DNA from: Micavibrio sp. UBA6145
GTDB taxonomy: Bacteria; Pseudomonadota; Alphaproteobacteria; Micavibrionales; UBA1664
Direction of reading: 5' to 3'
Length of the DNA: 64,000 nt
NCBI GenBank assembly: GCA_002423205.1
Contig: DIUZ01000002.1
Span: 129,409-193,408 of the forward strand
In this document: piece by piece, positions 1 through 64,000 of the stretch
Numbering within the stretch: position 1 is the stretch's first letter
Layout of the letters: each line of letters opens with the position of its first letter
The notes under the pieces: generated by a model
What the model was told of the DNA's origin: nothing
Seen by the model: the letters and a program-made list of their open reading frames with translations, nothing else
Database searches by the model: none
Program-made: the position numbers and the translations under genes

Positions 1-1770
1 GGTGGGGATGGCATCCGACGTAAACGCATCCAGAACAATACCTTTGTAAACGTCGTTTGTCTTTTGCAGCATCAGCCGTGCATCACCCAGGATAACCGGG
101 CTCGGCCCGCAATCATCCAGAAAGGTGAAATACGTGCGGGCGATGCTGACGACATCCGGATCGATTTCATAGAATGTCAGCTTCCGGCGCGCGCTCTGGT
201 AACACACCATCTGCCCGGAACCGAGGCCGACAACGGCGATATGTCCGGCGGGAACATGATCCATCACAATGCCAAGCGGCCCTTTGCGGTTGTAATAGGA
301 CAAAAGTTCGAGGCGCTGATCCTGCGCCTGTAATTGCCTGCCATGAATGGTTTTGCCGTGCACGAATGTGCGTACGGCACCGTCATATGTTTCCAGCACG
401 CGCAGGACGCCAAAGAAATTCCGTGTCTGCAACAGTTGGTTTTCCTGGCTGAAAACCAACGGCGTTCCAAAAATGATACAGGCAACAAACCCGGCGAGCA
501 GGAAATAGGGACGCATGGCCAGAATCGCAAAACACGCGAAAATCACGATGGCACCCGCGAATGCCAGTATTTTTGGCGCAAACCCGACAACCCCCGCAAC
601 CGCAAGGCAGACAGAAAGCGCAAAAAGCGTAATCTGCCGCAGGCGCGGTGTAACCATGCCGCCTGTGGCAAGCACAAGCAAAGACAGCAATGCGCTTAAA
701 TAAAATTCATGCGTGGCGTTAAAGACGACGGGCGCAACAAACGCATTCAGGCACCCGCCAATCGCGCCGCCTGCCGCAAGGGTCAGGTAAAACAGTGTCA
801 GGCGCTCAGGTGCCGGGCGCAGGCGGTACAGACGTTCATGGCATAAATAACAACCCGCCGTAAACGCCAGCAGCAGGAACACACCCGGCAAAGGCGATGC
901 CTGAATAGCGCCAAACACATAGATGCCCACGATGATGGCAATGGCGGTGCCGTAATAGGACGTGGCATTACGCAGGCGTGCCTCACCGACCCAGCCGGTA
1001 AAGGCGGCGATATAGGTGCCAAGGTAAAGCGCCAGCGGCAAAACCCAGAGCAACGGGAATGACGCGATGTCCTGGTTGATAAGCGCGGAAACACTGGAAA
1101 GCATGCTTGCCGGTACGGCGGACAATACGAGCCACAGAAAAATATCGCGAACGTGTACCTGTGAAACGGTGTCGTCTTTTATCGGGCGCTGCATGGCGCG
1201 GCCCGCAAACCATGTGCACGCGGCCAGAAGGACGACAATAATGCAGGCACCTGCCTTCCATGCAGTAACCTGCAACGAAAGGCCGGTAAACGGTTCAATA
1301 AAAAACGGATATGCCAAAAGCCCCAGGAACGACCCGGCATTGCTCAGCGCATACAGGCGATACGGATTATCCGGGTGCAGGGATGTAAAAAGACGCTGGG
1401 TCATCGGTGCCATTGCCCCCATGGCGATCATGATGGGTCCGCGCGTCTGCCACAGCCACGCAAACAGCGATAAAGAAAATTCCTGACTATCCGCAGGCGG
1501 CGTAAACGGCATCTGCGGCGAAAACAATAGAATGCCCGCCGCCATTAATATGCCGAACAGCGCGCCCGCGGTGATGTTGGAAAGTTTGCGTGTCCAGTGC
1601 ACCAGCACATACCCCGCAAGCAGGGTCGTCTGGAAAAAAGCCAGTGCCACAAGCCATCCATGCGGCGCGCCACCGATAATCGGCAGGATTTCCTTACCCG
1701 TCAGCGGCTGAATACCGAACAGCAAAAACGCGGCGAGAAACGTCAGAAGTCGAAAGGCCCAGAGTGACAT
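1..1770 (-). CDS. Fused polytopic membrane / spermidine-synthase-like protein (partial; C-terminus runs off the window start)
   Basis: Hand translation of the minus strand from the ATG at 1770-1768 gives 590 uninterrupted codons to position 1 (MSLWAFRLLTFLAAFLLFGIQPL...). Many hydrophobic segments come first. They are followed by FFGVLRVLE..VHGKTIHGRQ..VGLGSGQMVCY..FYEIDPDVVSIAR..GDARL, typical of spermidine-synthase-like folds. It is missing from the ORF track because no stop lies inside the window. Confidence 0.75.
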   Translation of the reverse strand, partial: MSLWAFRLLTFLAAFLLFGIQPLTGKEILPIIGGAPHGWLVALAFFQTTLLAGYVLVHWTRKLSNITAGALFGILMAAGILLFSPQMPFTPPADSQEFSLSLFAWLWQTRGPIMIAMGAMAPMTQRLFTSLHPDNPYRLYALSNAGSFLGLLAYPFFIEPFTGLSLQVTAWKAGACIIVVLLAACTWFAGRAMQRPIKDDTVSQVHVRDIFLWLVLSAVPASMLSSVSALINQDIASFPLLWVLPLALYLGTYIAAFTGWVGEARLRNATSYYGTAIAIIVGIYVFGAIQASPLPGVFLLLAFTAGCYLCHERLYRLRPAPERLTLFYLTLAAGGAIGGCLNAFVAPVVFNATHEFYLSALLSLLVLATGGMVTPRLRQITLFALSVCLAVAGVVGFAPKILAFAGAIVIFACFAILAMRPYFLLAGFVACIIFGTPLVFSQENQLLQTRNFFGVLRVLETYDGAVRTFVHGKTIHGRQLQAQDQRLELLSYYNRKGPLGIVMDHVPAGHIAVVGLGSGQMVCYQSARRKLTFYEIDPDVVSIARTYFTFLDDCGPSPVILGDARLMLQKTNDVYKGIVLDAFTSDAIPT

Positions 1771-1794
1771 AATTATAAACTTTCTAAAGTAGGT

Positions 1795-2667
1795 TTAGAA
1801 AAACCGTGCAAGTGGTCTGAGCGCGGGATGCCTGAGTTCCTCCGCAAGATACGCCTCAAGGCGCGGCGCAATATCCGGCGCGGCATTGGCGATATGGCGG
1901 ATCTGGCCCAGAACGCGGGCATGGAATTGCGCAGCCATCACGACATACCAGTCATCGAACAGGGGCTTCCATGAATCGGGCAGGGCGTCCTTGAAACGCG
2001 CTTTGAGCTGCGCTTTCATGGCCGGGTCCAGATCGCGCCGCGCATCTTCCAGCAGGTTAACGATGTCGTATGTGAAGGGCGCCGTCTGTGCCGCCTGAAA
2101 ATCAAGAATGCCGATCCGTTTGATTCCATCGCGTAAGGGAAGCCAGTGCAGATTCCCGGCCTTGTAATCCATATGCGAAAAACATTGCGGTGCGGGCGGC
2201 AGGCTGTTTTCAACCGTGTCCCAGGCCGAAAGCCACGCCGGGTCCGGCGAATACAGCGCAAGCTTTTTGTAAATATACCCGTCCTTGTAATGCACGACCT
2301 CGGTCGACCTATTCGTGCGCAGGGTCGCAAGCACGTCGACCGCCATCGCGTAGGCGTCGTGTTCAACCGATGCCGTGTCGATGGGCGTGTCGCCAAAATC
2401 CTCGGTCAGCATCAGGGTCGGCGTCAGGCCGTAAATTTCAGGTGCTGAAAGTCCAAGGGCCCGCAGATGACCGGACAGCCGTGCAAAGTCCCCCAGATCA
2501 TGGCCCGGAATGACCTTGGGGGCGTGTACCAGCACAGCGCTTTCGCCGGACGATTTTTTTAAACGCCAGTAATGACGCGGCGACCAGTCCGGCGTGATGG
2601 CGGAAATGCGGGCATCATGCCAGCCGCAACTTGATAAAAACGCAGTTATCTCGGGATTTGTATCCAT
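1795..2667 (-). CDS. Aminoglycoside-phosphotransferase-fold kinase (AmgK-like anomeric sugar kinase family)
   Basis: 290-aa ORF. It shows the APH-fold catalytic region HMDYKAGNLHWLP...GILDFQAA and the overall pattern of alphaproteobacterial AmgK-type kinases. Confidence 0.55.
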   Translation of the reverse strand: MDTNPEITAFLSSCGWHDARISAITPDWSPRHYWRLKKSSGESAVLVHAPKVIPGHDLGDFARLSGHLRALGLSAPEIYGLTPTLMLTEDFGDTPIDTASVEHDAYAMAVDVLATLRTNRSTEVVHYKDGYIYKKLALYSPDPAWLSAWDTVENSLPPAPQCFSHMDYKAGNLHWLPLRDGIKRIGILDFQAAQTAPFTYDIVNLLEDARRDLDPAMKAQLKARFKDALPDSWKPLFDDWYVVMAAQFHARVLGQIRHIANAAPDIAPRLEAYLAEELRHPALRPLARFF

Positions 2668-2752
2668 GCCACATCATGCTGCAAAAGTTGCAAATTTTCA
2701 AAAGCTTAGTTAAGTCCTAAGAAAAACAAAACAATAGATTGCGGTAAGGGTA

Positions 2753-4075
2753 ATGAGGGGCGTAACAAAACAGCAGGCCGAGCTGCGCAAAAGCTTTAAG
2801 CGCGCGCTGGCCCGCAAGAATCGTGAAGAGTTTTTCCTGGCGCTGACCGCGGCAGAGATTGCGGAATTGAGCGTCCCCCAGGTCCTCAAGCTGATCCGCT
2901 TTACGCAAAGCGAGCGCTTTGATCTTTTGTCCGCTGATGATCAGGAGTTGATGCGCCACAGCCTGAAGACCGGCATCCTGTGCAGCGATGAAATCCGTAT
3001 CTGGTATAATCAGAAACTGAAAAAAATGCGCGATATGGCGCGGGTCGAAATCCCCCATATCTGGAAAGCCAGCGGCGTCAAAATCTATGACCAGATGACG
3101 CAGGCCTTCGACAATCTGGGCCGCGAAGAAGAACTGCAGGATTTTTTCACCATTCTCGGTGTTGTGCAGGAAGCCGTCGGCGATCGCATGGAAGAGGCAG
3201 GCCTGCGTAATTTCACAGGCTGGCGCCGCGACCGTTTCCTGAAAGGTCTGTTTCCGCGCGTCCGTTCCCTGCGCCGGGAATTCAAATTATGCGGCGAAAA
3301 CAAAATCGGTCTCATCCCGTTCCGCGACCGCGTGGCCCATGCCATCCAGAAATTGCCGGAATACGCGCGTGAATTTGTAAACGGCAGCGGTTACGTATTC
3401 CGCCTTGCCGAGCGTCTCGGTCACATCGATCCTGATTATGCGCAAAAAGATGCGCATTACGCGCGTGGCCTTACCATTGAACAGACCGCGTGCGGCGTAC
3501 ATGACAGCGATACGCTCAACATCGACCTGCCGCAATACAGCGTAACGAACAGGCCCGATGGCACAAAAGAATCATACCTCGCGCATAATGATTTTGAAGA
3601 GCTGGCGGTCACCGTCGGCCACGAAGTGGCGCATGGTTTTGTTCTGTGGCTGGATTACGTCGTGCACCACGACGAACGCATCAAGCAGGCATACAGGGAA
3701 GACCTGGCTGATATACGCGATGCGATTGAATACACGCCCGGCATCGCCAGGCAGTACAGCTACTTCATGCCCGCAAGCGAAGGCGGCTACCACGCCGATA
3801 TCTCGGTCGCGCGCGAAGAGGCCATGGTTGAGATCATGTCCGAACTGATGCTGCGCAAGGGCGGCATGGATCGCGGCGACCTGCATCTGTACATGGTGCG
3901 TATGAATAATATCGCGATGGAAATGCTGGAAACCCTGCGCGCCGAACATATGGTCATGCCGTCCGGTGTCGACTTTCCGGATCTGGCTGCGCTGGACGCA
4001 TTGACGCAGCAACCGTTCACGCCCCAGCGTGCGCTCAAGCGTTATGCGTATGACTGCGTCCCGCGCGTGACTTAA
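2753..4075 (+). CDS. Hypothetical protein with an HExxH (putative zinc-metallopeptidase) motif
   Basis: 440-aa ORF with protein-like composition. It has a single VGHEVAHGF motif (HEVAH) in the C-terminal third. I recognise no other family signature. Confidence 0.5.
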   Translation: MRGVTKQQAELRKSFKRALARKNREEFFLALTAAEIAELSVPQVLKLIRFTQSERFDLLSADDQELMRHSLKTGILCSDEIRIWYNQKLKKMRDMARVEIPHIWKASGVKIYDQMTQAFDNLGREEELQDFFTILGVVQEAVGDRMEEAGLRNFTGWRRDRFLKGLFPRVRSLRREFKLCGENKIGLIPFRDRVAHAIQKLPEYAREFVNGSGYVFRLAERLGHIDPDYAQKDAHYARGLTIEQTACGVHDSDTLNIDLPQYSVTNRPDGTKESYLAHNDFEELAVTVGHEVAHGFVLWLDYVVHHDERIKQAYREDLADIRDAIEYTPGIARQYSYFMPASEGGYHADISVAREEAMVEIMSELMLRKGGMDRGDLHLYMVRMNNIAMEMLETLRAEHMVMPSGVDFPDLAALDALTQQPFTPQRALKRYAYDCVPRVT

Positions 4076-4491
4076 CGGTCTTTTTTGGATTTCTGTCTGG
4101 ATTTGGCGGCAAGGAAGTGGATGGCATCCACATGGTCCTGGCTGGCGGCCTTGCGCGCGGGCATCGGGGCCGCGCTTTCATGGCCGAACTTGGCCGCGTG
4201 TTCGGATACGAAACTGCGCAGCATCTCCTTGCCGAACGAACCTTCTTTTTTGACGGTCTTGGCACCCTTTTTAGCCCGGGGTGCAGGGGCGTCTTCACCG
4301 CGCAGGGCCCGGTCGACCGCCCGGTCGACGGCATAGGCAACGATTCCGTTCCAGTGCGGACGGGTCAGCTCCATCAGAAGCTTCGGGTCCTCGTAGAACC
4401 ATGCCTGGATCTGGCGGCGCGCCTTGGCGGCGTTCCCCCCGGCGAGGCGCAAAGCCTCGGAAACCTTGTGGTCAGCGTAATCGTGCGTCAT
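4072..4491 (-). CDS. Hypothetical small protein with a lysine-rich C-terminal tail
   Basis: Start trimmed to the internal ATG at 4491 (MTHDYADHKV...). The longer 236-aa ORF would run into the start of the divergent gene at 4610, and its extra N-terminus looks non-protein-like. Confidence 0.45.
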   Translation of the reverse strand: MTHDYADHKVSEALRLAGGNAAKARRQIQAWFYEDPKLLMELTRPHWNGIVAYAVDRAVDRALRGEDAPAPRAKKGAKTVKKEGSFGKEMLRSFVSEHAAKFGHESAAPMPARKAASQDHVDAIHFLAAKSRQKSKKDR

Positions 4492-4609
4492 ATAGTCCCG
4501 ATTATTACATATTTTTCCGGAAAAAGGAATCAAGCGCAGGACAAGCCATAGTGCGCGGCGGGTTTTTCCCTTACAATTCAAACATAAGGAAGAACACCAA
4601 AGAAATATT

Positions 4610-6724
4610 ATGGCTAAAGACAAGAAAGTCGAAATTCCCGAACCGGCCCCGCCGGCACAGGACGTCACCACCACGGACGTCCCTGGTACCGTATACAAAT
4701 CGACCTTGCCCAAGGGCAGGATGATGTTTGGTGAAGCGATTGAAATCGACACCAACGAACGCATCCCGAAATATTCGAACATGTATGTAAGCGCCTATCC
4801 CGCAAAATCGCTGGGGACTGACGGGCGTGATTTCATCGCCTATGTGTGCGAACCGCAATACACGCCGCGTAACCGCCTGGGGCCTGCTTATGCGGCCGTC
4901 GCCAACCCGTCGTTGCTGCACCTGATCGGTTCGGGCATCGGCAAGATGCCGGACCACGGCATCAACCGTTTTGTATTCATCTACGAAAACGCGCTGGGCA
5001 AACCGATTGTTGAAACCGACCAGTATCTGGCCGTCGGCATGAAAAGCGAACGCGTGATGGAAAAAATCGTCACGCCGATGATTTCCGTCCTCAAGGACCT
5101 GCGCGACCACGACATCGTGCATGGTGCCATTCGTGCCACCAACATGTTTGACGGCGGCAAGGAACATTACGATCACGTGGTTCTGGGTGAGGGGCTGTCG
5201 CTTCCCCCGTCCATGTCCCAGCCGATGATTTACGAACCCGTGGACCGCGCACTGGCGCAACCGACGGGCCGCGGCCTTGGCACCAATCAGGATGATCTGT
5301 ATTCGCTGGGCGTCACTATCGCGATGCTCTTGCGCAGCAAAGACCCGATGAAGGGTAAAACCGACGCCGAAATCATCCAGAACAAGATGCAATACGGCAC
5401 GTATTCCACGCTGCTGGGCTCTGACGAACACATCTCAAGCGCGATGCTGGAACTGCTGCGCGGTCTTCTGCATGACGACCGCAACGCGCGCTGGACACTG
5501 GACGAGGTGCTGACATGGATGGATGGCCGCCGCCTGAGCCCAAAACAATCAGCAAAGAAACTTCGCGCCGCGCGTCCGATGGAATTCAACGGCAAAACCT
5601 ATTCGTTTCCGTCCGCACTTGCGCGCGATCTGTTTCAACGCCCGTCCGAAGCCGTACAGCTGATCGAAAGCGGTGACCTGTACCAGTGGATTAAACGCTC
5701 GCTGGACGATGAAATGATGCTTAACCGTTTCGATGCTGCCGTAAGCTCGGCGGAAGAAGCCGGGCGCGGCAATGGTTACTGGGATCGTCTTCTGTCGCGC
5801 ATCGTCATCTGCCTCGATCCTGACGGCCCTATCCGTTACAAAAACGTATCGCTGACGGGGGAGGGAATATCAACCGCGTTGGCCGAAGCTTTCGTTACCA
5901 ACCAGAACCTTCCGATCTACGCTGAATTGTTTTCAGGCACGCTGTTGTCCTACTGGATGACAACGCTGACTGATCTGAATTACGACATGGCGGGGTTCGT
6001 CACCCGGTTTGAGCCGTCGCGCAACTACATCAAACAACCCGGCCCCGGCTTCGGGCTTGAGCGCGTCCTGTACTACCTCAATCCGGATGTGCATTGTCTC
6101 TCGCCGGCGGTCAGCCGTTACTACGCCCGTTCGCCCGAAGAATTCCTGAATGCCTGCGAAGAAATGGCCGCCGATCCCGCGCGTCGTCCTGCCCGCCTGA
6201 TGGACCGTCATTCCATCGCCTTTCTGTGCGTGAAGGACCGTAAAGTCGCTGAACCCTATCTGTACGACCTGGCATCGAACGAACCGTATCGTTATGCGCT
6301 GGGCACGTTGCAATGTCTGGCGGCGATCCAGAAATATTACCGCATCCCCATGCTCAAAAACCTGACGCAATGGATGTCTGAATTCATCGAACCCGTATTC
6401 GCGCGTTTCCATGACCGCGACGTGCGCCGTGACCTTCGTAAAAAGGTCAACGAAGTGCGCGACAAGGGCGACCTGAACAAATTGCTGGCCGTGCTCGATA
6501 ACGCCGAACTGTTGCGCAGCGATCTCACCAATTTCCGCTATGCCATGCGCCATTACCGCGCATTGGTGGCCGAACGCGAAGACCTGACCATGCGCGTCAA
6601 TGACAGCAAGTTTTATGGCCGCCGCGAAGGACGTGAGACAGCTGTAATTGTCGCCGGCCTGATCGCGACCGTCCTGATGGCTGGCATCGTTATTCTTTAT
6701 CTGAACGGCGCGAGGATCCTGTAA
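4610..6724 (+). CDS. Membrane-anchored protein-kinase-like protein, predicted catalytically inactive
   Basis: 704 aa. Kinase C-lobe signatures are present (DLYSLGVTIAMLL; LLHDDRNARWTLDEVLTW). The catalytic loop reads HGAIRATN instead of HRDxKxxN, and no DFG or VAIK-type lysine is evident. A C-terminal TM segment is present (AVIVAGLIATVLMAGIVILYL). Confidence 0.6.
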   Translation: MAKDKKVEIPEPAPPAQDVTTTDVPGTVYKSTLPKGRMMFGEAIEIDTNERIPKYSNMYVSAYPAKSLGTDGRDFIAYVCEPQYTPRNRLGPAYAAVANPSLLHLIGSGIGKMPDHGINRFVFIYENALGKPIVETDQYLAVGMKSERVMEKIVTPMISVLKDLRDHDIVHGAIRATNMFDGGKEHYDHVVLGEGLSLPPSMSQPMIYEPVDRALAQPTGRGLGTNQDDLYSLGVTIAMLLRSKDPMKGKTDAEIIQNKMQYGTYSTLLGSDEHISSAMLELLRGLLHDDRNARWTLDEVLTWMDGRRLSPKQSAKKLRAARPMEFNGKTYSFPSALARDLFQRPSEAVQLIESGDLYQWIKRSLDDEMMLNRFDAAVSSAEEAGRGNGYWDRLLSRIVICLDPDGPIRYKNVSLTGEGISTALAEAFVTNQNLPIYAELFSGTLLSYWMTTLTDLNYDMAGFVTRFEPSRNYIKQPGPGFGLERVLYYLNPDVHCLSPAVSRYYARSPEEFLNACEEMAADPARRPARLMDRHSIAFLCVKDRKVAEPYLYDLASNEPYRYALGTLQCLAAIQKYYRIPMLKNLTQWMSEFIEPVFARFHDRDVRRDLRKKVNEVRDKGDLNKLLAVLDNAELLRSDLTNFRYAMRHYRALVAEREDLTMRVNDSKFYGRREGRETAVIVAGLIATVLMAGIVILYLNGARIL

Positions 6725-7194
6725 TGGGTAAGATGCAGAAACAATTCCTGACGCTGGTGATCCTTGGCAGCGGTTTTGCCTTCATGGCGTCAACCGTCAT
6801 CCTGTTCGCCGGTCTGATGCCGACCATTGCCGCCAACCTGATCGATAAGTCACGCCAGAAAAGCAAGGCGATCTGCGTCGGTGTCATGAACTTTGCCGGA
6901 TGCCTGCCGTTCCTTTTGGAATTGTGGCTTGGCCCCGCGCCCAATTCGGTGGAGGCCGCAACCGCCATCATCATGCAGCCGAAGACCATGGTTATCATCT
7001 ACGTGATTGCCGCCTGCGGTTATGCCGTTGAACGCGCTGTCACCGGCATGGTGGCACAGGTGATGCAGCAACGTGCGCGGGCCCGCCTGCGCGCCATTGA
7101 TGCCCAGCTGGCCGAACTGGTCAGCCGCTGGGACGAGTATGTCGACGGCTCGCAACCGCTGGACGATTTCGGTTTTCCTGAAAGACGTGATTAA
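6724..7194 (+). CDS. Small multi-pass membrane protein, translationally coupled to the kinase-like gene
   Basis: 156 aa with three or four hydrophobic segments. Its ATG overlaps the upstream TAA stop (TAATG at 6722-6726). Confidence 0.55.
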   Translation: MGKMQKQFLTLVILGSGFAFMASTVILFAGLMPTIAANLIDKSRQKSKAICVGVMNFAGCLPFLLELWLGPAPNSVEAATAIIMQPKTMVIIYVIAACGYAVERAVTGMVAQVMQQRARARLRAIDAQLAELVSRWDEYVDGSQPLDDFGFPERRD

Positions 7195-7197
7195 GTT

Positions 7198-8588
7198 TTA
7201 AGCGACCGCGGGTAAAATCTGCGGCTGTGTGCGTGCGGCGGCCTTGCGCATATGCGGCCACGCAATGTCCTTGCGGTGCTTTTGGGAATGATCCGTGTAA
7301 ACACCCTGTCCATTGGCATCTGTAACCATCAACTGGTTCAGTACCGGCCATGGGTCTTCTTTGCCAATCCGGTCGGCTGCGCGGCGTAAATGCGTGTGCT
7401 CAGCCTGGTCTATCGACCCTTGCGCGAAGCGCGTGGTGGCAATTTCGTGCAATGTGCCGGCCAGCTTGGCCGTGTTATCGGCGACATTCAGCGCCGCCAC
7501 ATAAAATACCTTGTGCAGATTGGCCGGCGTGCAGTCCATCGGGTTGGACGATGGAAATTTATGGATCTCATCCGTGCCGGGGCGCGGGATGATCGATCGG
7601 TTAAAAGATGTGATGGCCGGGCTGCCCGTGACGGCCATGGTTTGCGGATCATAATGGCGTTCCATGTCGCGGCGGTCCTGTTCCTGCGCGCTGCGCTTTG
7701 TTGCGTGCAGGCTGCTGTATTCATTGGGGCTGACGGCGGCCATAAATCCGGCGCGTTGCTGTCTGGCATGGTCATACGGCATGTCTGAAAGGTCGCCTGT
7801 ACCAAAAAACAGCGTCCGTACCACGGCGTTATCGGTGGAGGCCAGCGTTCGCGCACCGCCAAGCGTATGACGCGCAATTGACCCGAAAGCGGATTTTATG
7901 CTTTCCACAGCCGACCCCCTGATGGCGGCGTGCAAAGCCCTTTGACGCGCTTTGAGCGCGGCATCCAGCTCCTTGTGAATTTGCCCGGCCGAAACAATGG
8001 CCCCGTTATCGCGGTAATGCGATCCGTTGAGAAGATGGGGTTCAAACACGCCGGGAATCGACGTGGTCGCCATGGCGCCGTCCATAAGCGGCGTGCTGCC
8101 GTTGACCAGCGGAATTTTCAGCGCACTGACGTCGAACAGGTCGCCATGCAGGCAACCCAGAAGTTCATCGCGCTTTTTGGTCATGTTATGCGCGCTCACC
8201 AGAAGTGAAATCGGCAATTCACCCATGGTACGTTCGCCGAAATGCATCTCCAGCATCCTGCGCAGGATGGCGTGATTGTAATGATCGACCAGAAAGTTCC
8301 TGCCCAGGCTTCTATTAATGATCTGGTTGCGGACCAGATTGCTGGACGGTCTATCATATCCATGGAACAGGCATAGGTGCTGTACATCAGGCGCGCGGCC
8401 GGCGCATCGGCAGCAAGCGATTCAGCGTTGAGCCCGCCCATGGATGAACCGCTCAGGACATCAACAAGGGACCGGAAGGGGCGCTGGATTTTAGCTTCGA
8501 TATAAGCCGCGTAAAAAGAGCCCAGCAGGCCCCAGGGACCACCGCTGTCGAAATACGCGTTATAGGCGACATATGTGCCACGGCTCAT
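7198..8588 (-). pseudogene. Patatin-like phospholipase interrupted by a frameshift
   Basis: ORF 8196-8588 carries the N-terminal oxyanion region (FDSGGPWG) and the GxSxG serine (GSSMG). ORF 7198-8256, in another frame, continues with patatin-like sequence (NFLVDHYNHAILRRMLEMHFGERTMGELPISLLVSAHN..., TSIPGVFEP..YRDNG). The frames switch around 8260-8345. Confidence 0.6.
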
Positions 8589-8650
8589 GCACCCCTATAG
8601 TCCGCGAGATTCGGGTTCCATTACAACCGGCAGCGCAGCAAAGTGAAGGT

Positions 8651-9847
8651 TTAACGGCGCTCGTCGCCAAGGACCCCACCCGTCAGGGCATGGACCGTGC
8701 GCTTGAGGGTCTTCATGAAATCGTTCTGCTGGGTGTGCTTGCGGTCGCGGTTGGACACAAGGATATGGCACAGCTCATCGAACTGGGTTTTGTTGTCTTC
8801 CAGGATGATATGCGCAAAACGTTCCAGCCGGGCCATATTTTCAGGCGTGGCATCGTCAATATCGACGGACGGCAGGGATTCGCCCGGAATGGGCACCAGC
8901 ATGGACCGGTTGAACATGAACAGGTCGCGGCCCAGTTCCTTGCCGAAAGATTCCATCATCGCGCTTTCGGAGGCATGGAAGAAAATATTGATCAGCGGCA
9001 AATCGTTGGCCGGGTCAACGACTCCCAGCGCGCCAAACCGGTTCCATTCGTCCTTATGAATGGGGCGGTTGGTAATGCCGGTACCAAGACAGACCATGAT
9101 CGGCTGGTAATCTTCCGGCACGTGCGGCTTGATCGCGCCCTGATACGAAATACACGGGTTATCAAAGATCGACCCGTCAATCGCGTGCACGGTGCGCCAT
9201 GTGCCGTTATTCGGGTCATAGGCGGAAAAATCATGACACGGGAAATATGTGGGCGCGGCGGCCGATGCCATCACCGCGTCGTACAGCGTCACGTCCAGCG
9301 GCTTGGCCGTTGTGGGGTTGTAGGCAGGCGATTTGATATTTTTAAGCCACATGGCAGAGCCGCCCACGCGTCCCTCGCGGTCTTCACCGCCAAGGGAATA
9401 ACAGGGGATGACCAGCGATGTAACGGAATCGCCCAGCTTGGCATCCCCGTAAAGCGCATACAGCGCCTTGGCCAGATGGCGTGCGCTGTAATGGCCATGG
9501 CGCATCATCTGCGAGAGTTTGGTGATTTTGACGGTACGGTTGTTGAAGTCATGCAGCAATCCGCGGAATTCACGGAAGCGGTCATACGGGAAGATCGATG
9601 CGCCTTCGCGTTCGTAAAACCGGATCATGTGCTTGGCCTTGTATTGCGGCTCAAACGGGCGGCGGCGGTGCGGACGGGTCAGGGCGGCATTCAGGATGGA
9701 ACCCGTGGACGGGCCGGTGAAAAGATCAACCATTTCGGCCATGCCAAGGCCTGTGCGGCTTTCGATAGCCGCCATGATGTGCGCCGGGACTAACCCGCGC
9801 ATGCCCCCGCCATAGGTGAAAAGAGCGATGAAGGTATTCGTGCTCAC
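8651..9847 (-). CDS. Patatin-like phospholipase
   Basis: 398 aa with GGGMRG (oxyanion hole), GPSTG (GxSxG nucleophile) and AIDGSIFDNP (catalytic Asp). Confidence 0.85.
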   Translation of the reverse strand: MSTNTFIALFTYGGGMRGLVPAHIMAAIESRTGLGMAEMVDLFTGPSTGSILNAALTRPHRRRPFEPQYKAKHMIRFYEREGASIFPYDRFREFRGLLHDFNNRTVKITKLSQMMRHGHYSARHLAKALYALYGDAKLGDSVTSLVIPCYSLGGEDREGRVGGSAMWLKNIKSPAYNPTTAKPLDVTLYDAVMASAAAPTYFPCHDFSAYDPNNGTWRTVHAIDGSIFDNPCISYQGAIKPHVPEDYQPIMVCLGTGITNRPIHKDEWNRFGALGVVDPANDLPLINIFFHASESAMMESFGKELGRDLFMFNRSMLVPIPGESLPSVDIDDATPENMARLERFAHIILEDNKTQFDELCHILVSNRDRKHTQQNDFMKTLKRTVHALTGGVLGDERR

Positions 9848-9928
9848 GCCACTATTCTACAGTTTTTGCGAGTGTTTGTAAGGGTTTGTCATTGGTGCCG
9901 CGCAGCAGCGTTTAACCCTTTGTAAAGG

Positions 9929-10798
9929 TCACGCCGATTGCAGGCGCTTCCAAAGGTTTTCGCAATCCGCAGACATGCCCGCATTGCGGCGGATGATCAG
10001 GATTTCAAGGTCAAGGCGGTAGCGCTTGGGCAGGGCCGGGACCAGGAATTCCGCGGCCAGATCATCCTCGATCAAAGACTCCGGCAGAAACGCGATGCCG
10101 AAACCGGCAACCGCCATGGCGCGTAAAACTTCTGATGACGGGCTTTCAAACACCGTATCCATCTGGCGGCGGTGATGGGGCAGATCGTGGATCATGCCTT
10201 CAACGCAGCGGCCAAGGAACGACCCCGGTGCATACGCAAGCAGCCCTGCCTGCGTGCCGATCAGGCGCTTGGCCATAACGGGAATCATCTGGTCGGTGCC
10301 AAGGCGGATGGATTGCAGGCCCGATACATCACCGAACGGCACCATGTTGGCCGATGTGTGGACCATCGCGAAATCCGCAAGCCCGTCGCGCAGATCCGAT
10401 ACGCATTGTTCAATACGCTGGCCCGTCAGACGCACGGTTAAATCAGGCTGCGCACGCGTGCAGTCTTTCCACCACATGGGAAAAAAGCTGATGGCAAGCG
10501 TGTGCGAGATGACAATACGTACCGGGTTTTGCAGGGCGGACGACGCGCTGCGCGTGTCTTCGACGGCCTTGGCGACGGACCGGCTGATCTGTTCGGCGTG
10601 GACCATGAATCGTTCGCCCGCAGGCGTAAGATCGACAGGCGTAACCGTACGATCGAACAAGGGCGCACCCACGCGTTCCTCGATCGCCATGATGCGGCGG
10701 GAGAAGGCAGGCTGCGTGATATGGCGCAAATCCGCCGCGCGGCGGAAGGATCCGGTACGGGCAAGGGCCAGGAAATCTTCAATTTCAGTCAATTCCAT
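9929..10798 (-). CDS. LysR-family transcriptional regulator
   Basis: 289 aa. N-terminal wHTH (FLALARTGSFRRAADLRHITQPAFSRRIMAIEE) plus a LysR substrate-binding-like C-terminus. Confidence 0.85.
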   Translation of the reverse strand: MELTEIEDFLALARTGSFRRAADLRHITQPAFSRRIMAIEERVGAPLFDRTVTPVDLTPAGERFMVHAEQISRSVAKAVEDTRSASSALQNPVRIVISHTLAISFFPMWWKDCTRAQPDLTVRLTGQRIEQCVSDLRDGLADFAMVHTSANMVPFGDVSGLQSIRLGTDQMIPVMAKRLIGTQAGLLAYAPGSFLGRCVEGMIHDLPHHRRQMDTVFESPSSEVLRAMAVAGFGIAFLPESLIEDDLAAEFLVPALPKRYRLDLEILIIRRNAGMSADCENLWKRLQSA

Positions 10799-10840
10799 GA
10801 CCTGAATTTACCAAGGCATTCCGTGGCTTTCAAGTTTATA

Positions 10841-10855
10841 ATGCAAAATTTGCAT
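10841..10855. promoter_or_regulatory. Perfect 7-1-7 palindrome ATGCAAA-A-TTTGCAT fitting the T-N11-A LysR box
   Basis: It lies in the divergent intergenic region between the LysR gene (start 10798) and the gene starting at 10948. Confidence 0.45.
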
Positions 10856-10947
10856 TGCACATAGAAACAAAGAATTATCGGAAACGACCCGTCTTCAGGC
10901 AATCTGCCTCTCAAGCAAAAACAATTCGTAATAGAGGCGACTACCCC

Positions 10948-11328
10948 ATGAGCAACGCACCCCAGTTTGTCACTGCCCGCCCGTTTGAAGCCGGCGATCT
11001 TTGCCGCCTCGTGGCCTGGGCCGGTATCGCGACGCCTGAGTTTCTCAGCAACCAGGACAAAATCGGTTCGTCCGAGCGTTTTATTGAACGCGCCTCTGAT
11101 GAATACACCGCCGTCTGCTACAGCAACGACAGCGATTGCCGCACGTCCGGCCGCCTTGTTGTCGGACCCATTGCCGCTCTGCGCCAGACCTTCGGCCAGC
11201 GCGCTGAAGTGGTTTACGTTGATCCCTCGATGCGCGAAGACGCCGTACTGGCCCGCGACATTGAAAGACTGATTTCATCTTCGTCACAGCTTCGTGGTTC
11301 TGCCCCCAGACTCGTCGCTGTGGCGTAA
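10948..11328 (+). CDS. Hypothetical protein (126 aa)
   Basis: Start chosen at MSNAPQF, with AGAGG about 10 nt upstream. It is divergent from the LysR gene. I recognise no motif. Confidence 0.45.
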   Translation: MSNAPQFVTARPFEAGDLCRLVAWAGIATPEFLSNQDKIGSSERFIERASDEYTAVCYSNDSDCRTSGRLVVGPIAALRQTFGQRAEVVYVDPSMREDAVLARDIERLISSSSQLRGSAPRLVAVA

Positions 11329-11354
11329 TAAAAAAGGGCCCCAAAAGAGGGCCC

Positions 11355-11470
11355 AAAAAGAAACCGGACCTTTCGGTCCGGCGAGTTGAACAGGGAGGTT
11401 TCACGTCTAGAGACGTAAAGCCGACAACGAGGTCGGCGAGGACTGTTTACTGCTTCGCCCACGCCCGCAC
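11355..11470 (-). ncRNA. Candidate trans-acting sRNA with a single-stranded CCUCCC (anti-Shine-Dalgarno-like) motif
   Basis: The minus strand reads ...GCCGACcucguuGUCGGC..ACGUCUcuAGACGU GAAACCUCCCUGUUCAACUCG CCGGACCgaaaGGUCCGG UUUCUUUUU. That is two hairpins, an unpaired CCUCCC stretch and an intrinsic terminator. A second GGGCCC hairpin with a T-run follows (11328-11354). The 5' end is a guess. Confidence 0.35.
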
Positions 11471-11553
11471 CACTAAATAATCTGCCAAAAACAACACGCC
11501 AGATATGCATAAACTGCATGGCTTAGATTATTTAATATTATCAATAATTTAGA

Positions 11554-12450
11554 TTAAAGGGCGTCGCCGCCGACTTCCTGCATCATAAAGTCACGGAACA
11601 CTTGTATGCGGGTGGAATTGCGCCGTTCCTGCGGGTAAACGAAGAAAATCGGCACTTCCGGGGCTGGATACTGGTCCAGGATGATTTCCATGTTCGGGTG
11701 GTTCACCACCATGAAATCAGGCAGGCACGCAATGCCCGCACCCTGTTCGACCGTCGCCAGAATCGCTTCCATCGAATTCATCAGCATCACATTCGATGCG
11801 CTCTCCTTGTCGACATTCGCGATCTGGAAGATCCAGTCGGTATGCGCATGCGGTACCGCAACGCCAGCCGGGTATCCCACCAGCCAGTGCTTTTTCAGAT
11901 CTGCCGCCGTCTTGGGCGCGGGGTGGTCTTTTAAATACGAGCGCGCCGCGCACAGGTGGAATTTGATATGCGCCAGTTTGCGCTTGATCAGATCCGGTTG
12001 GTCGGGTTCGTACAAACGCACGGCGGCGTCGGCTTCGCGCATGCCAAGGTTCAGGATGCGGTCATCTAATATAAGGGTGATGCGCATCTTCGGATATTTG
12101 CGGCGAAACGCATCGATACGCGGCGCAAGCCAGCTGGAACCGATGAAGGTCGGTACGGTGATTTTGATCGGGCCTTCCGGCGCGGATTTGGTATCGGAAA
12201 TGCGCCCCTCAAGCAGGGCCAGTTTCTCGTACACATCCTTGGTCGCCTTGAGCAGCAGGTCGCCCTGTTCCGTCAAAAGCAGGCCCCGCGCATGGCGATG
12301 GAAAAGCGGGACGCTTAAGGATTCTTCAAGCGCGCTGATCTGGCGGCTGATGGCGGATTGCGAAAGATTAAGGGCTTCACACGCGCGGGTAAAACTGCCG
12401 GCTTCGGCAACGGCGTGGAAAATACGGAGCTTGTCCCAGTTCAGATTCAA
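11554..12450 (-). CDS. LysR-family transcriptional regulator
   Basis: 298 aa with wHTH FHAVAEAGSFTRACEALNLSQSAISRQISALEE. Confidence 0.85.
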   Translation of the reverse strand: MNLNWDKLRIFHAVAEAGSFTRACEALNLSQSAISRQISALEESLSVPLFHRHARGLLLTEQGDLLLKATKDVYEKLALLEGRISDTKSAPEGPIKITVPTFIGSSWLAPRIDAFRRKYPKMRITLILDDRILNLGMREADAAVRLYEPDQPDLIKRKLAHIKFHLCAARSYLKDHPAPKTAADLKKHWLVGYPAGVAVPHAHTDWIFQIANVDKESASNVMLMNSMEAILATVEQGAGIACLPDFMVVNHPNMEIILDQYPAPEVPIFFVYPQERRNSTRIQVFRDFMMQEVGGDAL

Positions 12451-12487
12451 AATTTAGGCCCTTGGGTCTGGAATTGGGGCCACATTG

Positions 12488-14158
12488 TCATGAACCCGGC
12501 GCTACGACAAGGCACGATCCCAGATGCGCGCAGGCCGAATTCGCCTGGCCCTGGTCATACCCCTGAAGACGGGCACGGAAGATCATGCCGGCCTGTGTGT
12601 TCTGCGGAACGATGACCGGCTGGCCGCCCTGTAATGTGGATGGCAGGCGCGACTGCGCGGTGCGCAGCGCCTGATCGGTCATGGCGCGGCTCGGGAAGGC
12701 GCCAACCTGGATGGACCACCCGCGGGGCTGGTTGCTGGCGATCTGCTGGGGCGGGATGCTGCCGGCCTGCGCGGCAGGAACGCGCAATTGCATGACCGTG
12801 CGGGCGGCGGATGCCGGGGTGGTGGGCGTATGGGTGATCTTGGCACCTGCAGCCGGTGCAACGGCCGCCTGCACCGGAAGTGACGGCTGCGGCGTGCGGA
12901 TGATTTCAAGGGCCGGGCGCTGCGCTGGTATCGGTACGGATGCGGTTTTAACGCTGGGGGCGGCCTGTGAGACGGCGGCGTTTACGGCATTCTGCTGTTG
13001 CGCCTGATCGATCATCGCGGTGATGCGGCGGCCATCGTCCGGTGTATATGCGGCATCGTCTTCGGCGATATCGGTTTCCTGTACCTGCATCGTGACATCC
13101 GCAATCGCGGCGGCTTCGTCCACCGCGGTGGGCAGCGGGATGGGCAGGGCGGTGTTGTTGACCGCGACCTGTGTGCCCGATGTGCGGCGGCGGTCCAGTT
13201 CGGCAAAGCCGGCGTTCAGGATCTGCACCATGTTGTTATTGCGTGAGCGCCAGGTCTGACCGCCGAAGACGACACCGACCAGGCGGCGGCCATCCTGTTT
13301 TGCCGATGCGACCAGGTTGAAACCCGATGCGTTGATGTAACCGGTCTTGATACCGTCCAGACCCGGGTACTCACCCAGCAGGCGGTTATGGTTGGGAAGG
13401 ACCGTGCCCTTATATTCGAAATTGCGCACGCCGAAGTAGCGATAGTATTGCGGGTAGTCGCGCAGCAGAGCCATGGCAAGCTTGGCCATGTCGCGCGCCG
13501 TCGTCACCTGTTGCGGATCGGGCAGGCCCGATGCGTTACGGAATGTCGTGCGGGACATACCCAAAGCCTGCGCTTTTCGCGTCATTTTCGCGGAAAAACC
13601 GCGTTCCGTGCCGCCCAGTCTTTCCGCGACGGCCGCCGCGACATCGTTCGCTGATTTGGTGACCAGCATCTGGATGGCATCTTCGACTGCGACGCTTTTA
13701 CCCACGGGGATGCCTATCTTGGACGGCGGCATCGATGCGGCGTGGGATGAAATGGTGATCCGGTCATTCATGCGCAGCTGCCCGGATTCAAGCGCGGCGA
13801 AGACCATATATAGAGTCATCATCTTGGTGAGCGATGCCGGATGGCGGATCGAGTCCGCCTGCCGCGCCATCAGAACTTCGCCGGTGGCGGCATCGACGAC
13901 GATGGCCGAATAGGGTTTCGTGTTGACCGCTTTGGATGGTTTTTTGGACGAAGATTTGGCCTGCGCAGAATCAAGATTTGCGAATCCGAGAATCAGAGTC
14001 GTGAAAATCAGGCATACGAAAACCAAAAAACGGAAGGCGCGCGCATTTTTTTCCACGCAAGAATTCGTCGTGTTTTTGATGTGCACGTTTTGCATGTTAG
14101 CTTGGGTTTCGTTGAGTTTGAGAGATGTTGTGTTCTCTTCCAGTGTAAAAATTTTCAA
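12488..14158 (-). CDS. D-alanyl-D-alanine carboxypeptidase (S11, PBP5/6-like) with a C-terminal SPOR-like domain
   Basis: It has SLTK (SxxK), SGFN (SxN) and KTGY (KTG), then a Pro/Ala-rich linker and a terminal GWSIQVGAF...ARLQGY segment typical of SPOR. The true start may be an internal Met (for example MQNVHIK). Confidence 0.8.
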   Translation of the reverse strand: MKIFTLEENTTSLKLNETQANMQNVHIKNTTNSCVEKNARAFRFLVFVCLIFTTLILGFANLDSAQAKSSSKKPSKAVNTKPYSAIVVDAATGEVLMARQADSIRHPASLTKMMTLYMVFAALESGQLRMNDRITISSHAASMPPSKIGIPVGKSVAVEDAIQMLVTKSANDVAAAVAERLGGTERGFSAKMTRKAQALGMSRTTFRNASGLPDPQQVTTARDMAKLAMALLRDYPQYYRYFGVRNFEYKGTVLPNHNRLLGEYPGLDGIKTGYINASGFNLVASAKQDGRRLVGVVFGGQTWRSRNNNMVQILNAGFAELDRRRTSGTQVAVNNTALPIPLPTAVDEAAAIADVTMQVQETDIAEDDAAYTPDDGRRITAMIDQAQQQNAVNAAVSQAAPSVKTASVPIPAQRPALEIIRTPQPSLPVQAAVAPAAGAKITHTPTTPASAARTVMQLRVPAAQAGSIPPQQIASNQPRGWSIQVGAFPSRAMTDQALRTAQSRLPSTLQGGQPVIVPQNTQAGMIFRARLQGYDQGQANSACAHLGSCLVVAPGS

Positions 14159-14274
14159 AGGGCGTTGTCCATCTTTTTACACATGCACTCGACTCCTACA
14201 CACATTTAGGTATCATTGTTGACTGTAATAGGAATTTGTCCTATTTTGTGCACTGCAACAATGGGGGTTTAACC

Positions 14275-14454
14275 ATGAGTGAACTGTTGAAAGTCCTGGC
14301 CGCTGCTAAAAAGGCTGCCAAGAAAAAGACTGCTGCTAAGAAGCCGGCTGCTAAAAAAGCCAAAAAACCGGCTGCTAAAAAAGCCAAAAAACCGGCTGCT
14401 AAGAAGAAGCCGGCTGCTAAAAAAGTCGTGAAGAAAAAAACGGCTAAGAAATAA
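14275..14454 (+). CDS. Histone H1-like Lys/Ala-rich basic protein
   Basis: MSELLKVLAAAKKAAKKKTAAKKPAAKKAKKPAAKKAKKPAAKK..., 59 aa. A GGGG-rich RBS region lies upstream and an intrinsic terminator follows. Confidence 0.6.
   Translation: MSELLKVLAAAKKAAKKKTAAKKPAAKKAKKPAAKKAKKPAAKKKPAAKKVVKKKTAKK
14344..14425 (+). repeat. In-frame tandem repeat (24-nt unit ccggctgctaaaaaagccaaaaaa, PAAKKAKK) inside the H1-like gene
   Basis: Two exact units at 14344-14367 and 14368-14391, then degenerate units. Confidence 0.8.
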
Positions 14455-14460
14455 CACTAA

Positions 14461-14493
14461 CGGCGCTGAAGAGTTACTCTCCAGCGCCGTTTT
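14461..14493 (+). terminator. Intrinsic terminator
   Basis: CGGCGCTG / CAGCGCCG stem followed by TTTT. Confidence 0.7.
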
Positions 14494-14544
14494 CCCCCCT
14501 TTGTTCGTCCCGGAAAACGTCGTTATTTATAAGGAGCAGTAACA

Positions 14545-14952
14545 ATGAAAACAGCGAAAAACACGGCCTTCAGCATGGATAAGTTTGCTGGTGGCGGTAT
14601 GAAACAAGTCGAAGATATGATGTCGATTGGCAAAGAAACCACCGACGCGATGACCCAGTCCAGCAGCATTTTTGCCAAGGGCATGGAAGAAATGATGAAG
14701 GCGTGCATGTCTCACGCCCAGGCAGCCAGCGAAAAGAACGCCAATGTCTGGAAAACCCTGATGTCCTGCAAGACAATCAACGAATTTGCCGAAACCCAGA
14801 ACCGCATTGCTCAGGAATCGTTTGAAGACGCCATGTCGGCGACCGCTCAGATGTCCGAGAAGGCTGTCAAAATGATGATGGATTGTATGGAACCCATCAA
14901 CAAACAGGTTTCGAGCTCCATGAAAAAGGCCAACGTCACCGTTGCTGCCTAA
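14545..14952 (+). CDS. Phasin-family (PHA granule-associated) protein
   Basis: 135 aa, helical and Met/Lys/Ala/Glu-rich. It resembles alphaproteobacterial Phasin_2 proteins (KTINEFAETQNRIAQESFEDAMS). Confidence 0.55.
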   Translation: MKTAKNTAFSMDKFAGGGMKQVEDMMSIGKETTDAMTQSSSIFAKGMEEMMKACMSHAQAASEKNANVWKTLMSCKTINEFAETQNRIAQESFEDAMSATAQMSEKAVKMMMDCMEPINKQVSSSMKKANVTVAA

Positions 14953-14984
14953 GATAAACCACCGGTGATATGCCGGAAGGTATG

Positions 14985-15012
14985 AAAAAGCCCGCTTCTC
15001 GCGGGCTTTTTT
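14985..15012. terminator. Bidirectional intrinsic terminator between convergent genes
   Basis: AAAAA-GCCCGC-ttctc-GCGGGC-TTTTTT. Confidence 0.75.
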
Positions 15013-15027
15013 CTGCCTTGGGATCTT

Positions 15028-15729
15028 TTATTTGCGGATGATGAGCAGGTCGTGGGTGACCACATCGCCGTTACCGCGGCGATACGCTTCGAATCGGGTC
15101 GTATCGACGATCTCAAGCCCCGCTGATTTGCACAACTGGACCACATAGGCGGTCGCATGCAGGTATTTGCAATAGACATGCGGTACCGGCAGGCGGCTAT
15201 GGACCCGGCGCACCGTAACCGAACGCGGCGACTGCCCCACAATGCCGCCGAACCAGCGTTTGCCGTACAGATGCGATGTGGCGGGGGTCTCAAACGCCAG
15301 TGCGGCATACCCGCCGGTTTTCAGGTGCCGGATGATATGGTCCAGCACGTCTTCCGGGTGTTCGACGAATTCCATGACCCCGGCGGCGATAATCGCCTCG
15401 TAAGGGCCGGGCGGCATCAGGTCATGGCGCACATCGCACCGGAACAGGCGGTCGGCCACCCCCTTGATACGGCAGGCATCAAGCATGTTCTGCGACGCAT
15501 CCACCCCGGTAATGTGCATGTCCGGGAAGCCCAGGCGGAACATGGTCGATGACAACCCGGTGCCGATACCGATATCCAGCAGGCGTTGCTGCTGGCGGCC
15601 GGAAAGCCGGGGGGCGAGAGCATCGTAAACCACCTCCGGCACGGCATAGTCGTAACGGGCAAGGTCGCGGTCATAGGCGTTGGCCCATCCGTCGAAATAG
15701 CGCTGAGGGCCTGATCGGGTCTTGAACAT
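15028..15729 (-). CDS. Class I SAM-dependent methyltransferase
   Basis: 233 aa with motif I LLDIGIGTGLSS. Confidence 0.75.
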   Translation of the reverse strand: MFKTRSGPQRYFDGWANAYDRDLARYDYAVPEVVYDALAPRLSGRQQQRLLDIGIGTGLSSTMFRLGFPDMHITGVDASQNMLDACRIKGVADRLFRCDVRHDLMPPGPYEAIIAAGVMEFVEHPEDVLDHIIRHLKTGGYAALAFETPATSHLYGKRWFGGIVGQSPRSVTVRRVHSRLPVPHVYCKYLHATAYVVQLCKSAGLEIVDTTRFEAYRRGNGDVVTHDLLIIRK

Positions 15730-15739
15730 CGTGCTTTGA

Positions 15740-17053
<1,314 letters not shown>

Positions 17054-17117
17054 AATCAGTATCGGAACCATCGCTGGACCCGTCCGTTTGTTGTCAAAGA
17101 CAAACGAAAGGATACCC

Positions 17118-17612
17118 ATGACCGATACACGCGAATTTGAAGAACAGTTCTGGAAGGCCCTTAAATCCGACCGCACTATGATGCTCGGCCTGCACGGCGT
17201 GGATGATGGCCACGCCCGCCCGATGACGGCGATGCGCGACGATGTTGACGGGTATATCTATTTCTTCACATCAAACGACAGCGGCATCGTGCAGGGGCTG
17301 GACCAAAGCCACCGCGCCATTGCGACTTTTACTTCCAAGGGGCATGACATGTTTGCCAGTATCCACGGCACTGTGACATTGAGTGATGACCGCGCGGTTA
17401 TTGACCGCCTGTGGAATCCGTTTATCGCAGCATGGTACACGGGCAAGGATGATCCGAAACTTGCATTGCTGCGTTTCGACGCGCAGGAAGCACAGATCTG
17501 GCGCGATGCTTCAAGCCTGATGGCAGGCATCAAGATGCTGATCGGTATCGATCCCAAGAAAGATTACAAAGACAAAGTCGCGCAGGTGCCGCTGCATAAA
17601 GACGCGGCGTAA
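17118..17612 (+). CDS. Pyridoxamine 5'-phosphate oxidase-fold protein (general stress protein 26-like)
   Basis: MTDTREFEEQFWKALKS...HARPMTA...IYFFTS...DRLWNPFIAAWY..DDPKLALLRF pattern. Confidence 0.6.
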   Translation: MTDTREFEEQFWKALKSDRTMMLGLHGVDDGHARPMTAMRDDVDGYIYFFTSNDSGIVQGLDQSHRAIATFTSKGHDMFASIHGTVTLSDDRAVIDRLWNPFIAAWYTGKDDPKLALLRFDAQEAQIWRDASSLMAGIKMLIGIDPKKDYKDKVAQVPLHKDAA

Positions 17613-17620
17613 GGCGCGCC

Positions 17621-18529
17621 TTACTTACGGCGTTCCAGAACGTACATCGCAAACGCCTTGAGCGTGGATGCGCGGCTGTCGAACACGTGCAGATGGCGGA
17701 TGGCCTGGTGCACCAGCATTTCTGCGCGCATCTTGGCCTGTTCGCTGCCCATCGTGGTCACGAAGGTGGATTTACCGGCCTTCGTGTCCTTGCCCTGTTC
17801 CTTGCCGGTTTCAGCCGGGTCGCCTTCGACGTCCAGAATATCGTCCGTCACCTGGAAGGCGAGGCCAAGGTCGAACGCGTAATTACGCAGCGCCTTGCGC
17901 TGCTGTTCCGATGCCTTGCCCAGAATGGCACCGGCTTCGCATGCGAAAGACATCAGCATGCCCGTCTTCATACGTTGCAGACGGCTGATCTGGCCGACAT
18001 CGAATTTCGATTTTTCGCCGATGAGGTCCAGCATCTGGCCGCCAACCATGCCGTTCAGGCCGGATGATTTGGCCAGCAGCGACGTGAGTTCACAGCGCAC
18101 ATGCGGATCTTCATGCGTTTCCGGCTCAGCCAGAATTTCAAACGCGTAAGTGAGAAGGGCGTCGCCCGCAAGGATGGCGGTCGCATCGTCATATTTCTTG
18201 TGTACCGACGGCATGCCGCGGCGCAGATCGGCGTTGTCCATCGCGGGAAGATCGTCATGCACCAGTGAATAGCAATGCACGAATTCCAGTGCAGCGGCGA
18301 CGCGCTTGGCGCGCAGGTGGTCAACGCCGAACAGCTTGGCGGACTCGCACACCAGGAACGGGCGAATGCGTTTACCGCCGCCCAGCGTGGCGTAGCGCAT
18401 GGCCTCAATCAGGCGGTTTTCAGGCTCCGACGTTTCGGGCAGCAATGTGCCGATCGTCGTGTTGATGCCGGATGCAATCTCGGCCATGGCTGTCTGGAGT
18501 TCCGGGGAAGCTTCGCGTGGTGAAGGCAT
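17621..18529 (-). CDS. ispA: Farnesyl/geranyl diphosphate synthase
   Basis: LVHDDLPAMDNADLRRG (FARM) and VTDDILD (SARM), immediately downstream of xseB. Confidence 0.9.
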   Translation of the reverse strand: MPSPREASPELQTAMAEIASGINTTIGTLLPETSEPENRLIEAMRYATLGGGKRIRPFLVCESAKLFGVDHLRAKRVAAALEFVHCYSLVHDDLPAMDNADLRRGMPSVHKKYDDATAILAGDALLTYAFEILAEPETHEDPHVRCELTSLLAKSSGLNGMVGGQMLDLIGEKSKFDVGQISRLQRMKTGMLMSFACEAGAILGKASEQQRKALRNYAFDLGLAFQVTDDILDVEGDPAETGKEQGKDTKAGKSTFVTTMGSEQAKMRAEMLVHQAIRHLHVFDSRASTLKAFAMYVLERRK

Positions 18530-18540
18530 GGCGCTATCGA

Positions 18541-18801
18541 TTACTGTTCGGGGTTGAATGGTGTCGTGCCGGTCGGTTTACCGTCGGCGGATAATGAAAT
18601 TTTCTCGACACGCAGTTTCGCATCTTTCAGGCGCTGTTCGCACAAGACCTTGAGATGCATGCCGCGTTCGTAAGCCTTGATCGAGTCTTCGAGCGACGAA
18701 CTGCCGGATTCGAGTGTGCGCACAATCTGATCGAGTTCAGAAAGTGCATTTTCAAATGACATTTCGTCAATGTTTTCAACGGCTTTTGGCATCGGGTGCA
18801 A
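18541..18801 (-). CDS. xseB: Exodeoxyribonuclease VII small subunit
   Basis: SFENALSELDQIVRTLESGSSSLEDSIKAYERGMHLKVLCEQRL pattern. The start may be the fourth codon (MPKAV). Confidence 0.85.
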   Translation of the reverse strand: MHPMPKAVENIDEMSFENALSELDQIVRTLESGSSSLEDSIKAYERGMHLKVLCEQRLKDAKLRVEKISLSADGKPTGTTPFNPEQ

Positions 18802-18933
18802 AGCCTAACCGTTTACCTTGGTTCCGTAAAGCCTGAAAAGAGAAGGCGGCCCCGCCAGCGCCAGAAATTACCTTAAATGCCAAGGCGTTAACCCTGCTTG
18901 ACGCCGCTTGTACGGGTGATAACGATAACGCCT

Positions 18934-19917
18934 ATGTCTGCGCATAAAACAGCCCTGATCTTCGGCGTCACCGGCCAGGATGGATCGTATCTGTCTGAAC
19001 TCCTTCTATCCCGGGGGTACCGGGTGCACGGCGTGGTACGCCGCAGCTCGGTCGATAACCGCACCCGCCTGTCGTCCTTCATGGGCCAGATGACCCTGCA
19101 TGACGGGGATCTTGCCGATGCCGGGTCGATCTGGCGCATTATCGCCGCCGTAAAGCCGGATGAAATCTACAATCTGGCAGCGCAAACCCATGTCGCCGTC
19201 AGCTTTGACGAACCCGAACACACCTCTGATATCAACGCACTGGGCGTAACCCGCATCCTTGAGGCTGTGCGCACGCTTGCACCCCGCGCCCGTTTCTATC
19301 AGGCATCGACATCCGAATTATTCGGGCAAGGAGGTGGCGACCTGAACGAGGAATCGCCCATGCTGCCCGCGAGCCCCTACGGCGCGGCCAAGCTCTATGC
19401 CTTCAACATGGTGCGCATTTATCGCAAGGCTTACGGCCTCTTCGCGTGTAACGGCATCCTGTTCAACCACGAATCCCCGCGCCGGGGCGGCGATTTTGTC
19501 ACCGCCAAGATCGCTAATTTCGCAAAGACCCTGCGCAACGGTACATGGGACGGCCAGCCATTGACGCTGGGCAACCTTGACGCCGCCCGCGACTGGGGCC
19601 ACGCCCGCGACTACGCGCAAGGCATGTGGCAGATGCTGCAGGCCGACCAGCCCGACGATTTCGTGCTGGCGACCGGCGTATCCAAATCCGTGCGCGATTT
19701 TGTAAACGCGGCCATCCCCGGTCTGGTCTGGTCAGGGCAGGGCAAAGATGAAACCGCCAGCCAGAGTGATGGCCGGTTGATCGTGAAAATTGATACGGCT
19801 TTATTTCGCCCCATCGATGTCCCAGCCCTGCGTGGGGATTCCGCCAAGGCGCGTGTGGCGCTGGGCTGGACACCGCAGACCGACTTTGGGGCGCTGGTCG
19901 ATGAAATGGTCGGCTGA
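18934..19917 (+). CDS. gmd: GDP-mannose 4,6-dehydratase
   Basis: ALIFGVTGQDGSYLSELLLSRGYRVHGVVRRSS and YGAAKLYA (YxxxK). Start trimmed to MSAHK. Confidence 0.85.
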   Translation: MSAHKTALIFGVTGQDGSYLSELLLSRGYRVHGVVRRSSVDNRTRLSSFMGQMTLHDGDLADAGSIWRIIAAVKPDEIYNLAAQTHVAVSFDEPEHTSDINALGVTRILEAVRTLAPRARFYQASTSELFGQGGGDLNEESPMLPASPYGAAKLYAFNMVRIYRKAYGLFACNGILFNHESPRRGGDFVTAKIANFAKTLRNGTWDGQPLTLGNLDAARDWGHARDYAQGMWQMLQADQPDDFVLATGVSKSVRDFVNAAIPGLVWSGQGKDETASQSDGRLIVKIDTALFRPIDVPALRGDSAKARVALGWTPQTDFGALVDEMVG

Positions 19918-19993
19918 CCCCATACTTTTGCGGTGCCCGGCGTGATCTTTACTTTTAAAATCGTCTTATTAAGGTGAAGTCCTGCATTCAAGG

Positions 19994-20977
19994 ATGAGCA
20001 ATATGGCACTCATGGGGGGATCGCGTATTTGGGTGGCGGGTTCGCGCGGCATGGCCGGTGCGGCCATCACCCGCGCCTTGGGCGCCAAAGGCATCAAAAC
20101 CATTGATGATCCATCACGTGAGAAACTTGATTTAAGATGTCAGGAAGACGTGGAAAAATGGATTCGTTCAAAGCGACCGGATGTCATCTATCTTGCCGCC
20201 GCCCGCGTCGGCGGCATTGTCGATAATGCCGAGCATCCGGCTGATTTCATCACCGACAATCTGCAGATTGAAACCAATGTCATCACCGCCGCCGCCAAGG
20301 CGCGCGTGGGTAAGCTGGTTTTCCTTGGCTCAAGCTGCATCTACCCGCGCATGGCCCCGCAGCCGATGCGCGAAGAGGACCTGATGACCGGCCCGCTGGA
20401 AGACACCAACCGCGCCTATGCCATCGCCAAGCTTGCGGGGCTTGAACTGGTGCGGGCTTATCGCCAGCAATACGGCTGTGACTTTATCTCCGTCCTGCCG
20501 TGCAACCTTTACGGCCCGGGCGATACCTATAACGCGCATCGCAGCCATGTTATCCCGGCGCTGATGCTTAAAATTCGTGCGGCGATGGAAACCGACCAGT
20601 CCCATACCTCGCATATCAAGGTCTGGGGCACCGGCAATGCCCGCCGCGAATTCATGCATGTCGATGACATGGCCGATGCCGTCGTGCACCTGGCGGGTAC
20701 CTATAGCGGCGCGTCACCGGTGAATATCGGCACGGGGGAAGAGATCAGCATCCGCGACCTGACCCATATGCTGTGCGAAATTGCCGGGTATAAGGGTGCC
20801 ATTGTCTTTGATACATCCAAACCCGACGGCGCACCGCGCAAGATTCTGGATTGCACCCGCCTGTACGCGACGGGCTGGCAGTATAAAATCACACTGAAGC
20901 AGGGGCTGGACGCGGTATGGCAGGATTACCTGACCACCGCGCATCAGACGCATCACCCGCGCAAACGCACGGCGTAA
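19994..20977 (+). CDS. fcl: GDP-L-fucose synthase
   Basis: IWVAGSRGMAGAAITRAL, NRAYAIAKLAG and NLYGPGD, directly after gmd. Confidence 0.85.
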   Translation: MSNMALMGGSRIWVAGSRGMAGAAITRALGAKGIKTIDDPSREKLDLRCQEDVEKWIRSKRPDVIYLAAARVGGIVDNAEHPADFITDNLQIETNVITAAAKARVGKLVFLGSSCIYPRMAPQPMREEDLMTGPLEDTNRAYAIAKLAGLELVRAYRQQYGCDFISVLPCNLYGPGDTYNAHRSHVIPALMLKIRAAMETDQSHTSHIKVWGTGNARREFMHVDDMADAVVHLAGTYSGASPVNIGTGEEISIRDLTHMLCEIAGYKGAIVFDTSKPDGAPRKILDCTRLYATGWQYKITLKQGLDAVWQDYLTTAHQTHHPRKRTA

Positions 20978-20997
20978 GCGTTCTTTTAAAAACGATG

Positions 20998-21819
20998 TTA
21001 CTTCTTGGCCGCTTTTTTCGGGGCTTCGTCGACAACCGGCTTCTGGCCGCCAGCCGCCGGGCGTGAACCGCCGCGGTTGTATTCAAGCTGGGCACGGTTC
21101 AGCTGGAAACCAAGGGTGATCGTGTATTGCGGGCCCTTGGTGATGTCGTCCATTGGGATGGTCTGGGTGATTTTTTCGGCATGGTCCAGATCATCGACCT
21201 GCGGCTTGAAGCGCATGGCGGTTGCCATGATTTTCTTGTCGATCATCTTGCCGGCCGGGTCCATGACCGCGACGAAATACGGGAAGGTCATGAAGGCTTC
21301 CAGGTCCTTGCGGCCTTCGTAACGGCCTTTGTCGGAGATGCGGCCCTGCATGATCATGTCGACGTCAACGACGACGCCGTCTTTCGTGTAGTCACAGCCG
21401 CCCTTGATATCAACCAGTGATGCGCGTGCGACCATGGTGCCGGTGGGCTTGCCTTCCGGATCGTCGAAATAGGTGATGGATTTGGTGTCCGGCAGAACTT
21501 CAACAGCCGGGCATTCTTTCGGCGCGTTGGCCGGGGCCGGGTTTGCAGACTTGGCAGCAGAGGCGATGGCCGACGGTGCGGTGTCTTCGGCCGTGACGGC
21601 TTCAACCGGGACGGCGGGCGGGGTCGGGTTGTCGGACGTGCCCATGACCGAGGACATTTCCTTGGCCTCAGCGGCGGACGTGGCCGGGGCCGGTGCAGGC
21701 GTGGCGGCAGCCGGCGGCGGGGGCGCGTCTGACTCGCTGCCGGTCCATTTTTTGACGGTACCGCAGGCGGAAAGAGACAGGGCGGCGAAAGCAGCGGAGG
21801 CGAGCAGAAGGGTGCGCAT
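20998..21819 (-). CDS. Lipoprotein of unknown function with a Pro/Ala-rich linker
   Basis: Signal peptide plus lipobox (LSLSACG), low-complexity PA-rich region, globular C-terminus. Confidence 0.6.
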   Translation of the reverse strand: MRTLLLASAAFAALSLSACGTVKKWTGSESDAPPPPAAATPAPAPATSAAEAKEMSSVMGTSDNPTPPAVPVEAVTAEDTAPSAIASAAKSANPAPANAPKECPAVEVLPDTKSITYFDDPEGKPTGTMVARASLVDIKGGCDYTKDGVVVDVDMIMQGRISDKGRYEGRKDLEAFMTFPYFVAVMDPAGKMIDKKIMATAMRFKPQVDDLDHAEKITQTIPMDDITKGPQYTITLGFQLNRAQLEYNRGGSRPAAGGQKPVVDEAPKKAAKK

Positions 21820-21908
21820 GTGTAAAACCTGACCTTTAAAATAATGGCTTCAAGGGCGATAGAATCAGCCCGGTAGCATTTCAACAGAGTCTGCCTTATG
21901 TTGCGCGC

Positions 21909-22865
21909 ATGGACAAGATGGACATGACCCTCCTTTTGGCCGCACCCCGGGGCTTTTGCGCCGGTGTGGACCGGGCCATTCAGATCGTAGAGCGGGCTTT
22001 GGAGCGCTTTGGCGCCCCGGTCTATGTCCGTCACGAAATTGTGCATAACAAATACGTGGTCGACGCCCTCCGGGACAAGGGGGCGGTTTTCGTCGAAGAA
22101 CTTTCCGAAATCCCGGGCGAGCACACCGACCGCCCGGTCGTATTTTCGGCCCATGGCGTGGCTAAATCCGTCCATGACGATGCCAAGGGCCGCAATATGT
22201 TCGCCATCGATGCGACATGCCCGCTGGTCACCAAGGTCCATAACGAAGCCCAGCGCCACTGGCGCGAGGGGCGTAAGGTCATCCTGATCGGCCATGCCGG
22301 CCACCCTGAAGTGTTCGGCACGATGGGCCAGTTGCCGGAGGGCGCGGTCATTCTGGTTGAAAACATCGCCGACGTCGAAAAACTGACCATCAGCGACGAT
22401 ACCGCGCTGGCCTATGCCACGCAGACGACCCTGTCGGTCGATGACACGGCGGAGGTGATTGAGGCCTTGAAAAAGAAATTCCCCAAAATCGCCGGTCCGG
22501 GCCGCGAAGACATCTGCTACGCCACCACCAACCGCCAGGAAGCGGTCAAGGCCATCGCGCCCAAAATCGACGCGCTGCTGGTCATCGGTGCGCCCAACTC
22601 GTCCAATTCCAACCGCCTTGTCGAGGTCGCTAAAAACTATGGCTGCCCGCAGGCCATGCTGATCCAGCGTGCTGCCGATATTGACTGGAACTGGCTGGGT
22701 GCGGCGAAAATCGTCGGCCTGACCGCCGGCGCATCCGCCCCCGACGTTCTGGTCGATGAAGTGGTGGAGGCGTTTAAACAGCGTTTCAACATCAAGCTGG
22801 ACGTCGTCACGATCCGCGAGGAAAACGTCACTTTCCGGCTTCCGCGCCAGTTGGAAGTTGCTTAA
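21909..22865 (+). CDS. ispH: 4-hydroxy-3-methylbut-2-enyl diphosphate reductase
   Basis: [26 protein letters not shown] and NSSNSNRL motifs. Confidence 0.9.
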
Positions 22866-22874
22866 CGTCCACAT

Positions 22875-23792
22875 ATGGCCGTTTACACCCGCATCGATGC
22901 AGACGAGGTAAAGGCGTTCCTTCGCATATGCGATGTGGGCGAATATATCGGCCATGACGGCATCACGCAGGGCGTCGAAAACACCAATTACCTTCTCGCC
23001 ACGACCAGGGGCCGTTTCATCCTGACGCTGGTGGAAAAACGCACCGCACCTGCCGATCTGCCGTTTATCTTTTCCTACATGACGCATCTGGCCGCCGCCG
23101 GCATGCCGGTGCCCAACGTGCTGGCACAGGGCATCATCCTTGAAAAGCCTGCCGCCATCATCGAATTCCTGGAAGGCAAGGCGATCATCGGCATGGAAAC
23201 ATTGCCCCAGCACTGCGCACAGATCGGCGCGGCGCTGGCGCAGATGCACCGCGCATCCGAAAGTTTCACCATGACGCGCGAAAACCCCGTCGGCATCGAA
23301 CAATGGGACACGCTGTTCAACGCGGTGAAACCTGAAATCAATTCCGACACGGCCGCCGCGATTGATCGTGCGCTGGCTGAATCGCGCCGCGCCAACTGGT
23401 CGAAACTGCCCGCGGGTGCCATTCACGCCGATCTGTTCCGCGATAACGCGTTCTTCAAAAACGGCAGTCTTAGCGGCATTATCGATTTCTATTTCGCCTG
23501 CACCGCGCCTTATGTGTACGACCTTGCGATCACCGTGAATGCATGGTGTTTCGACCGCGAAAACAAACCGCGCGCGGAACTGGTGGCGGCACTGGTCAAT
23601 GCGTATCAGCAGATCCGCCCATTAAGCGATGACGAGAAAAATGCATTTCCGCATCTGCGCCGCACGGCGGCTTTACGCATTCTCATGACACGTTTATACG
23701 ATTGGTTCTTCACGGCGCCGGGGGCGCAGGTCACGCGCCACAACCCGATGGAATATCTCGCCAAACTCGAATGCAGGTATCAATGGCTGTAG
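22875..23792 (+). CDS. thrB: Homoserine kinase (APH-fold ThrB type found in alphaproteobacteria)
   Basis: [16 protein letters not shown]...GVENTNYLL...IHADLFRDN; conserved ispH-thrB-rnhA order. Confidence 0.8.
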
Positions 23793-24211
23793 AAATATTT
23801 ACCGACGGTGCCTGTTCCGGCAACCCCGGACCCGGCGGCTGGGGCGTATTGCTGCGCTTTAATGGCACCGAAAAAACCTTAAGCGGCGGTGAGGCGCTGA
23901 CAACCAACAACCGCATGGAATTGATGGCCGCCATTTCCGGCCTTGAGGCTCTCAAAAAACCCTGCGACGTCACCCTGTATACCGACAGCAAATACGTCAT
24001 GGACGGCATAACCAAGTATATGCCCAACTGGATTGCCAAAGGCTGGAAGACGGCGGACCGCAAGGACGTGAAGAATCAGGACCTCTGGCAACGACTCAAC
24101 GCGGCCATCGCGCCACATAAAGTGCGCTGGGAATGGGTCAAAGGCCATGCGGGCCACGCGGAAAACGAATTGGTCGACGAACTCGCGCGCAACGCCGTTC
24201 CAAAGCCTTAG
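23783..24211 (+). CDS. rnhA: Ribonuclease HI
   Basis: [21 protein letters not shown]...TNNRMEL...TDSKYV...[18 protein letters not shown]. Start trimmed; it overlaps the thrB stop by 10 nt. Confidence 0.9.
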
Positions 24212-24325
24212 CCGACATTATCCACAGGGCACCGCGCAGATTCTTTAGGGATTCAGATTCCGTTAAGGGTTTGGGCGCGATCCTTTGTTCAAGGGCAAAA
24301 GCCTGACGAACAAAGGAGGCTACCA

Positions 24326-24766
24326 ATGACCACCACTTTGTTACCGCGCACCAGAACGATAGCGCACACATCCACCATCCTGCCGTGCCTGCCGGAAAAT
24401 GTCGGCCCCGCCGAGCGCGATATTTACTTCGGTTTCATCCGCGCCCTGCGTGAAGGCTCGTCCCGCCGCATGGAAGTCCGCATCATGACCGCCATCCACC
24501 GCGCCGCCGATGTCACCGACAATTCAGACGCCTATGTCAGCCGCACGCTGGTCGATATGGGGCTTATGGCACCCCGCCTGGCATTCCCCGGCGACTTCCT
24601 GGACCATGTGGACGCAACGCTGGTCCGTGGCCGCCCCTTACGCACCATTCCGGCATCCTACACCGCGCTGGCCCACCACTGGGCCGCGATTGGCGAAGAT
24701 TTGTACGCCCTAAGCGACTTCCGCAAGGGCCGCGAACAACCGGGCAGCCATTACATCCACGCATAA
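24326..24766 (+). CDS. Hypothetical protein (146 aa)
   Basis: Good RBS (AAAGGAGG) 7 nt upstream. I recognise no motif. Confidence 0.45.
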   Translation: MTTTLLPRTRTIAHTSTILPCLPENVGPAERDIYFGFIRALREGSSRRMEVRIMTAIHRAADVTDNSDAYVSRTLVDMGLMAPRLAFPGDFLDHVDATLVRGRPLRTIPASYTALAHHWAAIGEDLYALSDFRKGREQPGSHYIHA

Positions 24767-24863
24767 GGTTTTTTCTCCTCCCCCAGAGTGCACTTAAAAC
24801 CCGCCCAAGGAATGGCCGTCCCCCGGCTTTTCTTTGGGTGTTGGTTTATGGTACTTTTAAGAT

Positions 24864-25355
24864 ATGCCGTACAAGTTCGACAAACTCAGCGTTCTGGTCG
24901 TCGAGGACAATGCCCCGATGCTGGAGGTTGTCGTCAATTCCCTGAAACTGCTGGGCGTAGGCAAGGTCTTTCAGGCCCGCAACGGCGATGCCGGGTATCA
25001 GGTATTTCTGAAAGAGCGCCCGGACGTCGTCATCACCGACTGGGAAATGGAACCGGTCGACGGTCTTGAACTGGTCGAATGGATGCGCCGCCATGCATCA
25101 TCCCCCAAACGAAACGTGCCCGTCATCATGATGACGGGGTACGCCGCAACCGCCCGCGTGGCCGCCGCGCGTGATCAGGGCGTCACCGAATTTCTGGTCA
25201 AACCATTCACCGCCAACGAACTGGCCAGACGCATCGCCTACGTGATTGATGCGCCGCGCGACTTCGTCGAAACCAACGAATTTTTCGGCCCCGATCGCCG
25301 CCGCCGCAAAGGCCATGAACACAGCGACGAACGCCGCAAGGAAGACGACGAATAA
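24864..25355 (+). CDS. Single-domain response regulator (CheY-like receiver)
   Basis: VLVVEDN...VVITDWEMEPVDGLEL...VIMMTGY...EFLVKPF, with a basic/acidic tail. Confidence 0.85.
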   Translation: MPYKFDKLSVLVVEDNAPMLEVVVNSLKLLGVGKVFQARNGDAGYQVFLKERPDVVITDWEMEPVDGLELVEWMRRHASSPKRNVPVIMMTGYAATARVAAARDQGVTEFLVKPFTANELARRIAYVIDAPRDFVETNEFFGPDRRRRKGHEHSDERRKEDDE

Positions 25356-25879
25356 TGGCAAAAAAAGATAAATACGGCCCGCGCGAAACCCTGCCACGCT
25401 ACTTCAAGGCGGATTTCGAGCTGCAGCAGAAAGTCGGCACCGGCCAACTGGACGCGACAGCCGTGGCGCGGGTGCAGGACTATCTCGACAAGGTCGATAT
25501 CGACGTCACGCCCGATCTGCGCGCGTCGATGGATGTCATTGCCGCCAATCTGGATGAAGCCCGCGCCTTGTCTTACGACCGCGAACAGTTTTTGCCCGTC
25601 ATCTCGCGCGAGCTGATGAACATCAAGGCGATGTCAGGCATGTTCCGCCAGATGATGGTCTGCCGCGTATCGGCATTCGTCCTGACGTTTCTGGAAGACA
25701 TCAAAAAAGTCGATAACGATGTGCTGGGGATTCTGACCGTGTACCTGAATGTCGTGCGCAGCCTGATGGACCGCAAGATCACGGATGACACCAACGCGCA
25801 CGGACAGGCATTCCTTCAGGAAATCCGCGCCGCCTGCAAACGCTACTACGACAAACAGTCGGCAGCGGTTAAAGGGTAA
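25355..25879 (+). CDS. Hypothetical helical protein translationally coupled to the response regulator
   Basis: Its ATG overlaps the receiver-gene stop (TAATG). 174 aa, predicted helical. Confidence 0.5.
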   Translation: MAKKDKYGPRETLPRYFKADFELQQKVGTGQLDATAVARVQDYLDKVDIDVTPDLRASMDVIAANLDEARALSYDREQFLPVISRELMNIKAMSGMFRQMMVCRVSAFVLTFLEDIKKVDNDVLGILTVYLNVVRSLMDRKITDDTNAHGQAFLQEIRAACKRYYDKQSAAVKG

Positions 25880-25883
25880 TCAA

Positions 25884-27929
25884 TTAATCGTTAAACGGAC
25901 CGTCGATGATCGGGCGCATGCGGCGCTCCGACGGGACGAACATGTTCGGCTGCTGCGCGGCGGGCAGGGGCTGGGCTGTAGCGCCGTCGACAGGCTGGCC
26001 GTCGGCACCGAACAGGCGGTTGAACACGCCGCCCAGATTGTTGGAGATGGCGGTGCCAAGGCCAACCGCATACGGGTCTTCATTGGTCAGTGCGGTAATC
26101 GGCCGGCCCTGCTGGGCGGCGGCGGCTACCTGGCGGAAGATATCGGCGGGCGCGTTGCCACCGTATTGTTTGTTCATTCTCTGGTTGTTGTCATACCCGA
26201 CCCAGACTGCAGCCGTAATGACGGGTGAAATACCCATGAACCATGTGTCGCGGTAATCCGACGACGTGCCGGTTTTGCCCGCCACCATGAACCCGGGATA
26301 GGCACGGCCGCCGGTGCCGCGTGTGACGACTTCCTGCATCATCGCCAGAAGCTTACGGCATGCGCTGGCGTCAAGCACCGGTGCTTCTTCAACGGCCTCG
26401 TGGCGATACAGAATGTCGTCATTACCGTCGCGGATGCTGACAATGCCGTAAGGCACGGTCGGCACGCCGTAATTGGCAATCGTATTATACGCGGTCGTCA
26501 TTTCCAGTGCGGTGACCTCGGATGCGCCCAGCGCAAGGCTGGGGGTCGGCATCAGGTCGGACACGATACCCGCGCGCTGCGCCACATCGACAACCGCGCC
26601 AATGCCCACATGGGACGCAAGATTGACCGTGGCGGTGTTGAGCGACAGGGCGAAGGCCGATGTCATCGGCACTTCGCCGTGATACTGGCCGTCGTGGTTG
26701 GTCGGGGTATAGCCGCCGATATTGATCGGGGCGTCCAGAATCGGGTCGCCCGGCTGCACGCCTTTTTCAAGCGCCGCCAGATAGACGAAGGCCTTGAACG
26801 CCGAACCCGGCTGGCGCATCGCCTGTGTTGCGCGGTTGAATTGTGAATCGCGGTAATTGCGCCCGCCCAGCATCGCGCGGATGGCGCCGTCACGGTCCAT
26901 GGCGACGACGGCGACCTGCGGCTGCTTGGCCGTATCGACTTTAAAGAATTGTTCGATGGATGATTTTGCGGCGTCAGATGTCGCGCGCTGCAGTTTGGAA
27001 TCCAGCGTGGTGACGATGACAAGATCAGCGCCCGAAACACCGATCAGGTCATTGGCGCGGTCCAGCACCCAGTCGGTGAAATACCGGCTGCCCATGTTGC
27101 TGTCATGCAGGTTGATGGGCTTGCGCGGCGGTACCGGGCGGCCACTGGCCTGTTTCTCTTCTTTCTTGGTCTCAAGGAAGCCCGCATCTTCCATCGCGTC
27201 CAGAACCATGTTCATGCGGTTCAATGCTGCATCCGGGTTATTGTCGGGCGAAAGCCGGGCCGGGGCCTTAAGCAGACCGGCCAGCATGGCGGATTCCTCA
27301 AGCGTCAGCTGCGTCGCCGGCTTGTCGAAATACACACGCGCGGCGGCATCAATGCCGTAAGCGCCGGAACCGAAATAAACCCGGTTCAGATACGCGGTCA
27401 GAATTTCTTCCTTGGTGTATTTGGTCTCAAGCCAGACGGCCAGAATGGCTTCCTGGATCTTGCGCTTGAACGTACGTTCCGGTTTCAGGAACAGGTTTTT
27501 GGCAAGCTGCTGCGTGATCGTCGATCCGCCCTGGACGACGCGGCCGCTGGTGAAGTTGGTGACGGCCGCGCGCAGCAGACCGATCGGGTCGACACCGAAA
27601 TGGTAATGGAAGCGGCGGTCTTCAATCGCCATGACGGCGTTGCCGACATGCGGGGGCAGATCCTGCACGCGCACACGGTTGCCCGACGTCTCGCCGTAAG
27701 TGGCCAGCACGGTCTGTCCGTCATTGGCCAGAACCACGACCGAGCGTTTGCGTTCAAAGTTGGATTTTTTAGTCAGGGCGATCAGGTCTTTGCCATACCA
27801 CAGCAACACACCCGACAGGACAATCCCGCCCCAGATGGCAAGCACGAACATCCATTTGAAAGCAGTGCCAAGCAAACCGCTGCGCGGGTTGCTGTCATCA
27901 TCAAAATCGGAACGGGATCGTCTGGCCAT
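25884..27929 (-). CDS. mrcA: Bifunctional class A penicillin-binding protein (transglycosylase/transpeptidase)
   Basis: GT51 motifs (AIEDRRFHYHFGVDP, GGSTITQQLAKN) and transpeptidase motifs SAFK, SLN and KTGT. Confidence 0.85.
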   Translation of the reverse strand: MARRSRSDFDDDSNPRSGLLGTAFKWMFVLAIWGGIVLSGVLLWYGKDLIALTKKSNFERKRSVVVLANDGQTVLATYGETSGNRVRVQDLPPHVGNAVMAIEDRRFHYHFGVDPIGLLRAAVTNFTSGRVVQGGSTITQQLAKNLFLKPERTFKRKIQEAILAVWLETKYTKEEILTAYLNRVYFGSGAYGIDAAARVYFDKPATQLTLEESAMLAGLLKAPARLSPDNNPDAALNRMNMVLDAMEDAGFLETKKEEKQASGRPVPPRKPINLHDSNMGSRYFTDWVLDRANDLIGVSGADLVIVTTLDSKLQRATSDAAKSSIEQFFKVDTAKQPQVAVVAMDRDGAIRAMLGGRNYRDSQFNRATQAMRQPGSAFKAFVYLAALEKGVQPGDPILDAPINIGGYTPTNHDGQYHGEVPMTSAFALSLNTATVNLASHVGIGAVVDVAQRAGIVSDLMPTPSLALGASEVTALEMTTAYNTIANYGVPTVPYGIVSIRDGNDDILYRHEAVEEAPVLDASACRKLLAMMQEVVTRGTGGRAYPGFMVAGKTGTSSDYRDTWFMGISPVITAAVWVGYDNNQRMNKQYGGNAPADIFRQVAAAAQQGRPITALTNEDPYAVGLGTAISNNLGGVFNRLFGADGQPVDGATAQPLPAAQQPNMFVPSERRMRPIIDGPFND

Positions 27930-27976
27930 GGCTGGCGCTTAACATGATGAAATTATAAGGCAAAAACAAGGCCTTT

Positions 27977-28891
27977 TCAGAGCAGGCGGGGCAAAACCAG
28001 CGGAATGGCGGCAATCGCCACGATGGTCGATACCAGCACCAGCATCGCGGCGTCCCGGATCGGGGCGTTATTGGCCGCCGCATAGGCGGGAAGGTTGGCA
28101 GCAACCGGGGCCATGGACAGGACAAGGATCAGCTTGTGGACATCCGCCCCGAACAGGCCCGGATCAAGGACGGCAAAGGCCAGCGCCGCCAGCGGCCACA
28201 GCAAAAACTTGCCGGTAAAGGCGATGGCGGACAGGCGCGGGTTCACGGCAAACCCCCTGGCCTGCGCCAGCGCGATACCCGCGATCATCATGCCGACCAC
28301 GACATACGCGCCCTTGCACAGATCCCATAATTTGATGGCCGGTGCGGGCAGGCCGATATGCAAGGCTGCGAATATCAGACCAATGATCAGCGCATATAAA
28401 ACCGGCAACCCCGCCACGCGTTTGAATGCATCCCGCGACGACAATTGCCCGCGGGCTACAAAGTAAAAACCAACGCTGGTCTCAAACACGACCACACCAA
28501 GATTGGCCAGAAAATATGTGCCCGCCGCTTCCGGCCCGAACAGCGCCAGCGCAATGGGCAGGCCGAAATAGCCGGTATTGCCCGAACCGCATGCCACGGG
28601 CAGCAACCCAGCCTCGCTCCGGCCCACAAATTTGACGCCCACGGCGTAACTGGCCAGGCCAATGACGGCGGCAATAATGAATGTGCATACCGGCAGCAGG
28701 ATAAGGGCAGGGGTGAAATTCAGCTGTGCCGCAGACCCGAACGCCACCAGCGGCGTAATCGCGTAAATCGCAAGCGTGGCGACGGATTTAAGATCGATGT
28801 TTTGAAGTTTGCCGATGATAAAGCCCAGCAGGACAAGCGCGGCCAGCGGGATGCAGGTCGAAAACAGCAAACCCGTCATATCATCAGCCAC
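27977..28891 (-). CDS. AEC-family (auxin efflux carrier-like) permease
   Basis: 304 aa with about ten hydrophobic segments and AEC-like sequence pattern. Confidence 0.65.
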   Translation of the reverse strand: MADDMTGLLFSTCIPLAALVLLGFIIGKLQNIDLKSVATLAIYAITPLVAFGSAAQLNFTPALILLPVCTFIIAAVIGLASYAVGVKFVGRSEAGLLPVACGSGNTGYFGLPIALALFGPEAAGTYFLANLGVVVFETSVGFYFVARGQLSSRDAFKRVAGLPVLYALIIGLIFAALHIGLPAPAIKLWDLCKGAYVVVGMMIAGIALAQARGFAVNPRLSAIAFTGKFLLWPLAALAFAVLDPGLFGADVHKLILVLSMAPVAANLPAYAAANNAPIRDAAMLVLVSTIVAIAAIPLVLPRLL

Positions 28892-30321
28892 GCAGCCAGG
28901 CCCAGGAACGACAGGAAGCCGATGCAGTCTGTCACCGTCGTCAGGAACACGGCAGACGCCAGCGCCGGGTCGATCTTCATTTTTTCAAGCACCAGCGGAA
29001 TAAGAATACCGAACAGACCCGCCGCGATCAGGTTGATGACCATCGCAAGTCCAATGACGACGCCCAGCAAATGGCTGTCGAACCACCACATGGCGATACC
29101 GCCGGTGATAAGGGCGAAGGCGGTGCCGTTCAGGAAACCGACGGCTGTTTCCTTGACGATCATGCGGGTCATGTTGGTGCGGGACAATTCCTTCATTGCA
29201 AGTGCGCGCACGGCCACGGTCAGTGTCTGCGTACCCGCATTGCCGCCCATGCCCGCAACGATGGGCATCAGCACGGCCAGCGCCACGATCTTCTCGATAG
29301 TGACTTCGAACAGGCCCACGACGCTGGACGCCAGGAAGGCCGTACCAAGATTGATTGCCAGCCACCAGAACCGCGACACGGCGGTGGGGACAAGGCCTTT
29401 GTAAAGGTCGGAACCGCCTTCGACACCGCCGAGGCGCAGGATATCTTCCTGTGCCTCTTCGGTGATAACGCCGACCACGTCATCGACGGTGATCACACCG
29501 ATGATGCGGTTGTTTTCATCGACCACGGGCGCGGATGTCAGTTCTTCACGCTGGAACAGGCGCGCGACGTCTTCCTGGTCGGTGGTGGCGCGAATGGGGT
29601 GAATGGCGTCCAGCGCCAGATCCTCGATCTTGGCCGAGCGGCGTGAACACAGAATACGGTTGAGCGGAATTTCACCGACAACGTGGTACATCGGGTCGAT
29701 GACGAAAATGACGGTGAAATGCTCAGGCAGTTCATTAGCCGCTTCACGCATGTAATCGATGGTTTTACCGACGGTCCAGAAACGCGGGATGGATACCACG
29801 TCCTGGCTCATCAGACGTCCGGCGGAATCCTCGGGGAAGGTCAGGCCTTCTTCCAGCGCTTCGCGGTCGTCGGCGGATAGTTTCAGCAGAATCTGCTTCT
29901 GGACGCGCGGGGACAGGTCTTCGATCAGTTGCACGGCGTCGTCGGTTTCAAGCGATGCGATCAGCTTGGCAACGCGGCCCGGTGTCATTTCTTCCAGTGT
30001 CTGGCGCGCGAGTTCAGGTGCCAGCCATGAAAACACCTCGGCGGTGAAGACATGTGAAAAACGGTCGATCAGGAATGTGCGGTCTTCGGTCCCGATTTTA
30101 GACAGAAGCTCGGCAGAATCCGCAGGTGAAAGTTCTTCAAGAAAAACACGTACGTCATCATCGCGCCCGTCATCGAGCGCGGTCAGGATGCTTTCGATGG
30201 CCTCGTCCGAAAGCGACGATTCGACAACGATATCACCCTCTTGTGCCATGGGCTCGGTCGTCAGGTCGATAGGTGTGTCGTCGCTTGCGGGCGTGTCCGG
30301 ATGGTTGTTGTCCGTACGCAT
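28876..30321 (-). CDS. mgtE: Magnesium transporter
   Basis: N-terminal MgtE_N, tandem CBS-like region and a C-terminal membrane domain with GMGGNAGTQ. Confidence 0.9.
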   Translation of the reverse strand: MRTDNNHPDTPASDDTPIDLTTEPMAQEGDIVVESSLSDEAIESILTALDDGRDDDVRVFLEELSPADSAELLSKIGTEDRTFLIDRFSHVFTAEVFSWLAPELARQTLEEMTPGRVAKLIASLETDDAVQLIEDLSPRVQKQILLKLSADDREALEEGLTFPEDSAGRLMSQDVVSIPRFWTVGKTIDYMREAANELPEHFTVIFVIDPMYHVVGEIPLNRILCSRRSAKIEDLALDAIHPIRATTDQEDVARLFQREELTSAPVVDENNRIIGVITVDDVVGVITEEAQEDILRLGGVEGGSDLYKGLVPTAVSRFWWLAINLGTAFLASSVVGLFEVTIEKIVALAVLMPIVAGMGGNAGTQTLTVAVRALAMKELSRTNMTRMIVKETAVGFLNGTAFALITGGIAMWWFDSHLLGVVIGLAMVINLIAAGLFGILIPLVLEKMKIDPALASAVFLTTVTDCIGFLSFLGLAAWLMI

Positions 30322-30385
30322 GCCCTACTTATACGCGGGTCAGGGTTTAAGGCCAGAAAATATTAAGCAGGTCTTTCGGGAAGCT

Positions 30386-30769
30386 TTACGGGCGGTTGGC
30401 AAGGCGCACGAAATTGCCGCCCGGCTTCGGCCAGCATGACCGGCGGCTCAGGCAGCTGGGCAGGTCGCGGCTGGCGCGGATATGCATGTCGTCGTCCAGC
30501 GCCTGGAGAAAATAATACATTTCCCGCTTGCCGCGCTTGCCGGTGGCGGTTTCATTGCACGCGACGACGGTGATGTAATCATCCTGGGCGAAAATTGTGC
30601 ATTCGCCGCGCGTGCCGTCTGTCCAGATCATGGAATCGCCGCGCACCAGTACATCAATCTTGAGGCTGGACCAATGGCCGCACGCGCCCGAGTAGCACAT
30701 ATCCGCGCGCGCCGGGGAGGCGGTCATAAAAGCCACAGCAAAAGCGCATACGGCAAGAAATCGGGTCAT
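30386..30769 (-). CDS. Secreted Cys-containing protein, tandem paralog 1
   Basis: Start trimmed to MTRFLAVCAFAVAFMTASPARA (signal peptide). It shares a conserved Cys pattern with the upstream gene. Its ATG overlaps the upstream stop (ATGA). Confidence 0.5.
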   Translation of the reverse strand: MTRFLAVCAFAVAFMTASPARADMCYSGACGHWSSLKIDVLVRGDSMIWTDGTRGECTIFAQDDYITVVACNETATGKRGKREMYYFLQALDDDMHIRASRDLPSCLSRRSCWPKPGGNFVRLANRP

Positions 30770-31188
30770 TGTGCGGTCTCCGGCGCTGCGGCGGGGGCAG
30801 GCTTTTTCAGGCGGTGAAAGAACATGCTGTGGTTCGGCCAGCAATTGGGCTTCGCAATGCAATCCTCGGGCAATTCATTGGCATACGTAATCTGGATGGA
30901 TTGTTTGTTCACCTTGCGCAGGTAGAAATAGACAATCATTTCCTTGACGCGGTTGGTATTGGTGTTGCGCACGCGCGTGCATTTCAGGATGGACACTTTT
31001 GGGTCCTGCGCTACGACGTAACAGCGCTGGAATTCACTTTTATTCCAGATCAGGATGGATGCACCGACGGTAAAACTGCCATCATCCTTGGACGAATAAT
31101 TCCCGCAAAGCCCTGACATACATTCCGCTGAATATGCGGGAAACGTAATAAACAGCAGGGCGATAGCGAGAATTAATCTTTTTCTCAT
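30766..31188 (-). CDS. Secreted Cys-containing protein, tandem paralog 2
   Basis: Signal peptide [21 protein letters not shown]. It aligns with paralog 1 (C.SG.CG..SS...C....AQD.....C......CWP). Its start overlaps the maeB stop by 4 nt. Confidence 0.5.
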   Translation of the reverse strand: MRKRLILAIALLFITFPAYSAECMSGLCGNYSSKDDGSFTVGASILIWNKSEFQRCYVVAQDPKVSILKCTRVRNTNTNRVKEMIVYFYLRKVNKQSIQITYANELPEDCIAKPNCWPNHSMFFHRLKKPAPAAAPETAQ

Positions 31189-33467
31189 GCAGTGTCACCG
31201 GACATGACCTGCGCACCCACCGCAGCCATGGCCGCCACGTTGACAAGGCCGCGCGGCGTAGCGGCCGACGTGACGATATGGACGGGGTTGGCAATACCCA
31301 GAAGGAACGGACCGACGGCGACACCCTCGGTCATGACCTTTACGGCGTTATACGTGATGTTCGCCGCTTCCACGGTCGGGAAAACGAGCAGATTGGCAGA
31401 ACCCTTCATCGCCACGTTCGGCATGACCACTTTACGGATGTCTTCCGAAAGCGCGGCGTCGGCGTGCATTTCACCCTCAACCTGAAGCGATGGATCGCGG
31501 CGGCGCAATTCCTGCACAGCCATGCGCATTTTGATCGCGCTGGGGTGGTTGTGCGTACCGAAGTTGGAATGCGACACAAGCGCGATATTCGGCTCAACAC
31601 CAAAACGGCGCATTTCTTCAGCCGCCAGCAGCGTCATTTCAACGATCTGGCCCACTGACGGGTTGGGGTTTACGTGTGTGTCACAGAAAAACACGGTGCG
31701 TTTTGATGTGATCAGGCCGACGCAGGCAGCGGCGGTTTCAACACCCGGACGCAGGCCGATAATGTCCTGCACGATTTTCATGTGTTCATGGTACTGGCCG
31801 ATGACGCCGCAAATCATGGCATCGGCTTCACCGCGCTGAACCATCAGGGCGGCAATCACGGTCGGATTGGTACGCACAGCCAGCTTGGCAACGGCAGGGG
31901 TCACACCCTTGCGTTCCATGATCTGGTGGAACAGCGTCCAGTAATCGCGGTAACGCGGATCGTCTTCGGGATCGACCAGGTCGAAATCGCGGCCGGCCTG
32001 AAGGCGCAGGCGCAGTTTCTTGATACGCATCTCAACGACTTTTTCACGGCCGATCAGGATGGGGCGGGCCAGCTTGTCGTCGACCAGGGTTTGTGCCGCC
32101 TGCAATACGCGGTCTTCTTCGCCTTCGGCGTAGACGACCTTTTTGGCCGCGTCGCGTGAACGTGTGAACAGCGGCTGCATCAGCATGTTGGTGCGGTACG
32201 TATGCTGCGTCATGCGTGCGCGGTATGCGTCCCAGTCCGTGATCGGACGGGCGGCAACGCCGGTGGCGACAGCAGCCTTGGCAACGGCAATCGACACGTT
32301 GACGATCAAACGAGGATCGAACGGTTTCGGGATCAGGTATGCGGGCCCGAAGGTCAGGTCTTCGTCACCGTAAAGCGCCATGACTTCATGCGTGGCTTCT
32401 TCCATCGCAAGATCGGCAATGGCTTTGACGCAGGCGACTTTCATTTCTTCGTTGATGGCGGTCGCGCCGACATCAAGTGCGCCGCGGAACAGGAACGGGA
32501 AGCACAGGACGTTATTGACCTGGTTGGTGTAGTCGGAACGCCCGGTGCAGACGATGGCGTCGGGTTTAACCTTACGCACTTCTTCCGGCATGATTTCCGG
32601 CGTCGGGTTGGCCAGCGCCATGATCAGCGGTGCCTTGGCCATGGACGCGGCCATTTCAGGCTTCAGCACGCCGGGGCCGGACAGGCCCAGAAATACGTCG
32701 GCATCGGCAATCGCATCCGCTAGCGTGCGGGCATTGGTTTCGATGGCGAATTCGGCTTTGTATTTATCCATCCCTTCAGGGCGGCCCTTGTAGATGACGC
32801 CGTTTTTGTCGGTGACGGTGATGTTGTCGCGGGGCAGGCCCAGTTGGACCAGCATTTTGAGGCAGGCGAGGGCTGAAGCACCCGCGCCGGACGCCACAAG
32901 GCGAATCTCGCTCATCGGGCGGCCGGTCATGCGGATCCAGTTGGTGAAGGCCGCGCCGACGATGATGGCGGTGCCGTGCTGGTCGTCATGGAAGACCGGG
33001 ATTTTCATGCGCTCGCGCAGGCGGCGCTCGATCTCAAAGCATTCCGGCGCTTTGAAGTCTTCAAGGTTGATGCCGCCAAAGGTTGGCTCCAGCGATGCAA
33101 TGATATCGACCAGTTTGTCGACATCGGTCTCATCGATTTCGATGTCGAAAGAATCGATATCCGCGAATTTTTTGAACAGGGCCGACTTGCCCTCCATCAC
33201 CGGCTTGGATGCCAGTGCGCCGATATTGCCAAGACCAAGGACGGCGGTACCGTTGGAAATAACGGCGACGAAGTTACCGCGGCTGGTGTAGTCGAGAGCC
33301 TTAAGGGGGTTGGCAGCGATTTCCTCGCACGCAGCGGCCACACCGGGGGAATACGCAAGGCTAAGATCGCGCTGCGTCGTCATCGGCTTCGTGACCTTGA
33401 TGGCCAGTTTTCCGGGGGTGGGGTACTGGTGATATTCGAGGGCTGCGTCGCGCAGACTTTGGTCCAT
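31185..33467 (-). CDS. maeB: NADP-dependent malic enzyme (malic enzyme fused to a phosphotransacetylase-like domain)
   Basis: 760 aa. [21 protein letters not shown] and GAGASA, plus a C-terminal PTA-like half. Confidence 0.9.
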
Positions 33468-33505
33468 GAATCTGATCCTACGGGCTAAACAATGAGAACA
33501 TATGA

Positions 33506-33589
33506 TGGTGCGGTCGAAAAGACTTGAACTTTCACGGGTTGCCCCACAGCCACCTCAAGGCTGCGCGTCTACCATTTCGCCACGACCGC
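33506..33589 (-). tRNA. tRNA-Leu (anticodon GAG)
   Basis: The minus strand reads GCGGTCG-TG-GCGAAATGGTAGACGC-G-CAGCC-TTGAGGT-GGCTG-long variable arm-GAAAG-TTCAAGT-CTTTT-CGACCGC-ACCA. It has a 7-bp acceptor stem, U33, purine 37 and an encoded CCA. Confidence 0.9.
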
Positions 33590-33799
33590 ACGTCATATGT
33601 GTTTTGGCCCGGGAGCAGTAACAAATCCGCCCTTCGGTGGCAACTTGATTACACCGTGCATCGCATCATGGGAAGGAAAAAAGTTATGGCTTTAGAAACC
33701 GCGTCAGAATAAGTGAGCCCATTGGTCACAGGCTTATGGTTTAGTAACCTGCGCATGTGTCACGAATAAGACCGTTAAAAGGGTGAGATTGTTTACATA

Positions 33800-34423
33800 A
33801 TGGAATTAGAGTGGAAGACATCACCGGCCCCGGTCGCCTATCCTGACGCCCTCGCGTTCATGGAAGGGCGGGTCGACGCCATTGCCAAACACGGCGGACG
33901 CCCTTGTGTCTGGCTGCTGGAACACCCGCCTTTGTACACGGGCGGTACATCCGCCAAAGACACCGATCTTTTGAATGCGCGCTTTCCTGTCTACGAGACC
34001 GGTCGCGGCGGTGAATACACCTATCACGGTCCGGGCCAGCGCGTGGCCTATGTTATGCGCAAACTGCCCGAAGCCGACGTGAAGAAATACATCTGGCAAC
34101 TGGAAGAATGGATCATCCGCACGCTGGCGCGTTTCGACGTGAAAGGCGAACGCAGGGAGGGCCGCGTCGGCATCTGGGTCGTCAGCGGCAACACCGAAAA
34201 CAAAATCGCCGCCATCGGTGTGCGCGTGCGCCACTGGACGGCCTTCCACGGCATTTCCATCAATGTCGATCCTGATCTGTCCCACTACACCGGCATCGTG
34301 CCCTGCGGCATCAATGATTACGGTGTGACGTCGCTTGCAGCGCTGGGAAAACGTGTTTCCATGGACGATCTGGACGCGGCGATGCGCGATACATTCACCG
34401 ATGTTTTCGGTGCCGACGCGTAA
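33800..34423 (+). CDS. lipB: Octanoyl/lipoyl transferase
   Basis: [21 protein letters not shown] and the PCG active-site region. Confidence 0.9.
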
Positions 34424-35223
34424 TCGGCCATGCGCAGCAAAACCTTGTTCAGGACCGTCTGCATCTGCCCGAATTTTTCCGGGTGTGCTTCCAGCCCGTC
34501 CAGGTAAAGCCCGCGGTTGATTTCAATCTGCACGCTTTCGCCGTTGCCGGTGCGGTGTGAAAATACGCGGGTAAGCTCAGCCCCAGCATAGGGTTTGTTG
34601 ATGGCGATGCGCGATATGCCCGCATCACGAAACGCGTTTTCCAGCACATCCATGAATTCGCGCGAACAGCTTTGATGATGCTGGTTGCCCAGCACGATAT
34701 CCGCCGGGATATGCGTGGGCATGGAATGCATATTCAGGTGATAGAACCGCCCAAAACGTGATTCCAGCTGCGCCGCGCCGATTTTCAGGGTCTGGTAATA
34801 CGGGTCGTAATAATCCGCGATACGCCTTTGTACTTCCGCGCTCGGTATACCTTGCGGATAAAGCGGGCGGCGGTCGATGAACTGCCAGATCAGCCCGATG
34901 CCCGATGTCGAAAAACCGCTGGGACGTAAATGGTCGCCCGTCCATGCATCGGACAGCATACGCCGGTTGATATCGTTACGCGCACGGTTCAGGTCGATGA
35001 AAATACGCGGGGCATGGGCGCACAGCATTGTGGCACCAAGGGCGGGAAAACCGGCAATCAACTGGTCGACCAGCCGGTCTTCGCAATGCGCGTAATCCAG
35101 GTGGTCAATGACAGGTAGAAAATCAGCCGGATAATCCCGACCGCTATGGGGTGAATCGACCAGCACGGGGACGGCGTCAGCCGGACGCGGTTCGAAAACG
35201 GTTAAAACCCCCGGAATGTGCAC
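34318..35223 (-). CDS. N-formylglutamate amidohydrolase-family protein
   Basis: VDSPHSG...FIDLNR...HSMP pattern. Its 3' end overlaps convergent lipB by 106 nt. Confidence 0.7.
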
Positions 35224-35271
35224 GCAAATTCCCCCTTAACAAGCGTAAGCCATGGCTTTATCGTGTCGGCC

Positions 35272-36549
35272 ATGCACGATTTAAAAGACATCCGCCAGAA
35301 TCCGCAAGCCTTTGACGCCGCCATGGCCCGCCGTGGCCTTGAAGCGCAAAGCCCCATGATCATCGAACTGGACGAGCGCCGCCGCAGCTTGCAGACGCAG
35401 ATCCAGCAAATGCTCCAGGTCCGTAACGAGAAATCGAAACTGATCGGGCAATTGAAGGCCAAGAAAGAAAACGCCGACGCCCTGATGGCGGAAGTCGCTG
35501 CGTACAAGGAAGAATTGCCGAAGCTGGAAGAGGCCGAACGCGCAATCGCGGATGAGCTGACCACGCTGCTCTCCAGCCTGCCCAACGTGCAGTCGAAAGA
35601 CATCCCGGACGGCAAGGACGAACACGACAACGTCGAAATCCGCAAAGTCGGTACGCCCAAAAAGACCGGGGCAGGGCACAAGGACCACGTCGCCATCGGC
35701 GAAACGCTGGGCATGATGGATTTCGAAACCGCCGTAAAAATCTCCGGCTCCCGCTTTGTGATCATGCAGGGGCATCTGGCCCGCCTTGAGCGCGCATTGG
35801 CGCAATTCATGCTCGACACCCACACGCAGCACCATGGCTATACGGAAGTATCACCGCCGCTGATGGTCAATGACGCATCCATGTACGGCACCGGCCAGCT
35901 GCCGAAATTCCGTGACGACCAGTTCCAGACCACGCGTGGCGACTGGCTGATCCCGACATCGGAAGTGCCGCTGACCAACATTGTTGCGGACAGCATCGTC
36001 GACGAAAACACATTGCCGCGCCGCTATACCGCGCATACGCCGTGCTTCAGGCAAGAGGCGGGTGCCGCCGGTAAAGACACCAAGGGGATGATCCGCCAGC
36101 ACCAGTTCTACAAGGTGGAGATGGTTTCGATCACCAAGCCCGGTGAATCCGAAGCCGAGCATGAGCGCATGACAAAATGCGCCGAAACCATTCTCGAAAA
36201 ACTGGGACTGCCATTTAGAACGGTTGTCTTGTGTACAGGCGATGCCGGTTTCGGGTCGTACAAAACATACGACATCGAAGTCTGGCTGCCGGGTCAGGAC
36301 CGTTACCGCGAAATTTCCTCCTGCTCCAATTGCGGGGATTTTCAGGCACGCCGCATGAAGGCCCGCACGAAAATCGGCGGCGAGAACGTGTTCGTTCACA
36401 CCCTCAACGGGTCTGGTGTTGCTGTCGGCCGTGCGCTGATCGCCGTGCTTGAAAACTACTGGGATGAAGCCCAGCAGGCCGTCATCGTTCCGGACGTTCT
36501 CAAGCCCTACATGGGCGGTATCGACAAAATCACCAAGTCGAATTCGTAA
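35272..36549 (+). CDS. serS: Seryl-tRNA synthetase
   Basis: [11 protein letters not shown]..., [29 protein letters not shown] and [11 protein letters not shown]. Start trimmed. Confidence 0.9.
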
Positions 36550-36647
36550 GCATTTATAGCGCCTTACGTTAAAGCCTTGAGTCTGCGCCCGGATGGGGTC
36601 AGAATCAGGGGGTCGATTCGCGCCTCCCTCACGCTTTAAGAAAAACA

Positions 36648-37340
36648 ATGAACTCATTGCAAGCAAACAAGATTCGTCTGGTCATGCACCTGCGCCGCCA
36701 CGGTATCACCGATACCAATGTGCTGGGTGCCATTGAACGCATTCCGCGTGAAGAATTCGTACCCGAACTGTTTTTCGACCAGGCCTATGAAGACCGCGCA
36801 TTGCCCATCGGTCTGGGCCAGACCATCTCACAACCGCTGGTCGTTGCGACCATGTCGCAGGCGCTTGAACTCAACGACCGTATGAAGGTGCTGGAAATCG
36901 GTACGGGTTCCGGCTATCAGGCCGCGATCCTCTCGAGGCTCTGCCGCCGCGTTTATTCCATCGAACGCCATCGTCCGCTGCTTGATATTGCTGAACAGCG
37001 TTTCAAAAACATGCAGCTGCGCAACGTCACCACCATGGTTGGCGACGGCATGAAGGGCTGGCCGGTTCAGGCACCGTTCGACCGTATCATTGTCACCGCC
37101 GGTGCCGCTGGTGAAGTGCCGCGCGATCTTTTGTTCCAGCTCGCCATTGGCGGCATCATGTGTATCCCGGTGGGGCCGGATGCAACGGCGCAGACGCTCG
37201 TGAAATATACACGCGTATCCGACACCGAATTCACCTGTCAGGAATTGATGCCGGTGCGTTTTGTCCCGCTTCTGCCCAACGTGGCAGAGGAATCCATGGA
37301 CATGGAACCTGACATCAACAAACTTCTGGCATGGGCATAA
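36648..37340 (+). CDS. pcm: Protein-L-isoaspartate O-methyltransferase
   Basis: QTISQP and VLEIGTGSGYQAA. Confidence 0.9.
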   Translation: MNSLQANKIRLVMHLRRHGITDTNVLGAIERIPREEFVPELFFDQAYEDRALPIGLGQTISQPLVVATMSQALELNDRMKVLEIGTGSGYQAAILSRLCRRVYSIERHRPLLDIAEQRFKNMQLRNVTTMVGDGMKGWPVQAPFDRIIVTAGAAGEVPRDLLFQLAIGGIMCIPVGPDATAQTLVKYTRVSDTEFTCQELMPVRFVPLLPNVAEESMDMEPDINKLLAWA

Positions 37341-38176
37341 AGCACGCGGCTTTGTTTGGTCTTTGTGTGGTGGTCACGGCATGTGGCACCGCAAAGCATC
37401 CTGCACCTGTCTACGACCTGAAAATGAACGGTAGTTCTGCGGGCTCCGCCATCGTAGGCGGGCGTGTTGTCAGCCTGGCACCGCCCTCTACCTATCGCGC
37501 CCGCCACGGCGACACCGCTTACAGTGTCGCCAACATGTTCGATTTGCGCGTCACCGATATCATCGCGCAGAACAACCTCCACGCGCCGTACCAGTTGCAT
37601 GACGGGCAGGTGATTAGCCTGTCGCGCCCGCAACAGGCCGCATTGCAATCATTTGAACCCGCGCCGCTGGCCGCCGTACCGCAGGACCAGGTGATGCGCG
37701 AAACATTGCAGCCGCCAATGCAGGTAGGGGGCAAACAAGAAACCCAGACCCCAACCACGGCACCGCGCCCCCCACGCACTGCCGCACCCGCCGCTGCCAG
37801 ACGCTTCGCCCGTCCGGTGCAGGGGGAGGTGGTGTCGGCCTACGGCTCCAAGGCCGACGGCCTGTATAACGAAGGCATCAATATCGCAGCCAAACCCGGC
37901 ACGCAGGTCCGCGCGGCGGATGCCGGCACGGTTGTCTATGCGGGCGACCGGTTATCGGGTTACGGCAATCTGGTTTTGATCAAACACGACAACGAATTTT
38001 TCACGGTCTATGGCCACATGGCCGATACCCGCGTGGCCAAGGGCGCAAGCGTCGCGCGCGGCCAGACCATCGGCACCGTCGGCACATCCGGCCAGGCCAA
38101 AACCCCGCAGCTTCATTTCGAGATCCGTCAGGGCACCAAGTCATTGGATCCGCAGGGATATTTAATGCCGGAATAA
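37331..38176 (+). CDS. LysM-domain M23-family peptidase lipoprotein (NlpD-like)
   Basis: Lipobox VVVTACG, a LysM-like segment (YRARHGDTAYSVANMF...GQVISL) and M23 motifs (YGNLVLIKH..TVYGH; PQLHFEIR). Confidence 0.85.
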   Translation: MGIKHAALFGLCVVVTACGTAKHPAPVYDLKMNGSSAGSAIVGGRVVSLAPPSTYRARHGDTAYSVANMFDLRVTDIIAQNNLHAPYQLHDGQVISLSRPQQAALQSFEPAPLAAVPQDQVMRETLQPPMQVGGKQETQTPTTAPRPPRTAAPAAARRFARPVQGEVVSAYGSKADGLYNEGINIAAKPGTQVRAADAGTVVYAGDRLSGYGNLVLIKHDNEFFTVYGHMADTRVAKGASVARGQTIGTVGTSGQAKTPQLHFEIRQGTKSLDPQGYLMPE

Positions 38177-38249
38177 CCCGTCCGGCCGCCTTGTTTTTAC
38201 CCTGATGGGCAGTATAGTACCCACGACCTAAACCGATGGAGTTCTATAC

Positions 38250-38615
38250 ATGCTTATCTCTCAGGCACTTGCCTCTACCGCTACCGCCACCACCGACGCT
38301 GTTGCCGCCACCGGCACGCCGCCGTCCGCCGCTGACTCGTTCATGTGGAATATGGGCCTCATCCTTGTGATGTTTGTCCTGTTCTACTTCCTACTGATCC
38401 GTCCGCAGCAGAAACGTCTGAAAACCCAACAGGCACTCCTCAGCGCCCTCAAGGAAGGCGACCGCGTCGTCACCGGCGGCGGTCTGGTCGGCACGATCAC
38501 CAAAGTCATCAACGACTCGGAAATCGAAGTTGATCTGGGCACCACCAAAGTTATCGCCCTGCGCTATACCCTGACCACCCGTATCTCCGGCACGGCACCT
38601 CAGGCTGCAAAATGA
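38250..38615 (+). CDS. yajC: Preprotein translocase subunit YajC
   Basis: FYFLLIRPQQKRLK...GDRVVTGGGLVGTI. Confidence 0.85.
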   Translation: MLISQALASTATATTDAVAATGTPPSAADSFMWNMGLILVMFVLFYFLLIRPQQKRLKTQQALLSALKEGDRVVTGGGLVGTITKVINDSEIEVDLGTTKVIALRYTLTTRISGTAPQAAK

Positions 38616-40174
38616 TCCGTATCGCCACCTGGAAAATCGTACTGATCCTGTTGGCATGTGTCGCCGCGTTCGCGTGGGCGGCACCCAACCTGCTGAGTAA
38701 AGAGCAGGCCGCTGCATGGGAAAGCAAAGCACCCGCTTGGCTTCCCAGCAAACGCGTCAGCCTTGGCCTTGATCTTCAGGGCGGTTCGCACCTGATGCTT
38801 CAGGTTGCCGTAGGCGAGGCGTTGAAAGACCATCTGATCAACGAAGTCCAGGCGGCACGCAGCGCGATGCGTTCGGCCAAAATCGAATACACCGCGTTCC
38901 GCACGGAACCGAACGCTTTCGTCATTACCCTTAAAAATGCCGCCGATGCCGACAAGGCCAAATCCGCCATCCGCAAGATGGACCCGGAACTGATCGTATC
39001 CGACATCGACGGCAACAAGATTGACGCACGTTTTTCCGACACCAAAATCCGCACCTTCACCGCGCGCGTCATCGAACAGTCGATCGAGATTGTCCGCCGC
39101 CGCGTCGATGAAACCGGCACGCGCGAACCCGTCATTGCCCGCCAGGGTGAAGACCGCATCGTGGTGCAGGTGCCGGGTCTGAACGACCCCGAATACCTCA
39201 AACAACTTCTGGGCCGCACCGCCAAGCTGACCTTCCAGCTGGTGGACGAAGACGCATCCCGCACCGGCAAGGCCGGTATCGGTAACGTCATGCTGCCGAT
39301 GCAGGAATACCCGGGCCAGACCATTTCCGTGAAAAAGGAAGAACTGATCACCGGCGGCATGCTCACCGATGCGCAGCCGACCTTTCAGGACGGCATGCCC
39401 GCCGTGTCTTTCCGTCTCAACGCCCTTGGCGCAAAACGCTTCTGTGACACGACCAAGGCCAACGTCAACAAACCCTTCGCCATCGTGCTGGACCAGGCCG
39501 TTATTTCCGCCCCCAGCATCCGCGAGGCGATCTGCGGCGGCTCCGGCCAGATTTCCGGCAACTTCACCGTGCAGGAAGCCAACGATCTTGCGCTGCTGCT
39601 CCGTGCGGGCGCACTGCCTGCCAAGCTGACGATTGTCGAGGAGCGCACCGTCGGCCCGACCCTCGGGTCTGACTCGGTCGAGGCCGGTAAAAAGGCCTGC
39701 ATCTTCGCGATGATCTTCGTCATCATATTCGCCTGCACCGTTTACGGCCTGTTCGGCGTGTTCGCGTCCATCGCCATCGTCGTCAACATGGTCATGCTGA
39801 TGGCCATCATGTCGCTGCTTCAGGCGACGCTGACACTGCCCGGTATCGCCGGTATGGTTCTGGTCATCGGCCTTGCTGTCGATGGCAACGTGCTTGTGTT
39901 TGAACGCATCAAGGAAGAGCTGCGCGCTGGTCGCTCGGTTCTGTCCGCTATCGACATCGGCTACGAACGCGCCCAGACCACCATTATCGACTCCAACCTG
40001 ACGGCCCTGATTTCGGCGCTGATCCTGTTCTCGTTCGGCACTGGACCGATCAAGGGATTCGCCGTAACGACATCCATCGGTGTCGGCACCGCGTTCTTTG
40101 CATCAATGCTGCTGACCCGCCTGATGATCATCACGTATCTGCGTGTCAGAAAACCAAAAACCATTGCCGCTTAA
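38612..40174 (+). CDS. secD: Protein translocase subunit SecD
   Basis: 520 aa. LGLDLQGG, a periplasmic domain and a C-terminal 6-TM region. Confidence 0.9.
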   Translation: MIRIATWKIVLILLACVAAFAWAAPNLLSKEQAAAWESKAPAWLPSKRVSLGLDLQGGSHLMLQVAVGEALKDHLINEVQAARSAMRSAKIEYTAFRTEPNAFVITLKNAADADKAKSAIRKMDPELIVSDIDGNKIDARFSDTKIRTFTARVIEQSIEIVRRRVDETGTREPVIARQGEDRIVVQVPGLNDPEYLKQLLGRTAKLTFQLVDEDASRTGKAGIGNVMLPMQEYPGQTISVKKEELITGGMLTDAQPTFQDGMPAVSFRLNALGAKRFCDTTKANVNKPFAIVLDQAVISAPSIREAICGGSGQISGNFTVQEANDLALLLRAGALPAKLTIVEERTVGPTLGSDSVEAGKKACIFAMIFVIIFACTVYGLFGVFASIAIVVNMVMLMAIMSLLQATLTLPGIAGMVLVIGLAVDGNVLVFERIKEELRAGRSVLSAIDIGYERAQTTIIDSNLTALISALILFSFGTGPIKGFAVTTSIGVGTAFFASMLLTRLMIITYLRVRKPKTIAA

Positions 40175-40183
40175 GGGACGACC

Positions 40184-41137
40184 ATGATCATAAAACTTCT
40201 TCCGCTTGTCCCGCATGACACGAAGATCAACTTCTTCGGTCACCGCTTTTACGCATTCATCGCATCCGTCATCATCATTGGCGGCTCGATCCTGTGCCTG
40301 TCGATCAAGGGTCTGAATTTCGGCATCGACTTCACCGGCGGTACGGTGATGGAAGTGGCCACGCCCATTGATCCCGATCTTGGCGCTTTGCGTAAATCCC
40401 TGGAAGAGCTGCATATCGGCGAAGTGCCGATCCAGGAACTGGGCTCCAAACGCTCGCTGCTGCTTCGCTTCCCTGAACAGGACGGCGGCGCAGAAGGGCA
40501 GGCAGCCGCCATCGCCAAAATCCGCACCACACTGGATGCAACCTTCGCCGGTGCCGGCGCACCGGTTGATTACCGCCGCACCGAATTCGTGGGGCCGCAG
40601 GTCGGTGAAGAACTCAAGAAAAACGGTCTTCTTGCCATCATCTTCGCGCTATTCGCGATCCAGTGTTACATCTGGGTGCGCTTCAACTGGCAGTACAGCG
40701 TGGGCGCCATGCTGGCCCTGATCCATGACGTTGTGGGCATCCTCGGCCTGTTCTCGCTTACGCAGATGCCGTTCGACCTCTCAACACTTTCGGCCATCTT
40801 GCTTGTTGCGGGTTATTCGATCAACGAAACGGTTATTATTTTCGACCGCGTTCGCGAAACCTTGCGCAAATTCCGCAAAATGCCGATGCAGGACGTGATC
40901 AACTATTCGATCAACTCGACCCTTGCCCGTACGATCATGACCTCCGGTTCGACGCTTCTGGCGCTTCTGGCGCTGTGGCTGTTCGGCGGCATGGTTATCC
41001 GCGGCTTCGTCTCAGCCCTGTTTATCGGGATCTTGATCGGCACGCACTCATCCTACTTCGTGTCGGCGCCGTCGCTGTATTACCTGAAACTGCGCCGTGC
41101 ACCGGAAGTCGCAACCGGGGAAGAAAAGGCGGCTTAA
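40184..41137 (+). CDS. secF: Protein translocase subunit SecF
   Basis: 317 aa with GIDFTGGT, following secD. Confidence 0.9.
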   Translation: MIIKLLPLVPHDTKINFFGHRFYAFIASVIIIGGSILCLSIKGLNFGIDFTGGTVMEVATPIDPDLGALRKSLEELHIGEVPIQELGSKRSLLLRFPEQDGGAEGQAAAIAKIRTTLDATFAGAGAPVDYRRTEFVGPQVGEELKKNGLLAIIFALFAIQCYIWVRFNWQYSVGAMLALIHDVVGILGLFSLTQMPFDLSTLSAILLVAGYSINETVIIFDRVRETLRKFRKMPMQDVINYSINSTLARTIMTSGSTLLALLALWLFGGMVIRGFVSALFIGILIGTHSSYFVSAPSLYYLKLRRAPEVATGEEKAA

Positions 41138-41982
41138 ACGCCTTTTTTCCAGCGCCGGTGAATCCACAGCCACTGGTCAGGATATTCGCGGATCCATGCC
41201 TCCAGAACGGCATGCGTATCCGCGATAATCTCTTCCGTCGGACGCTCACCGACGGGGATGGCTTCGCCGAGATCGATTTCAAAATGACAGCCTGATGTGC
41301 GGATAATGCGCCCCGGCACCAGCGGGCATTTCAGTTTACGCGCCAGTTCGACAAACGCCGTCGACGTCATGGCCGGACGATTGAAAAACATCGCCTCAAT
41401 GCCGGTGTTCATTTTCTGGTCGATCAGCATACCCACGCTTTCGCCGTTTTGCAGCGCCCGCAGGGTTTCGCTCAGGCCTTTGCGGTTCTTGCCGAATGAC
41501 CGCAATGCCCCGCCGAACCCGCGTAAGCGCACAATCAGCGCATCGACGGACGGGTTGTTTGGCGCGCGGTAAACGGAATGCATGGTGATCTGTTGCTGGA
41601 ACAGCATGGCGGGGGGCAGCACCTCCCAGTTGCCGATATGACCACTGAAAAAAACCGTAGTCTGACCGCGCAGCGGTGCAAAACGCTCCGGGTTGCGGAA
41701 TGTCGTACGGTTTTTGGCGATGTCTTCCAGATGGGGGTATTCACCGACCACGCGGCCCAGGTGATTCCACATACCACGCAGAATTTTATCGACTTCTGCG
41801 CGCGTCAGATGCGGGAAGGCGCGGGCGATGTTGTTGCGGCCCACTTTTGAAAGCCCCATCAATGGGCCGATCGCGCCGAAGATCGCGCCCGACGTGGCGG
41901 ACGCCGCTTGCGGACCCATGACCTTCAATAGGCCCAGATACCCGCGCAGAAGCGCGTATTCGATACGGTAACGTGTGCTCAT
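41134..41982 (-). CDS. Lipid A biosynthesis (Kdo2-lipid IVA) acyltransferase-family protein
   Basis: LpxL/HtrB-family pattern including FFSGHIGNWE. Last gene of the waaA-lpxK operon. Confidence 0.75.
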   Translation of the reverse strand: MSTRYRIEYALLRGYLGLLKVMGPQAASATSGAIFGAIGPLMGLSKVGRNNIARAFPHLTRAEVDKILRGMWNHLGRVVGEYPHLEDIAKNRTTFRNPERFAPLRGQTTVFFSGHIGNWEVLPPAMLFQQQITMHSVYRAPNNPSVDALIVRLRGFGGALRSFGKNRKGLSETLRALQNGESVGMLIDQKMNTGIEAMFFNRPAMTSTAFVELARKLKCPLVPGRIIRTSGCHFEIDLGEAIPVGERPTEEIIADTHAVLEAWIREYPDQWLWIHRRWKKGV

Positions 41983-42923
41983 GCGCGCCTCAGCACGGCC
42001 ACAAGCGCATCCATGTTCTCAATCCGCACATCAACCGGCAATGCCTCAATCGCGGCCCCTTGGGGCAGGCGGACATGGTCTTTTTCAGTGGTGATCAGTT
42101 TTGCGTTGTGACGCGCAGCCAGTGACGCAAGGCCGTCCATGTCATCCTGTGTATAGGCATGGTGATCAGGAAACGGCACAGTTTCAGCCAGCGTGTAACC
42201 GGATGACACCAGCGTATCAAAAAACTTCTGCGGGCGGCCGATGCCGGCAAAGGCGACATATGGGCCTGTACCCTTCGCATGTGTCTCAAACTGCGCGTGG
42301 AATACCGGCATGGTACCAAGACGCGCGCTTAACTGTGTGACATCGTCACCGACAATGACCGCCGCATGTGCGCGGCCCAGCGCATCGTTCAGTTTTTCGC
42401 GCAAAGGCCCCGCCGGGATGCATGCGCCGTTACCGGCACCAACACCGCCGTCAAACACCAGAACGCTGGCGGTCTTGGTAAAGCCGGGATTCTGAAATCC
42501 GTCATCGGCAATGACCAGGTCGAAGCCTTCTTTTTCAGCAAGACGCAGGCCCGCTGCGCGGTCAGGCGACACAATAACCGGCGCGACACGCGACAACAGA
42601 ACGGCTTCATCGCCATGCATGCGTGCGTCGGCCGAAGTGACCAGAACTGCGCCGCGCGTATCGCTGCGGTAACCACGTGTCAGGAAACAGGGTCGGGAGG
42701 CACCCAATGCACGGCACAGGGCGATGGCGGTTGGTGTCTTGCCGGTCCCGCCGATCATGACATTGCCCACGCAGATCACGGGAATGGACGATGTATAAGG
42801 TTTTGCCAGCTTACGGCGTACGCACGCTGCCGCCAGCCACAACCATGACAATGGCTTAAGCAGCGTGGATGTCAGGCTGGATCCGGGTTGATACCAGAAA
42901 GCCGGTGGTACAAGCGCAATCAT
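41979..42923 (-). CDS. lpxK: Tetraacyldisaccharide 4'-kinase
   Basis: VICVGNVMIGGTGKTP P-loop. Confidence 0.9.
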   Translation of the reverse strand: MIALVPPAFWYQPGSSLTSTLLKPLSWLWLAAACVRRKLAKPYTSSIPVICVGNVMIGGTGKTPTAIALCRALGASRPCFLTRGYRSDTRGAVLVTSADARMHGDEAVLLSRVAPVIVSPDRAAGLRLAEKEGFDLVIADDGFQNPGFTKTASVLVFDGGVGAGNGACIPAGPLREKLNDALGRAHAAVIVGDDVTQLSARLGTMPVFHAQFETHAKGTGPYVAFAGIGRPQKFFDTLVSSGYTLAETVPFPDHHAYTQDDMDGLASLAARHNAKLITTEKDHVRLPQGAAIEALPVDVRIENMDALVAVLRRA

Positions 42924-44203
42924 GCCGCAATTCCAGCACGATCCAGCACCGGGCGCAAATGGCCCGCAACCGTGTCCAGAACACCGTTCTGCGCCTCTAC
43001 AAAACCCTTGGCGGCGGCACCCAGTGCTGCAACCTTGTCAGGCGTGCTCAAAAGATCGTCCAGCGTGCGGCCAAGCTCGGCCTCACGGTGGGCCATGATG
43101 GCCGCCGCCGCCAGGCGCAGGTCATGGTCGATCTGCGCGAAATTCCACATATTAGGTCCGTATACGACAGCACAGCCCAGCTGCGCGGCCTCAATCGGGT
43201 TATGCCCGCCGCCCGGTGAATTGATCAGTGAATTCCCGATATAAGCAATCGGCGCTAAACGGAAGAACACACCCGGTTCACCCATCGTGTCGGCAATGTA
43301 GATATGCGTATCCGGCGTGATCGGCTGTTGCAGCGAACGCCGCGCGACGATCAAGCCGTCCAGCTTCGATGCTATTGTCTCCCCGCGCGTGGCATGGCGC
43401 GGCATGATGATGAACAAAAGGCCGGGATGCCTGATGACAAGGTCCTTGTAAAGACGTGCTGCCATTTCCTCTTCGCCGTCATGGGTGCTGGCAAACAACA
43501 CAACCGGGCGTGCACCAATGCTTTCGCGCAAAGCGGCAAGGGCGGCGTCGTCATATGGAAGCGGGGGACGGGAGAATTTCATGTTACCGGCAATCACGAC
43601 ATTCTGCGCGCCAATGCTGGCCAGGCGCTTGGCGTCGCCGTCGCTTTGCGCCAGAACGGCGTCGAACAGCCCCATGACGTGATGTGCGCCCTGCGGTTCA
43701 TGCGTGGACCAGCGCGTGGCACTGCGCACCGACATACGGCCATTGACCATCATCAGCGGGATATTCCGTGCCTTGATGGCTTCCAGCGTAATCGGCCACA
43801 ATTCCGATTCCAGCCACAGGACGGCTGCGGGTTTCCAGTGGTTTAAAAACGCATCGACCCAGCCCGGGCAATCGAAGGGTGCGTATTGATGCAGGATGCG
43901 TGGATCTTTCAGTTGACGCACCAGACGGGCGGCGGTGACCGTGACGGTGGTGATAAGGCAGGTCAGGGCAGGGTTGCGGTCCAGCAGGTGGCGCACCAGC
44001 GGCAGGACCGACTGCATCTCGCCGACGGACGCCGCGTGGACCCACAGGATCGGCCCGGCAGGGCGCGCGATGGTGGCCTTGCCCTCACGCTCGCTTTTAT
44101 GCGCGGTCTCTTCCAGACCCTTCCATGTGCGGTACGCGATCAGAAGCCGCACCAGCGGCGCGACATAGGGCATGATACGGCGGTAAAGCGACAGAAACAT
44201 CAC
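42920..44203 (-). CDS. waaA: 3-deoxy-D-manno-octulosonic acid transferase
   Basis: WVHAASVGE and overall KdtA pattern. Confidence 0.9.
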   Translation of the reverse strand: MMFLSLYRRIMPYVAPLVRLLIAYRTWKGLEETAHKSEREGKATIARPAGPILWVHAASVGEMQSVLPLVRHLLDRNPALTCLITTVTVTAARLVRQLKDPRILHQYAPFDCPGWVDAFLNHWKPAAVLWLESELWPITLEAIKARNIPLMMVNGRMSVRSATRWSTHEPQGAHHVMGLFDAVLAQSDGDAKRLASIGAQNVVIAGNMKFSRPPLPYDDAALAALRESIGARPVVLFASTHDGEEEMAARLYKDLVIRHPGLLFIIMPRHATRGETIASKLDGLIVARRSLQQPITPDTHIYIADTMGEPGVFFRLAPIAYIGNSLINSPGGGHNPIEAAQLGCAVVYGPNMWNFAQIDHDLRLAAAAIMAHREAELGRTLDDLLSTPDKVAALGAAAKGFVEAQNGVLDTVAGHLRPVLDRAGIAA

Positions 44204-44260
44204 GCCTATAAAAGCGTTAAACGACGGATTGTAAAGGATTATATGGGCGCTTATGCGCCT

Positions 44261-44767
44261 TTATGGCCCGTCATAACGCCCGGTCACGGCGTTGAAACGA
44301 TGGGCCGGTGCGTTACCCGTACCCTGCACGTAAAAGGCGGGTTCACGCCCACCCGGCGCCGCCGTGACGGCATTGGCAATCGTGTCTTCCACAACCTGCC
44401 AGCCCTGGCTTTGCGTCTTGTCCTTTTTAAGGACAAGTGTGGCGCAGCCCATCGTGCCGCAGGTGTTGAGACCCGAAAAACGCACCAGCATCACGCTGTC
44501 GCGGTCCAGACCCTTGGCATTGAAATACCGGGCCGACACAACAACATTGGGATCGTTGTAATAATCACGAAGATCGTTTTGAAGAACACTCCGGGCAATG
44601 GCCACCGCTTGCGGGTCGCTGTTGCTTTCCTGCGGCATGATGTCGACAAGGGACCCATTGGCACGCGCCAGATGGCCGCCGTTCAGACTCATGCATGCGC
44701 TGAGAAACACCGCGCTTGTCGCGGCTGCAGAAATACCAAGACGTCTCAGGAAGCCGGGCGCGTTCAC
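44261..44767 (-). CDS. Small exported (lipo)protein, module component B' (CGTMGC motif)
   Basis: 168 aa with lipobox FLSAC. Paralog of 45996-46496. Its start overlaps the upstream stop by 4 nt. Confidence 0.6.
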   Translation of the reverse strand: MNAPGFLRRLGISAAATSAVFLSACMSLNGGHLARANGSLVDIMPQESNSDPQAVAIARSVLQNDLRDYYNDPNVVVSARYFNAKGLDRDSVMLVRFSGLNTCGTMGCATLVLKKDKTQSQGWQVVEDTIANAVTAAPGGREPAFYVQGTGNAPAHRFNAVTGRYDGP

Positions 44768-45999
44768 TGGCTTCCCATGCTGCTTGGAAGCGGGATCGAC
44801 TGGTTCAGCGTCTGCAACGATTTCATGTTGCCCGCTTCATACAGCGTTGAACGCAGCGCATTGCCCGCGCAGTTGTTAGGGATCAGGTCGTTGAGTGAGC
44901 CCGTGATATTGCCGATATTCGGAAGTTTGATCGGGCTTTCGCACTGCACGTATTTGAGCAGCATGTCGACCATCAGGCCGCACATCTCGCTTGAGAACGC
45001 ACTGCCAAGACCAAGCGAGCCGAGCAGGCTGCCAAGCGCGTTGGTGGCCATGGATTGGAAGTCGAGCATGCCTTTGATGGATGCCGCCGCCGAGTTGATG
45101 GAGTCGAATTCCGACTTGAACAGTTTCTGCATGATGCCGCCAATCGGTCCGCCAGCGGACAGGATGTTGCCGGTGATCTGCTGGGCGTAACGCGTCGGCG
45201 CATACGAGAACTGGTTCGAAATACGCTCAAGCTCTTTCGAAACGCACGGGCTGTTCGACACTTGTGACAGGGCCGGGGGTGGGGTGTAGTTCGTTCTGAT
45301 GTAATCCTGCACCTTGGCGACAGATGCATCGAGCTGCGCCGTCACTGCGGACTGGATCTCGGGATCGCAGACCTGCTGATAGCCATTGCGGCCCGCGTTG
45401 GGGGACGTTGATGATTGTCCGCATAATCCTCCGCCTGAACCGGCGTTCGTATCATAACCTGCAAATTTATTCATGTACTGGGCCAGGCTGGTATGGCCGT
45501 CATTGGGATTATAGGCGCCGTTGGTTCTCAGCATCCGTAAGGTACCGCCGGCACCGCCAAGGTGCGACGCGCCCAAAAGGCCGGACCACGTAACGGTCAC
45601 GCCGTTGATGGTCTGGCCGATATACTGGCCTGCGCCACCGGCAACCAGCGTGCGGTAATTGGCATCAGTGAAGCGGCGAATGGCTTCTTCCTGCTGTTGC
45701 GGACTGTTGATGAAGGATGTGCGGTTATAACCAAGGCCGCTCAGCGTACTGGGGCAGAACTGGTATTTGCCGCAGCAACCGATGGTATTGCATGCGCAGC
45801 CTGAACCGGGGGGGCCGTTACAGTCGCGACCGCCGTAATTGCCGTTGTTTTCACTGCGGCCCAGCGAGTCGTAATAGCCCTGCATCGAACAATTCTGCTG
45901 CGCCTGCGCCGTGTTGGGCAAAATCCAGCTGCCCAGCATGATGCCAAGCAGAAGCGACAGGGACAGGATGGTATAAAACGGCCCGCGCGTTTTTCTCAT
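44764..45999 (-). CDS. Secreted protein, module component A' (Cys-rich lysozyme-like N-terminal extension plus shared C-terminal domain)
   Basis: 411 aa with a signal peptide. The N-terminal region contains GKYQFCPST. The C-terminal region of about 230 aa is colinear with 46500-47258. Confidence 0.6.
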   Translation of the reverse strand: MRKTRGPFYTILSLSLLLGIMLGSWILPNTAQAQQNCSMQGYYDSLGRSENNGNYGGRDCNGPPGSGCACNTIGCCGKYQFCPSTLSGLGYNRTSFINSPQQQEEAIRRFTDANYRTLVAGGAGQYIGQTINGVTVTWSGLLGASHLGGAGGTLRMLRTNGAYNPNDGHTSLAQYMNKFAGYDTNAGSGGGLCGQSSTSPNAGRNGYQQVCDPEIQSAVTAQLDASVAKVQDYIRTNYTPPPALSQVSNSPCVSKELERISNQFSYAPTRYAQQITGNILSAGGPIGGIMQKLFKSEFDSINSAAASIKGMLDFQSMATNALGSLLGSLGLGSAFSSEMCGLMVDMLLKYVQCESPIKLPNIGNITGSLNDLIPNNCAGNALRSTLYEAGNMKSLQTLNQSIPLPSSMGSQ

Positions 46000-46496
46000 T
46001 TCTCGTACCGTTCCGTCGCGGCGTTGAACCGGCGGTAAGGCGCATTGCCCGTGCCCTTGGTATAAAAGGCGGGCTGGCGTTGCAGCAGCGCATCGGACGT
46101 CACGATGGAATTGACAAGCGTGTTATCCATGACATGCCATTGATTGTTTTTACCGCGCTTGAGCAGGGTCGTGGCGCATCCCATGGTGCCGCAAGTGGAT
46201 TCACTGACAAAGGTCACGATCAGGACACTGTCTTTCTCAAGGCCCTTGGCATTGAAAAATTTGGCGCTGACCGGTGTCTTCCCGTCGTTGTAGTAATTTT
46301 TGATGTCTTCTGCCAAAACCTGCAGCGCGATGGCCGTGGCCGCGGCGTCGGTATTCGTGGGCCGGGGCATGATCTCGGTCCAGTCGCTTTTCTTGGTGTC
46401 GGTCTTTGCTGCGGACGTTGCCATCGCGATGGATGACGCCATCATCACGCCGCCAAGCGCCAGACACATAGCCAGGTTTTTAAAGCTGCGCTTCAT
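45996..46496 (-). CDS. Small exported protein, module component B (CGTMGC motif)
   Basis: 166 aa with a signal peptide. Paralog of 44261-44767. Confidence 0.6.
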   Translation of the reverse strand: MKRSFKNLAMCLALGGVMMASSIAMATSAAKTDTKKSDWTEIMPRPTNTDAAATAIALQVLAEDIKNYYNDGKTPVSAKFFNAKGLEKDSVLIVTFVSESTCGTMGCATTLLKRGKNNQWHVMDNTLVNSIVTSDALLQRQPAFYTKGTGNAPYRRFNAATERYEK

Positions 46497-46499
46497 ATC

Positions 46500-47258
46500 T
46501 TACCTCGCCAGCTGCAGAATTTCAGGCATCCCGATATTGACGGTATTGCCGGTGGGCAGCGTGACAGACTGGTTATAATTTTTCAGCGCGCTGGTGTTAC
46601 CGGCGGCATACAGGCCGGAACGAAGGGCGTTACCCGCGCAGTTGTTTGGGATCAGGTTGTTGAGGTTGCCGAACAGGTTGCCAAGGCTGGGCAGGTTGAT
46701 CGGTTTTTCGCACTGAATGTATTTGAGCATCATATCGACCATCAGGCCGCACAGCTCGGACGAGAACGCATCGCCAAGACCGAGTGAGCCCAGCAGGCTG
46801 CCCATGACATCGGATGCCATGCCCTGGAAGTCCAGCATCCCGGCAATGGATGACGCGGCCGAGTTGATGGAGTCGATCTCCGATTTGAAGAGTTTCTGCA
46901 TAATACCCGACACCGGGCCGGCGGCAGAGAGAAGGCCGCCCGTCAGCTGTTGCGAGTAACGCGACGGGGCGTAAGAAAACTGGTTGGAGATACGGCCCAG
47001 TTCCTTGGACAGGCAGGGACTGTTGGAAACCTGTGACAGGGCGGCGGGCGGGGTGTAGTTTTGACGTTGGAAATTGGTCACGCCGTCCGTCGAAGCGTTG
47101 AGCTGATCGGACACACCTTGCGAAATTTCCTGGTCGCAAATCGGGTTTGAGCCCCCGGTCTGTGTCGCATGCGCGGCGAAGGCAAACGCCTGTCCTGCGA
47201 CAAAACATGCCATTAACAATATGAATTTAAAGGAAAAACTGCGCTTGAAGCTCAGCAT
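46500..47258 (-). CDS. Secreted protein, module component A
   Basis: 252 aa with signal peptide (...GQAFAFAAHA). Paralog of the C-terminal part of 44764-45999. Confidence 0.6.
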   Translation of the reverse strand: MLSFKRSFSFKFILLMACFVAGQAFAFAAHATQTGGSNPICDQEISQGVSDQLNASTDGVTNFQRQNYTPPAALSQVSNSPCLSKELGRISNQFSYAPSRYSQQLTGGLLSAAGPVSGIMQKLFKSEIDSINSAASSIAGMLDFQGMASDVMGSLLGSLGLGDAFSSELCGLMVDMMLKYIQCEKPINLPSLGNLFGNLNNLIPNNCAGNALRSGLYAAGNTSALKNYNQSVTLPTGNTVNIGMPEILQLAR

Positions 47259-47353
47259 GTTTTTTATATCCCTTTACCCCGCTGTACGATCATTATACTG
47301 AAAAAACACCAATTTTTACAAATCCCAAATTCAGGTTACGCCCAGAGAAAGAA

Positions 47354-48076
47354 ATGATCCTTAATTCAGACACTGATTTTGTCGATCTGGTCGTCCTCGC
47401 AGGGGGCGCTGCGACACGTCTTGGCGCTCTCAGCCAGGGCATACCCAAGCCTCTTTTGCCGGTGCGCGGGGTGCCGTTCCTGGCCTACCCGATCAGCCGC
47501 TTGGCCAAGACAGTCCGCCTGGGGCGCATCATCCCGGTTGTCAGAAAAGGCACTGCCGATCAATTCAGAGATAACTTAAGCATTCTGCCATATCCAATAA
47601 GAATTATTGAAGAAAATGATGCCATGGGTACTGGTGGGGCCATTCTGTCTGCGCGGGACGGCGCAGGGCTTTCTGACCCGTTTCTTGTCATGAATGGTGA
47701 TGTCCTGTTCCGTATGGACGGTCAGGCGCTGGTCGCCGCCGCCCGCACGCACGGCGCGGCCATTACCGCCATTCATGTCCCGGACGCCGGGCGTTTTGGG
47801 GCGCTGGAGGTCAAAGGCGGCATGGTAGGTACGTTCAGGGAGAAAGACGCAAACGCCGGCGCGGGCCTGATTAATGCGGGTCTTTATGCCTTCACCGCCG
47901 AATCGCTAAAGAGGTTTGAGACCCGTTCATGTTCGTTTGAGCGCGATATCGCGCCTGTGCTGGCCGCGGGTGGTCGACTGGCCGCCATAGAGGCCACAGG
48001 CCCGTTTCTGGATATCGGAACGCCCGAAACACTTGTCTCCGCCGAAGCCTTCGTGCGTGCAGCTGCATCATTTTAA
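47354..48076 (+). CDS. Sugar-phosphate nucleotidyltransferase
   Basis: VVLAGGAATRLGALSQGIPKPLLPV signature of the NTP_transferase family. Confidence 0.75.
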   Translation: MILNSDTDFVDLVVLAGGAATRLGALSQGIPKPLLPVRGVPFLAYPISRLAKTVRLGRIIPVVRKGTADQFRDNLSILPYPIRIIEENDAMGTGGAILSARDGAGLSDPFLVMNGDVLFRMDGQALVAAARTHGAAITAIHVPDAGRFGALEVKGGMVGTFREKDANAGAGLINAGLYAFTAESLKRFETRSCSFERDIAPVLAAGGRLAAIEATGPFLDIGTPETLVSAEAFVRAAASF

Positions 48077-48169
48077 AAACTTGCATACGTCTTTGGGTAA
48101 GATTATATCCCAAGACCGTCCCATAACAGACGCATTATTCCAATTAACCATATCAACTATTGCGGACCC

Positions 48170-48652
48170 ATGAAGCGCAGCAAACTCGACAAAATCGACC
48201 GTAAAATCCTGCTGACCCTGCAGGACGAAGGTCGCATCACCAATGTCGATCTGGCCAAAAAGGCCGGTATTTCCGCGCCGCCCTGCCTGCGCCGTGTCCG
48301 CGCGCTGGAAGATTCCGGCTATATCCGGTCCTACCATGCGTTTCTGGACGCCAGCAAGCTCGGCTACGGCATTACCGTGTTCGCGCATGTTTCGCTGTCA
48401 TCCCACAATGATGCCGACCTCAAGAAATTCGAAATCTGCATCCGTGACTGGCCGCAGGTGCGCGAGGCGCATTTGCTGTCCGGTGAAACCGACGTGCTGC
48501 TCAAGGTCGTCGCCAAGGACTGGGAGGCATATCAGCAATTCCTGACCTCTAGCCTGCTTGCGACGGAAAATGTCGCCGCCGTACGGTCATCCATCGCCAT
48601 CCGTACCAGCAAGCTGGAACCCGGCGTGCCGATCAGCGACAACGCCAGCTGA
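48170..48652 (+). CDS. Lrp/AsnC-family transcriptional regulator
   Basis: LDKIDRKILLTLQDEGRITNVDLAKKAGISAPPCLRRVRALE plus a RAM-like C-terminus. Confidence 0.9.
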   Translation: MKRSKLDKIDRKILLTLQDEGRITNVDLAKKAGISAPPCLRRVRALEDSGYIRSYHAFLDASKLGYGITVFAHVSLSSHNDADLKKFEICIRDWPQVREAHLLSGETDVLLKVVAKDWEAYQQFLTSSLLATENVAAVRSSIAIRTSKLEPGVPISDNAS

Positions 48653-48658
48653 TCACGC

Positions 48659-49558
48659 TTAAAGCGCGTCGCCCCATTTCGCTTTTTTAGCGGTTTTGTA
48701 ATGCGCATCACGCTTGGCGATCATCGCATTCTCAAGCTGCCCATCTGATGTGCACAACGGCAATTGCATGACTTTGCCGATGCGTGGATATCCCACAATA
48801 CGCGCTTCAAATGGCTGTGCCGGTTTTCGTCCGGCGATCAGGTAAATGAATTTCTCATCCTCATATCCCAGATCCGCGCCTTTAAGTTGCTTGTGAAGGC
48901 GCGTGCGCGAAAGACGCACCGAAAAATGGCACCAGCCATCGCTCTCGCGCTGATACGGGCACTCCAGATGATGCGGGCAGGGTGCGTGAATATGTGCCCC
49001 CGCCGCTATCAGCATATCGCGCACGCCCATCATCATCGCGTATCCGGCCGGTGTTCCTGTATCGATTAAAATCAAACGGTCCTGCGTGGCATCCCACAAA
49101 ACGCGCGCGGTTTTCACGGCATCCGGCATTTCGTTCAATACATACGCGGCCATCACGATGTCGGCCTTTTCCGGCGCTGAGACAAACGACGCATCCGGCA
49201 CCAGCTTTTGCGCAACACCGCGCATATGCGCATTGGTCTCGATCATCACCGCACGCGCATGCCGCCAGATGGATGTGGCGGCAAGGGTGGCGGTGCCGGG
49301 ACCGGCACCAAAATCAAGGATACTGGACGGTGCATCGCCGCTCGTCTGCGCCAGCACATGTTCCACCGCCGCCAGCGTTGCGGGCATGCGCGTTGCGGCG
49401 TAGGCCAGTGCCTCTGTTGCGTTTTGCAGGGCAAGACTGCCTTTACGTTCGCGGTAACGCGCGGACACGTCTGCCGCGGCCTTGGTCAGGCCCGCATGCC
49501 CTTCAATCAGTGATGCAAGAATATCGTCTGTCACGGGTGCAGGCGCTGCACGTCCCAT
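48659..49558 (-). CDS. Rsm22-like SAM-dependent methyltransferase
   Basis: ILDFGAGPGTATLAA motif I and a C-terminal Cys/His cluster (CPHHLECP...WCHF). Confidence 0.55.
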   Translation of the reverse strand: MGRAAPAPVTDDILASLIEGHAGLTKAAADVSARYRERKGSLALQNATEALAYAATRMPATLAAVEHVLAQTSGDAPSSILDFGAGPGTATLAATSIWRHARAVMIETNAHMRGVAQKLVPDASFVSAPEKADIVMAAYVLNEMPDAVKTARVLWDATQDRLILIDTGTPAGYAMMMGVRDMLIAAGAHIHAPCPHHLECPYQRESDGWCHFSVRLSRTRLHKQLKGADLGYEDEKFIYLIAGRKPAQPFEARIVGYPRIGKVMQLPLCTSDGQLENAMIAKRDAHYKTAKKAKWGDAL

Positions 49559-50133
49559 CCATTGGATGCGTTGCGCGTGAAGACAAAACGGTCATGCAGT
49601 CGGAATTCACCCTGCTGCCAGAATTCGATCCGCGTGGGCACAATGCGGAAACCACCCCAGAACGGCGGGCGCGGAATATCGGTGCCTTCATACTGCGCCT
49701 CAAGCGCGGATACTTTTTTAAGCAATGTCTCGCGGGAATCCAGCGGTTGTGACTGTTCTGACGCCCACGCGCCGATACGGCTGCCCCGCGCACGTGATGC
49801 ATAATAGGCATCCGATTCCGATGCATCCGCGCGTTCCACGCTGCCCTCGACGCGTATCTGGCGTTCCAGCGATTTCCAATGATAGCAAAGCGCCGCAAAA
49901 CCGTTGGCGGTCAGTTGCTGGCCCTTACGGCTGTTTTCGTTCGTAAAAAAGGTAAAGCCCCGTTCGTCCACGCGGCGCACCAGCACCATGCGTGCGCTGG
50001 GACGCCCGTCCTGCGCCGTGGCAAGGCATGCCGCGTCCGGATCGGCATGCTCGGAACCTTTTGCCGCCTCAAACCATTGGTAGAATAGGCTTAATGGGTC
50101 AGCATTACGGATATCCGTTTCCAACATGGTCAT
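49531..50133 (-). CDS. pdxH: Pyridoxamine 5'-phosphate oxidase
   Basis: RMVLVR, FFTN..S.KG and RIEFWQ. Confidence 0.85.
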   Translation of the reverse strand: MTMLETDIRNADPLSLFYQWFEAAKGSEHADPDAACLATAQDGRPSARMVLVRRVDERGFTFFTNENSRKGQQLTANGFAALCYHWKSLERQIRVEGSVERADASESDAYYASRARGSRIGAWASEQSQPLDSRETLLKKVSALEAQYEGTDIPRPPFWGGFRIVPTRIEFWQQGEFRLHDRFVFTRNASNGWDVQRLHP

Positions 50134-50217
50134 TGCTTCGACATCCTTTTGCCCTAAAGTTACTGTGCAATTGAATCAGTATCAATGAGACACATAAATG
50201 TCCAAGAAAGGGAACAC

Positions 50218-50736
50218 ATGTCGCTTCGTTTTATCGCTCTGACCTCGGCGCTTATCGCCTCCACTGCTTTGGTGGGCTGCGCCGGTACAGGCTACAACAA
50301 TACCTATGACGGCGCTGGCAATACCGGCGGCGGTCTGAATAAACAGCAAATCGGCACCGGCGTCGGCGCTGTGGTCGGCGGTCTCGCCGGTTCGCAGTTC
50401 GGCGGTGGCAAGGGTCAACTGGTCGGCACCGGCGTTGGTGTTCTGCTTGGTGCGCTCGTCGGTTCGTCGGTCGGCGCTTCGCTCGACAAGGCTGACATTG
50501 CCTATGCACAGCAGGCGCAAAACCGTGCCTACACTGCGCCGATCGGCCAGACCATTTCCTGGAACAACCCGCAAAGCGGCAACTCGGGCACCTACACCCC
50601 GATTCGTGATGGTCGTGCCAATAACGGTTCGTACTGCCGCGAATACTCGCAGACGATTTACGTCGGCGGCCAGCAGCAGACCGCAACTGGCCAAGCCTGC
50701 CAGAATGCCGATGGCACCTGGAAGATCATCAACTAA
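50218..50736 (+). CDS. Glycine-zipper / 17-kDa surface-antigen-family outer-membrane lipoprotein
   Basis: Lipobox ALVGCAG, a glycine-zipper run (GTGVGAVVGGLAGSQFGGGKG...) and C-terminal SWNNP.SGNSG...YCREY...CQ..DGTWKI. Confidence 0.75.
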   Translation: MSLRFIALTSALIASTALVGCAGTGYNNTYDGAGNTGGGLNKQQIGTGVGAVVGGLAGSQFGGGKGQLVGTGVGVLLGALVGSSVGASLDKADIAYAQQAQNRAYTAPIGQTISWNNPQSGNSGTYTPIRDGRANNGSYCREYSQTIYVGGQQQTATGQACQNADGTWKIIN

Positions 50737-50758
50737 TTGCGTCAATACCACGCACATG

Positions 50759-50794
50759 AAAAGGCCGGATGTATATTGCATCCGGCCTTTTATT
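50759..50794 (+). terminator. Intrinsic terminator
   Basis: AAAAGGCCGGATG-tatatt-GCATCCGGCCTTTT followed by ATTT. Confidence 0.75.
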
Positions 50795-50850
50795 TAGCCT
50801 TTTTTAACGGCACCCCCGCCACAATTAACAGATAAGAAAATACAAAACAT

Positions 50851-51303
50851 ATGGTGGGTTCTATGGGGGATTTGCACGTCGGCGTCGCCGCGACGTTTAA
50901 GGCGACATTCAATAAATTGCGCTCAATGGCCACAGGCATCGTGCCTGACGGTTATCGCCTGCACCCTGACTTTGCCTTCACCTTCAACGGCTGGCACATC
51001 AATGGTCATGCACGGCGTGAGGGACTGGTATCTGACCGTGACGCCAAAAAGGTTCGCATCCTGTTCGATGACGCGGATAAAGACCGGCTGAATAATTGCC
51101 CCTATATGGCGCGCATGGGCTATTCAATGGATGTGACCCGTAATTACCGTTTTTGCGCCTTTATCTACCCGCGTGGCGGTGAGACGGTGGAGCAGATCCG
51201 CGACTGGGCGGCGGAGCGGGGATTCGTCCATATTTCCGTTCTCAACCGCGATAATGCCCTCCTGAGTTGGGACCATGCCCGCAGGCTTGAGGCCGTGCGC
51301 TAG
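50851..51303 (+). CDS. Hypothetical protein (150 aa)
   Basis: Protein-like composition, followed by a terminator hairpin. I recognise no motif. Confidence 0.4.
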   Translation: MVGSMGDLHVGVAATFKATFNKLRSMATGIVPDGYRLHPDFAFTFNGWHINGHARREGLVSDRDAKKVRILFDDADKDRLNNCPYMARMGYSMDVTRNYRFCAFIYPRGGETVEQIRDWAAERGFVHISVLNRDNALLSWDHARRLEAVR

Positions 51304-51352
51304 TGTGCTGGTCTGTAAAAGTGCGGAAAACCGGGCATGCTGGGCTGTAGAT

Positions 51353-51378
51353 AGGCGGTTATTCCGCCTTTCCTTTTA
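51353..51378 (+). terminator. Intrinsic terminator
   Basis: AGGCGG-ttatt-CCGCCT followed by TTCCTTTT. Confidence 0.55.
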
Positions 51379-51421
51379 TCCGTAAAACGGCTAAAAACAT
51401 CTCTTCAACGAAGGGGTTTTT

Positions 51422-52282
51422 ATGGCTGAGCGCAAAGGGCTGATGGAAGGCAAAAAGGGTCTTATCATGGGGGTCGCAAACGACCGTTCCATTGCATGGG
51501 GCATTGCCGAAGCCTGCGCCGCCCAGGGTGCCGAACTGGCCTTCACCTTCCAGGGTGAGGCACTCGAAAAACGCGTTCGCCCCCTGGCTGAATCCGTTAA
51601 ATCCCCGATCGTCTGCGCCTGCGACGTTACCGACGACGCCTCGATCGATGCGGCCTTCGCCGAAATCGAGAAAAAATGGGGCAAGCTTGATTTCGTTGTT
51701 CACGCCATTGCGTTCTCCGACAAAAAAGAACTCGACGGCATGTATCTCGATACCACGCGCGAAAATTTCAAACGCACGATGGATATCTCGATCTACTCTT
51801 TCACCGCGATCGCCCAGCGTGCGGCCAAACTGATGAGCGAGGGCGGTTCGCTCCTGACCCTGACCTATTACGGTGCCGAACGCGTCATGCCGCATTACAA
51901 CGTCATGGGCGTGGCCAAAGCCGGACTTGAAGCATCCGTGCGCTACCTCGCAACCGATCTCGGCGGCCGTGGCATTCGCGTCAACGCCATTTCGGCTGGC
52001 CCCATCAAAACGCTGGCCGCATCCGGTATCGGCGATTTCCGTTTCATCCTGCGCTGGAATGAACTCAACGCGCCGTTGAAACGCAACGTATCCATCGAAG
52101 ATGTCGGCAAATCCGGCCTGTATCTGCTCTCGGACCTCGGTTCGGGCGTGACGGGCGAGATCCTGCATGTAGACAGTGGTTACCACACCGTCGGTATGGT
52201 CCAGCCGGAAGCCGCCGGTGCCACGGCCGAACTGCTCAACCAGATGGCTGCGTCGCAAACCCCGTCCAAAGACGCGGCGTAA
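51422..52282 (+). CDS. fabI: Enoyl-[acyl-carrier-protein] reductase (NADH)
   Basis: GLIMGVANDRSIAWGIA and YNVMGVAKAGLEA (Y-x6-K). Confidence 0.9.
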   Translation: MAERKGLMEGKKGLIMGVANDRSIAWGIAEACAAQGAELAFTFQGEALEKRVRPLAESVKSPIVCACDVTDDASIDAAFAEIEKKWGKLDFVVHAIAFSDKKELDGMYLDTTRENFKRTMDISIYSFTAIAQRAAKLMSEGGSLLTLTYYGAERVMPHYNVMGVAKAGLEASVRYLATDLGGRGIRVNAISAGPIKTLAASGIGDFRFILRWNELNAPLKRNVSIEDVGKSGLYLLSDLGSGVTGEILHVDSGYHTVGMVQPEAAGATAELLNQMAASQTPSKDAA

Positions 52283-52285
52283 CGG

Positions 52286-52753
52286 ATGATCTGGTTCAAG
52301 GATTATACCCTTCAGGACCTCAAAGACTTCCGCAACGCCAACATGACCGCGCATCTTGGGTTTGAATTCACGCAAGTCGGCCCCGACTTCCTGAAGGCGC
52401 GCCTGCCGGTCGACCACCGCACGACCCAGCCTTTTGGCATCCTGCATGGCGGTGCATCCTGCGTCCTGTCTGAAAGCCTTGGGTCCATCGCAAGCTGGAT
52501 GACCATCGACCCGGAAAAATACCGCGCCGTCGGGATCGAGATCAACGCAAACCACATTCGCGCCGTCACATCCGGTTTTGTGATCGGCACATGTACCCCG
52601 ATGCATGTCGGCAAGCGCACGCAGGTGTGGCAGACCGACATCACCGAAGAGGGCACGGGCAAACGCGTTGCCATCTCCCGCCTGACCGTCGCCATCATCG
52701 ACCACGGCACGCTGTCGGCGCAAAAAGAAACCATACGTCTGGAAAAAGCATGA
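52286..52753 (+). CDS. PaaI/YbdB-type hotdog-fold thioesterase
   Basis: [17 protein letters not shown] signature. Confidence 0.75.
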
Positions 52754-53817
52754 GCGGCAACCGTTTCGGCACATTGTTTCAATACCAGACCTGGGGCGAA
52801 AGCCACGGTCCCGCCATCGGCGTTGTCGTTGACGGCGTACCGCCGCGCCTGAACCTGACCGAAGCTGATATCCAGCCGTTCCTCGACAAACGCAAACCCG
52901 GCACATCGCGCTTCGTCACGCAACGCCGCGAAGATGATATCGTTAAAATTCTCTCAGGCACGTTCGAAGGCCAGACAACGGGCACGCCAATCAGCCTGAT
53001 GATCGAAAACACGGATGCGAAATCCAAGGACTATTCCGACATCAAGGACAAATTCCGCCCCGGCCACGCCGATTTCACTTACGACGCCAAATACGGCATC
53101 CGCGATTACCGCGGTGGTGGGCGGTCGTCAGCACGTGAAACCGCAAGCCGTGTCGCCGCTGGTGCCATCGCCCGCAAGATCATCCCCGGCGTCACCATTC
53201 GTGCCGCTGTCACGCAGATCGGCCCGCATAAAATCAACCGCGATAACTGGGACTGGTCGCAAATCGACCAGAACGATTTCTTCACCGTCGATAAAGACGC
53301 GGCCGCCAAATGGGCCGATTATCTTGATGATGTGCGCAAGGCCGGATCATCCGCCGGTGCCATCATCGAAGTGCACGCATCCGGCGTCCCCGCCGGCTGG
53401 GGTGCGCCCGTATACGACAAGCTTGATGCCGATCTCGCCAAGGCCATGATGTCCATCAATGCCGTTAAAGCCGTGGAAATCGGTGCAGGCTTTGAAGTGG
53501 TCACGCTCGGCGGCGAAATCAATTCCGACGACATCCGCATGAAAGACGGCAAACCCGATTTTCAGACCAACAACGCCGGCGGTATTCTCGGCGGTATCTC
53601 GTCGGGGCAGGACATCGTCGTGCGTTTCGCGGTCAAACCAACCAGTTCGATCCTGACACCCAAGGCCACTATCGATACATCCGGCCATGAAACCGAAATC
53701 GTCACCAAGGGCCGTCACGACCCCTGCGTCGGTATCCGCGCCGTGCCGATTGGCGAAGCCATGATGGCCTGCGTCCTCGCCGACCACTTCCTGCGCCACA
53801 AGGCACAGTGCGGATAA
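52750..53817 (+). CDS. aroC: Chorismate synthase
   Basis: [24 protein letters not shown] and GRHDPCV. Start trimmed; its ATG overlaps the upstream TGA. Confidence 0.9.
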
Positions 53818-54573
53818 CTAGTGTAGGCGTATAGCGACTGACTGGCCGGATTCCATGTATCCCAGATAGGTGTAGTCGCGCTTGGATTGCGCGCGCCATT
53901 CGTGAAATGCCTTGAACTCGCCGCCCTTCCAGCCTTTGTAATTCCAGTATTCGTCGAACAGGATGACGATGTCAGGCGGCAGTTGATCGAATAATGTGTC
54001 GAAAATGTATTTGGCCGATGAATAAATATCGCAATCGACATGAACGAATTTCACTTTCGACATATCGTGTTTTGCCATGAATGGTTCAAGCGTTTCATTG
54101 AACCATCCTTTGACCAGTTCAGTGTTGGGGCCCACGGCGTATTTTAGTCCTTCAGGATTGTTGAACTGGCCCTTTTTCCAGATCTGTTCGGATGCTGGCA
54201 GGCCTTCAAATGAATCGAAGCCGTAAATCTTGCATGATGGAAGTTTGCGGCTGATCAGTGCCAAGCTTTCACCCTGAAAAACACCAAACTCAAGGGCGAT
54301 ATCGCCTGACCTCATCCCGGCCATATCGACGGCTTGGTTTACCAGCTTAAGACGGCTGTTATAGCCGCCCGGCATTGCGGATGCTTCGAATTTATCCAGA
54401 GATTCAATGTATGCCGCGACCTCATCTCGCACCAGCCGCTTGGAAGCAGCATTGATATTACCGTCTTGCAGATTTTCCTGTACCTGTCTGAACAGGTTTT
54501 CGACCTTGTTATTGATCTCCTCCATACGCTGCAGCATGGAATGAAGAATGTTTTGCAGGGGATCGTTGGCCAT
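53818..54573 (-). CDS. TylF/macrocin-O-methyltransferase-like SAM-dependent methyltransferase
   Basis: GDIALEFGVFQGESL, FDSFEGLP and VHVDCDIYSS pattern. It is visibly AT-richer than its neighbours. Confidence 0.65.
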   Translation of the reverse strand: MANDPLQNILHSMLQRMEEINNKVENLFRQVQENLQDGNINAASKRLVRDEVAAYIESLDKFEASAMPGGYNSRLKLVNQAVDMAGMRSGDIALEFGVFQGESLALISRKLPSCKIYGFDSFEGLPASEQIWKKGQFNNPEGLKYAVGPNTELVKGWFNETLEPFMAKHDMSKVKFVHVDCDIYSSAKYIFDTLFDQLPPDIVILFDEYWNYKGWKGGEFKAFHEWRAQSKRDYTYLGYMESGQSVAIRLH

Positions 54574-54642
54574 AGGCGAGCTTTCTTGTTGAGCCTAGAA
54601 AGCTAAGGATAAAACACGCATCTGACAACGGTCTTGGCAGGG

Positions 54643-56076
54643 TTATTCCGTAAACTCTTCCACATCCGGCACGCGTGAAAACGCGATCTTGGTGCCGACA
54701 AAGCCCGCCTGTGTCTTGGGCTGGTGCCCGAAATGGACGGCCTGGGGGCCGAAATTTTTGACGATCATGTCCATAGCGGCGGAAAGCGCGTTGTTCTTGG
54801 CGCGTGCATTGGTGCGAAATGCCTCGTCGTCTTTGGGCAGCGGCATGACATGGCGCAGTTTCTGTTCCGGCACGGCAATTACTTCCTGCGGGATGATGGA
54901 GATAAATTCATCTTCATCCAGTTTGTCGTCGTCAGGTTCCGGCGGCACGATCACGGGCCCGCCGCGATATTCAAACAGATCGCCCGTGGTCTGCGCCTGC
55001 GTCTGCAGATGGTTGAGACTGATGCTCACCTTTTTGATCTCATAAGGGTGAAGCCGCCCGATCATCTCGTCCCACATCTCCGCCGTGATACGCACGAAGG
55101 TGAGGGAGTCGCTGGACGGGTTGAGATGCCGCTCACCACCCCAGCGCCGTCCGTCTTTCAGCCGTACCGACATGGAAAAATGCGATGCATACAGATTATG
55201 CCGGCGCATACGCTGGCACGCCTTGGTGGTCAGGCGTCGCGCGACATCCAGCGCAAGGTCCGGACGGCGCGCATCCGTATCCAGCACCCGGCTGTGGCCA
55301 ATCACGACCTTATCGCCGGTAACAGGATCGGGCAGATCGTAGCCATGCACGCGGTACCAGAATTTTTCGCCCTCCACGCTGCCCCACAGGGTGCGCAACT
55401 GCTTGGGCGTCGTGTCCCATAATTGCGGCATGGTCCATATGCCCGCGCGGTTCAGACGCTTTTCCATGTTGGGGCCGATGCCGCACAGATCGCGCAGATC
55501 CATCTCAAGCAACCGCCCCGGCAGATCGCGCCCTTCCAGCACGGTCAAACCGTCCGGCTTTTGCATGTCGCTCGCGGTTTTGGCCAGATACGAATTGGTC
55601 GCAATCCCGATGGAGCATTTGATACACTCACCAACATTTTTGGTAAGGCAGCGTTTGATGCGCATGCCCAGATCAATCGCCGCTTCGCGCGTGCGGTGCT
55701 GCGCGGTCAGGCGCGAATTCATTTCATCGATTGACCAGATTTTGTTGATCGGTGTGTGCAGGGCCATTTCGTTGATCACAAGATGGTGGAATTTCACATA
55801 CACATCGTGCTGCGCCAGAACGCAGACAAGGTCCGGGCACATTTGTTTCGCGTCATAAATCTTGGTGCCGGTTTTAATGCCGTAAGCCTTGGCCTCGTAC
55901 GATGCCGCAATGGCGCAGGTGCCATCCGTCATCATCGGCACCACCGCAATGGGCCGCCCGCGAAGGCGCGGGTTCAATTGCTGCTCGACGCTGGCGAAAT
56001 AGCTGTTCAGGTCCAGAAGCAGCCAGCCAACGCCGGTATCGGGCGGGGATGTAAGCATACCCCACAATAAGAACAA
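54643..56076 (-). CDS. Y-family DNA polymerase
   Basis: LLLDLNSYFASVEQ (motif I) and SIDEMNS (catalytic D-E), with HhH and little-finger-like regions and a long C-terminal tail. Confidence 0.75.
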   Translation of the reverse strand: MFLLWGMLTSPPDTGVGWLLLDLNSYFASVEQQLNPRLRGRPIAVVPMMTDGTCAIAASYEAKAYGIKTGTKIYDAKQMCPDLVCVLAQHDVYVKFHHLVINEMALHTPINKIWSIDEMNSRLTAQHRTREAAIDLGMRIKRCLTKNVGECIKCSIGIATNSYLAKTASDMQKPDGLTVLEGRDLPGRLLEMDLRDLCGIGPNMEKRLNRAGIWTMPQLWDTTPKQLRTLWGSVEGEKFWYRVHGYDLPDPVTGDKVVIGHSRVLDTDARRPDLALDVARRLTTKACQRMRRHNLYASHFSMSVRLKDGRRWGGERHLNPSSDSLTFVRITAEMWDEMIGRLHPYEIKKVSISLNHLQTQAQTTGDLFEYRGGPVIVPPEPDDDKLDEDEFISIIPQEVIAVPEQKLRHVMPLPKDDEAFRTNARAKNNALSAAMDMIVKNFGPQAVHFGHQPKTQAGFVGTKIAFSRVPDVEEFTE

Positions 56077-56095
56077 AAGAAGAACAAAGTCAATA

Positions 56096-56812
56096 TTACT
56101 TACGGCGCAGGCCGATAAGGGCCGAAATAATGCCGTGGAACGTGCTGGCTTCCTGCGATGTCATGCGCGTGCGCGCAAACAGGGATTGCAGGTTGCGGAC
56201 AAGGGTAGGGCGCAATTCGGGGGAGCGGAAAAAACCGCCTGCATCCATTTCCGTTTCCATCCGGCCCACCAGCTCGGCAATCTCTTTGGCCGATGCGATC
56301 CCGGACTCGCCGGTCACAAGCTGCGCCGGTGCGGTGGCATCGCCCGCCGTGAACCATTCGTAACTTACAAGCAGCACCGCCTGCGCGATGTTCAGCGACG
56401 TAAAACCGGGATTGAGGGGAATGGTGATGACACCCGTGGCAATCGCGATGTCTTCATTCACAAGGCCCGAACGCTCAGCGCCGAATAATATCGCGGATTT
56501 CGTATCAGCGCGTAATTTGCGGGCGGCCTCGCGCGGTGTGAATATCTCTTTCACCATGTCGCGCGGCCGTGCCGTTGTCGCCAGGATGGTCGTGCAATCG
56601 GCAACTGCCTCTGCGGTGGAATGATACAGCGTTGCGACCACACCATTTTCAAGCGCGCCCGCAGATGCCGACACGGCCTTTTCAGACGGCCAGCCGTCAC
56701 GCGGATTGACGATGCGTAAGTCCGTCAGCCCGCAATTGAACATCGCACGCGCGCACATGCCGATGTTTTCACCGAGCTGCGGGTTGATAAGGATAATGGC
56801 AGGGCTGGACAT
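56096..56812 (-). CDS. SpoU/TrmH-family RNA 2'-O-methyltransferase (TrmJ-like)
   Basis: Start trimmed to MSSPAIILINPQLGENIGMCARAMFNCG. SPOUT motifs FGAERSGL and ITIPLNPGFTSLNIAQA. Confidence 0.75.
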   Translation of the reverse strand: MSSPAIILINPQLGENIGMCARAMFNCGLTDLRIVNPRDGWPSEKAVSASAGALENGVVATLYHSTAEAVADCTTILATTARPRDMVKEIFTPREAARKLRADTKSAILFGAERSGLVNEDIAIATGVITIPLNPGFTSLNIAQAVLLVSYEWFTAGDATAPAQLVTGESGIASAKEIAELVGRMETEMDAGGFFRSPELRPTLVRNLQSLFARTRMTSQEASTFHGIISALIGLRRK

Positions 56813-56835
56813 ACCGAAGTTAAAGACCGTATGGC

Positions 56836-57819
56836 TTAAAAACGCAAGCCAATCCGGGAAAGAAAAGGCTTTTTCCGGATCGGTTGCCTGAGCGATCCGA
56901 TAAGGTCTGTGAACGATGTCTTTAGATAGTGTTCGGCGTGATCGGACATGCTGCTGCCCAGGCGTGTGATTTCGCCCAAAGTCAAAGTATCGATGGACAA
57001 GCCGTAAGGACGTAAGGATTCTTCGAAGAGGCGCAGGCAATCATCGGCATTCAGATTCATGCCGTCTTTGCGCGCGGAGGCTTCAAATCGCTGGCCCAGA
57101 TAAACACGGATGGGTGTTTGCATGTACACGCCGCGTTCCCAGTACGAAACATTCTCCTGTCTGAGGTGATGAGGACCGAACGTGCCTTCGACAGCGGCGG
57201 CCAGTACGCGCCCGCCATTTGCTTCCAGAAAACTGATCAGGCTTGCGAACGTCGTGCCTTGTTCGCTGTAATCGTCGATGACGACGAAATTTGCAGGCGC
57301 AGAGCCTGATATCAGAAAAGGCGCTTTTTTCGTCTGCAGGGATGGGTCAACGCCGTAGGTCTGCGCTTTTGAAAAGGCATAAGATGAATGCTGGTGGCGC
57401 GTGCGCTTGCCGCGTTTAAGGGCGGAACGTTCATAAATCGCGTCCATCATGACCCAGTTGATATGTGGCGCCAGTTTGCGTGCGCGTTTCATGAACGTGG
57501 CCGCGCTGGCATGCGCGCCGTTGACGTGCAGCGGCCTGTGTACGGGATGCTTGTGCGGATAGGCGATGTAGATCGTCTGCGGCTGGCTTGGATCGATATC
57601 CAGTTTTCTAAGTTCGGTCTGGATATTTTCCCACAGTCTGGATGCGCGGCTAGACTCGTCTGTGAGGAGGGTGGTGAGTTGGGGAAAGTCTTCCCGTATA
57701 GATGTGCGGACGGAGGGATTGGTAAATGAACGGGCCCGCGCATTCATGGCCGCGCGCAGGCCGATGCCAGGCCCGTGAAACGCCAGATACGCGATGTTGT
57801 TGAGTCCCAAACCAGTCAT
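56836..57819 (-). CDS. Orphan protein with a phosphoribosyltransferase-type PRPP-binding motif
   Basis: 327 aa with NFVVIDDYSEQGTTF (hydrophobic-DD-x3-x-G-T-T). I do not recognise the flanking N- and C-terminal regions. Confidence 0.5.
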   Translation of the reverse strand: MTGLGLNNIAYLAFHGPGIGLRAAMNARARSFTNPSVRTSIREDFPQLTTLLTDESSRASRLWENIQTELRKLDIDPSQPQTIYIAYPHKHPVHRPLHVNGAHASAATFMKRARKLAPHINWVMMDAIYERSALKRGKRTRHQHSSYAFSKAQTYGVDPSLQTKKAPFLISGSAPANFVVIDDYSEQGTTFASLISFLEANGGRVLAAAVEGTFGPHHLRQENVSYWERGVYMQTPIRVYLGQRFEASARKDGMNLNADDCLRLFEESLRPYGLSIDTLTLGEITRLGSSMSDHAEHYLKTSFTDLIGSLRQPIRKKPFLSRIGLRF

Positions 57820-57873
57820 ATTTTACATAATTACAATATTAAGGAGTGAATTGGCAAGCTCTTTCTCAAGAAA

Positions 57874-57909
57874 AAGCCCGGCTGATAAAGCCGGGGGTAT
57901 AGAGATAGG
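57874..57909 (+). repeat. Hairpin plus GGTATAGAGATAGG repeat, copy 1
   Basis: aagCCCGGCTgataaAGCCGGGggtatagagatagg. Compare with copy 2 at 60478-60513. Confidence 0.6.
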
Positions 57910-58024
57910 CGATACAGTTCCGATTTCTGACCACACCTATCAGACTAAAAATACAAACAACCGCCCCCTTCACTGGCAGCGGTTGTTTTTTTGTTATCGG
58001 CATTGGAATCAATCACTTATCCAT

Positions 58025-58194
58025 CCTCTCGCATTGTGATATTGGACGGTGATCGCAGCATTACTTTCGATGCTCTGGAATGGCTATCAGCACAGGGCGT
58101 GGCTTTGGTTCAAATCAATTGGCAGGGTAGGCCAGCCCCCTATTCTTATATGCGGGGTGTGGCCGCTAAATTCGAAGCGGACTTGGGTTGCTGA
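58025..58194 (+). pseudogene. cas1 relic (about 35 well-conserved codons, then a diverged tail)
   Basis: Translation SRIVILDGDRSITFDALEWLSAQGVALVQINWQG matches residues of the intact Cas1 (SRIVILDGDGSITFDALQWLSAQGVALVQINWQG). By hand alignment, 95 of 104 nt are identical to the reverse complement of 63026-63129. Confidence 0.75.
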
Positions 58195-59042
58195 TGTCCG
58201 CAAAGTTCGATTTTCCGGAGCGATTCTTCCATCATTTTCGGAGGCAATATGTGCGTATGCCATTCTATAAAGCGATCGTAAAGATCGGTTGGCAACGCGT
58301 CTTTAAGAGTGTCGTGGTGCTTTTCAAAGTTAAGTGCAAAAGACTTGAGCTTCTTTTCGGTAAGGGGGCTGGAAGAAAGGCTTTCGTCATTCCCAACGTT
58401 ATAAGTTGTCAGAGCTCTGTCGATATTGATGGCACGTATATCTTGTCTATTGAAAACCCTCATAAGATAATCTCCATCTTCCGCAACAGACATACGCTCA
58501 TCGAAACCACCGACTTTACCGCTAAAAATATCTTTGGAAAAAAGCCATGTGCCTGGTTGCGCGCCCGTGTTTTTACACAGGCCGAGAATCGTCAAGCTGT
58601 TTCCATTGTCATGGACCTGCTTGTCGCCCGTTTTTTGATCAACGATTTCATGATTGGTCGTGCAAAAAATACTATCCTGCTTTGGGTATTTTGAGATTTC
58701 CGCGACCTGCGCTGCAATCTTTTCGGGATGCCATGTATCGTCGCCATCAAGCAGAGCGATAAAATCCCCCGAACACGCGCACATGCCCGTATTTCTTGCC
58801 GCGCTTACGCCACGATTTTCCTGGCAAATAATCTTAAAACGATTATGTTCTTCCAAAGATAAGGTTGCTCTGTACGATTCTAAAAGTTCTCGCGTTCCGT
58901 CTTTAGAACCGTCGATGACGATAATCGTTTCCAAATTTTTATAAGTTTGGTTAGCCACAGTATGAACCGCATTCATAATATGTCGTTCACCGTTATAAGT
59001 AGGAATAACGACGCTTATCAATGGATCGATCATGTCGCTCAT
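58146..59042 (-). CDS. Family 2 glycosyltransferase
   Basis: ISVVIPTYNGERHI, VIDGSKDGT and LLDGDDTWHP (DxD). Confidence 0.85.
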   Translation of the reverse strand: MSDMIDPLISVVIPTYNGERHIMNAVHTVANQTYKNLETIIVIDGSKDGTRELLESYRATLSLEEHNRFKIICQENRGVSAARNTGMCACSGDFIALLDGDDTWHPEKIAAQVAEISKYPKQDSIFCTTNHEIVDQKTGDKQVHDNGNSLTILGLCKNTGAQPGTWLFSKDIFSGKVGGFDERMSVAEDGDYLMRVFNRQDIRAINIDRALTTYNVGNDESLSSSPLTEKKLKSFALNFEKHHDTLKDALPTDLYDRFIEWHTHILPPKMMEESLRKIELCGHQQPKSASNLAATPRI

Positions 59043-59540
59043 GAGTTTTATACTAAAGAAATAGATTTCATAATATAGAACAATGGTTAAAACTTTGTTT
59101 AATTATTAATCTGGGAATTTTGCGATCGGGTTTTAGTAATGGATTCAAAGCAGTTACGGGTTTGAAGTCGGAGGTTTGCTCGTTCGAGTGCCGCCTAACG
59201 CGGCTTTATTGAACTTCATCGACATCTTCTTCGCTTTCGGCGTTGCCGGTGAATAGAGCGGGGCTTTGTGCCTTAGCGGTATTGTCGTTCTTATCGCAGC
59301 GACTTTCACCGCCGTGCGTTGTCGGCCATGCGGCTCCGTCACCAAAACCGGAAACAGAACAGGCCGCATAGCCCTGTTGTTAATCCCTGATTGAATTAGA
59401 GCGGCATTTCAATTCCACAAAGATGCGCTAATTTACATGCGGTATGCTTTATGTGCCTCTTTTCATACAGCAATCCAGCCTATCGGATGATGTTTACATA
59501 ATTTTTACTTATTTCCGATATATTCGCGTAGGACAAAAAA

Positions 59541-60350
59541 ATGGCCCTTAGAGAAAAACCGGCAGCCTTGATGATTGACGTTCAACTTGGCTGTATTGCC
59601 TTGATGGAGCGTGAGGATGCCAAAGCCTATTTGGACCATCTGGGTAAGACTCTGAGCGATATGCGTGGCAGCAGTATTCCGGTCCACTGGGTAACGATGA
59701 GCACCCGCAATCAACTATACGAGGCACAAAGCAACAGTACTGATGTCCGGTCTCGCACCCATCTGGATGCAATGGATTTTTATCAAGGCGACAAAAACGG
59801 ACCACAAGCCGAAGACATCAAGAACTTTGATATTTTCAACGATTTCATGTTTGGAAATAAAGAAAAAGGCATTCCCGCATCCGGACCCCGTATGAACGAG
59901 GCAATATTTTGTAAGGATGCATTCGGCACATTCAATACGTCGCATGATGAAAGTGGCAACCCAGGCACGATGACCGAATTTTTAAGCACACGTAAAGAAA
60001 AACATGGTGAAAGCCATTTACTGCTTATGGGCACGACCACGCAGGTATGCTGCTTAAAGACCGCTACCGGAGCCAAAGAAAAAGGATTTGATGCGACTGC
60101 ATTAACGGATTGCGTTGCCGGGTGGACGGGTAACGACTACAAAAGCCTGACATGGCGCGAAGGCGGTGTAACACCAGATTGGCACAAAAATGAGATGATT
60201 TCCGGCGTAAGAAATGAGCGCATGGGCTTCAACGCGGCGGATAGGTCTACTATTTCCCAAGTGAAGTTTGGCAATGCTGCGGATTTCATCACGCGGAACA
60301 ATCTCCTTCCCACTGCGCAAAACGATTTCCAACAAAAATCTAAGCCCTGA
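59541..60350 (+). CDS. Isochorismatase-family (cysteine hydrolase) protein
   Basis: ALMIDVQ (Asp), FCKDAFGTF (Lys) and LMGTTTQVCCLKTA (Cys), with atypical long insertions. Confidence 0.6.
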   Translation: MALREKPAALMIDVQLGCIALMEREDAKAYLDHLGKTLSDMRGSSIPVHWVTMSTRNQLYEAQSNSTDVRSRTHLDAMDFYQGDKNGPQAEDIKNFDIFNDFMFGNKEKGIPASGPRMNEAIFCKDAFGTFNTSHDESGNPGTMTEFLSTRKEKHGESHLLLMGTTTQVCCLKTATGAKEKGFDATALTDCVAGWTGNDYKSLTWREGGVTPDWHKNEMISGVRNERMGFNAADRSTISQVKFGNAADFITRNNLLPTAQNDFQQKSKP

Positions 60351-60378
60351 TTTATTCCGATAATTGAAGCTTCTGAGG

Positions 60379-60876
60379 TCAGGTCCAAACCCGTACATAG
60401 GCCGTGAAGGAACTGTGCAGCGCGATAATGGATCTGGTGGCGGTGGCGGCTCCTAAGTCCCTGCCCTGATATACGAGAAGCCCGGGTCTAACGCCCGGAG
60501 GTATAGAGATAGGTGTCCGTATTTTTTGAGTGTCAATGTAAGTAAAAAAATCGGAAAAATGATTATGCCATTCAGACTGATCTTCTGAGATAAAAGCTCT
60601 AACAGCTTTAGAACCCATGTCATCTATTTCGCCAAACAGTTTTCTCTCAATTTCGTCGTTAATAAATGATCCGAAAAAAGTTGCGTAAAGATCAGTTTGA
60701 TAAAAACATTGGGAGGTATTCCAGAATTTTAGGCTGTTTAGAGCTTTGAAATCTCCGTTTGGAAGCGAAATTTTATCCGGGGCCAAATCGAGGTAGCAGA
60801 GCTTATCCGTAGGATTGAATAGGAACCCCTTCTGATACCACTGTGGAACATAATGATTAGCGCGCGTTGTGGACAT
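60379..60876 (-). pseudogene. Truncated DUF4238-family gene
   Basis: The N-terminus NHYVPQWYQKGF matches the DUF4238 signature. Protein-like sequence ends near residue 120, where repeat copy 2 (60478-60513) begins. Family members are usually much longer. Confidence 0.5.
60478..60513 (+). repeat. Hairpin plus GGTATAGAGATAGG repeat, copy 2
   Basis: aagcCCGGGtctaacgCCCGGaggtatagagatagg. Same orientation as copy 1, with a different stem sequence that still pairs. Confidence 0.6.
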
Positions 60877-60958
60877 TTAAGATGCCTTAAATCTGTCAAT
60901 TACGCTGCCAGCGTATAACTCTCTTGACCATAATCCAATAAAATCATAGCGTTACTCG

Positions 60959-61161
60959 AAATCCCCATATGGGGATTTTCGGGGCTTAATAACCCCGTGT
61001 TAGACGGTCGGCGTGTCCGAAATCACGCCGCTTCTCGTGCCTTACGGCCGGGAGGCGGCGGCGTATGTCCAAAGCCTCGGCTTAAAGGCCGTCGCGGTCG
61101 TTCTAACACGGCTTATTAACTCCCGGTCACCAGAGAGGACATCTCTGGTGACTTTGTTTTT
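60959..61161 (+). ncRNA. Highly structured leader RNA or sRNA of about 200 nt ending in a strong intrinsic terminator
   Basis: Putative promoter TTGACC (60924-60929), N17, TAGCGT (60947-60952). 5' palindromic hairpin AAATCCCCAT/ATGGGGATTT (60959-60978). Nested long-range helices: GTGTTAGA 60997-61004 with TCTAACAC 61102-61109, extended by TTAATAA/TTATTAA and CGGTCG/CGGTCG-type pairs. Inner ACGGCC..GAGGC / GCCTC..GGCCGT rod. Terminator GTCACCAGAGA-ggaca-TCTCTGGTGAC-TTTGTTTTT (61126-61161). Confidence 0.45.
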
Positions 61162-61187
61162 ATCTAAACAAGGGAAAGGGACTGAAT

Positions 61188-61640
61188 ATGAAACGAATAG
61201 GAAAATATCTTATAGTTTGCGCCGTCATGGGTTTGGCAGCTTGCGCTTCTCCGGCGGCGCAAATGTCACCGCAGCAAATTTCTTCTTTATCCAATCAGCA
61301 GCTATGCGATCTCCAGAATAATTATCTGTGGGATCAGAACACAGAAATTGAAATTGGACGCAGAAATCTAAATTGCGATCCGATTTACAATGAATGTCTT
61401 TTGAGGGGCATGAAACCGGATGGTCCGGAAATGGCTTTATGCATGAATCAAATTCGTGAAACTCAGGCATTACAAGCAAAAGTCGCTCAACAGCAAAGAG
61501 AGTTAGAAACTGAACGCACCCTCAATGAAATGAGAGCAGGAAACCAGCAACAGCAAAATCAAGTAATTGTAGTTCAGCCTGGTTCACAGCGAAAAGCTAA
61601 CACTTCACCATTTTGCCCTACTTTCCCTTACTGTAACTAA
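61188..61640 (+). CDS. Lipoprotein with a Gln-rich coiled-coil-like C-terminal half
   Basis: Lipobox GLAACAS. RBS AAGGGAAAGGG upstream. 150 aa. Confidence 0.6.
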   Translation: MKRIGKYLIVCAVMGLAACASPAAQMSPQQISSLSNQQLCDLQNNYLWDQNTEIEIGRRNLNCDPIYNECLLRGMKPDGPEMALCMNQIRETQALQAKVAQQQRELETERTLNEMRAGNQQQQNQVIVVQPGSQRKANTSPFCPTFPYCN

Positions 61641-61981
61641 ACAGAGGCGGGGAAACCTGCCTCTGTTTTTTTAAGGTCTGTCAAATATGCGTGTGCACGT
61701 ATTAATATATTCTCGTTACTTCTGCGATCTGTAAGAATTTTGGCCATATTTGAAGCATCCATGTCCAGTGCTGCGGCAAGGGCGCGGATGGAAATATTTT
61801 TCTCTTTCATTTTGTCGCGGATTTTATCGAGTGTTGATTTTTGTTCCGCACTTTTGATTTCAAGAATTTTTATGGCGCGGTGAATTTTCATCAGCGTTTT
61901 ATTGGACGGATTAGCTCGACCTTTTGAAATCTTCAATACGTAGCGTTCCGATAAATTCGCGAGTTCTGCCAAGTTCGGCAT
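61637..61981 (-). CDS. Small helix-turn-helix protein downstream of cas1
   Basis: Start trimmed to MPNLAELANLSERYVLKISKGRANPS... It has two XRE-like HTH-type segments; the second is ISIRALAAALDMDASNMAKIL. Confidence 0.5.
   Translation of the reverse strand: MPNLAELANLSERYVLKISKGRANPSNKTLMKIHRAIKILEIKSAEQKSTLDKIRDKMKEKNISIRALAAALDMDASNMAKILTDRRSNENILIRAHAYLTDLKKTEAGFPASV
61641..61672. terminator. Intrinsic terminator between convergent genes
   Basis: ACAGAGGC-ggggaaacct-GCCTCTGT-TTTTTT. Confidence 0.7.
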
Positions 61982-62206
61982 ATTTCTGCAGAATTTCAGA
62001 GGGTGTAAATTTAAATAAAGCCGCATTAAGGGTTTTCCCCTTTTTCCAAAAATTCAGTAATTCTTGCGGGGAGTGGTTATTATCCAAGAATTGCCTCTGG
62101 CATAAATTCAATATATTCAGGCCCAATTTTATGGGGGCTCACCGAAATATAAAGGAAATTATTAAGGCCGTATTTTGAAATAATTCAATTAATTAGGCCA
62201 AATTAG

Positions 62207-63394
62207 CTAAATCGAATTATTTACAATGCTCAATTCTGGTGAATTTTGGCTGTTTACAGCCTTTTTGGATATATTGCCGCCAAATAGCTTTTTCAAATTA
62301 GCGGCAGTTATAGTCTCTATTTCAGGCATATCTTGAACCAATTTCACAATGACGCGGGCAAATTGAGGATGAAGGCGGCATATTCCGTTTTTATTCAAAA
62401 TAAAATCATCCGGCGAAAACGTATGCTTAATAACAAAATCCAGTACTTTCTGATCCATGACCGGGCGTACGGGCTCCATAAGGTCAAATACCAATGAAGG
62501 GCGGTTATTACCGCTGGAGTGCATGTAGCTAATTGTAGGATCAATCCCCATAGCCAATATCTGCCCCCGTACTTGATTTTCTAATACGGCATAGACGTAA
62601 TTTAAAATGGCATTGACCGGGTGCAGGGCAAACTGGTTACTATCGTTAGAGCCAATCCTTGTTCCTACGCGTAACCATTCTTGTGGAACTGGTTTCCGGC
62701 CAAGGCCTTTCCACTTTAAAGATAGCGTGTACCAGTATCGGAAATAGGCTGCCGCCGCGATTCCTTCGACAGCCAAAAGTGAATTTAAATTGACGGGTGG
62801 ATTTTTCTTTAAGGCCAAAATTTGAGCCTCTATTTTCTGCAATATCAATTCACCTTCAGGAGAATTGTCTGAAATACGTTTTATAGTTTCATGGCAATTT
62901 TCTATTTTTTTGAGAATAAGCCATTTTGAAAATTCAAAACCTTCACCGTTGTCTCGAATTTCTAACTGCCTTTTCACTAAGTCTGGGTTAGCGGCATAAT
63001 CTGCTTGTCCAATACTGGCCAGATGACCCTGCCAATTGATTTGAACCAAAGCGACACCCTGTGCTGATAGCCATTGCAAGGCATCAAAAGTGATACTGCC
63101 ATCACCGTCCAATATCACAATGCGAGAGGGTAATTGGCGGTCTCGCGGGAAAAAGCGGTGTTCTTCCCGCTCTTGCGGATAATGAGTGAACCCACATTTT
63201 ATCAATAATGTGCCGCGATCTATATTCAGCCGGATACCATGGCCGCTCAATACAAGCGGCTTGTGCAATATGCGGCGTTTCCGGGCTTTGTACTGGGGAA
63301 CGGGGTTTAATTTTTTCTGCCAATATTCGCCACGTTCCGCCCATGCGTTATCATTGTCATTCTGGCTGGTGGTGTTCGTAAGAGGCAAATTCAT
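62207..63394 (-). CDS. cas1: Cas1-family integrase/endonuclease, stand-alone in this window
   Basis: 395 aa. N-terminal beta-domain pattern (VLSGHGIRLNIDRGTLLI...RIVILDGDGSITFDALQWLSAQGVALVQINWQG). Catalytic helical domain with LLAVEGIAAAAYF (Glu), NAILNYVYAVL, GIDPTISYMHSSG (His) and LVFDLMEPVRPVMD (Asp/Glu). Confidence 0.85.
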   Translation of the reverse strand: MNLPLTNTTSQNDNDNAWAERGEYWQKKLNPVPQYKARKRRILHKPLVLSGHGIRLNIDRGTLLIKCGFTHYPQEREEHRFFPRDRQLPSRIVILDGDGSITFDALQWLSAQGVALVQINWQGHLASIGQADYAANPDLVKRQLEIRDNGEGFEFSKWLILKKIENCHETIKRISDNSPEGELILQKIEAQILALKKNPPVNLNSLLAVEGIAAAAYFRYWYTLSLKWKGLGRKPVPQEWLRVGTRIGSNDSNQFALHPVNAILNYVYAVLENQVRGQILAMGIDPTISYMHSSGNNRPSLVFDLMEPVRPVMDQKVLDFVIKHTFSPDDFILNKNGICRLHPQFARVIVKLVQDMPEIETITAANLKKLFGGNISKKAVNSQNSPELSIVNNSI

Positions 63395-63607
63395 AGCAGT
63401 AAATTAGCAATTTTAGCCGTCATTCGCCATAGCTAAGCTATTGATTTCAGTGTAGAAAGTGAAAAAACTGCGACTAGGTTTCAAAAACTAGAAGCAACTC
63501 CCAAGTACTAATGAACGTAGGCCAAAAGGATAAAACAGAATTATTGCTTTTATTTTACATAACTTTAATGTATCTTCTGCCTTAACTAATAACGATTGGA
63601 GAAAATC

Positions 63608-64000
63608 ATGTCTATTGTGGAAGCACGTGTATTTACAGACAGCAGTGATGTCGCGCTATCAAATGCAAAATATAATAAATTCGACGAGAAATATCTTCAT
63701 AGCAAAAGCGTTGAGCATTTATCTCTTCTAAAAGAGAAACTAGGTTCCGATATTAAAATAGAACTAGGTTTGGCATTTATGTTCACCACCCTGGGCGTAA
63801 CATCACTAGGATATGCAGTTGGAGCACCAACAATGTTGCAAAGCACCCCGCAACTAGGCTTGGCAGTACAGGCTGTAACAAGCGCTATGGCGGTGGGATC
63901 GGCATACTTTCTGGCCAGAACATTTTTTGCAGCCGTAAATAATGATACGAACCGCGACGATGTTAAAAAAATCTTAACGAAAAAAGCAGTGAACCCCACT
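63608..64000 (+). CDS. Hypothetical membrane protein (partial; runs off the window end)
   Basis: Hand translation from the ATG at 63608 (RBS GGAG 7 nt upstream): MSIVEARVFTDSSDVALSNAKYNKFDEKYLHSKSVEHLSLLKEKLGSDIKIELGLAFMFTTLGVTSLGYAVGAPTMLQSTPQLGLAVQAVTSAMAVGSAYFLARTFFAAV... There is no stop before 64000. It has two hydrophobic segments and is AT-rich. It is not in the ORF track. Confidence 0.5.
   Translation, partial: MSIVEARVFTDSSDVALSNAKYNKFDEKYLHSKSVEHLSLLKEKLGSDIKIELGLAFMFTTLGVTSLGYAVGAPTMLQSTPQLGLAVQAVTSAMAVGSAYFLARTFFAAVNNDTNRDDVKKILTKKAVNPT

Follow-up and report, generated by a model that had tools for sequence, protein, structure and literature searches.

Among described systems that handle wall-degrading enzymes, the X-Tfe/X-Tfi pairs of Xanthomonas combine variable N-terminal heads (M23 and SLT among them) with a conserved C-terminal domain and include proteins made up of this domain (XVIPCD) only, while the X-Tfi immunity proteins are periplasmic lipoproteins whose genes mostly sit upstream (PMC6536674, PMC10933484). 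The X-Tfe proteins lack a signal peptide, and VirD4 picks them up in the cytoplasm by means of the XVIPCD. In T6SS pairs of the Tse1-Tsi1 type and in the self-protection of Bdellovibrio, whose protector is an ankyrin protein (PMC4686830), a secreted wall hydrolase has its own dedicated protector in the periplasm, the product of a neighboring gene, and these systems have no shared C-terminal module. Ivy, which has a CKPHDC motif and inhibits lytic transglycosylases (LTs) (PMC3660660), PliI, PliG, and MliC are small inhibitors, either Sec-exported or lipoproteins, encoded by stand-alone genes and not arrayed with cognate enzymes. Tsi1 and PliI inhibit by insertion of a loop into the active site. 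Bacteriolysins of the lysostaphin/zoocin A type and endolysins have an N-terminal catalytic domain joined by a linker to a non-catalytic module at the C-terminus; this module is a wall-binding domain such as SH3b, and immunity comes from wall modification and not from a paired periplasmic protein. Micavibrio, a predator of the epibiotic kind, possesses Sec and a T2SS but neither T3SS nor T4SS, and its genome paper names only generic hydrolases and hemolysins (PMC3189940).

The locus described here was found in a stretch of 64,000 nt from Micavibrio sp. UBA6145 (GCA_002423205.1 DIUZ01000002.1:129409-193408), from here on called the window. Four consecutive minus-strand genes, which an earlier note on this DNA had proposed, were confirmed as open reading frames: A (46500..47258), the headless member, with 252 aa comprising a signal peptide (residues ca. 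1 to 31) and a Cys-rich helical C-domain (38 to 252); B (45996..46496), a small Sec-exported partner of 166 aa and subtype B1, coupled to the LT-headed A' downstream; A' itself (44764..45999), with 411 aa divided into signal peptide (1 to 33), head (36 to 185), Gly/Ser linker (186 to 207), and C-domain (208 to 411); and B' (44261..44767), a B1-type lipoprotein of 168 aa with no headed gene downstream. The signal peptides and tight junctions claimed for them also held: a basic n-region and a hydrophobic h-region can be read by eye at all four N-termini, B' has its lipobox (FLSAC with Cys25; LSAC at 44693-44704), and direct reading of the sequence gives a gap of 3 nt between A and B, overlaps of 4 nt at B/A' (ATGA) and A'/B' (GTGA), and 57 nt between B' and waaA. 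Downstream, on the same strand, lies a waaA-lpxK-acyltransferase block (41134..44203) with waaA (42920-44203; Glycos_transf_N, WaaA-type, named via matching genes in related loci), lpxK (41979-42923; LpxK), and a lipid A acyltransferase gene (41134-41982; Lip_A_acyltrans, Pfam 8e-37 for the window protein). On the other side, an NTP_transferase gene (47354..48076, plus strand; Pfam 2e-24) is divergent from the array, and the 95-nt intergenic region between them holds a promoter-like site upstream of A (47292..47321, minus strand; TTGTAA, 18 nt, TATAAT; 10/12 consensus match), one of three such sites where 2.9 would be expected in the region scanned, and favored only by its position. The sequence scan found no convincing terminator after B' and before waaA.

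None of the four proteins had a match in Pfam, NCBIfam, or PADLOC, and PHROGs gave only the weak head match described below. PDB sequence searches, run with A' by itself and with profiles of the C-domain, the B family, and the head, gave nothing significant. The families remain unrecognized, as first described. A aligns without gaps to residues 206 to 406 of A' (70% identity over 201 aa, E=7e-93); the claim that most residues of the colinear part are identical was correct, its length being about 200 aa and not 230 aa. This C-domain (44767..45378 in A', minus strand) is predicted to be all-helical and has five invariant cysteines (Cys41, 82, 170, 183, and 207 in A; Cys211, 252, 340, 353, and 377 in A'). 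An exhaustive search gave more than 35 C-domain sequences, with relatives in ca. 40 clusters at 50% identity, and the domain was found on three kinds of protein, with no head, with an LT-like head, or with a Peptidase_M23 head. Mean identity of the C-domains is 64% within a genome versus 37% between genomes, the nearest neighbor comes from the same genome in 16 out of 19 cases, and in one locus (L020) the C-domains of M23-headed and LT-headed copies are 84% alike, while across related genomes identity drops to ca. 21 to 30% with the flanks still syntenic. A profile of the domain (alignment A5) recovered only chance helical matches among all PDB sequences (E ≥ 0.17); those to EsxB and the coronavirus spike were rejected as reflecting helical composition. 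Since the AF2 models of the C-domain (14 input sequences) and of B have low confidence, fold searches were uninformative on this domain and told little about B.

The extra N-terminal region of A' is Cys-rich and contains GKYQFCPST and GRSENNG, as had been pointed out. This head (45445..45894, minus strand; residues ca. 36 to 185) has 7 Cys, Glu50 within GRSENNG (45841-45855), and GKYQFCPST as residues 77 to 85 (45745-45771), and its AF2 model reaches a pLDDT of ca. 80 to 89. A lytic-transglycosylase-like nature is supported by an endolysin match in PHROGs (5e-5), weak and the sole curated-library match across all four proteins, by Foldseek matches in BFVD to phage SLT and peptidoglycan-binding proteins (E 1.3e-6 to 5e-4, probability 1.00), and by 46 weak Foldseek matches in the PDB, nearly all of them LTs or lysozymes and led by Slt70, Cj0843, phi6 P5, phiKZ gp144, and RpfC. 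By sequence, the closest are Rpf-type domains at E of ca. 0.1 (RpfC profile E=0.08 in the PDB profile search), and Glu50 takes the place of their catalytic Glu in the alignment. The head alignment (A6) has this Glu, a Gly, and a Gln as invariant residues, and the LT heads keep Glu and G-x-Y-Q. The predicted fold and Glu50 place the A' head in the lysozyme-like superfamily (SLT, Rpf, goose-lysozyme type), in which a catalytic Glu closes the first helix. The narrower assignment to the MltB/SLT_2 type (PF13406) had to be abandoned, with no profile match and with MltB/Slt35 missing from the 46 PDB matches. A' had no Pfam match at E up to 1; the families tested for the head, neither of which it reached, were SLT (PF01464) and Transglycosylas (Rpf, PF06737), and head-only relatives stayed below the gathering thresholds (16.6 bits against a cut-off of 21.3, and 17.5 against 27). 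The LT-like head family is uncurated, comprises ca. 2,900 representative clusters, and is found in phages too. One head-only relative (P0042) has PBP2-RodA immediately before it and, next on the other side, a lipoprotein with a weak likeness to B. With only 8 bits for the neighbor in L025, and with the L027 contig too short to add to it, this likeness is suggestive at best.

We compared the array in ca. 12 related genomes, in most of which it lies between the NTP-transferase gene and waaA-lpxK-acyltransferase, and consists of a single headless A with between one and three units of B and headed A behind it; among these loci, headless A is always the first gene and never has a B upstream. LT-like heads are carried by A' of the window and by P0002-6. 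The proposal of a swappable enzymatic head was borne out, since the same C-domain carries Peptidase_M23 (PF01551) heads in other genomes (P0024, P0026, P0029, and P0035; E 4e-11 to 1e-16, 43 to 61 bits against the Pfam cut-off of 28.7), the window itself having none. Most M23 heads have HxxxD and HxH (L016, L020, P0026, and the L006 tail), and in that of L017 HxH is replaced by HLD. Both head types occur within one array in L016 and L020, while the window and L023 have LT heads only and L017 M23 heads only. Catalytic motifs are intact in both head types, and judging by them the heads look active.

Partner and head change together. B1 precedes an LT head in 11 of 11 cases and B2 an M23 head in 7 of 7, with no exception among the 18, which are not independent phylogenetically; five of these pairings were predicted ahead of inspection and then confirmed. 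This bears on the phase of the unit. In the window alone, a B-type gene tightly follows each A-type gene (a gap of 3 nt or an overlap of 4 nt), and the earlier note had read a tandem pair, A-B duplicated as A'-B', an arrangement in which B would partner the shared C-domain and not the head. A and the C-terminal part of A' are paralogous as stated, as are B and B', but the recurring unit is B followed by headed A', after a headless A: in all 18 cases the head downstream can be told from the B subtype, which is independent of the gene upstream. The latter may be, for B1, headless A, an LT-headed gene, a DUF3126 gene, or an M48 peptidase gene and, for B2, headless A or an LT-headed gene. Moreover, in nine loci (L001, L004, L005, L011, L012, L016, L017, L020, and L023) the array ends in front of waaA with a headed gene and no B behind it. 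Pairing of each A with the B after it is contradicted by these comparative data, and we regard it as very improbable. The B/A' overlap of 4 nt recurs in L011, L012, L015, L016, and L020. As far as sequences can tell, the array has the generic mark of polymorphic effector/immunity systems, enzymatic domains that vary on a module that does not, each beside a partner that varies with them.

The relatedness of B and B' was confirmed (43% identity, E=1e-47). With relatives taken from the neighborhoods of array loci, the B proteins form two homologous subfamilies (hhalign 96.6%, E=6e-10), B1 with a C-x4-C hairpin and B2 with DxNGDGxxE, a motif that both window proteins, of B1 type, do not have. The only invariant columns of the B alignment (A2) are Ala78 and both Cys of CGTMGC, which corresponds to Cys102 to Cys107 of B (46176..46193, minus strand) and to 44444-44461 in B'. 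In the low-confidence AF2 model of B (pLDDT 53, 5 input sequences), there are one helix and an antiparallel sheet, and this loop sits between two strands; we propose that it may be the inhibitory element. The signal peptide or lipobox would place B proteins where the peptidoglycan is. Ivy, Pli, and MliC resemble them as small Sec-exported or lipoprotein inhibitors, and Ivy, which controls bacterial LTs, also has the C-x4-C spacing of the B1 motif C-G-x-x-G-C, but the loop sequence differs and B1 lacks the His. Membership of B in Ivy, PliI, or Tsi families is unsupported, spacing being all that is shared with Ivy: a Pfam search allowing E up to 1 gave no match to the Ivy family (PF08816), and structures of Ivy, Pli, or MliC were absent from the 50 best Foldseek matches of the low-confidence B model, whose NTF2-like and beta-propeller blade matches were not significant. 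The B-family profile found nothing significant among PDB sequences either. A cytochrome c3 match (CGTAGCH, E=0.19) was rejected as evidence of a c-type cytochrome because B has no His ligand, the residue after the second Cys in B1 proteins being A, S, L, R, Y, E, or P, never His. An FG-GAP/beta-propeller blade was likewise rejected for B2 (14 to 18 bits against cut-offs of 22 to 27, covering only the DxNGDGxxE motif).

Given that B subtype tracks the downstream head and that no headed gene follows B', the latter is, by this comparison, an orphan partner and not the partner of A'. In L001, the B' equivalent is followed by a third LT-headed gene and then by waaA. The recovered strain copies of B' are all identical. 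The C-domain, B1/B2, and the LT-like head can now be defined as three unannotated families.

Any specific binder of the head would fit the co-variation and the translational coupling, and in T6SS and T3SS systems effectors are commonly encoded beside an adaptor or chaperone. B could accordingly be a head-specific chaperone, secretion adaptor, or activator that keeps the Cys-rich head export-competent or passes it to an export machine. However, both partners are already periplasmic, where ATP-independent helpers for single small domains are unusual, the orphan B' would have no client, and the conserved, exposed, probably disulfide-closed loop of the B model is nearer to loop-inserting inhibitors than to chaperones. 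We consider this role improbable.

A more serious alternative is that the array encodes a housekeeping module of regulated autolysins, with the A-type proteins remodeling the cell's own sacculus, for example in division, elongation, or the insertion of an envelope structure coordinated with LPS synthesis, and the B proteins acting as periplasmic regulators that restrain each hydrolase in the way that Ivy restrains MltB; as an inhibitor of endogenous LTs, Ivy offers a precedent (PMC3660660). The array has been inherited vertically at a fixed chromosomal site over deep divergence, among syntenic flanks and housekeeping genes, GC is genome-typical, there are no signs of mobility, and the array is kept in small genomes of ca. 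2 Mb. It is co-directional with waaA-lpxK-acyltransferase, an order also found after it in L001, L005, L016, L017, L020, and L023, and with no convincing terminator between them read-through into waaA-lpxK is probable. Typical GC and conserved synteny led us to reject a mobile-element or horizontal-transfer origin, and together with the fixed site and the read-through they would suit a core role in the envelope no less than a weapon. The location of P0042, with PBP2-RodA before it and the B-like lipoprotein next, is also a housekeeping position and counts against the weapon reading. On the other hand, a fixed task would not lead one to expect LT/M23 interchange, a number of headed copies that ranges from one to three, an orphan inhibitor, or genomes whose heads are all LT or all M23. 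The adjacency to waaA, to which the earlier note tied a possible envelope-assembly role, is widely conserved but may be mere lineage synteny, as the whole region is syntenic, and the B-A' pair of L015 does not adjoin waaA. On balance we find the autolysin role possible but rather unlikely.

The best reading, advanced tentatively and with slightly less than even confidence, is that of Sec-exported polymorphic wall hydrolases with a shared C-terminal module and upstream cognate, head-specific periplasmic inhibitors. The effector/immunity-like logic anticipated in the earlier note fits best with the head polymorphism, the co-varying partner, and the periplasmic location, and it is favored because related genomes differ in the number of copies and in the heads they carry and because B' is an orphan, features typical of effector/immunity arrays. 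The array would be analogous to X-Tfe/X-Tfi of Xanthomonas but built from new families. Both have variable wall-degrading heads on one C-terminal domain, proteins of little more than that domain (as headless A), several pairs per genome, and a usually upstream, co-transcribed gene for a periplasmic protein or lipoprotein. Unlike X-Tfe, all A-types have a signal peptide for Sec, and their C-domain with its five Cys has to fold outside the cytoplasm; B has no sequence similarity to any solved protein. We rejected membership of A and A' in X-Tfe: besides the signal peptides, the C-domain had no XVIPCD match in the PDB, where the described XVIPCD structure (PMC8740702) should have been in the set searched, and there is no linked X-T4SS. 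No secretion apparatus genes, VirB/VirD4 included, adjoin the array in the 20-kb neighborhoods of any locus. The pairing of a wall hydrolase with an adjacent-encoded periplasmic protector recalls Tse1-Tsi1 and Bdellovibrio, but here T6SS genes are absent, export of the enzymes goes through Sec, and the partner families are unrelated. The M23 or lysozyme-like head, linker, and C-terminal module recall lysostaphin and zoocin A, whose modules are not Cys-rich helical domains also found alone.

Under the inhibitor reading, one promoter upstream of A would drive A, B, A', B', and possibly waaA, and all four products would pass the inner membrane via Sec. A', Cys-rich in both head and C-domain, would fold in the oxidizing periplasm, where B, made just ahead of it through the overlapping stop and start codons, would bind the lysozyme-like head, probably with the disulfide-closed C-G-x-x-G-C hairpin in the active-site groove, and so spare the producer's own wall. 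The C-domain, also present alone as A and kept alike among the copies within a genome, may mediate assembly with A, recognition by an outer-membrane export route, or both; this route could be type II secretion, which accepts folded periplasmic proteins. The released enzyme would then cut the wall of another bacterium, prey or competitor, and B' may be the inhibitor left over after loss of a third headed gene. In a further possibility, which we judge unlikely, the five-Cys C-domain would be a new Sec-dependent module for assembly or delivery, with headless A and its headed paralogs joined through their C-domains, possibly by an unpaired fifth Cys, into a surface or secreted wall-breaching complex with which Micavibrio-like epibiotic predators open the sacculus of their prey, and with B1/B2 as head-specific self-protection inhibitors. 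One carrier MAG is labeled "uncultured Micavibrio sp.", the single taxon label from which the predatory lifestyle of the carriers is deduced.

The array brings together active-looking wall hydrolases of two chemistries on one common uncharacterized module. If B1 and B2 are inhibitors, they would be two new families of proteinaceous inhibitors of LTs and M23 enzymes. Should the housekeeping role be true, the locus would encode lineage-specific, inhibitor-gated autolysins linked to LPS core synthesis, which would also be new, and should the C-domain be a delivery module, it would represent a previously unknown antibacterial route that needs no T4SS, T6SS, or CDI machinery. The locus is a concrete candidate for how epibiotic predators such as Micavibrio may breach the wall of their prey.

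Four consecutive minus-strand ORFs occupy the region, as the earlier note had described: A (46500-47258, 252 aa), B (45996-46496, 166 aa), A' (44764-45999, 411 aa), and B' (44261-44767, 168 aa). Reading of the sequence also bore out their tight packing: A and B lie 3 nt apart, the B/A' and A'/B' junctions overlap by ATGA and GTGA, respectively, and 57 nt separate B' from waaA, which opens the co-directional waaA-lpxK-acyltransferase genes. The duplication held as well, since A is colinear with residues 206-406 of A' (ungapped, 70% identity, E=7e-93) and B and B' share 43% identity (E=1e-47). All four proteins have Sec signal peptide-like N-termini, with a lipobox (FLSAC, Cys25) in B'. A promoter-like consensus match (TTGTAA, 18 nt, TATAAT) is located directly upstream of A, and a search for a terminator between the array (A plus the B and headed A genes) and waaA gave no convincing one. 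In GC content, the array region does not differ from the genome around it. Four copies of the locus from metagenomes, compared with window positions 44150-47420, were identical to the window except for a probable assembly error in one of them (L008), a 1-nt indel that cuts its B' gene call down to 140 aa.

The families had been called unrecognised, and indeed none of the four proteins matched Pfam, NCBIfam, or PADLOC, nor did A' match any PDB sequence. In a word-indexed search of 5.8 billion proteins, relatives of A' formed only 14 clusters and those of B were almost nil. All the named relatives are "hypothetical proteins" from MAGs of uncultured Alphaproteobacteria or Rhodospirillales, one carrier MAG being labeled "uncultured Micavibrio sp." The taxon labels of this clade disagree between sources, because our copy of the NCBI taxonomy places the genus Micavibrio under Bdellovibrionota, whereas the array-carrying MAGs are labeled Alphaproteobacteria or Rhodospirillales.

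The N-terminal extension of A', or head, had been likened to MltB/SLT_2-type lytic transglycosylases (LT). AlphaFold modeled residues ca. 40 to 180 at pLDDT 80-89, and, among viral models, Foldseek significantly matched phage proteins of two kinds, peptidoglycan-binding and SLT-domain (E from 1.3e-6 to 5e-4). PDB fold matches were individually weak, and nearly all were lytic transglycosylases or lysozymes (Slt70, Cj0843, phi6 P5, phiKZ gp144, RpfC, and MltD/E/F among them). A PHROG endolysin family also matched the head (E=5e-5). An exhaustive HMMER search revealed a large, uncurated head family of ~2,900 representative clusters, mostly proteins of 170 to 230 aa, with an invariant Glu (Glu50 of A'), Gly77, Gln80, and His146. 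Among solved structures, Rpf domains come closest to it in sequence (E of about 0.1), aligning at the catalytic Glu and around G-x-Y-Q-F. Taken together, the fold, PHROG, and Rpf matches support a lysozyme-like fold in general, and the specific MltB/SLT_2 assignment was not sustained. A relative with an LT-like head and a Pro-rich N-terminus but no C-domain (P0042) follows directly after PBP2 and RodA in another locus (L025, 1341-4049); the next gene encodes a 181-aa lipoprotein that faintly resembles B, carrying CGIYC and scoring 8 bits with the B profile.

The C-domain shared by A and A' was carried by ~40 clusters in the exhaustive HMMER search, and its carriers are of three kinds: headless like A, with an LT-like head, or, in four clusters, with a bona fide Peptidase_M23 head (43 to 61 bits against a cut-off of 28.7). 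Thus, the swappable enzymatic head proposed earlier was confirmed. When 26 diverse C-domains were aligned, five cysteines alone proved invariant, so mature A has an odd number of Cys (5), as does A' (13). AlphaFold predicted an all-helical domain with low confidence, and a search of the PDB sequences, which should include an XVIPCD structure (PMC8740702), brought up nothing significant. Mean C-domain identity was 64% within and 37% between genomes, and 16 of 19 entries had their nearest neighbor in their own genome, these figures being slightly noisy since one entry (from L005) was extracted out of frame. In L020, an M23-headed and an LT-headed protein with unrelated heads have C-domains 84% identical. 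This within-genome likeness suggests either gene conversion or co-adaptation, be it to a common partner or to one another. In L016 (7769-9347), an M23-only protein (183 aa) precedes a 315-aa headless protein, in which a long Ala/Thr/Ser linker accompanies the C-domain. The two look like a split M23/C-domain fusion; a B gene of the B2 subfamily is still found upstream of the M23-only gene.

The array sits in the same chromosomal frame in loci from about 12 genomes, with fabI, 17-kDa antigen, PNPOx, Rsm22, asnC, and an NTP-transferase upstream, and waaA, lpxK, and the acyltransferase downstream, followed by secF-secD-yajC on the opposite strand. Adjacency to waaA is frequent, not universal (absent in L015). 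This recurring frame shows the array to be ancient, vertically inherited, and non-mobile. Copy number and head set differ from genome to genome: A, B, A'(LT), B' in the window; A, B, LT, B, LT in L001; A, B, LT in L004 and L023; A, B, M23 ... B, LT in L006 plus L005; A, B, M23 in L017; A, B, M23, B, LT in L020; B, M23-only, A, B, LT, B, M23 in L016; and B followed by a headed gene in L011, L012, L014, and L015. Two distant genomes have a small DUF3126 gene bordering the array on its upstream side (L014, 1334-1552; L016, 7042-7251), a position without such a gene in the window.

The earlier note had paired A with B and A' with B'. The B proteins fall into two homologous subfamilies (hhalign 96.6%, E=6e-10): B1, whose tight C-x4-C hairpin reads CGTMGC in each of the two window copies, and B2, with a DxNGDGxxE motif, which gave sub-threshold FG-GAP matches, and a looser Cys pair. 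From the first loci we drew the rule that B1 precedes an LT head and B2 an M23 head, and recorded it ahead of testing. All five further cases agreed (the L017 B, both L020 B, the L023 B, and a truncated gene after the L006 B), bringing the totals to 11 B1 before LT and 7 B2 before M23 with no exceptions. All-against-all BLAST likewise grouped B proteins by downstream head, and in the same loci the subtype bore no relation to the upstream gene. The proposed pairing thus gave way: B subtype tracks the downstream head in all 18 cases, and headless A never has a B upstream, which argues for B then headed A as the functional unit. A B after the last headed gene before waaA is usually absent. The window B' (B1 type) is an orphan: in L001 its equivalent is followed by a third LT-headed gene, which is missing here.

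Other features of the window were also recorded. A 281-aa lipoprotein (37331-38176, plus) resembles LysM plus M23 (NlpD-type) proteins and looks like a separate housekeeping-type M23 protein near the array; the equivalent position, adjoining pcm and near yajC-secDF, holds a LysM/Peptidase_M23 gene in L017 and an M48 peptidase in L001. The only RNA gene found was tRNA-Leu(GAG) (33506-33589, minus). An AT-rich dip (14200-15000, 46% GC) comprises an intergenic stretch and a 135-aa ORF (14545-14952, plus) rich in Met, Lys, Ala, and Glu, adjoining a PBP5-like carboxypeptidase ORF (12488-14158, minus). A low-GC island (58000-64000, 39 to 45% versus about 57% elsewhere) encodes Cas1 (62207-63394, minus; Pfam Cas_Cas1, 5e-42), a DUF4238 protein, an isochorismatase-like protein, and a family-2 glycosyltransferase; no CRISPR array was visible in 57 to 64 kb, the window stopping 600 nt past cas1.

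The best reading of these sequences is an array of wall hydrolases, predicted to be Sec-exported and catalytically competent, that share one module; each has, encoded upstream, a putative head-specific periplasmic binder that most likely inhibits it. Substrates of the T2SS fold in the periplasm. A Sec-then-T2SS route would leave the producer's wall exposed to a folded, active hydrolase, so an inhibitor would be needed. We tentatively prefer another cell's wall as the target; the organism's own wall is a less probable one. M. aeruginosavorus has Sec and T2SS and lacks T3SS and T4SS (PMC3189940). Known inhibitors act by inserting a loop into the active site, and LTs are inhibited by Ivy, which has a CKPHDC motif (PMC3660660).

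The X-Tfe/X-Tfi of Xanthomonas carry N-terminal heads of various kinds, M23 and SLT among them, on a conserved C-terminal domain, and comprise XVIPCD-only proteins and upstream immunity genes encoding periplasmic lipoproteins (PMC6536674, PMC10933484). The array likewise varies its heads on a conserved C-terminal domain, and has a C-domain-only protein (A) and a partner gene upstream. However, its enzymes bear Sec signal peptides and are predicted to be disulfide-rich in both head and C-domain, no T4SS genes lie near it, and its proteins are without sequence similarity to known systems. A wall hydrolase with a cognate periplasmic protector, and polymorphic heads on a constant module, are already known as a design; the families themselves, a predicted route through Sec, a headless member in every array, and a fixed place adjoining waaA are not.

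Follow-up and report, generated by a model that had tools for sequence, protein, structure and literature searches.

About a dozen casposons have been published from bacteria. Those assigned to family 3 include HenMar-C1 of Henriciella marina and elements of Hyphomonas sp. CY54-11-8, Citromicrobium bathyomarinum JL354 and Nitrosomonas sp. AL212 (Krupovic et al. 2014, PMC4046053; 2016, PMC4779613). For family 2, the casposase of Methanosarcina mazei is available as the PDB entry 6OPM (Hickman et al. 2020, PMC6977970), and the target is the 3' end of tRNA genes, with a palindrome in the leader, outside the duplicated segment (PMC5137440). Cas1-solo group 1 proteins are archaeal and have an incomplete catalytic tetrad (PMC4046053). 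Here, we analyzed a 64,000-nt stretch of DNA (the window) that carries a lone cas1 gene. We conclude that this gene very probably encodes a casposase and belongs to a degraded casposon, of the type found in bacteria as family 3, in a Micavibrio-related alphaproteobacterial host.

The cas1 gene is intact, with the catalytic residues that an earlier note on this DNA had recognized, and all four of these are invariant in an alignment of 30 family sequences with identities down to 42%. The N-terminal extension of ~45 aa to which the note drew attention is also real. It is a trait of the family, with W18, R21, and W25 invariant across the same alignment, and AlphaFold places a low-confidence helix at residues 15-29. 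The protein matches the Pfam Cas_Cas1 family over residues 51-354 of 395 (E 5e-42) and passes the generic NCBIfam cas1 model TIGR00287 (124 bits, cut-off 71.7). In contrast, it falls under the cut-off of each of the eight CRISPR-subtype Cas1 models listed, the top-scoring one, Cas4g/Cas1g, giving 104 bits against a cut-off of 560. A PDB sequence search returned 6OPM first (E 1.3e-40), ahead of the best CRISPR Cas1 (2e-28) by 12 orders of magnitude, and 6OPM was also the top fold match by Foldseek (E 1.4e-18). By these comparisons, the 395-aa Cas1 is a member of the casposase clade and of no CRISPR Cas1 subtype, and the suggestion that it is left over from an adaptation module is incorrect. Compared with its ortholog in an intact casposon, the casposase has a dN/dS of 0.07.

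Table 1. Features of the island and its ends. Positions are those of the window; positions above 64000 are window-equivalent positions on the extended contig.
Feature	Position	Strand	Details
TSD, in-window copy	57877-57895	.	CCCGGCTGATAAAGCCGGG (window + strand)
TIR, in-window end	57896-57953	+	core GGTATAGAGATAGGCGATACAGTTCCGATTTCTGACCAC
Second, diverged cas1 fragment	58025-58128	+	104 nt, ~residues 90-126; inverted relative to intact cas1
Cargo: family 2 glycosyltransferase	58146-59042	-	298 aa; Pfam Glycos_transf_2, E 4e-32
Cargo: isochorismatase-domain protein	59541-60350	+	269 aa; Pfam Isochorismatase, E 4e-13; within island
Truncated DUF4238 gene	60379-60876	-	Pfam DUF4238, 29 bits, residues 7-124
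Putative relic of a third casposon end	60478-60513	+	different GC hairpin, then 14-nt TIR tip GGTATAGAGATAGG
Predicted lipoprotein-like ORF	61188-61640	+	150 aa; homolog of L089 small gene
"Small HTH gene", chimeric ORF	61637-62026	-	129 aa, or 114 aa from internal ATG
Internal deletion junction	61975-62004	-	~4.5 kb lost; from homology breakpoints and frame analysis
Remnant of ~250-aa casposon gene	62004-62087	-	first ~28 codons; translation LDNNHSPQELLNFWKKGKTLNAALFKFT
Cas1 homolog/casposase, intact	62207-63394	-	395 aa; catalytic E210, H292, D304, E307
ORF of 136-140 aa	63596-64000	+	continues to 64018; between casposase and far TIR
Partner TIR	64102-64159		outside window; outer tip at 64159
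TSD, second copy	64160-64178		outside window

Public databases name the protein "CRISPR-associated endonuclease Cas1". This label and the pass on the generic model would fit a remnant or outlier of a CRISPR-Cas adaptation module, separated from its array and the other cas genes. A CRISPR locus past position 64000 had also been proposed. We looked at the window and at the contig extended to window-equivalent position 73394. A k-mer periodicity scan, Rfam at gathering thresholds, and Tandem Repeats Finder all failed to reveal an array in the window, in agreement with the note, or in the 9.4 kb beyond it. Pfam-annotated gene calls, which cover ~4-12 kb and 18.9-64 kb of the window plus the 9.4 kb extension, show housekeeping or unannotated genes only and no cas2, cas4, or effector gene, again as the note had reported for the surroundings of cas1; at ~1-4 kb and ~12-18.9 kb of the window, coverage is by the repeat-array scans only. 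An exact-protein look-up with window 8573-9793 gave no record, and one with window 7198-8256 led only to a 12-kb contig. Past the window come the 136-aa ORF, rpsD, and an efflux operon, and neither an array nor a cas gene lies there, so the proposed downstream locus does not exist. Arrays were likewise absent from 86 sequences, including 85 related loci searched within 10 kb; periodic repeats near Cas1 in L032, L035, and L063 turned out to be head-to-tail coding repeats without spacers. Given also that no subtype model was passed and that TIRs, TSD, and PolB (described below) are the context of a casposon, we consider a CRISPR-Cas module extremely improbable, and we infer that the casposase has no role in CRISPR immunity.

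Relatives of this Cas1 are found in at least 242 species-level genomes, mostly Alphaproteobacteria. Homologs at 38-47% identity occur in Henriciella, Hyphomonas, Citromicrobium, and Nitrosomonas, the genera in which family 3 casposons have been described (PMC4046053, PMC4779613). Of the related loci, 54 extend at least 6 kb to either side of cas1, and 47 of these encode a family B polymerase (PolB) of at least 400 aa within 5 kb of cas1, recognized by Pfam PF00136 and PF03175 over cut-offs; a PDB sequence search with a relative's PolB gave no match. An HNH-like gene and a ~195-aa gene usually lie beside cas1 as well. A ~117-aa neighbor protein has an invariant CxxC..HH..CxNCH pattern and weak, sub-threshold HNH matches, and the ~195-aa protein has a weak HTH_17 match, with no significant Pfam match for either the ~250-aa or the ~195-aa core gene. 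The closest relative, at 92% amino-acid identity, sits inside an intact, TIR-bounded casposon of 10.7 kb with polB present, and the relatives at 79, 77, 68, and 62% are likewise all within full casposons. From the overlap in genera, the gene content, and the similarity, we judge the present element to be a probable member of family 3.

The note had found no terminal inverted repeats (TIRs), but one lies in the window and its partner ~100 bases beyond the window end (Table 1). Together they form an 83-nt inverted repeat that is 84% complementary (L001 9211-9293 and 15442-15524; 73 nt at 88% by blastn), and a conserved subterminal stem-loop extends past the in-window TIR to about 57997. The TIR sequence is common to six related elements (L006, L007, L009, L011, L012, and L089), and its core pattern occurs once in the window, where chance predicts none. 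Abutting the outer edges of both TIRs is a perfect 19/19 direct repeat, the target-site duplication (TSD). We also considered whether the terminal hairpin belongs to the TIR as its outermost portion and has undergone compensatory changes; the loops are identical in direct orientation, which identifies it as TSD instead. The repeat is one half of a duplicated rpsD terminator hairpin and was flagged as terminator-like. The casposon inserted into an intrinsic terminator, the hairpin that lies 25 nt downstream of rpsD, and the reconstructed site, AAAAAGCCCGGCTTTATCAGCCGGGCTTTTT, folds at -21.4 kcal/mol (z -5.4). Hairpin sequence varies among elements because their targets differ, and a perfect direct duplication of a terminator-like palindromic hairpin accompanies the present element and at least 16 others.

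The note had put forward a comparison of empty with occupied sites as a check. In the sister genomes L094 and L096, located through look-ups with chorismate synthase, a single terminator hairpin stands at the homologous position, between rpsD and a SpoU methylase gene. Two exact-pattern searches of metagenome contigs did not recover the empty site, and a look-up of the 327-aa flank protein returned occupied sites only. The 327-aa gene adjoining the island is absent from the sister genomes, so on its distal side the empty site does not match base for base. The homology and the TIR/TSD footprint together point to an integrase role for the 395-aa Cas1. With TIRs, TSD, and empty site, the idea of an uncharacterized Cas1-dependent mobile element holds as far as the mobile element goes; its kind, however, is a known one, a degraded casposon.

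A casposon had earlier been set aside for its missing PolB and TIRs, yet the TIRs, the 19-bp TSD, and a PolB tail are all present. The tail is the co-directional "small HTH gene". This ORF does contain two HTH motifs (Pfam HTH_3 and HTH_26), as described, but it is not a separate gene: its residues 18-125 correspond to the C-terminal double-HTH tail of the casposon PolB, and its first ~17 codons run over a deletion junction. By BLASTP, it aligns with residues 922-1027 of the 1033-aa PolB of L006 (44% identity, E 3e-26), and it matches the extreme C-terminus of six full-length PolBs (1016-1103 aa) and the C-terminus of a 528-aa ORF of the polB cluster. Judged by this homology, the ORF is the 3' end of a lost polB, of which the present element keeps only the last ~110 codons.

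The junction itself is visible as a switch in homology. The match to L089 (86% at the nucleotide level, blastn) extends from cas1 to L001 11390 and then ends, and PolB C-terminal homology begins at L001 11420. Upstream of the junction, the start of the ~250-aa gene that comes after cas1 in intact relatives, and is conserved there, can still be read; its translation matches the N-terminus of the 252-aa protein of L089, with blastn matches in L006, L011, and L089. The ~4.5-kb deletion removed the ~195-aa and HNH-like genes, most of the 252-aa gene, and residues 1 to ~915 of PolB. The HNH endonuclease and the conserved HTH protein that family 3 shares with family 2 are both absent from the present copy. 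With polB reduced to its HTH tail, this copy is not self-synthesizing, and it is therefore an incomplete casposon derivative.

Retention of an intact cas1 ORF next to deleted neighbors, with the HTH tail still open directly downstream, could also be expected of a domesticated Cas1-solo, kept by the host with its HTH partner for repair, recombination, or defense, and the island is identical in several metagenome samples. These samples, however, represent the same strain or population; the contig is present in ERZ27315062, SRR942940, SRR943323, and JGI 3300040964 and 3300038387. The HTH ORF starts with junction-derived codons and shares only 40-44% identity with the relatives' PolB tails, and the relatives at 92, 79, 77, 68, and 62% identity are all in full casposons. 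The note had proposed searching related genomes for the cas1-HTH pair, and among the 242 genome matches there is no such PolB-less pair; the arrangement was seen in no other species. We therefore regard domestication as very unlikely and favor a degraded casposon.

The degraded casposon is also a mosaic. The TIR-bounded island spans 6.3 kb at 43.5% GC, compared with 56-58% in the flanks, and related elements are likewise below host GC. Near the in-window TIR lies the second cas1 fragment (inverted repeat I1), 91% complementary to 63026-63129. It is identical to the resident cas1 at 95 of 104 positions and to the L089 cas1 at 94 of 104; being about equally close to both, it is no recent copy of the resident gene, and we interpret it as a relic of another casposon copy. 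The product of the predicted lipoprotein-like ORF is 53% identical over 151 aa to that of L089 9503-9979 (blastp, E 2e-49), which has a weak lipoprotein signal. In L089, an intact relative, this small gene lies between the left TIR and cas1, whereas its counterpart here is displaced and inverted (69% match, blastn).

The putative relic end (direct repeat D2) is oriented like the end at 57871 and has an inverted match to the far TIR. Its 14-mer is present at exactly two places in the window, where chance predicts none. A stretch homologous to DUF4238 (60505-60858) abuts the TIR tip at 60500-60513; the match covers only profile positions 2-110 of 281, and homology stops at the relic element end. 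As for cargo, the glycosyltransferase gene lies inside the TIR/TSD bounds and has 45% GC compared with 57% in the host, with no homolog in the other related loci examined. The 136-140-aa ORF has no match in Pfam, PADLOC, or the related loci. Pfam and NCBIfam reveal no tyrosine, serine, or DDE recombinase among the island ORFs, and PADLOC defense models give only generic Cas1 and weak HTH matches on the island.

Such a mosaic might itself be a unit that still moves. On this reading, a Cas1-only or composite casposon devoid of PolB would have entered the rpsD terminator in its present form, and its outer ends would come from two different casposon copies, with the cargo carried between them as in a composite transposon. 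Both outer TIRs and the perfect TSD do enclose the whole mosaic, the casposase is intact with strong past purifying selection (dN/dS 0.07), and the internal relic end with its different hairpin, together with the other-lineage cas1 fragment beside the outer TIR, gives the island a composite look. Moreover, casposases need no partner protein to integrate TIR-ended DNA in vitro (PMC5137440, PMC6977970), and L012 contains a 1.9-kb TIR-truncated cas1-TIR mini-element. However, the exact Cas1 was found on eight contigs, every one of them adjoining rpsD, a single genomic context, and a second copy of the PolB-less form is absent from all related loci examined. The same end state, perfect outer TSD included, would be reached if duplicated hairpins were hit repeatedly and internal deletions came later. 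We think it unlikely that the element still moves.

We instead conclude that a casposon integrated into the rpsD terminator hairpin, duplicating 19 bp of the palindrome, and that an internal deletion of ~4.5 kb took out most of the ~250-aa gene along with the ~195-aa and HNH-like genes and cut polB to its last ~110 codons. The island also contains pieces of at least one, and probably two, further casposon copies (the 104-nt cas1 fragment, the inverted small casposon gene, and the relic element end) along with unrelated cargo genes. The deletion or mosaic formation may have come before or after integration, both orders being compatible with the data. The casposase presumably still folds and, like characterized casposases, could both cleave and join DNA at the TIRs. 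With polymerase and HNH partner gone, the element most likely no longer moves, or does so non-autonomously at best. That the cas1 ORF is fully intact despite the loss of its partner genes could reflect either a very recent deletion or continued selection for a function.

These results lead us to hypothesize that this bacterial casposon clade integrates specifically into GC-rich palindromic hairpins, namely intrinsic terminators, and duplicates the 14-20-bp palindrome itself, a generalization to which we give an even chance. As the palindrome itself would be duplicated, two short palindromic repeat copies would flank each inserted DNA. CRISPR spacer insertion at a palindromic repeat has the same geometry, so that the hairpin duplication would be a natural parallel to the duplication of the palindromic CRISPR repeat. 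If general, hairpin targeting would supply the casposon-origin model with a concrete and testable precursor of the CRISPR repeat, and tandem or mosaic islands would arise because each insertion regenerates the target. The rpsD hairpin, unoccupied in the sister genomes, is a defined substrate for a first biochemical test of a family-3 casposase. The survey also suggests that the bacterial casposon family is far larger than the published set, with a Micavibrio-associated subclade of well-defined TIRs. Nearly all examined family members labeled "Cas1" are casposons, and CRISPR surveys that count cas1 genes will therefore overcount adaptation modules in the lineages concerned.

The present element and its relatives share with family 3 casposons a Cas1 with the full catalytic tetrad, TIRs with a TSD, intergenic insertion, variable cargo, and hosts that are bacteria, for the most part Alphaproteobacteria; the relatives also have in common with them a family B polymerase, an HNH-like nuclease, and HTH proteins. 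Unlike those casposons, the present copy retains only the HTH tail of polB and has lost the HNH-like gene as well as two further core genes. The Micavibrio-associated subclade as a whole also stands apart, with Cas1 proteins just ~40% identical to the Henriciella and Hyphomonas matches, a conserved ~45-aa N-terminal extension on its casposases, and PolBs that have a double HTH fused to their C-terminus; a C-terminal HTH is also found on family 2 PolBs (PMC4046053). A palindromic terminator hairpin as duplicated target is a further difference, the open literature searched containing no mention of one for family 3. Adjacent remnants of further copies, as in this island, have likewise been reported with the M. 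burtonii and M. psychrophilus casposons. The M. mazei family 2 casposase, the best sequence and fold match, has the same two-domain Cas1 architecture and catalytic residues, but is only 25-26% identical and has a C-terminal HTH of its own that is absent here. CRISPR Cas1, which acts with Cas2, shares the fold and active site, and its integration also duplicates a short, often palindromic sequence, whereas the present locus has no cas2, array, or effectors, its protein passes no subtype model, and the gene lies between TIRs. Finally, Cas1-solo group 1 of the Methanomicrobiales shares a stand-alone cas1 outside CRISPR loci, but the Cas1 described here is bacterial and keeps all four catalytic residues.

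The stand-alone cas1 gene correctly observed in the earlier note is part of a degraded casposon, a member of a bacterial family that is known but under-sampled, and to that extent its explanation is ordinary. The claimed 395-aa ORF is real, with matches to Pfam Cas_Cas1 (E = 5e-42, residues 51–354) and to the generic NCBIfam cas1 model (124 bits; cut-off 71.7), and no subtype-specific model for CRISPR Cas1 came near its own cut-off with this protein. In an alignment of 30 homologs, with identity down to 42%, E210, H292, D304, and E307 are invariant, and are exactly the metal-binding residues named before. The N-terminal extension of ~45 residues is also present, but is not peculiar to this Cas1, as W18, R21, and W25 within it are invariant across the family in the same alignment; AlphaFold models a low-confidence helix at residues 15–29, ahead of a confidently modeled Cas1 body (mean pLDDT 80). 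The best solved-structure relative is 6OPM, with E = 1.3e-40 by sequence (compared to 2.3e-28 for the best CRISPR Cas1) and E = 1.4e-18 by fold. 6OPM is the 'Casposase bound to integration product' of M. mazei (PMC6977970).

The earlier note had allowed for a CRISPR locus past position 64000. The exact Cas1 protein is also encoded on a metagenome contig of 511 kb, L001, which extends the window by 9.4 kb; window coordinates equal 73395 minus those of L001. Past 64000 lie a 136-aa ORF, rpsD, a MacAB-TolC-type efflux operon, tRNAs, and methyltransferases, with no cas genes in these 9.4 kb. No CRISPR array was detected in the window or extension by Tandem Repeats Finder, by a scan for k-mer periodicity, or by Rfam (which includes families of CRISPR repeats) at gathering thresholds, bearing out the reported absence of an array from the window. 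Pfam-annotated gene calls yielded only housekeeping or unannotated genes at 18.9–64 kb of the window (called on L001) and at roughly 4–12 kb (on a separate 12-kb contig); ~1–4 kb and ~12–18.9 kb were covered by repeat scans only. With no array or cas gene in the extended contig, the possibility of a CRISPR locus beyond the window is refuted. Nor did the 86 sequences examined (fetched related loci plus the window) contain CRISPR arrays; three periodic hits near the Cas1 of related loci were rejected as tandem coding repeats. Separately, the start of the window (4610–6724 and neighbors; L093) carries several large unannotated ORFs besides a patatin-like gene and one for a 704-aa protein that weakly hits a protein kinase.

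Casposons are defined by Cas1, family B DNA polymerase (PolB), HNH, and HTH proteins. Clustering ORFs within 5 kb of cas1 across 79 non-redundant loci revealed three recurrent partners, of ~195, ~117, and 900–1100 aa. The largest is a PolB (PF00136, 33 and 26.5 bits, cut-off 23; PF03175, 35.7 bits, cut-off 25.8) bearing a C-terminal HTH, and a PolB of at least 400 aa lies within 5 kb of cas1 in 47 of the 54 loci flanked by at least 6 kb on each side. The ~117-aa partner has an invariant CxxC..HH..CxNCH pattern, and 6 of 12 members gave HNH hits below threshold. The protein collection contains more than 260 homologs of 370–410 aa, and species-representative genomes gave 242 hits, mostly in Alphaproteobacteria and including Micavibrio (79%), Rickettsiales, Sphingomonadales, Hyphomonas, Henriciella, Citromicrobium, and Nitrosomonas. 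The host, with a chorismate synthase 79–83% identical to Micavibrio spp. counterparts, is a Micavibrio-related alphaproteobacterium. Henriciella, Hyphomonas, Citromicrobium, and Nitrosomonas are source genera of family 3 casposons (PMC4046053, PMC4779613). Several genomes carry two casposase genes: L040 and L054 on the same contig (CAVSSS010000008.1), L073 and L082 in Marinicauda salina, L061 and L079 on CBDHFR010000004.1, and L036 and L044 on two contigs of MAG CAWBLM01. One pair is ~20 kb apart in opposite orientation, and an inverted duplication of ~4 kb, 72% identical, surrounds the L035 cas1. In a Chloroflexota MAG, a 968-aa ORF (L031 857–3763) is a fusion of two domains, Cas1 (E = 1e-40) and N6/N4 DNA methylase (E = 4e-27).

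The island around cas1 has a GC content of 43.5%, versus 56–58% in its flanks, and is bounded by 83-nt inverted repeats, 84% complementary (L001 9211–9293 and 15442–15524). This low-GC island is the element. Terminal inverted repeats (TIRs), which the earlier note could not find, are thus present as a pair, overlooked because one lies ~100–160 bases past the window end. The same TIR, with a core of GGTATAGWGATAGG-n6-AGTTCCGnTTTCTGACCAC and then a subterminal stem-loop, flanks cas1 in L006, L007, L009, L011, L089, and the 1.9-kb mini-element L012. An internal stem-loop, the second in each related TIR, precedes a T-run (consensus GACAGCCGCTATC...GGTAGCGGCTGTTTTT; e.g., L001 9331–9357, window-equivalent 64038–64064); it has the orientation of an inward-facing terminator and a position conserved across elements. 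The mini-element (L012 9037–10990, from a Pseudobdellovibrionaceae MAG) is a MITE-like casposon derivative, with a frameshifted, truncated cas1 between TIRs and a 17-bp hairpin target-site duplication (TSD).

The closest Cas1, P0002 (92% aa identity), lies inside an intact element, L089, ordered cas1, 252-aa gene, 195-aa gene, 119-aa HNH-like gene, 1030-aa PolB, reverse transcriptase, and two unknown genes. At the nucleotide level L001 and L089 are homologous (86%) across cas1 and for ~83 nt into the 252-aa gene, up to L001 11390; from 11420, L001 matches the final ~100 PolB codons. Frame analysis indicated that the initial ~28 codons of the 252-aa gene are retained (LDNNHSPQELLNFWKKGKTLNAALFKFT) and that a 129-aa ORF starts inside this remnant, in a different frame, and is PolB tail from NLAELANLSERYVLK on. 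A deletion of ~4.5 kb, whose junction maps to window 61975–62004, therefore took out the core replication and nuclease genes. The 129-aa ORF is 44% identical to residues 922–1027 of the 1033-residue L006 PolB (E = 3e-26) and matches the extreme C-terminus of six full-length PolBs (1016–1103 aa) and one 528-aa polB-cluster ORF. The small gene seen beside cas1 does encode a double HTH, but as the C-terminal stump of a PolB rather than a separate gene, and the polymerase thought missing from the island survives as this tail. Compared with its L089 ortholog, the casposase gene has a dN/dS of 0.07 (dS 0.81), implying that it was strongly constrained through most of its past, and has no lesion at present. 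As cargo 3' of PolB, L089 carries a reverse transcriptase of 506 aa (16684–18204; RVT_1, 40 bits), and in L096, a sister genome, a reverse transcriptase of 468 aa lies between SpoU and a Y-family polymerase gene.

Features of the casposon island and its boundaries
Feature	Window position	Strand or orientation	Remarks
TSD copy, in-window end	57877–57895		L001 15500–15518
TIR proper, in-window end	57896–57953		
cas1 fragment, 104 nt	58025–58128	inverted	95/104 identical to resident gene, 94/104 to L089 gene
Relic casposon end	60478–60513		14-nt TIR tip; different hairpin ahead; abuts truncated DUF4238 gene
150-aa ORF	61188–61640		Homologous (53% aa) to small L089 gene between left TIR and cas1
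HTH ORF, 129 aa	61637–62026	-	Two HTH motifs
cas1 (casposase), 395 aa	62207–63394	-	Pfam and NCBIfam matches
TIR proper, far end	64102–64159 (equivalent)		Outside window
TSD copy, far end	64160–64178 (equivalent)		L001 9217–9235

The rest of the island is a mosaic. Its cas1 fragment, nearly equally identical to the resident and L089 genes, derives from a third lineage, and the 150-aa ORF is inverted relative to its L089 counterpart and on the opposite side of cas1. The 14-nt TIR tip occurs exactly twice in the window, where no occurrence is expected. Between casposon scraps sit glycosyltransferase and isochorismatase-domain genes, with no counterparts in other elements. The simplest reading, not a demonstration, is that casposons inserted repeatedly, in both orientations, into hairpin copies that each insertion would regenerate, and that deletions between copies followed. 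Among archaeal casposons, tandem arrays and neighboring remnants have been described (PMC4046053, PMC4779613). That the mosaic was assembled elsewhere and then transposed as a composite PolB-less unit seems unlikely. Only a single strain or population has the PolB-less arrangement, on 8 contigs and in one context. Relatives at 62–92% identity are all complete elements which, with the single-population PolB-less form, argues for recent decay over domestication.

Directly outside each TIR is a GC-rich hairpin whose loop is identical in direct orientation at both ends, forming a perfect direct repeat of 14–19 bp that varies between elements. We rejected this hairpin as the TIR tip, given its directly oriented loop and element-specific sequence; such a repeat is instead the TSD. 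The window TSD, CCCGGCTTTATCAGCCGGG (L001 orientation), starts 25 nt past the rpsD stop codon, with an A-run ahead and a T-run behind. Two exact-pattern scans of metagenome contigs found no empty site. In two sister genomes (L094, L096), located via chorismate synthase (93% and 89% identity), a SpoU methylase gene follows rpsD after 62–64 bp, and the spacer holds one hairpin with homologous position and flanks (gaaacacaaaaaGCCCGGCcttcaaGCCGGGtttttt in L096). The two sister sites and the reconstructed target all fold into strong terminator-like hairpins (-19 to -21 kcal/mol, z ~ -4 to -5). Integration into the intrinsic terminator of rpsD, duplicating 19 bp, is thus demonstrated rather than inferred. 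A 327-aa gene adjoining the casposon end (window 56836–57819, - strand), whose only hit is a weak one to ShosT (PRTase-like) in PADLOC (E = 4e-6), is missing from the rpsD-SpoU interval in both sister genomes and is therefore a separate, strain-specific insertion beside the same hairpin.

In a crude survey, CCC...GGG palindromic duplications of 14–21 bp appeared in at least 17 elements, including more distant ones such as Kordiimonas L048 and Henriciella L059. The TSDs of L001, L006, L007, L009, L011, L012, L089, and ~10 further loci are GC-rich palindromes of 14–21 bp that have an A-run on one side and a T-run on the other, and look like intrinsic terminators. Because the TSD sequence differs at every insertion, the casposase seems to recognize a type of hairpin, not a particular gene. 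We found no description in the searchable literature of bacterial casposons inserting into and duplicating a palindromic terminator hairpin, and this behavior, well documented here, is the part that goes beyond the ordinary. Duplication of a palindromic hairpin by a casposon mirrors the duplication of palindromic repeats in CRISPR.
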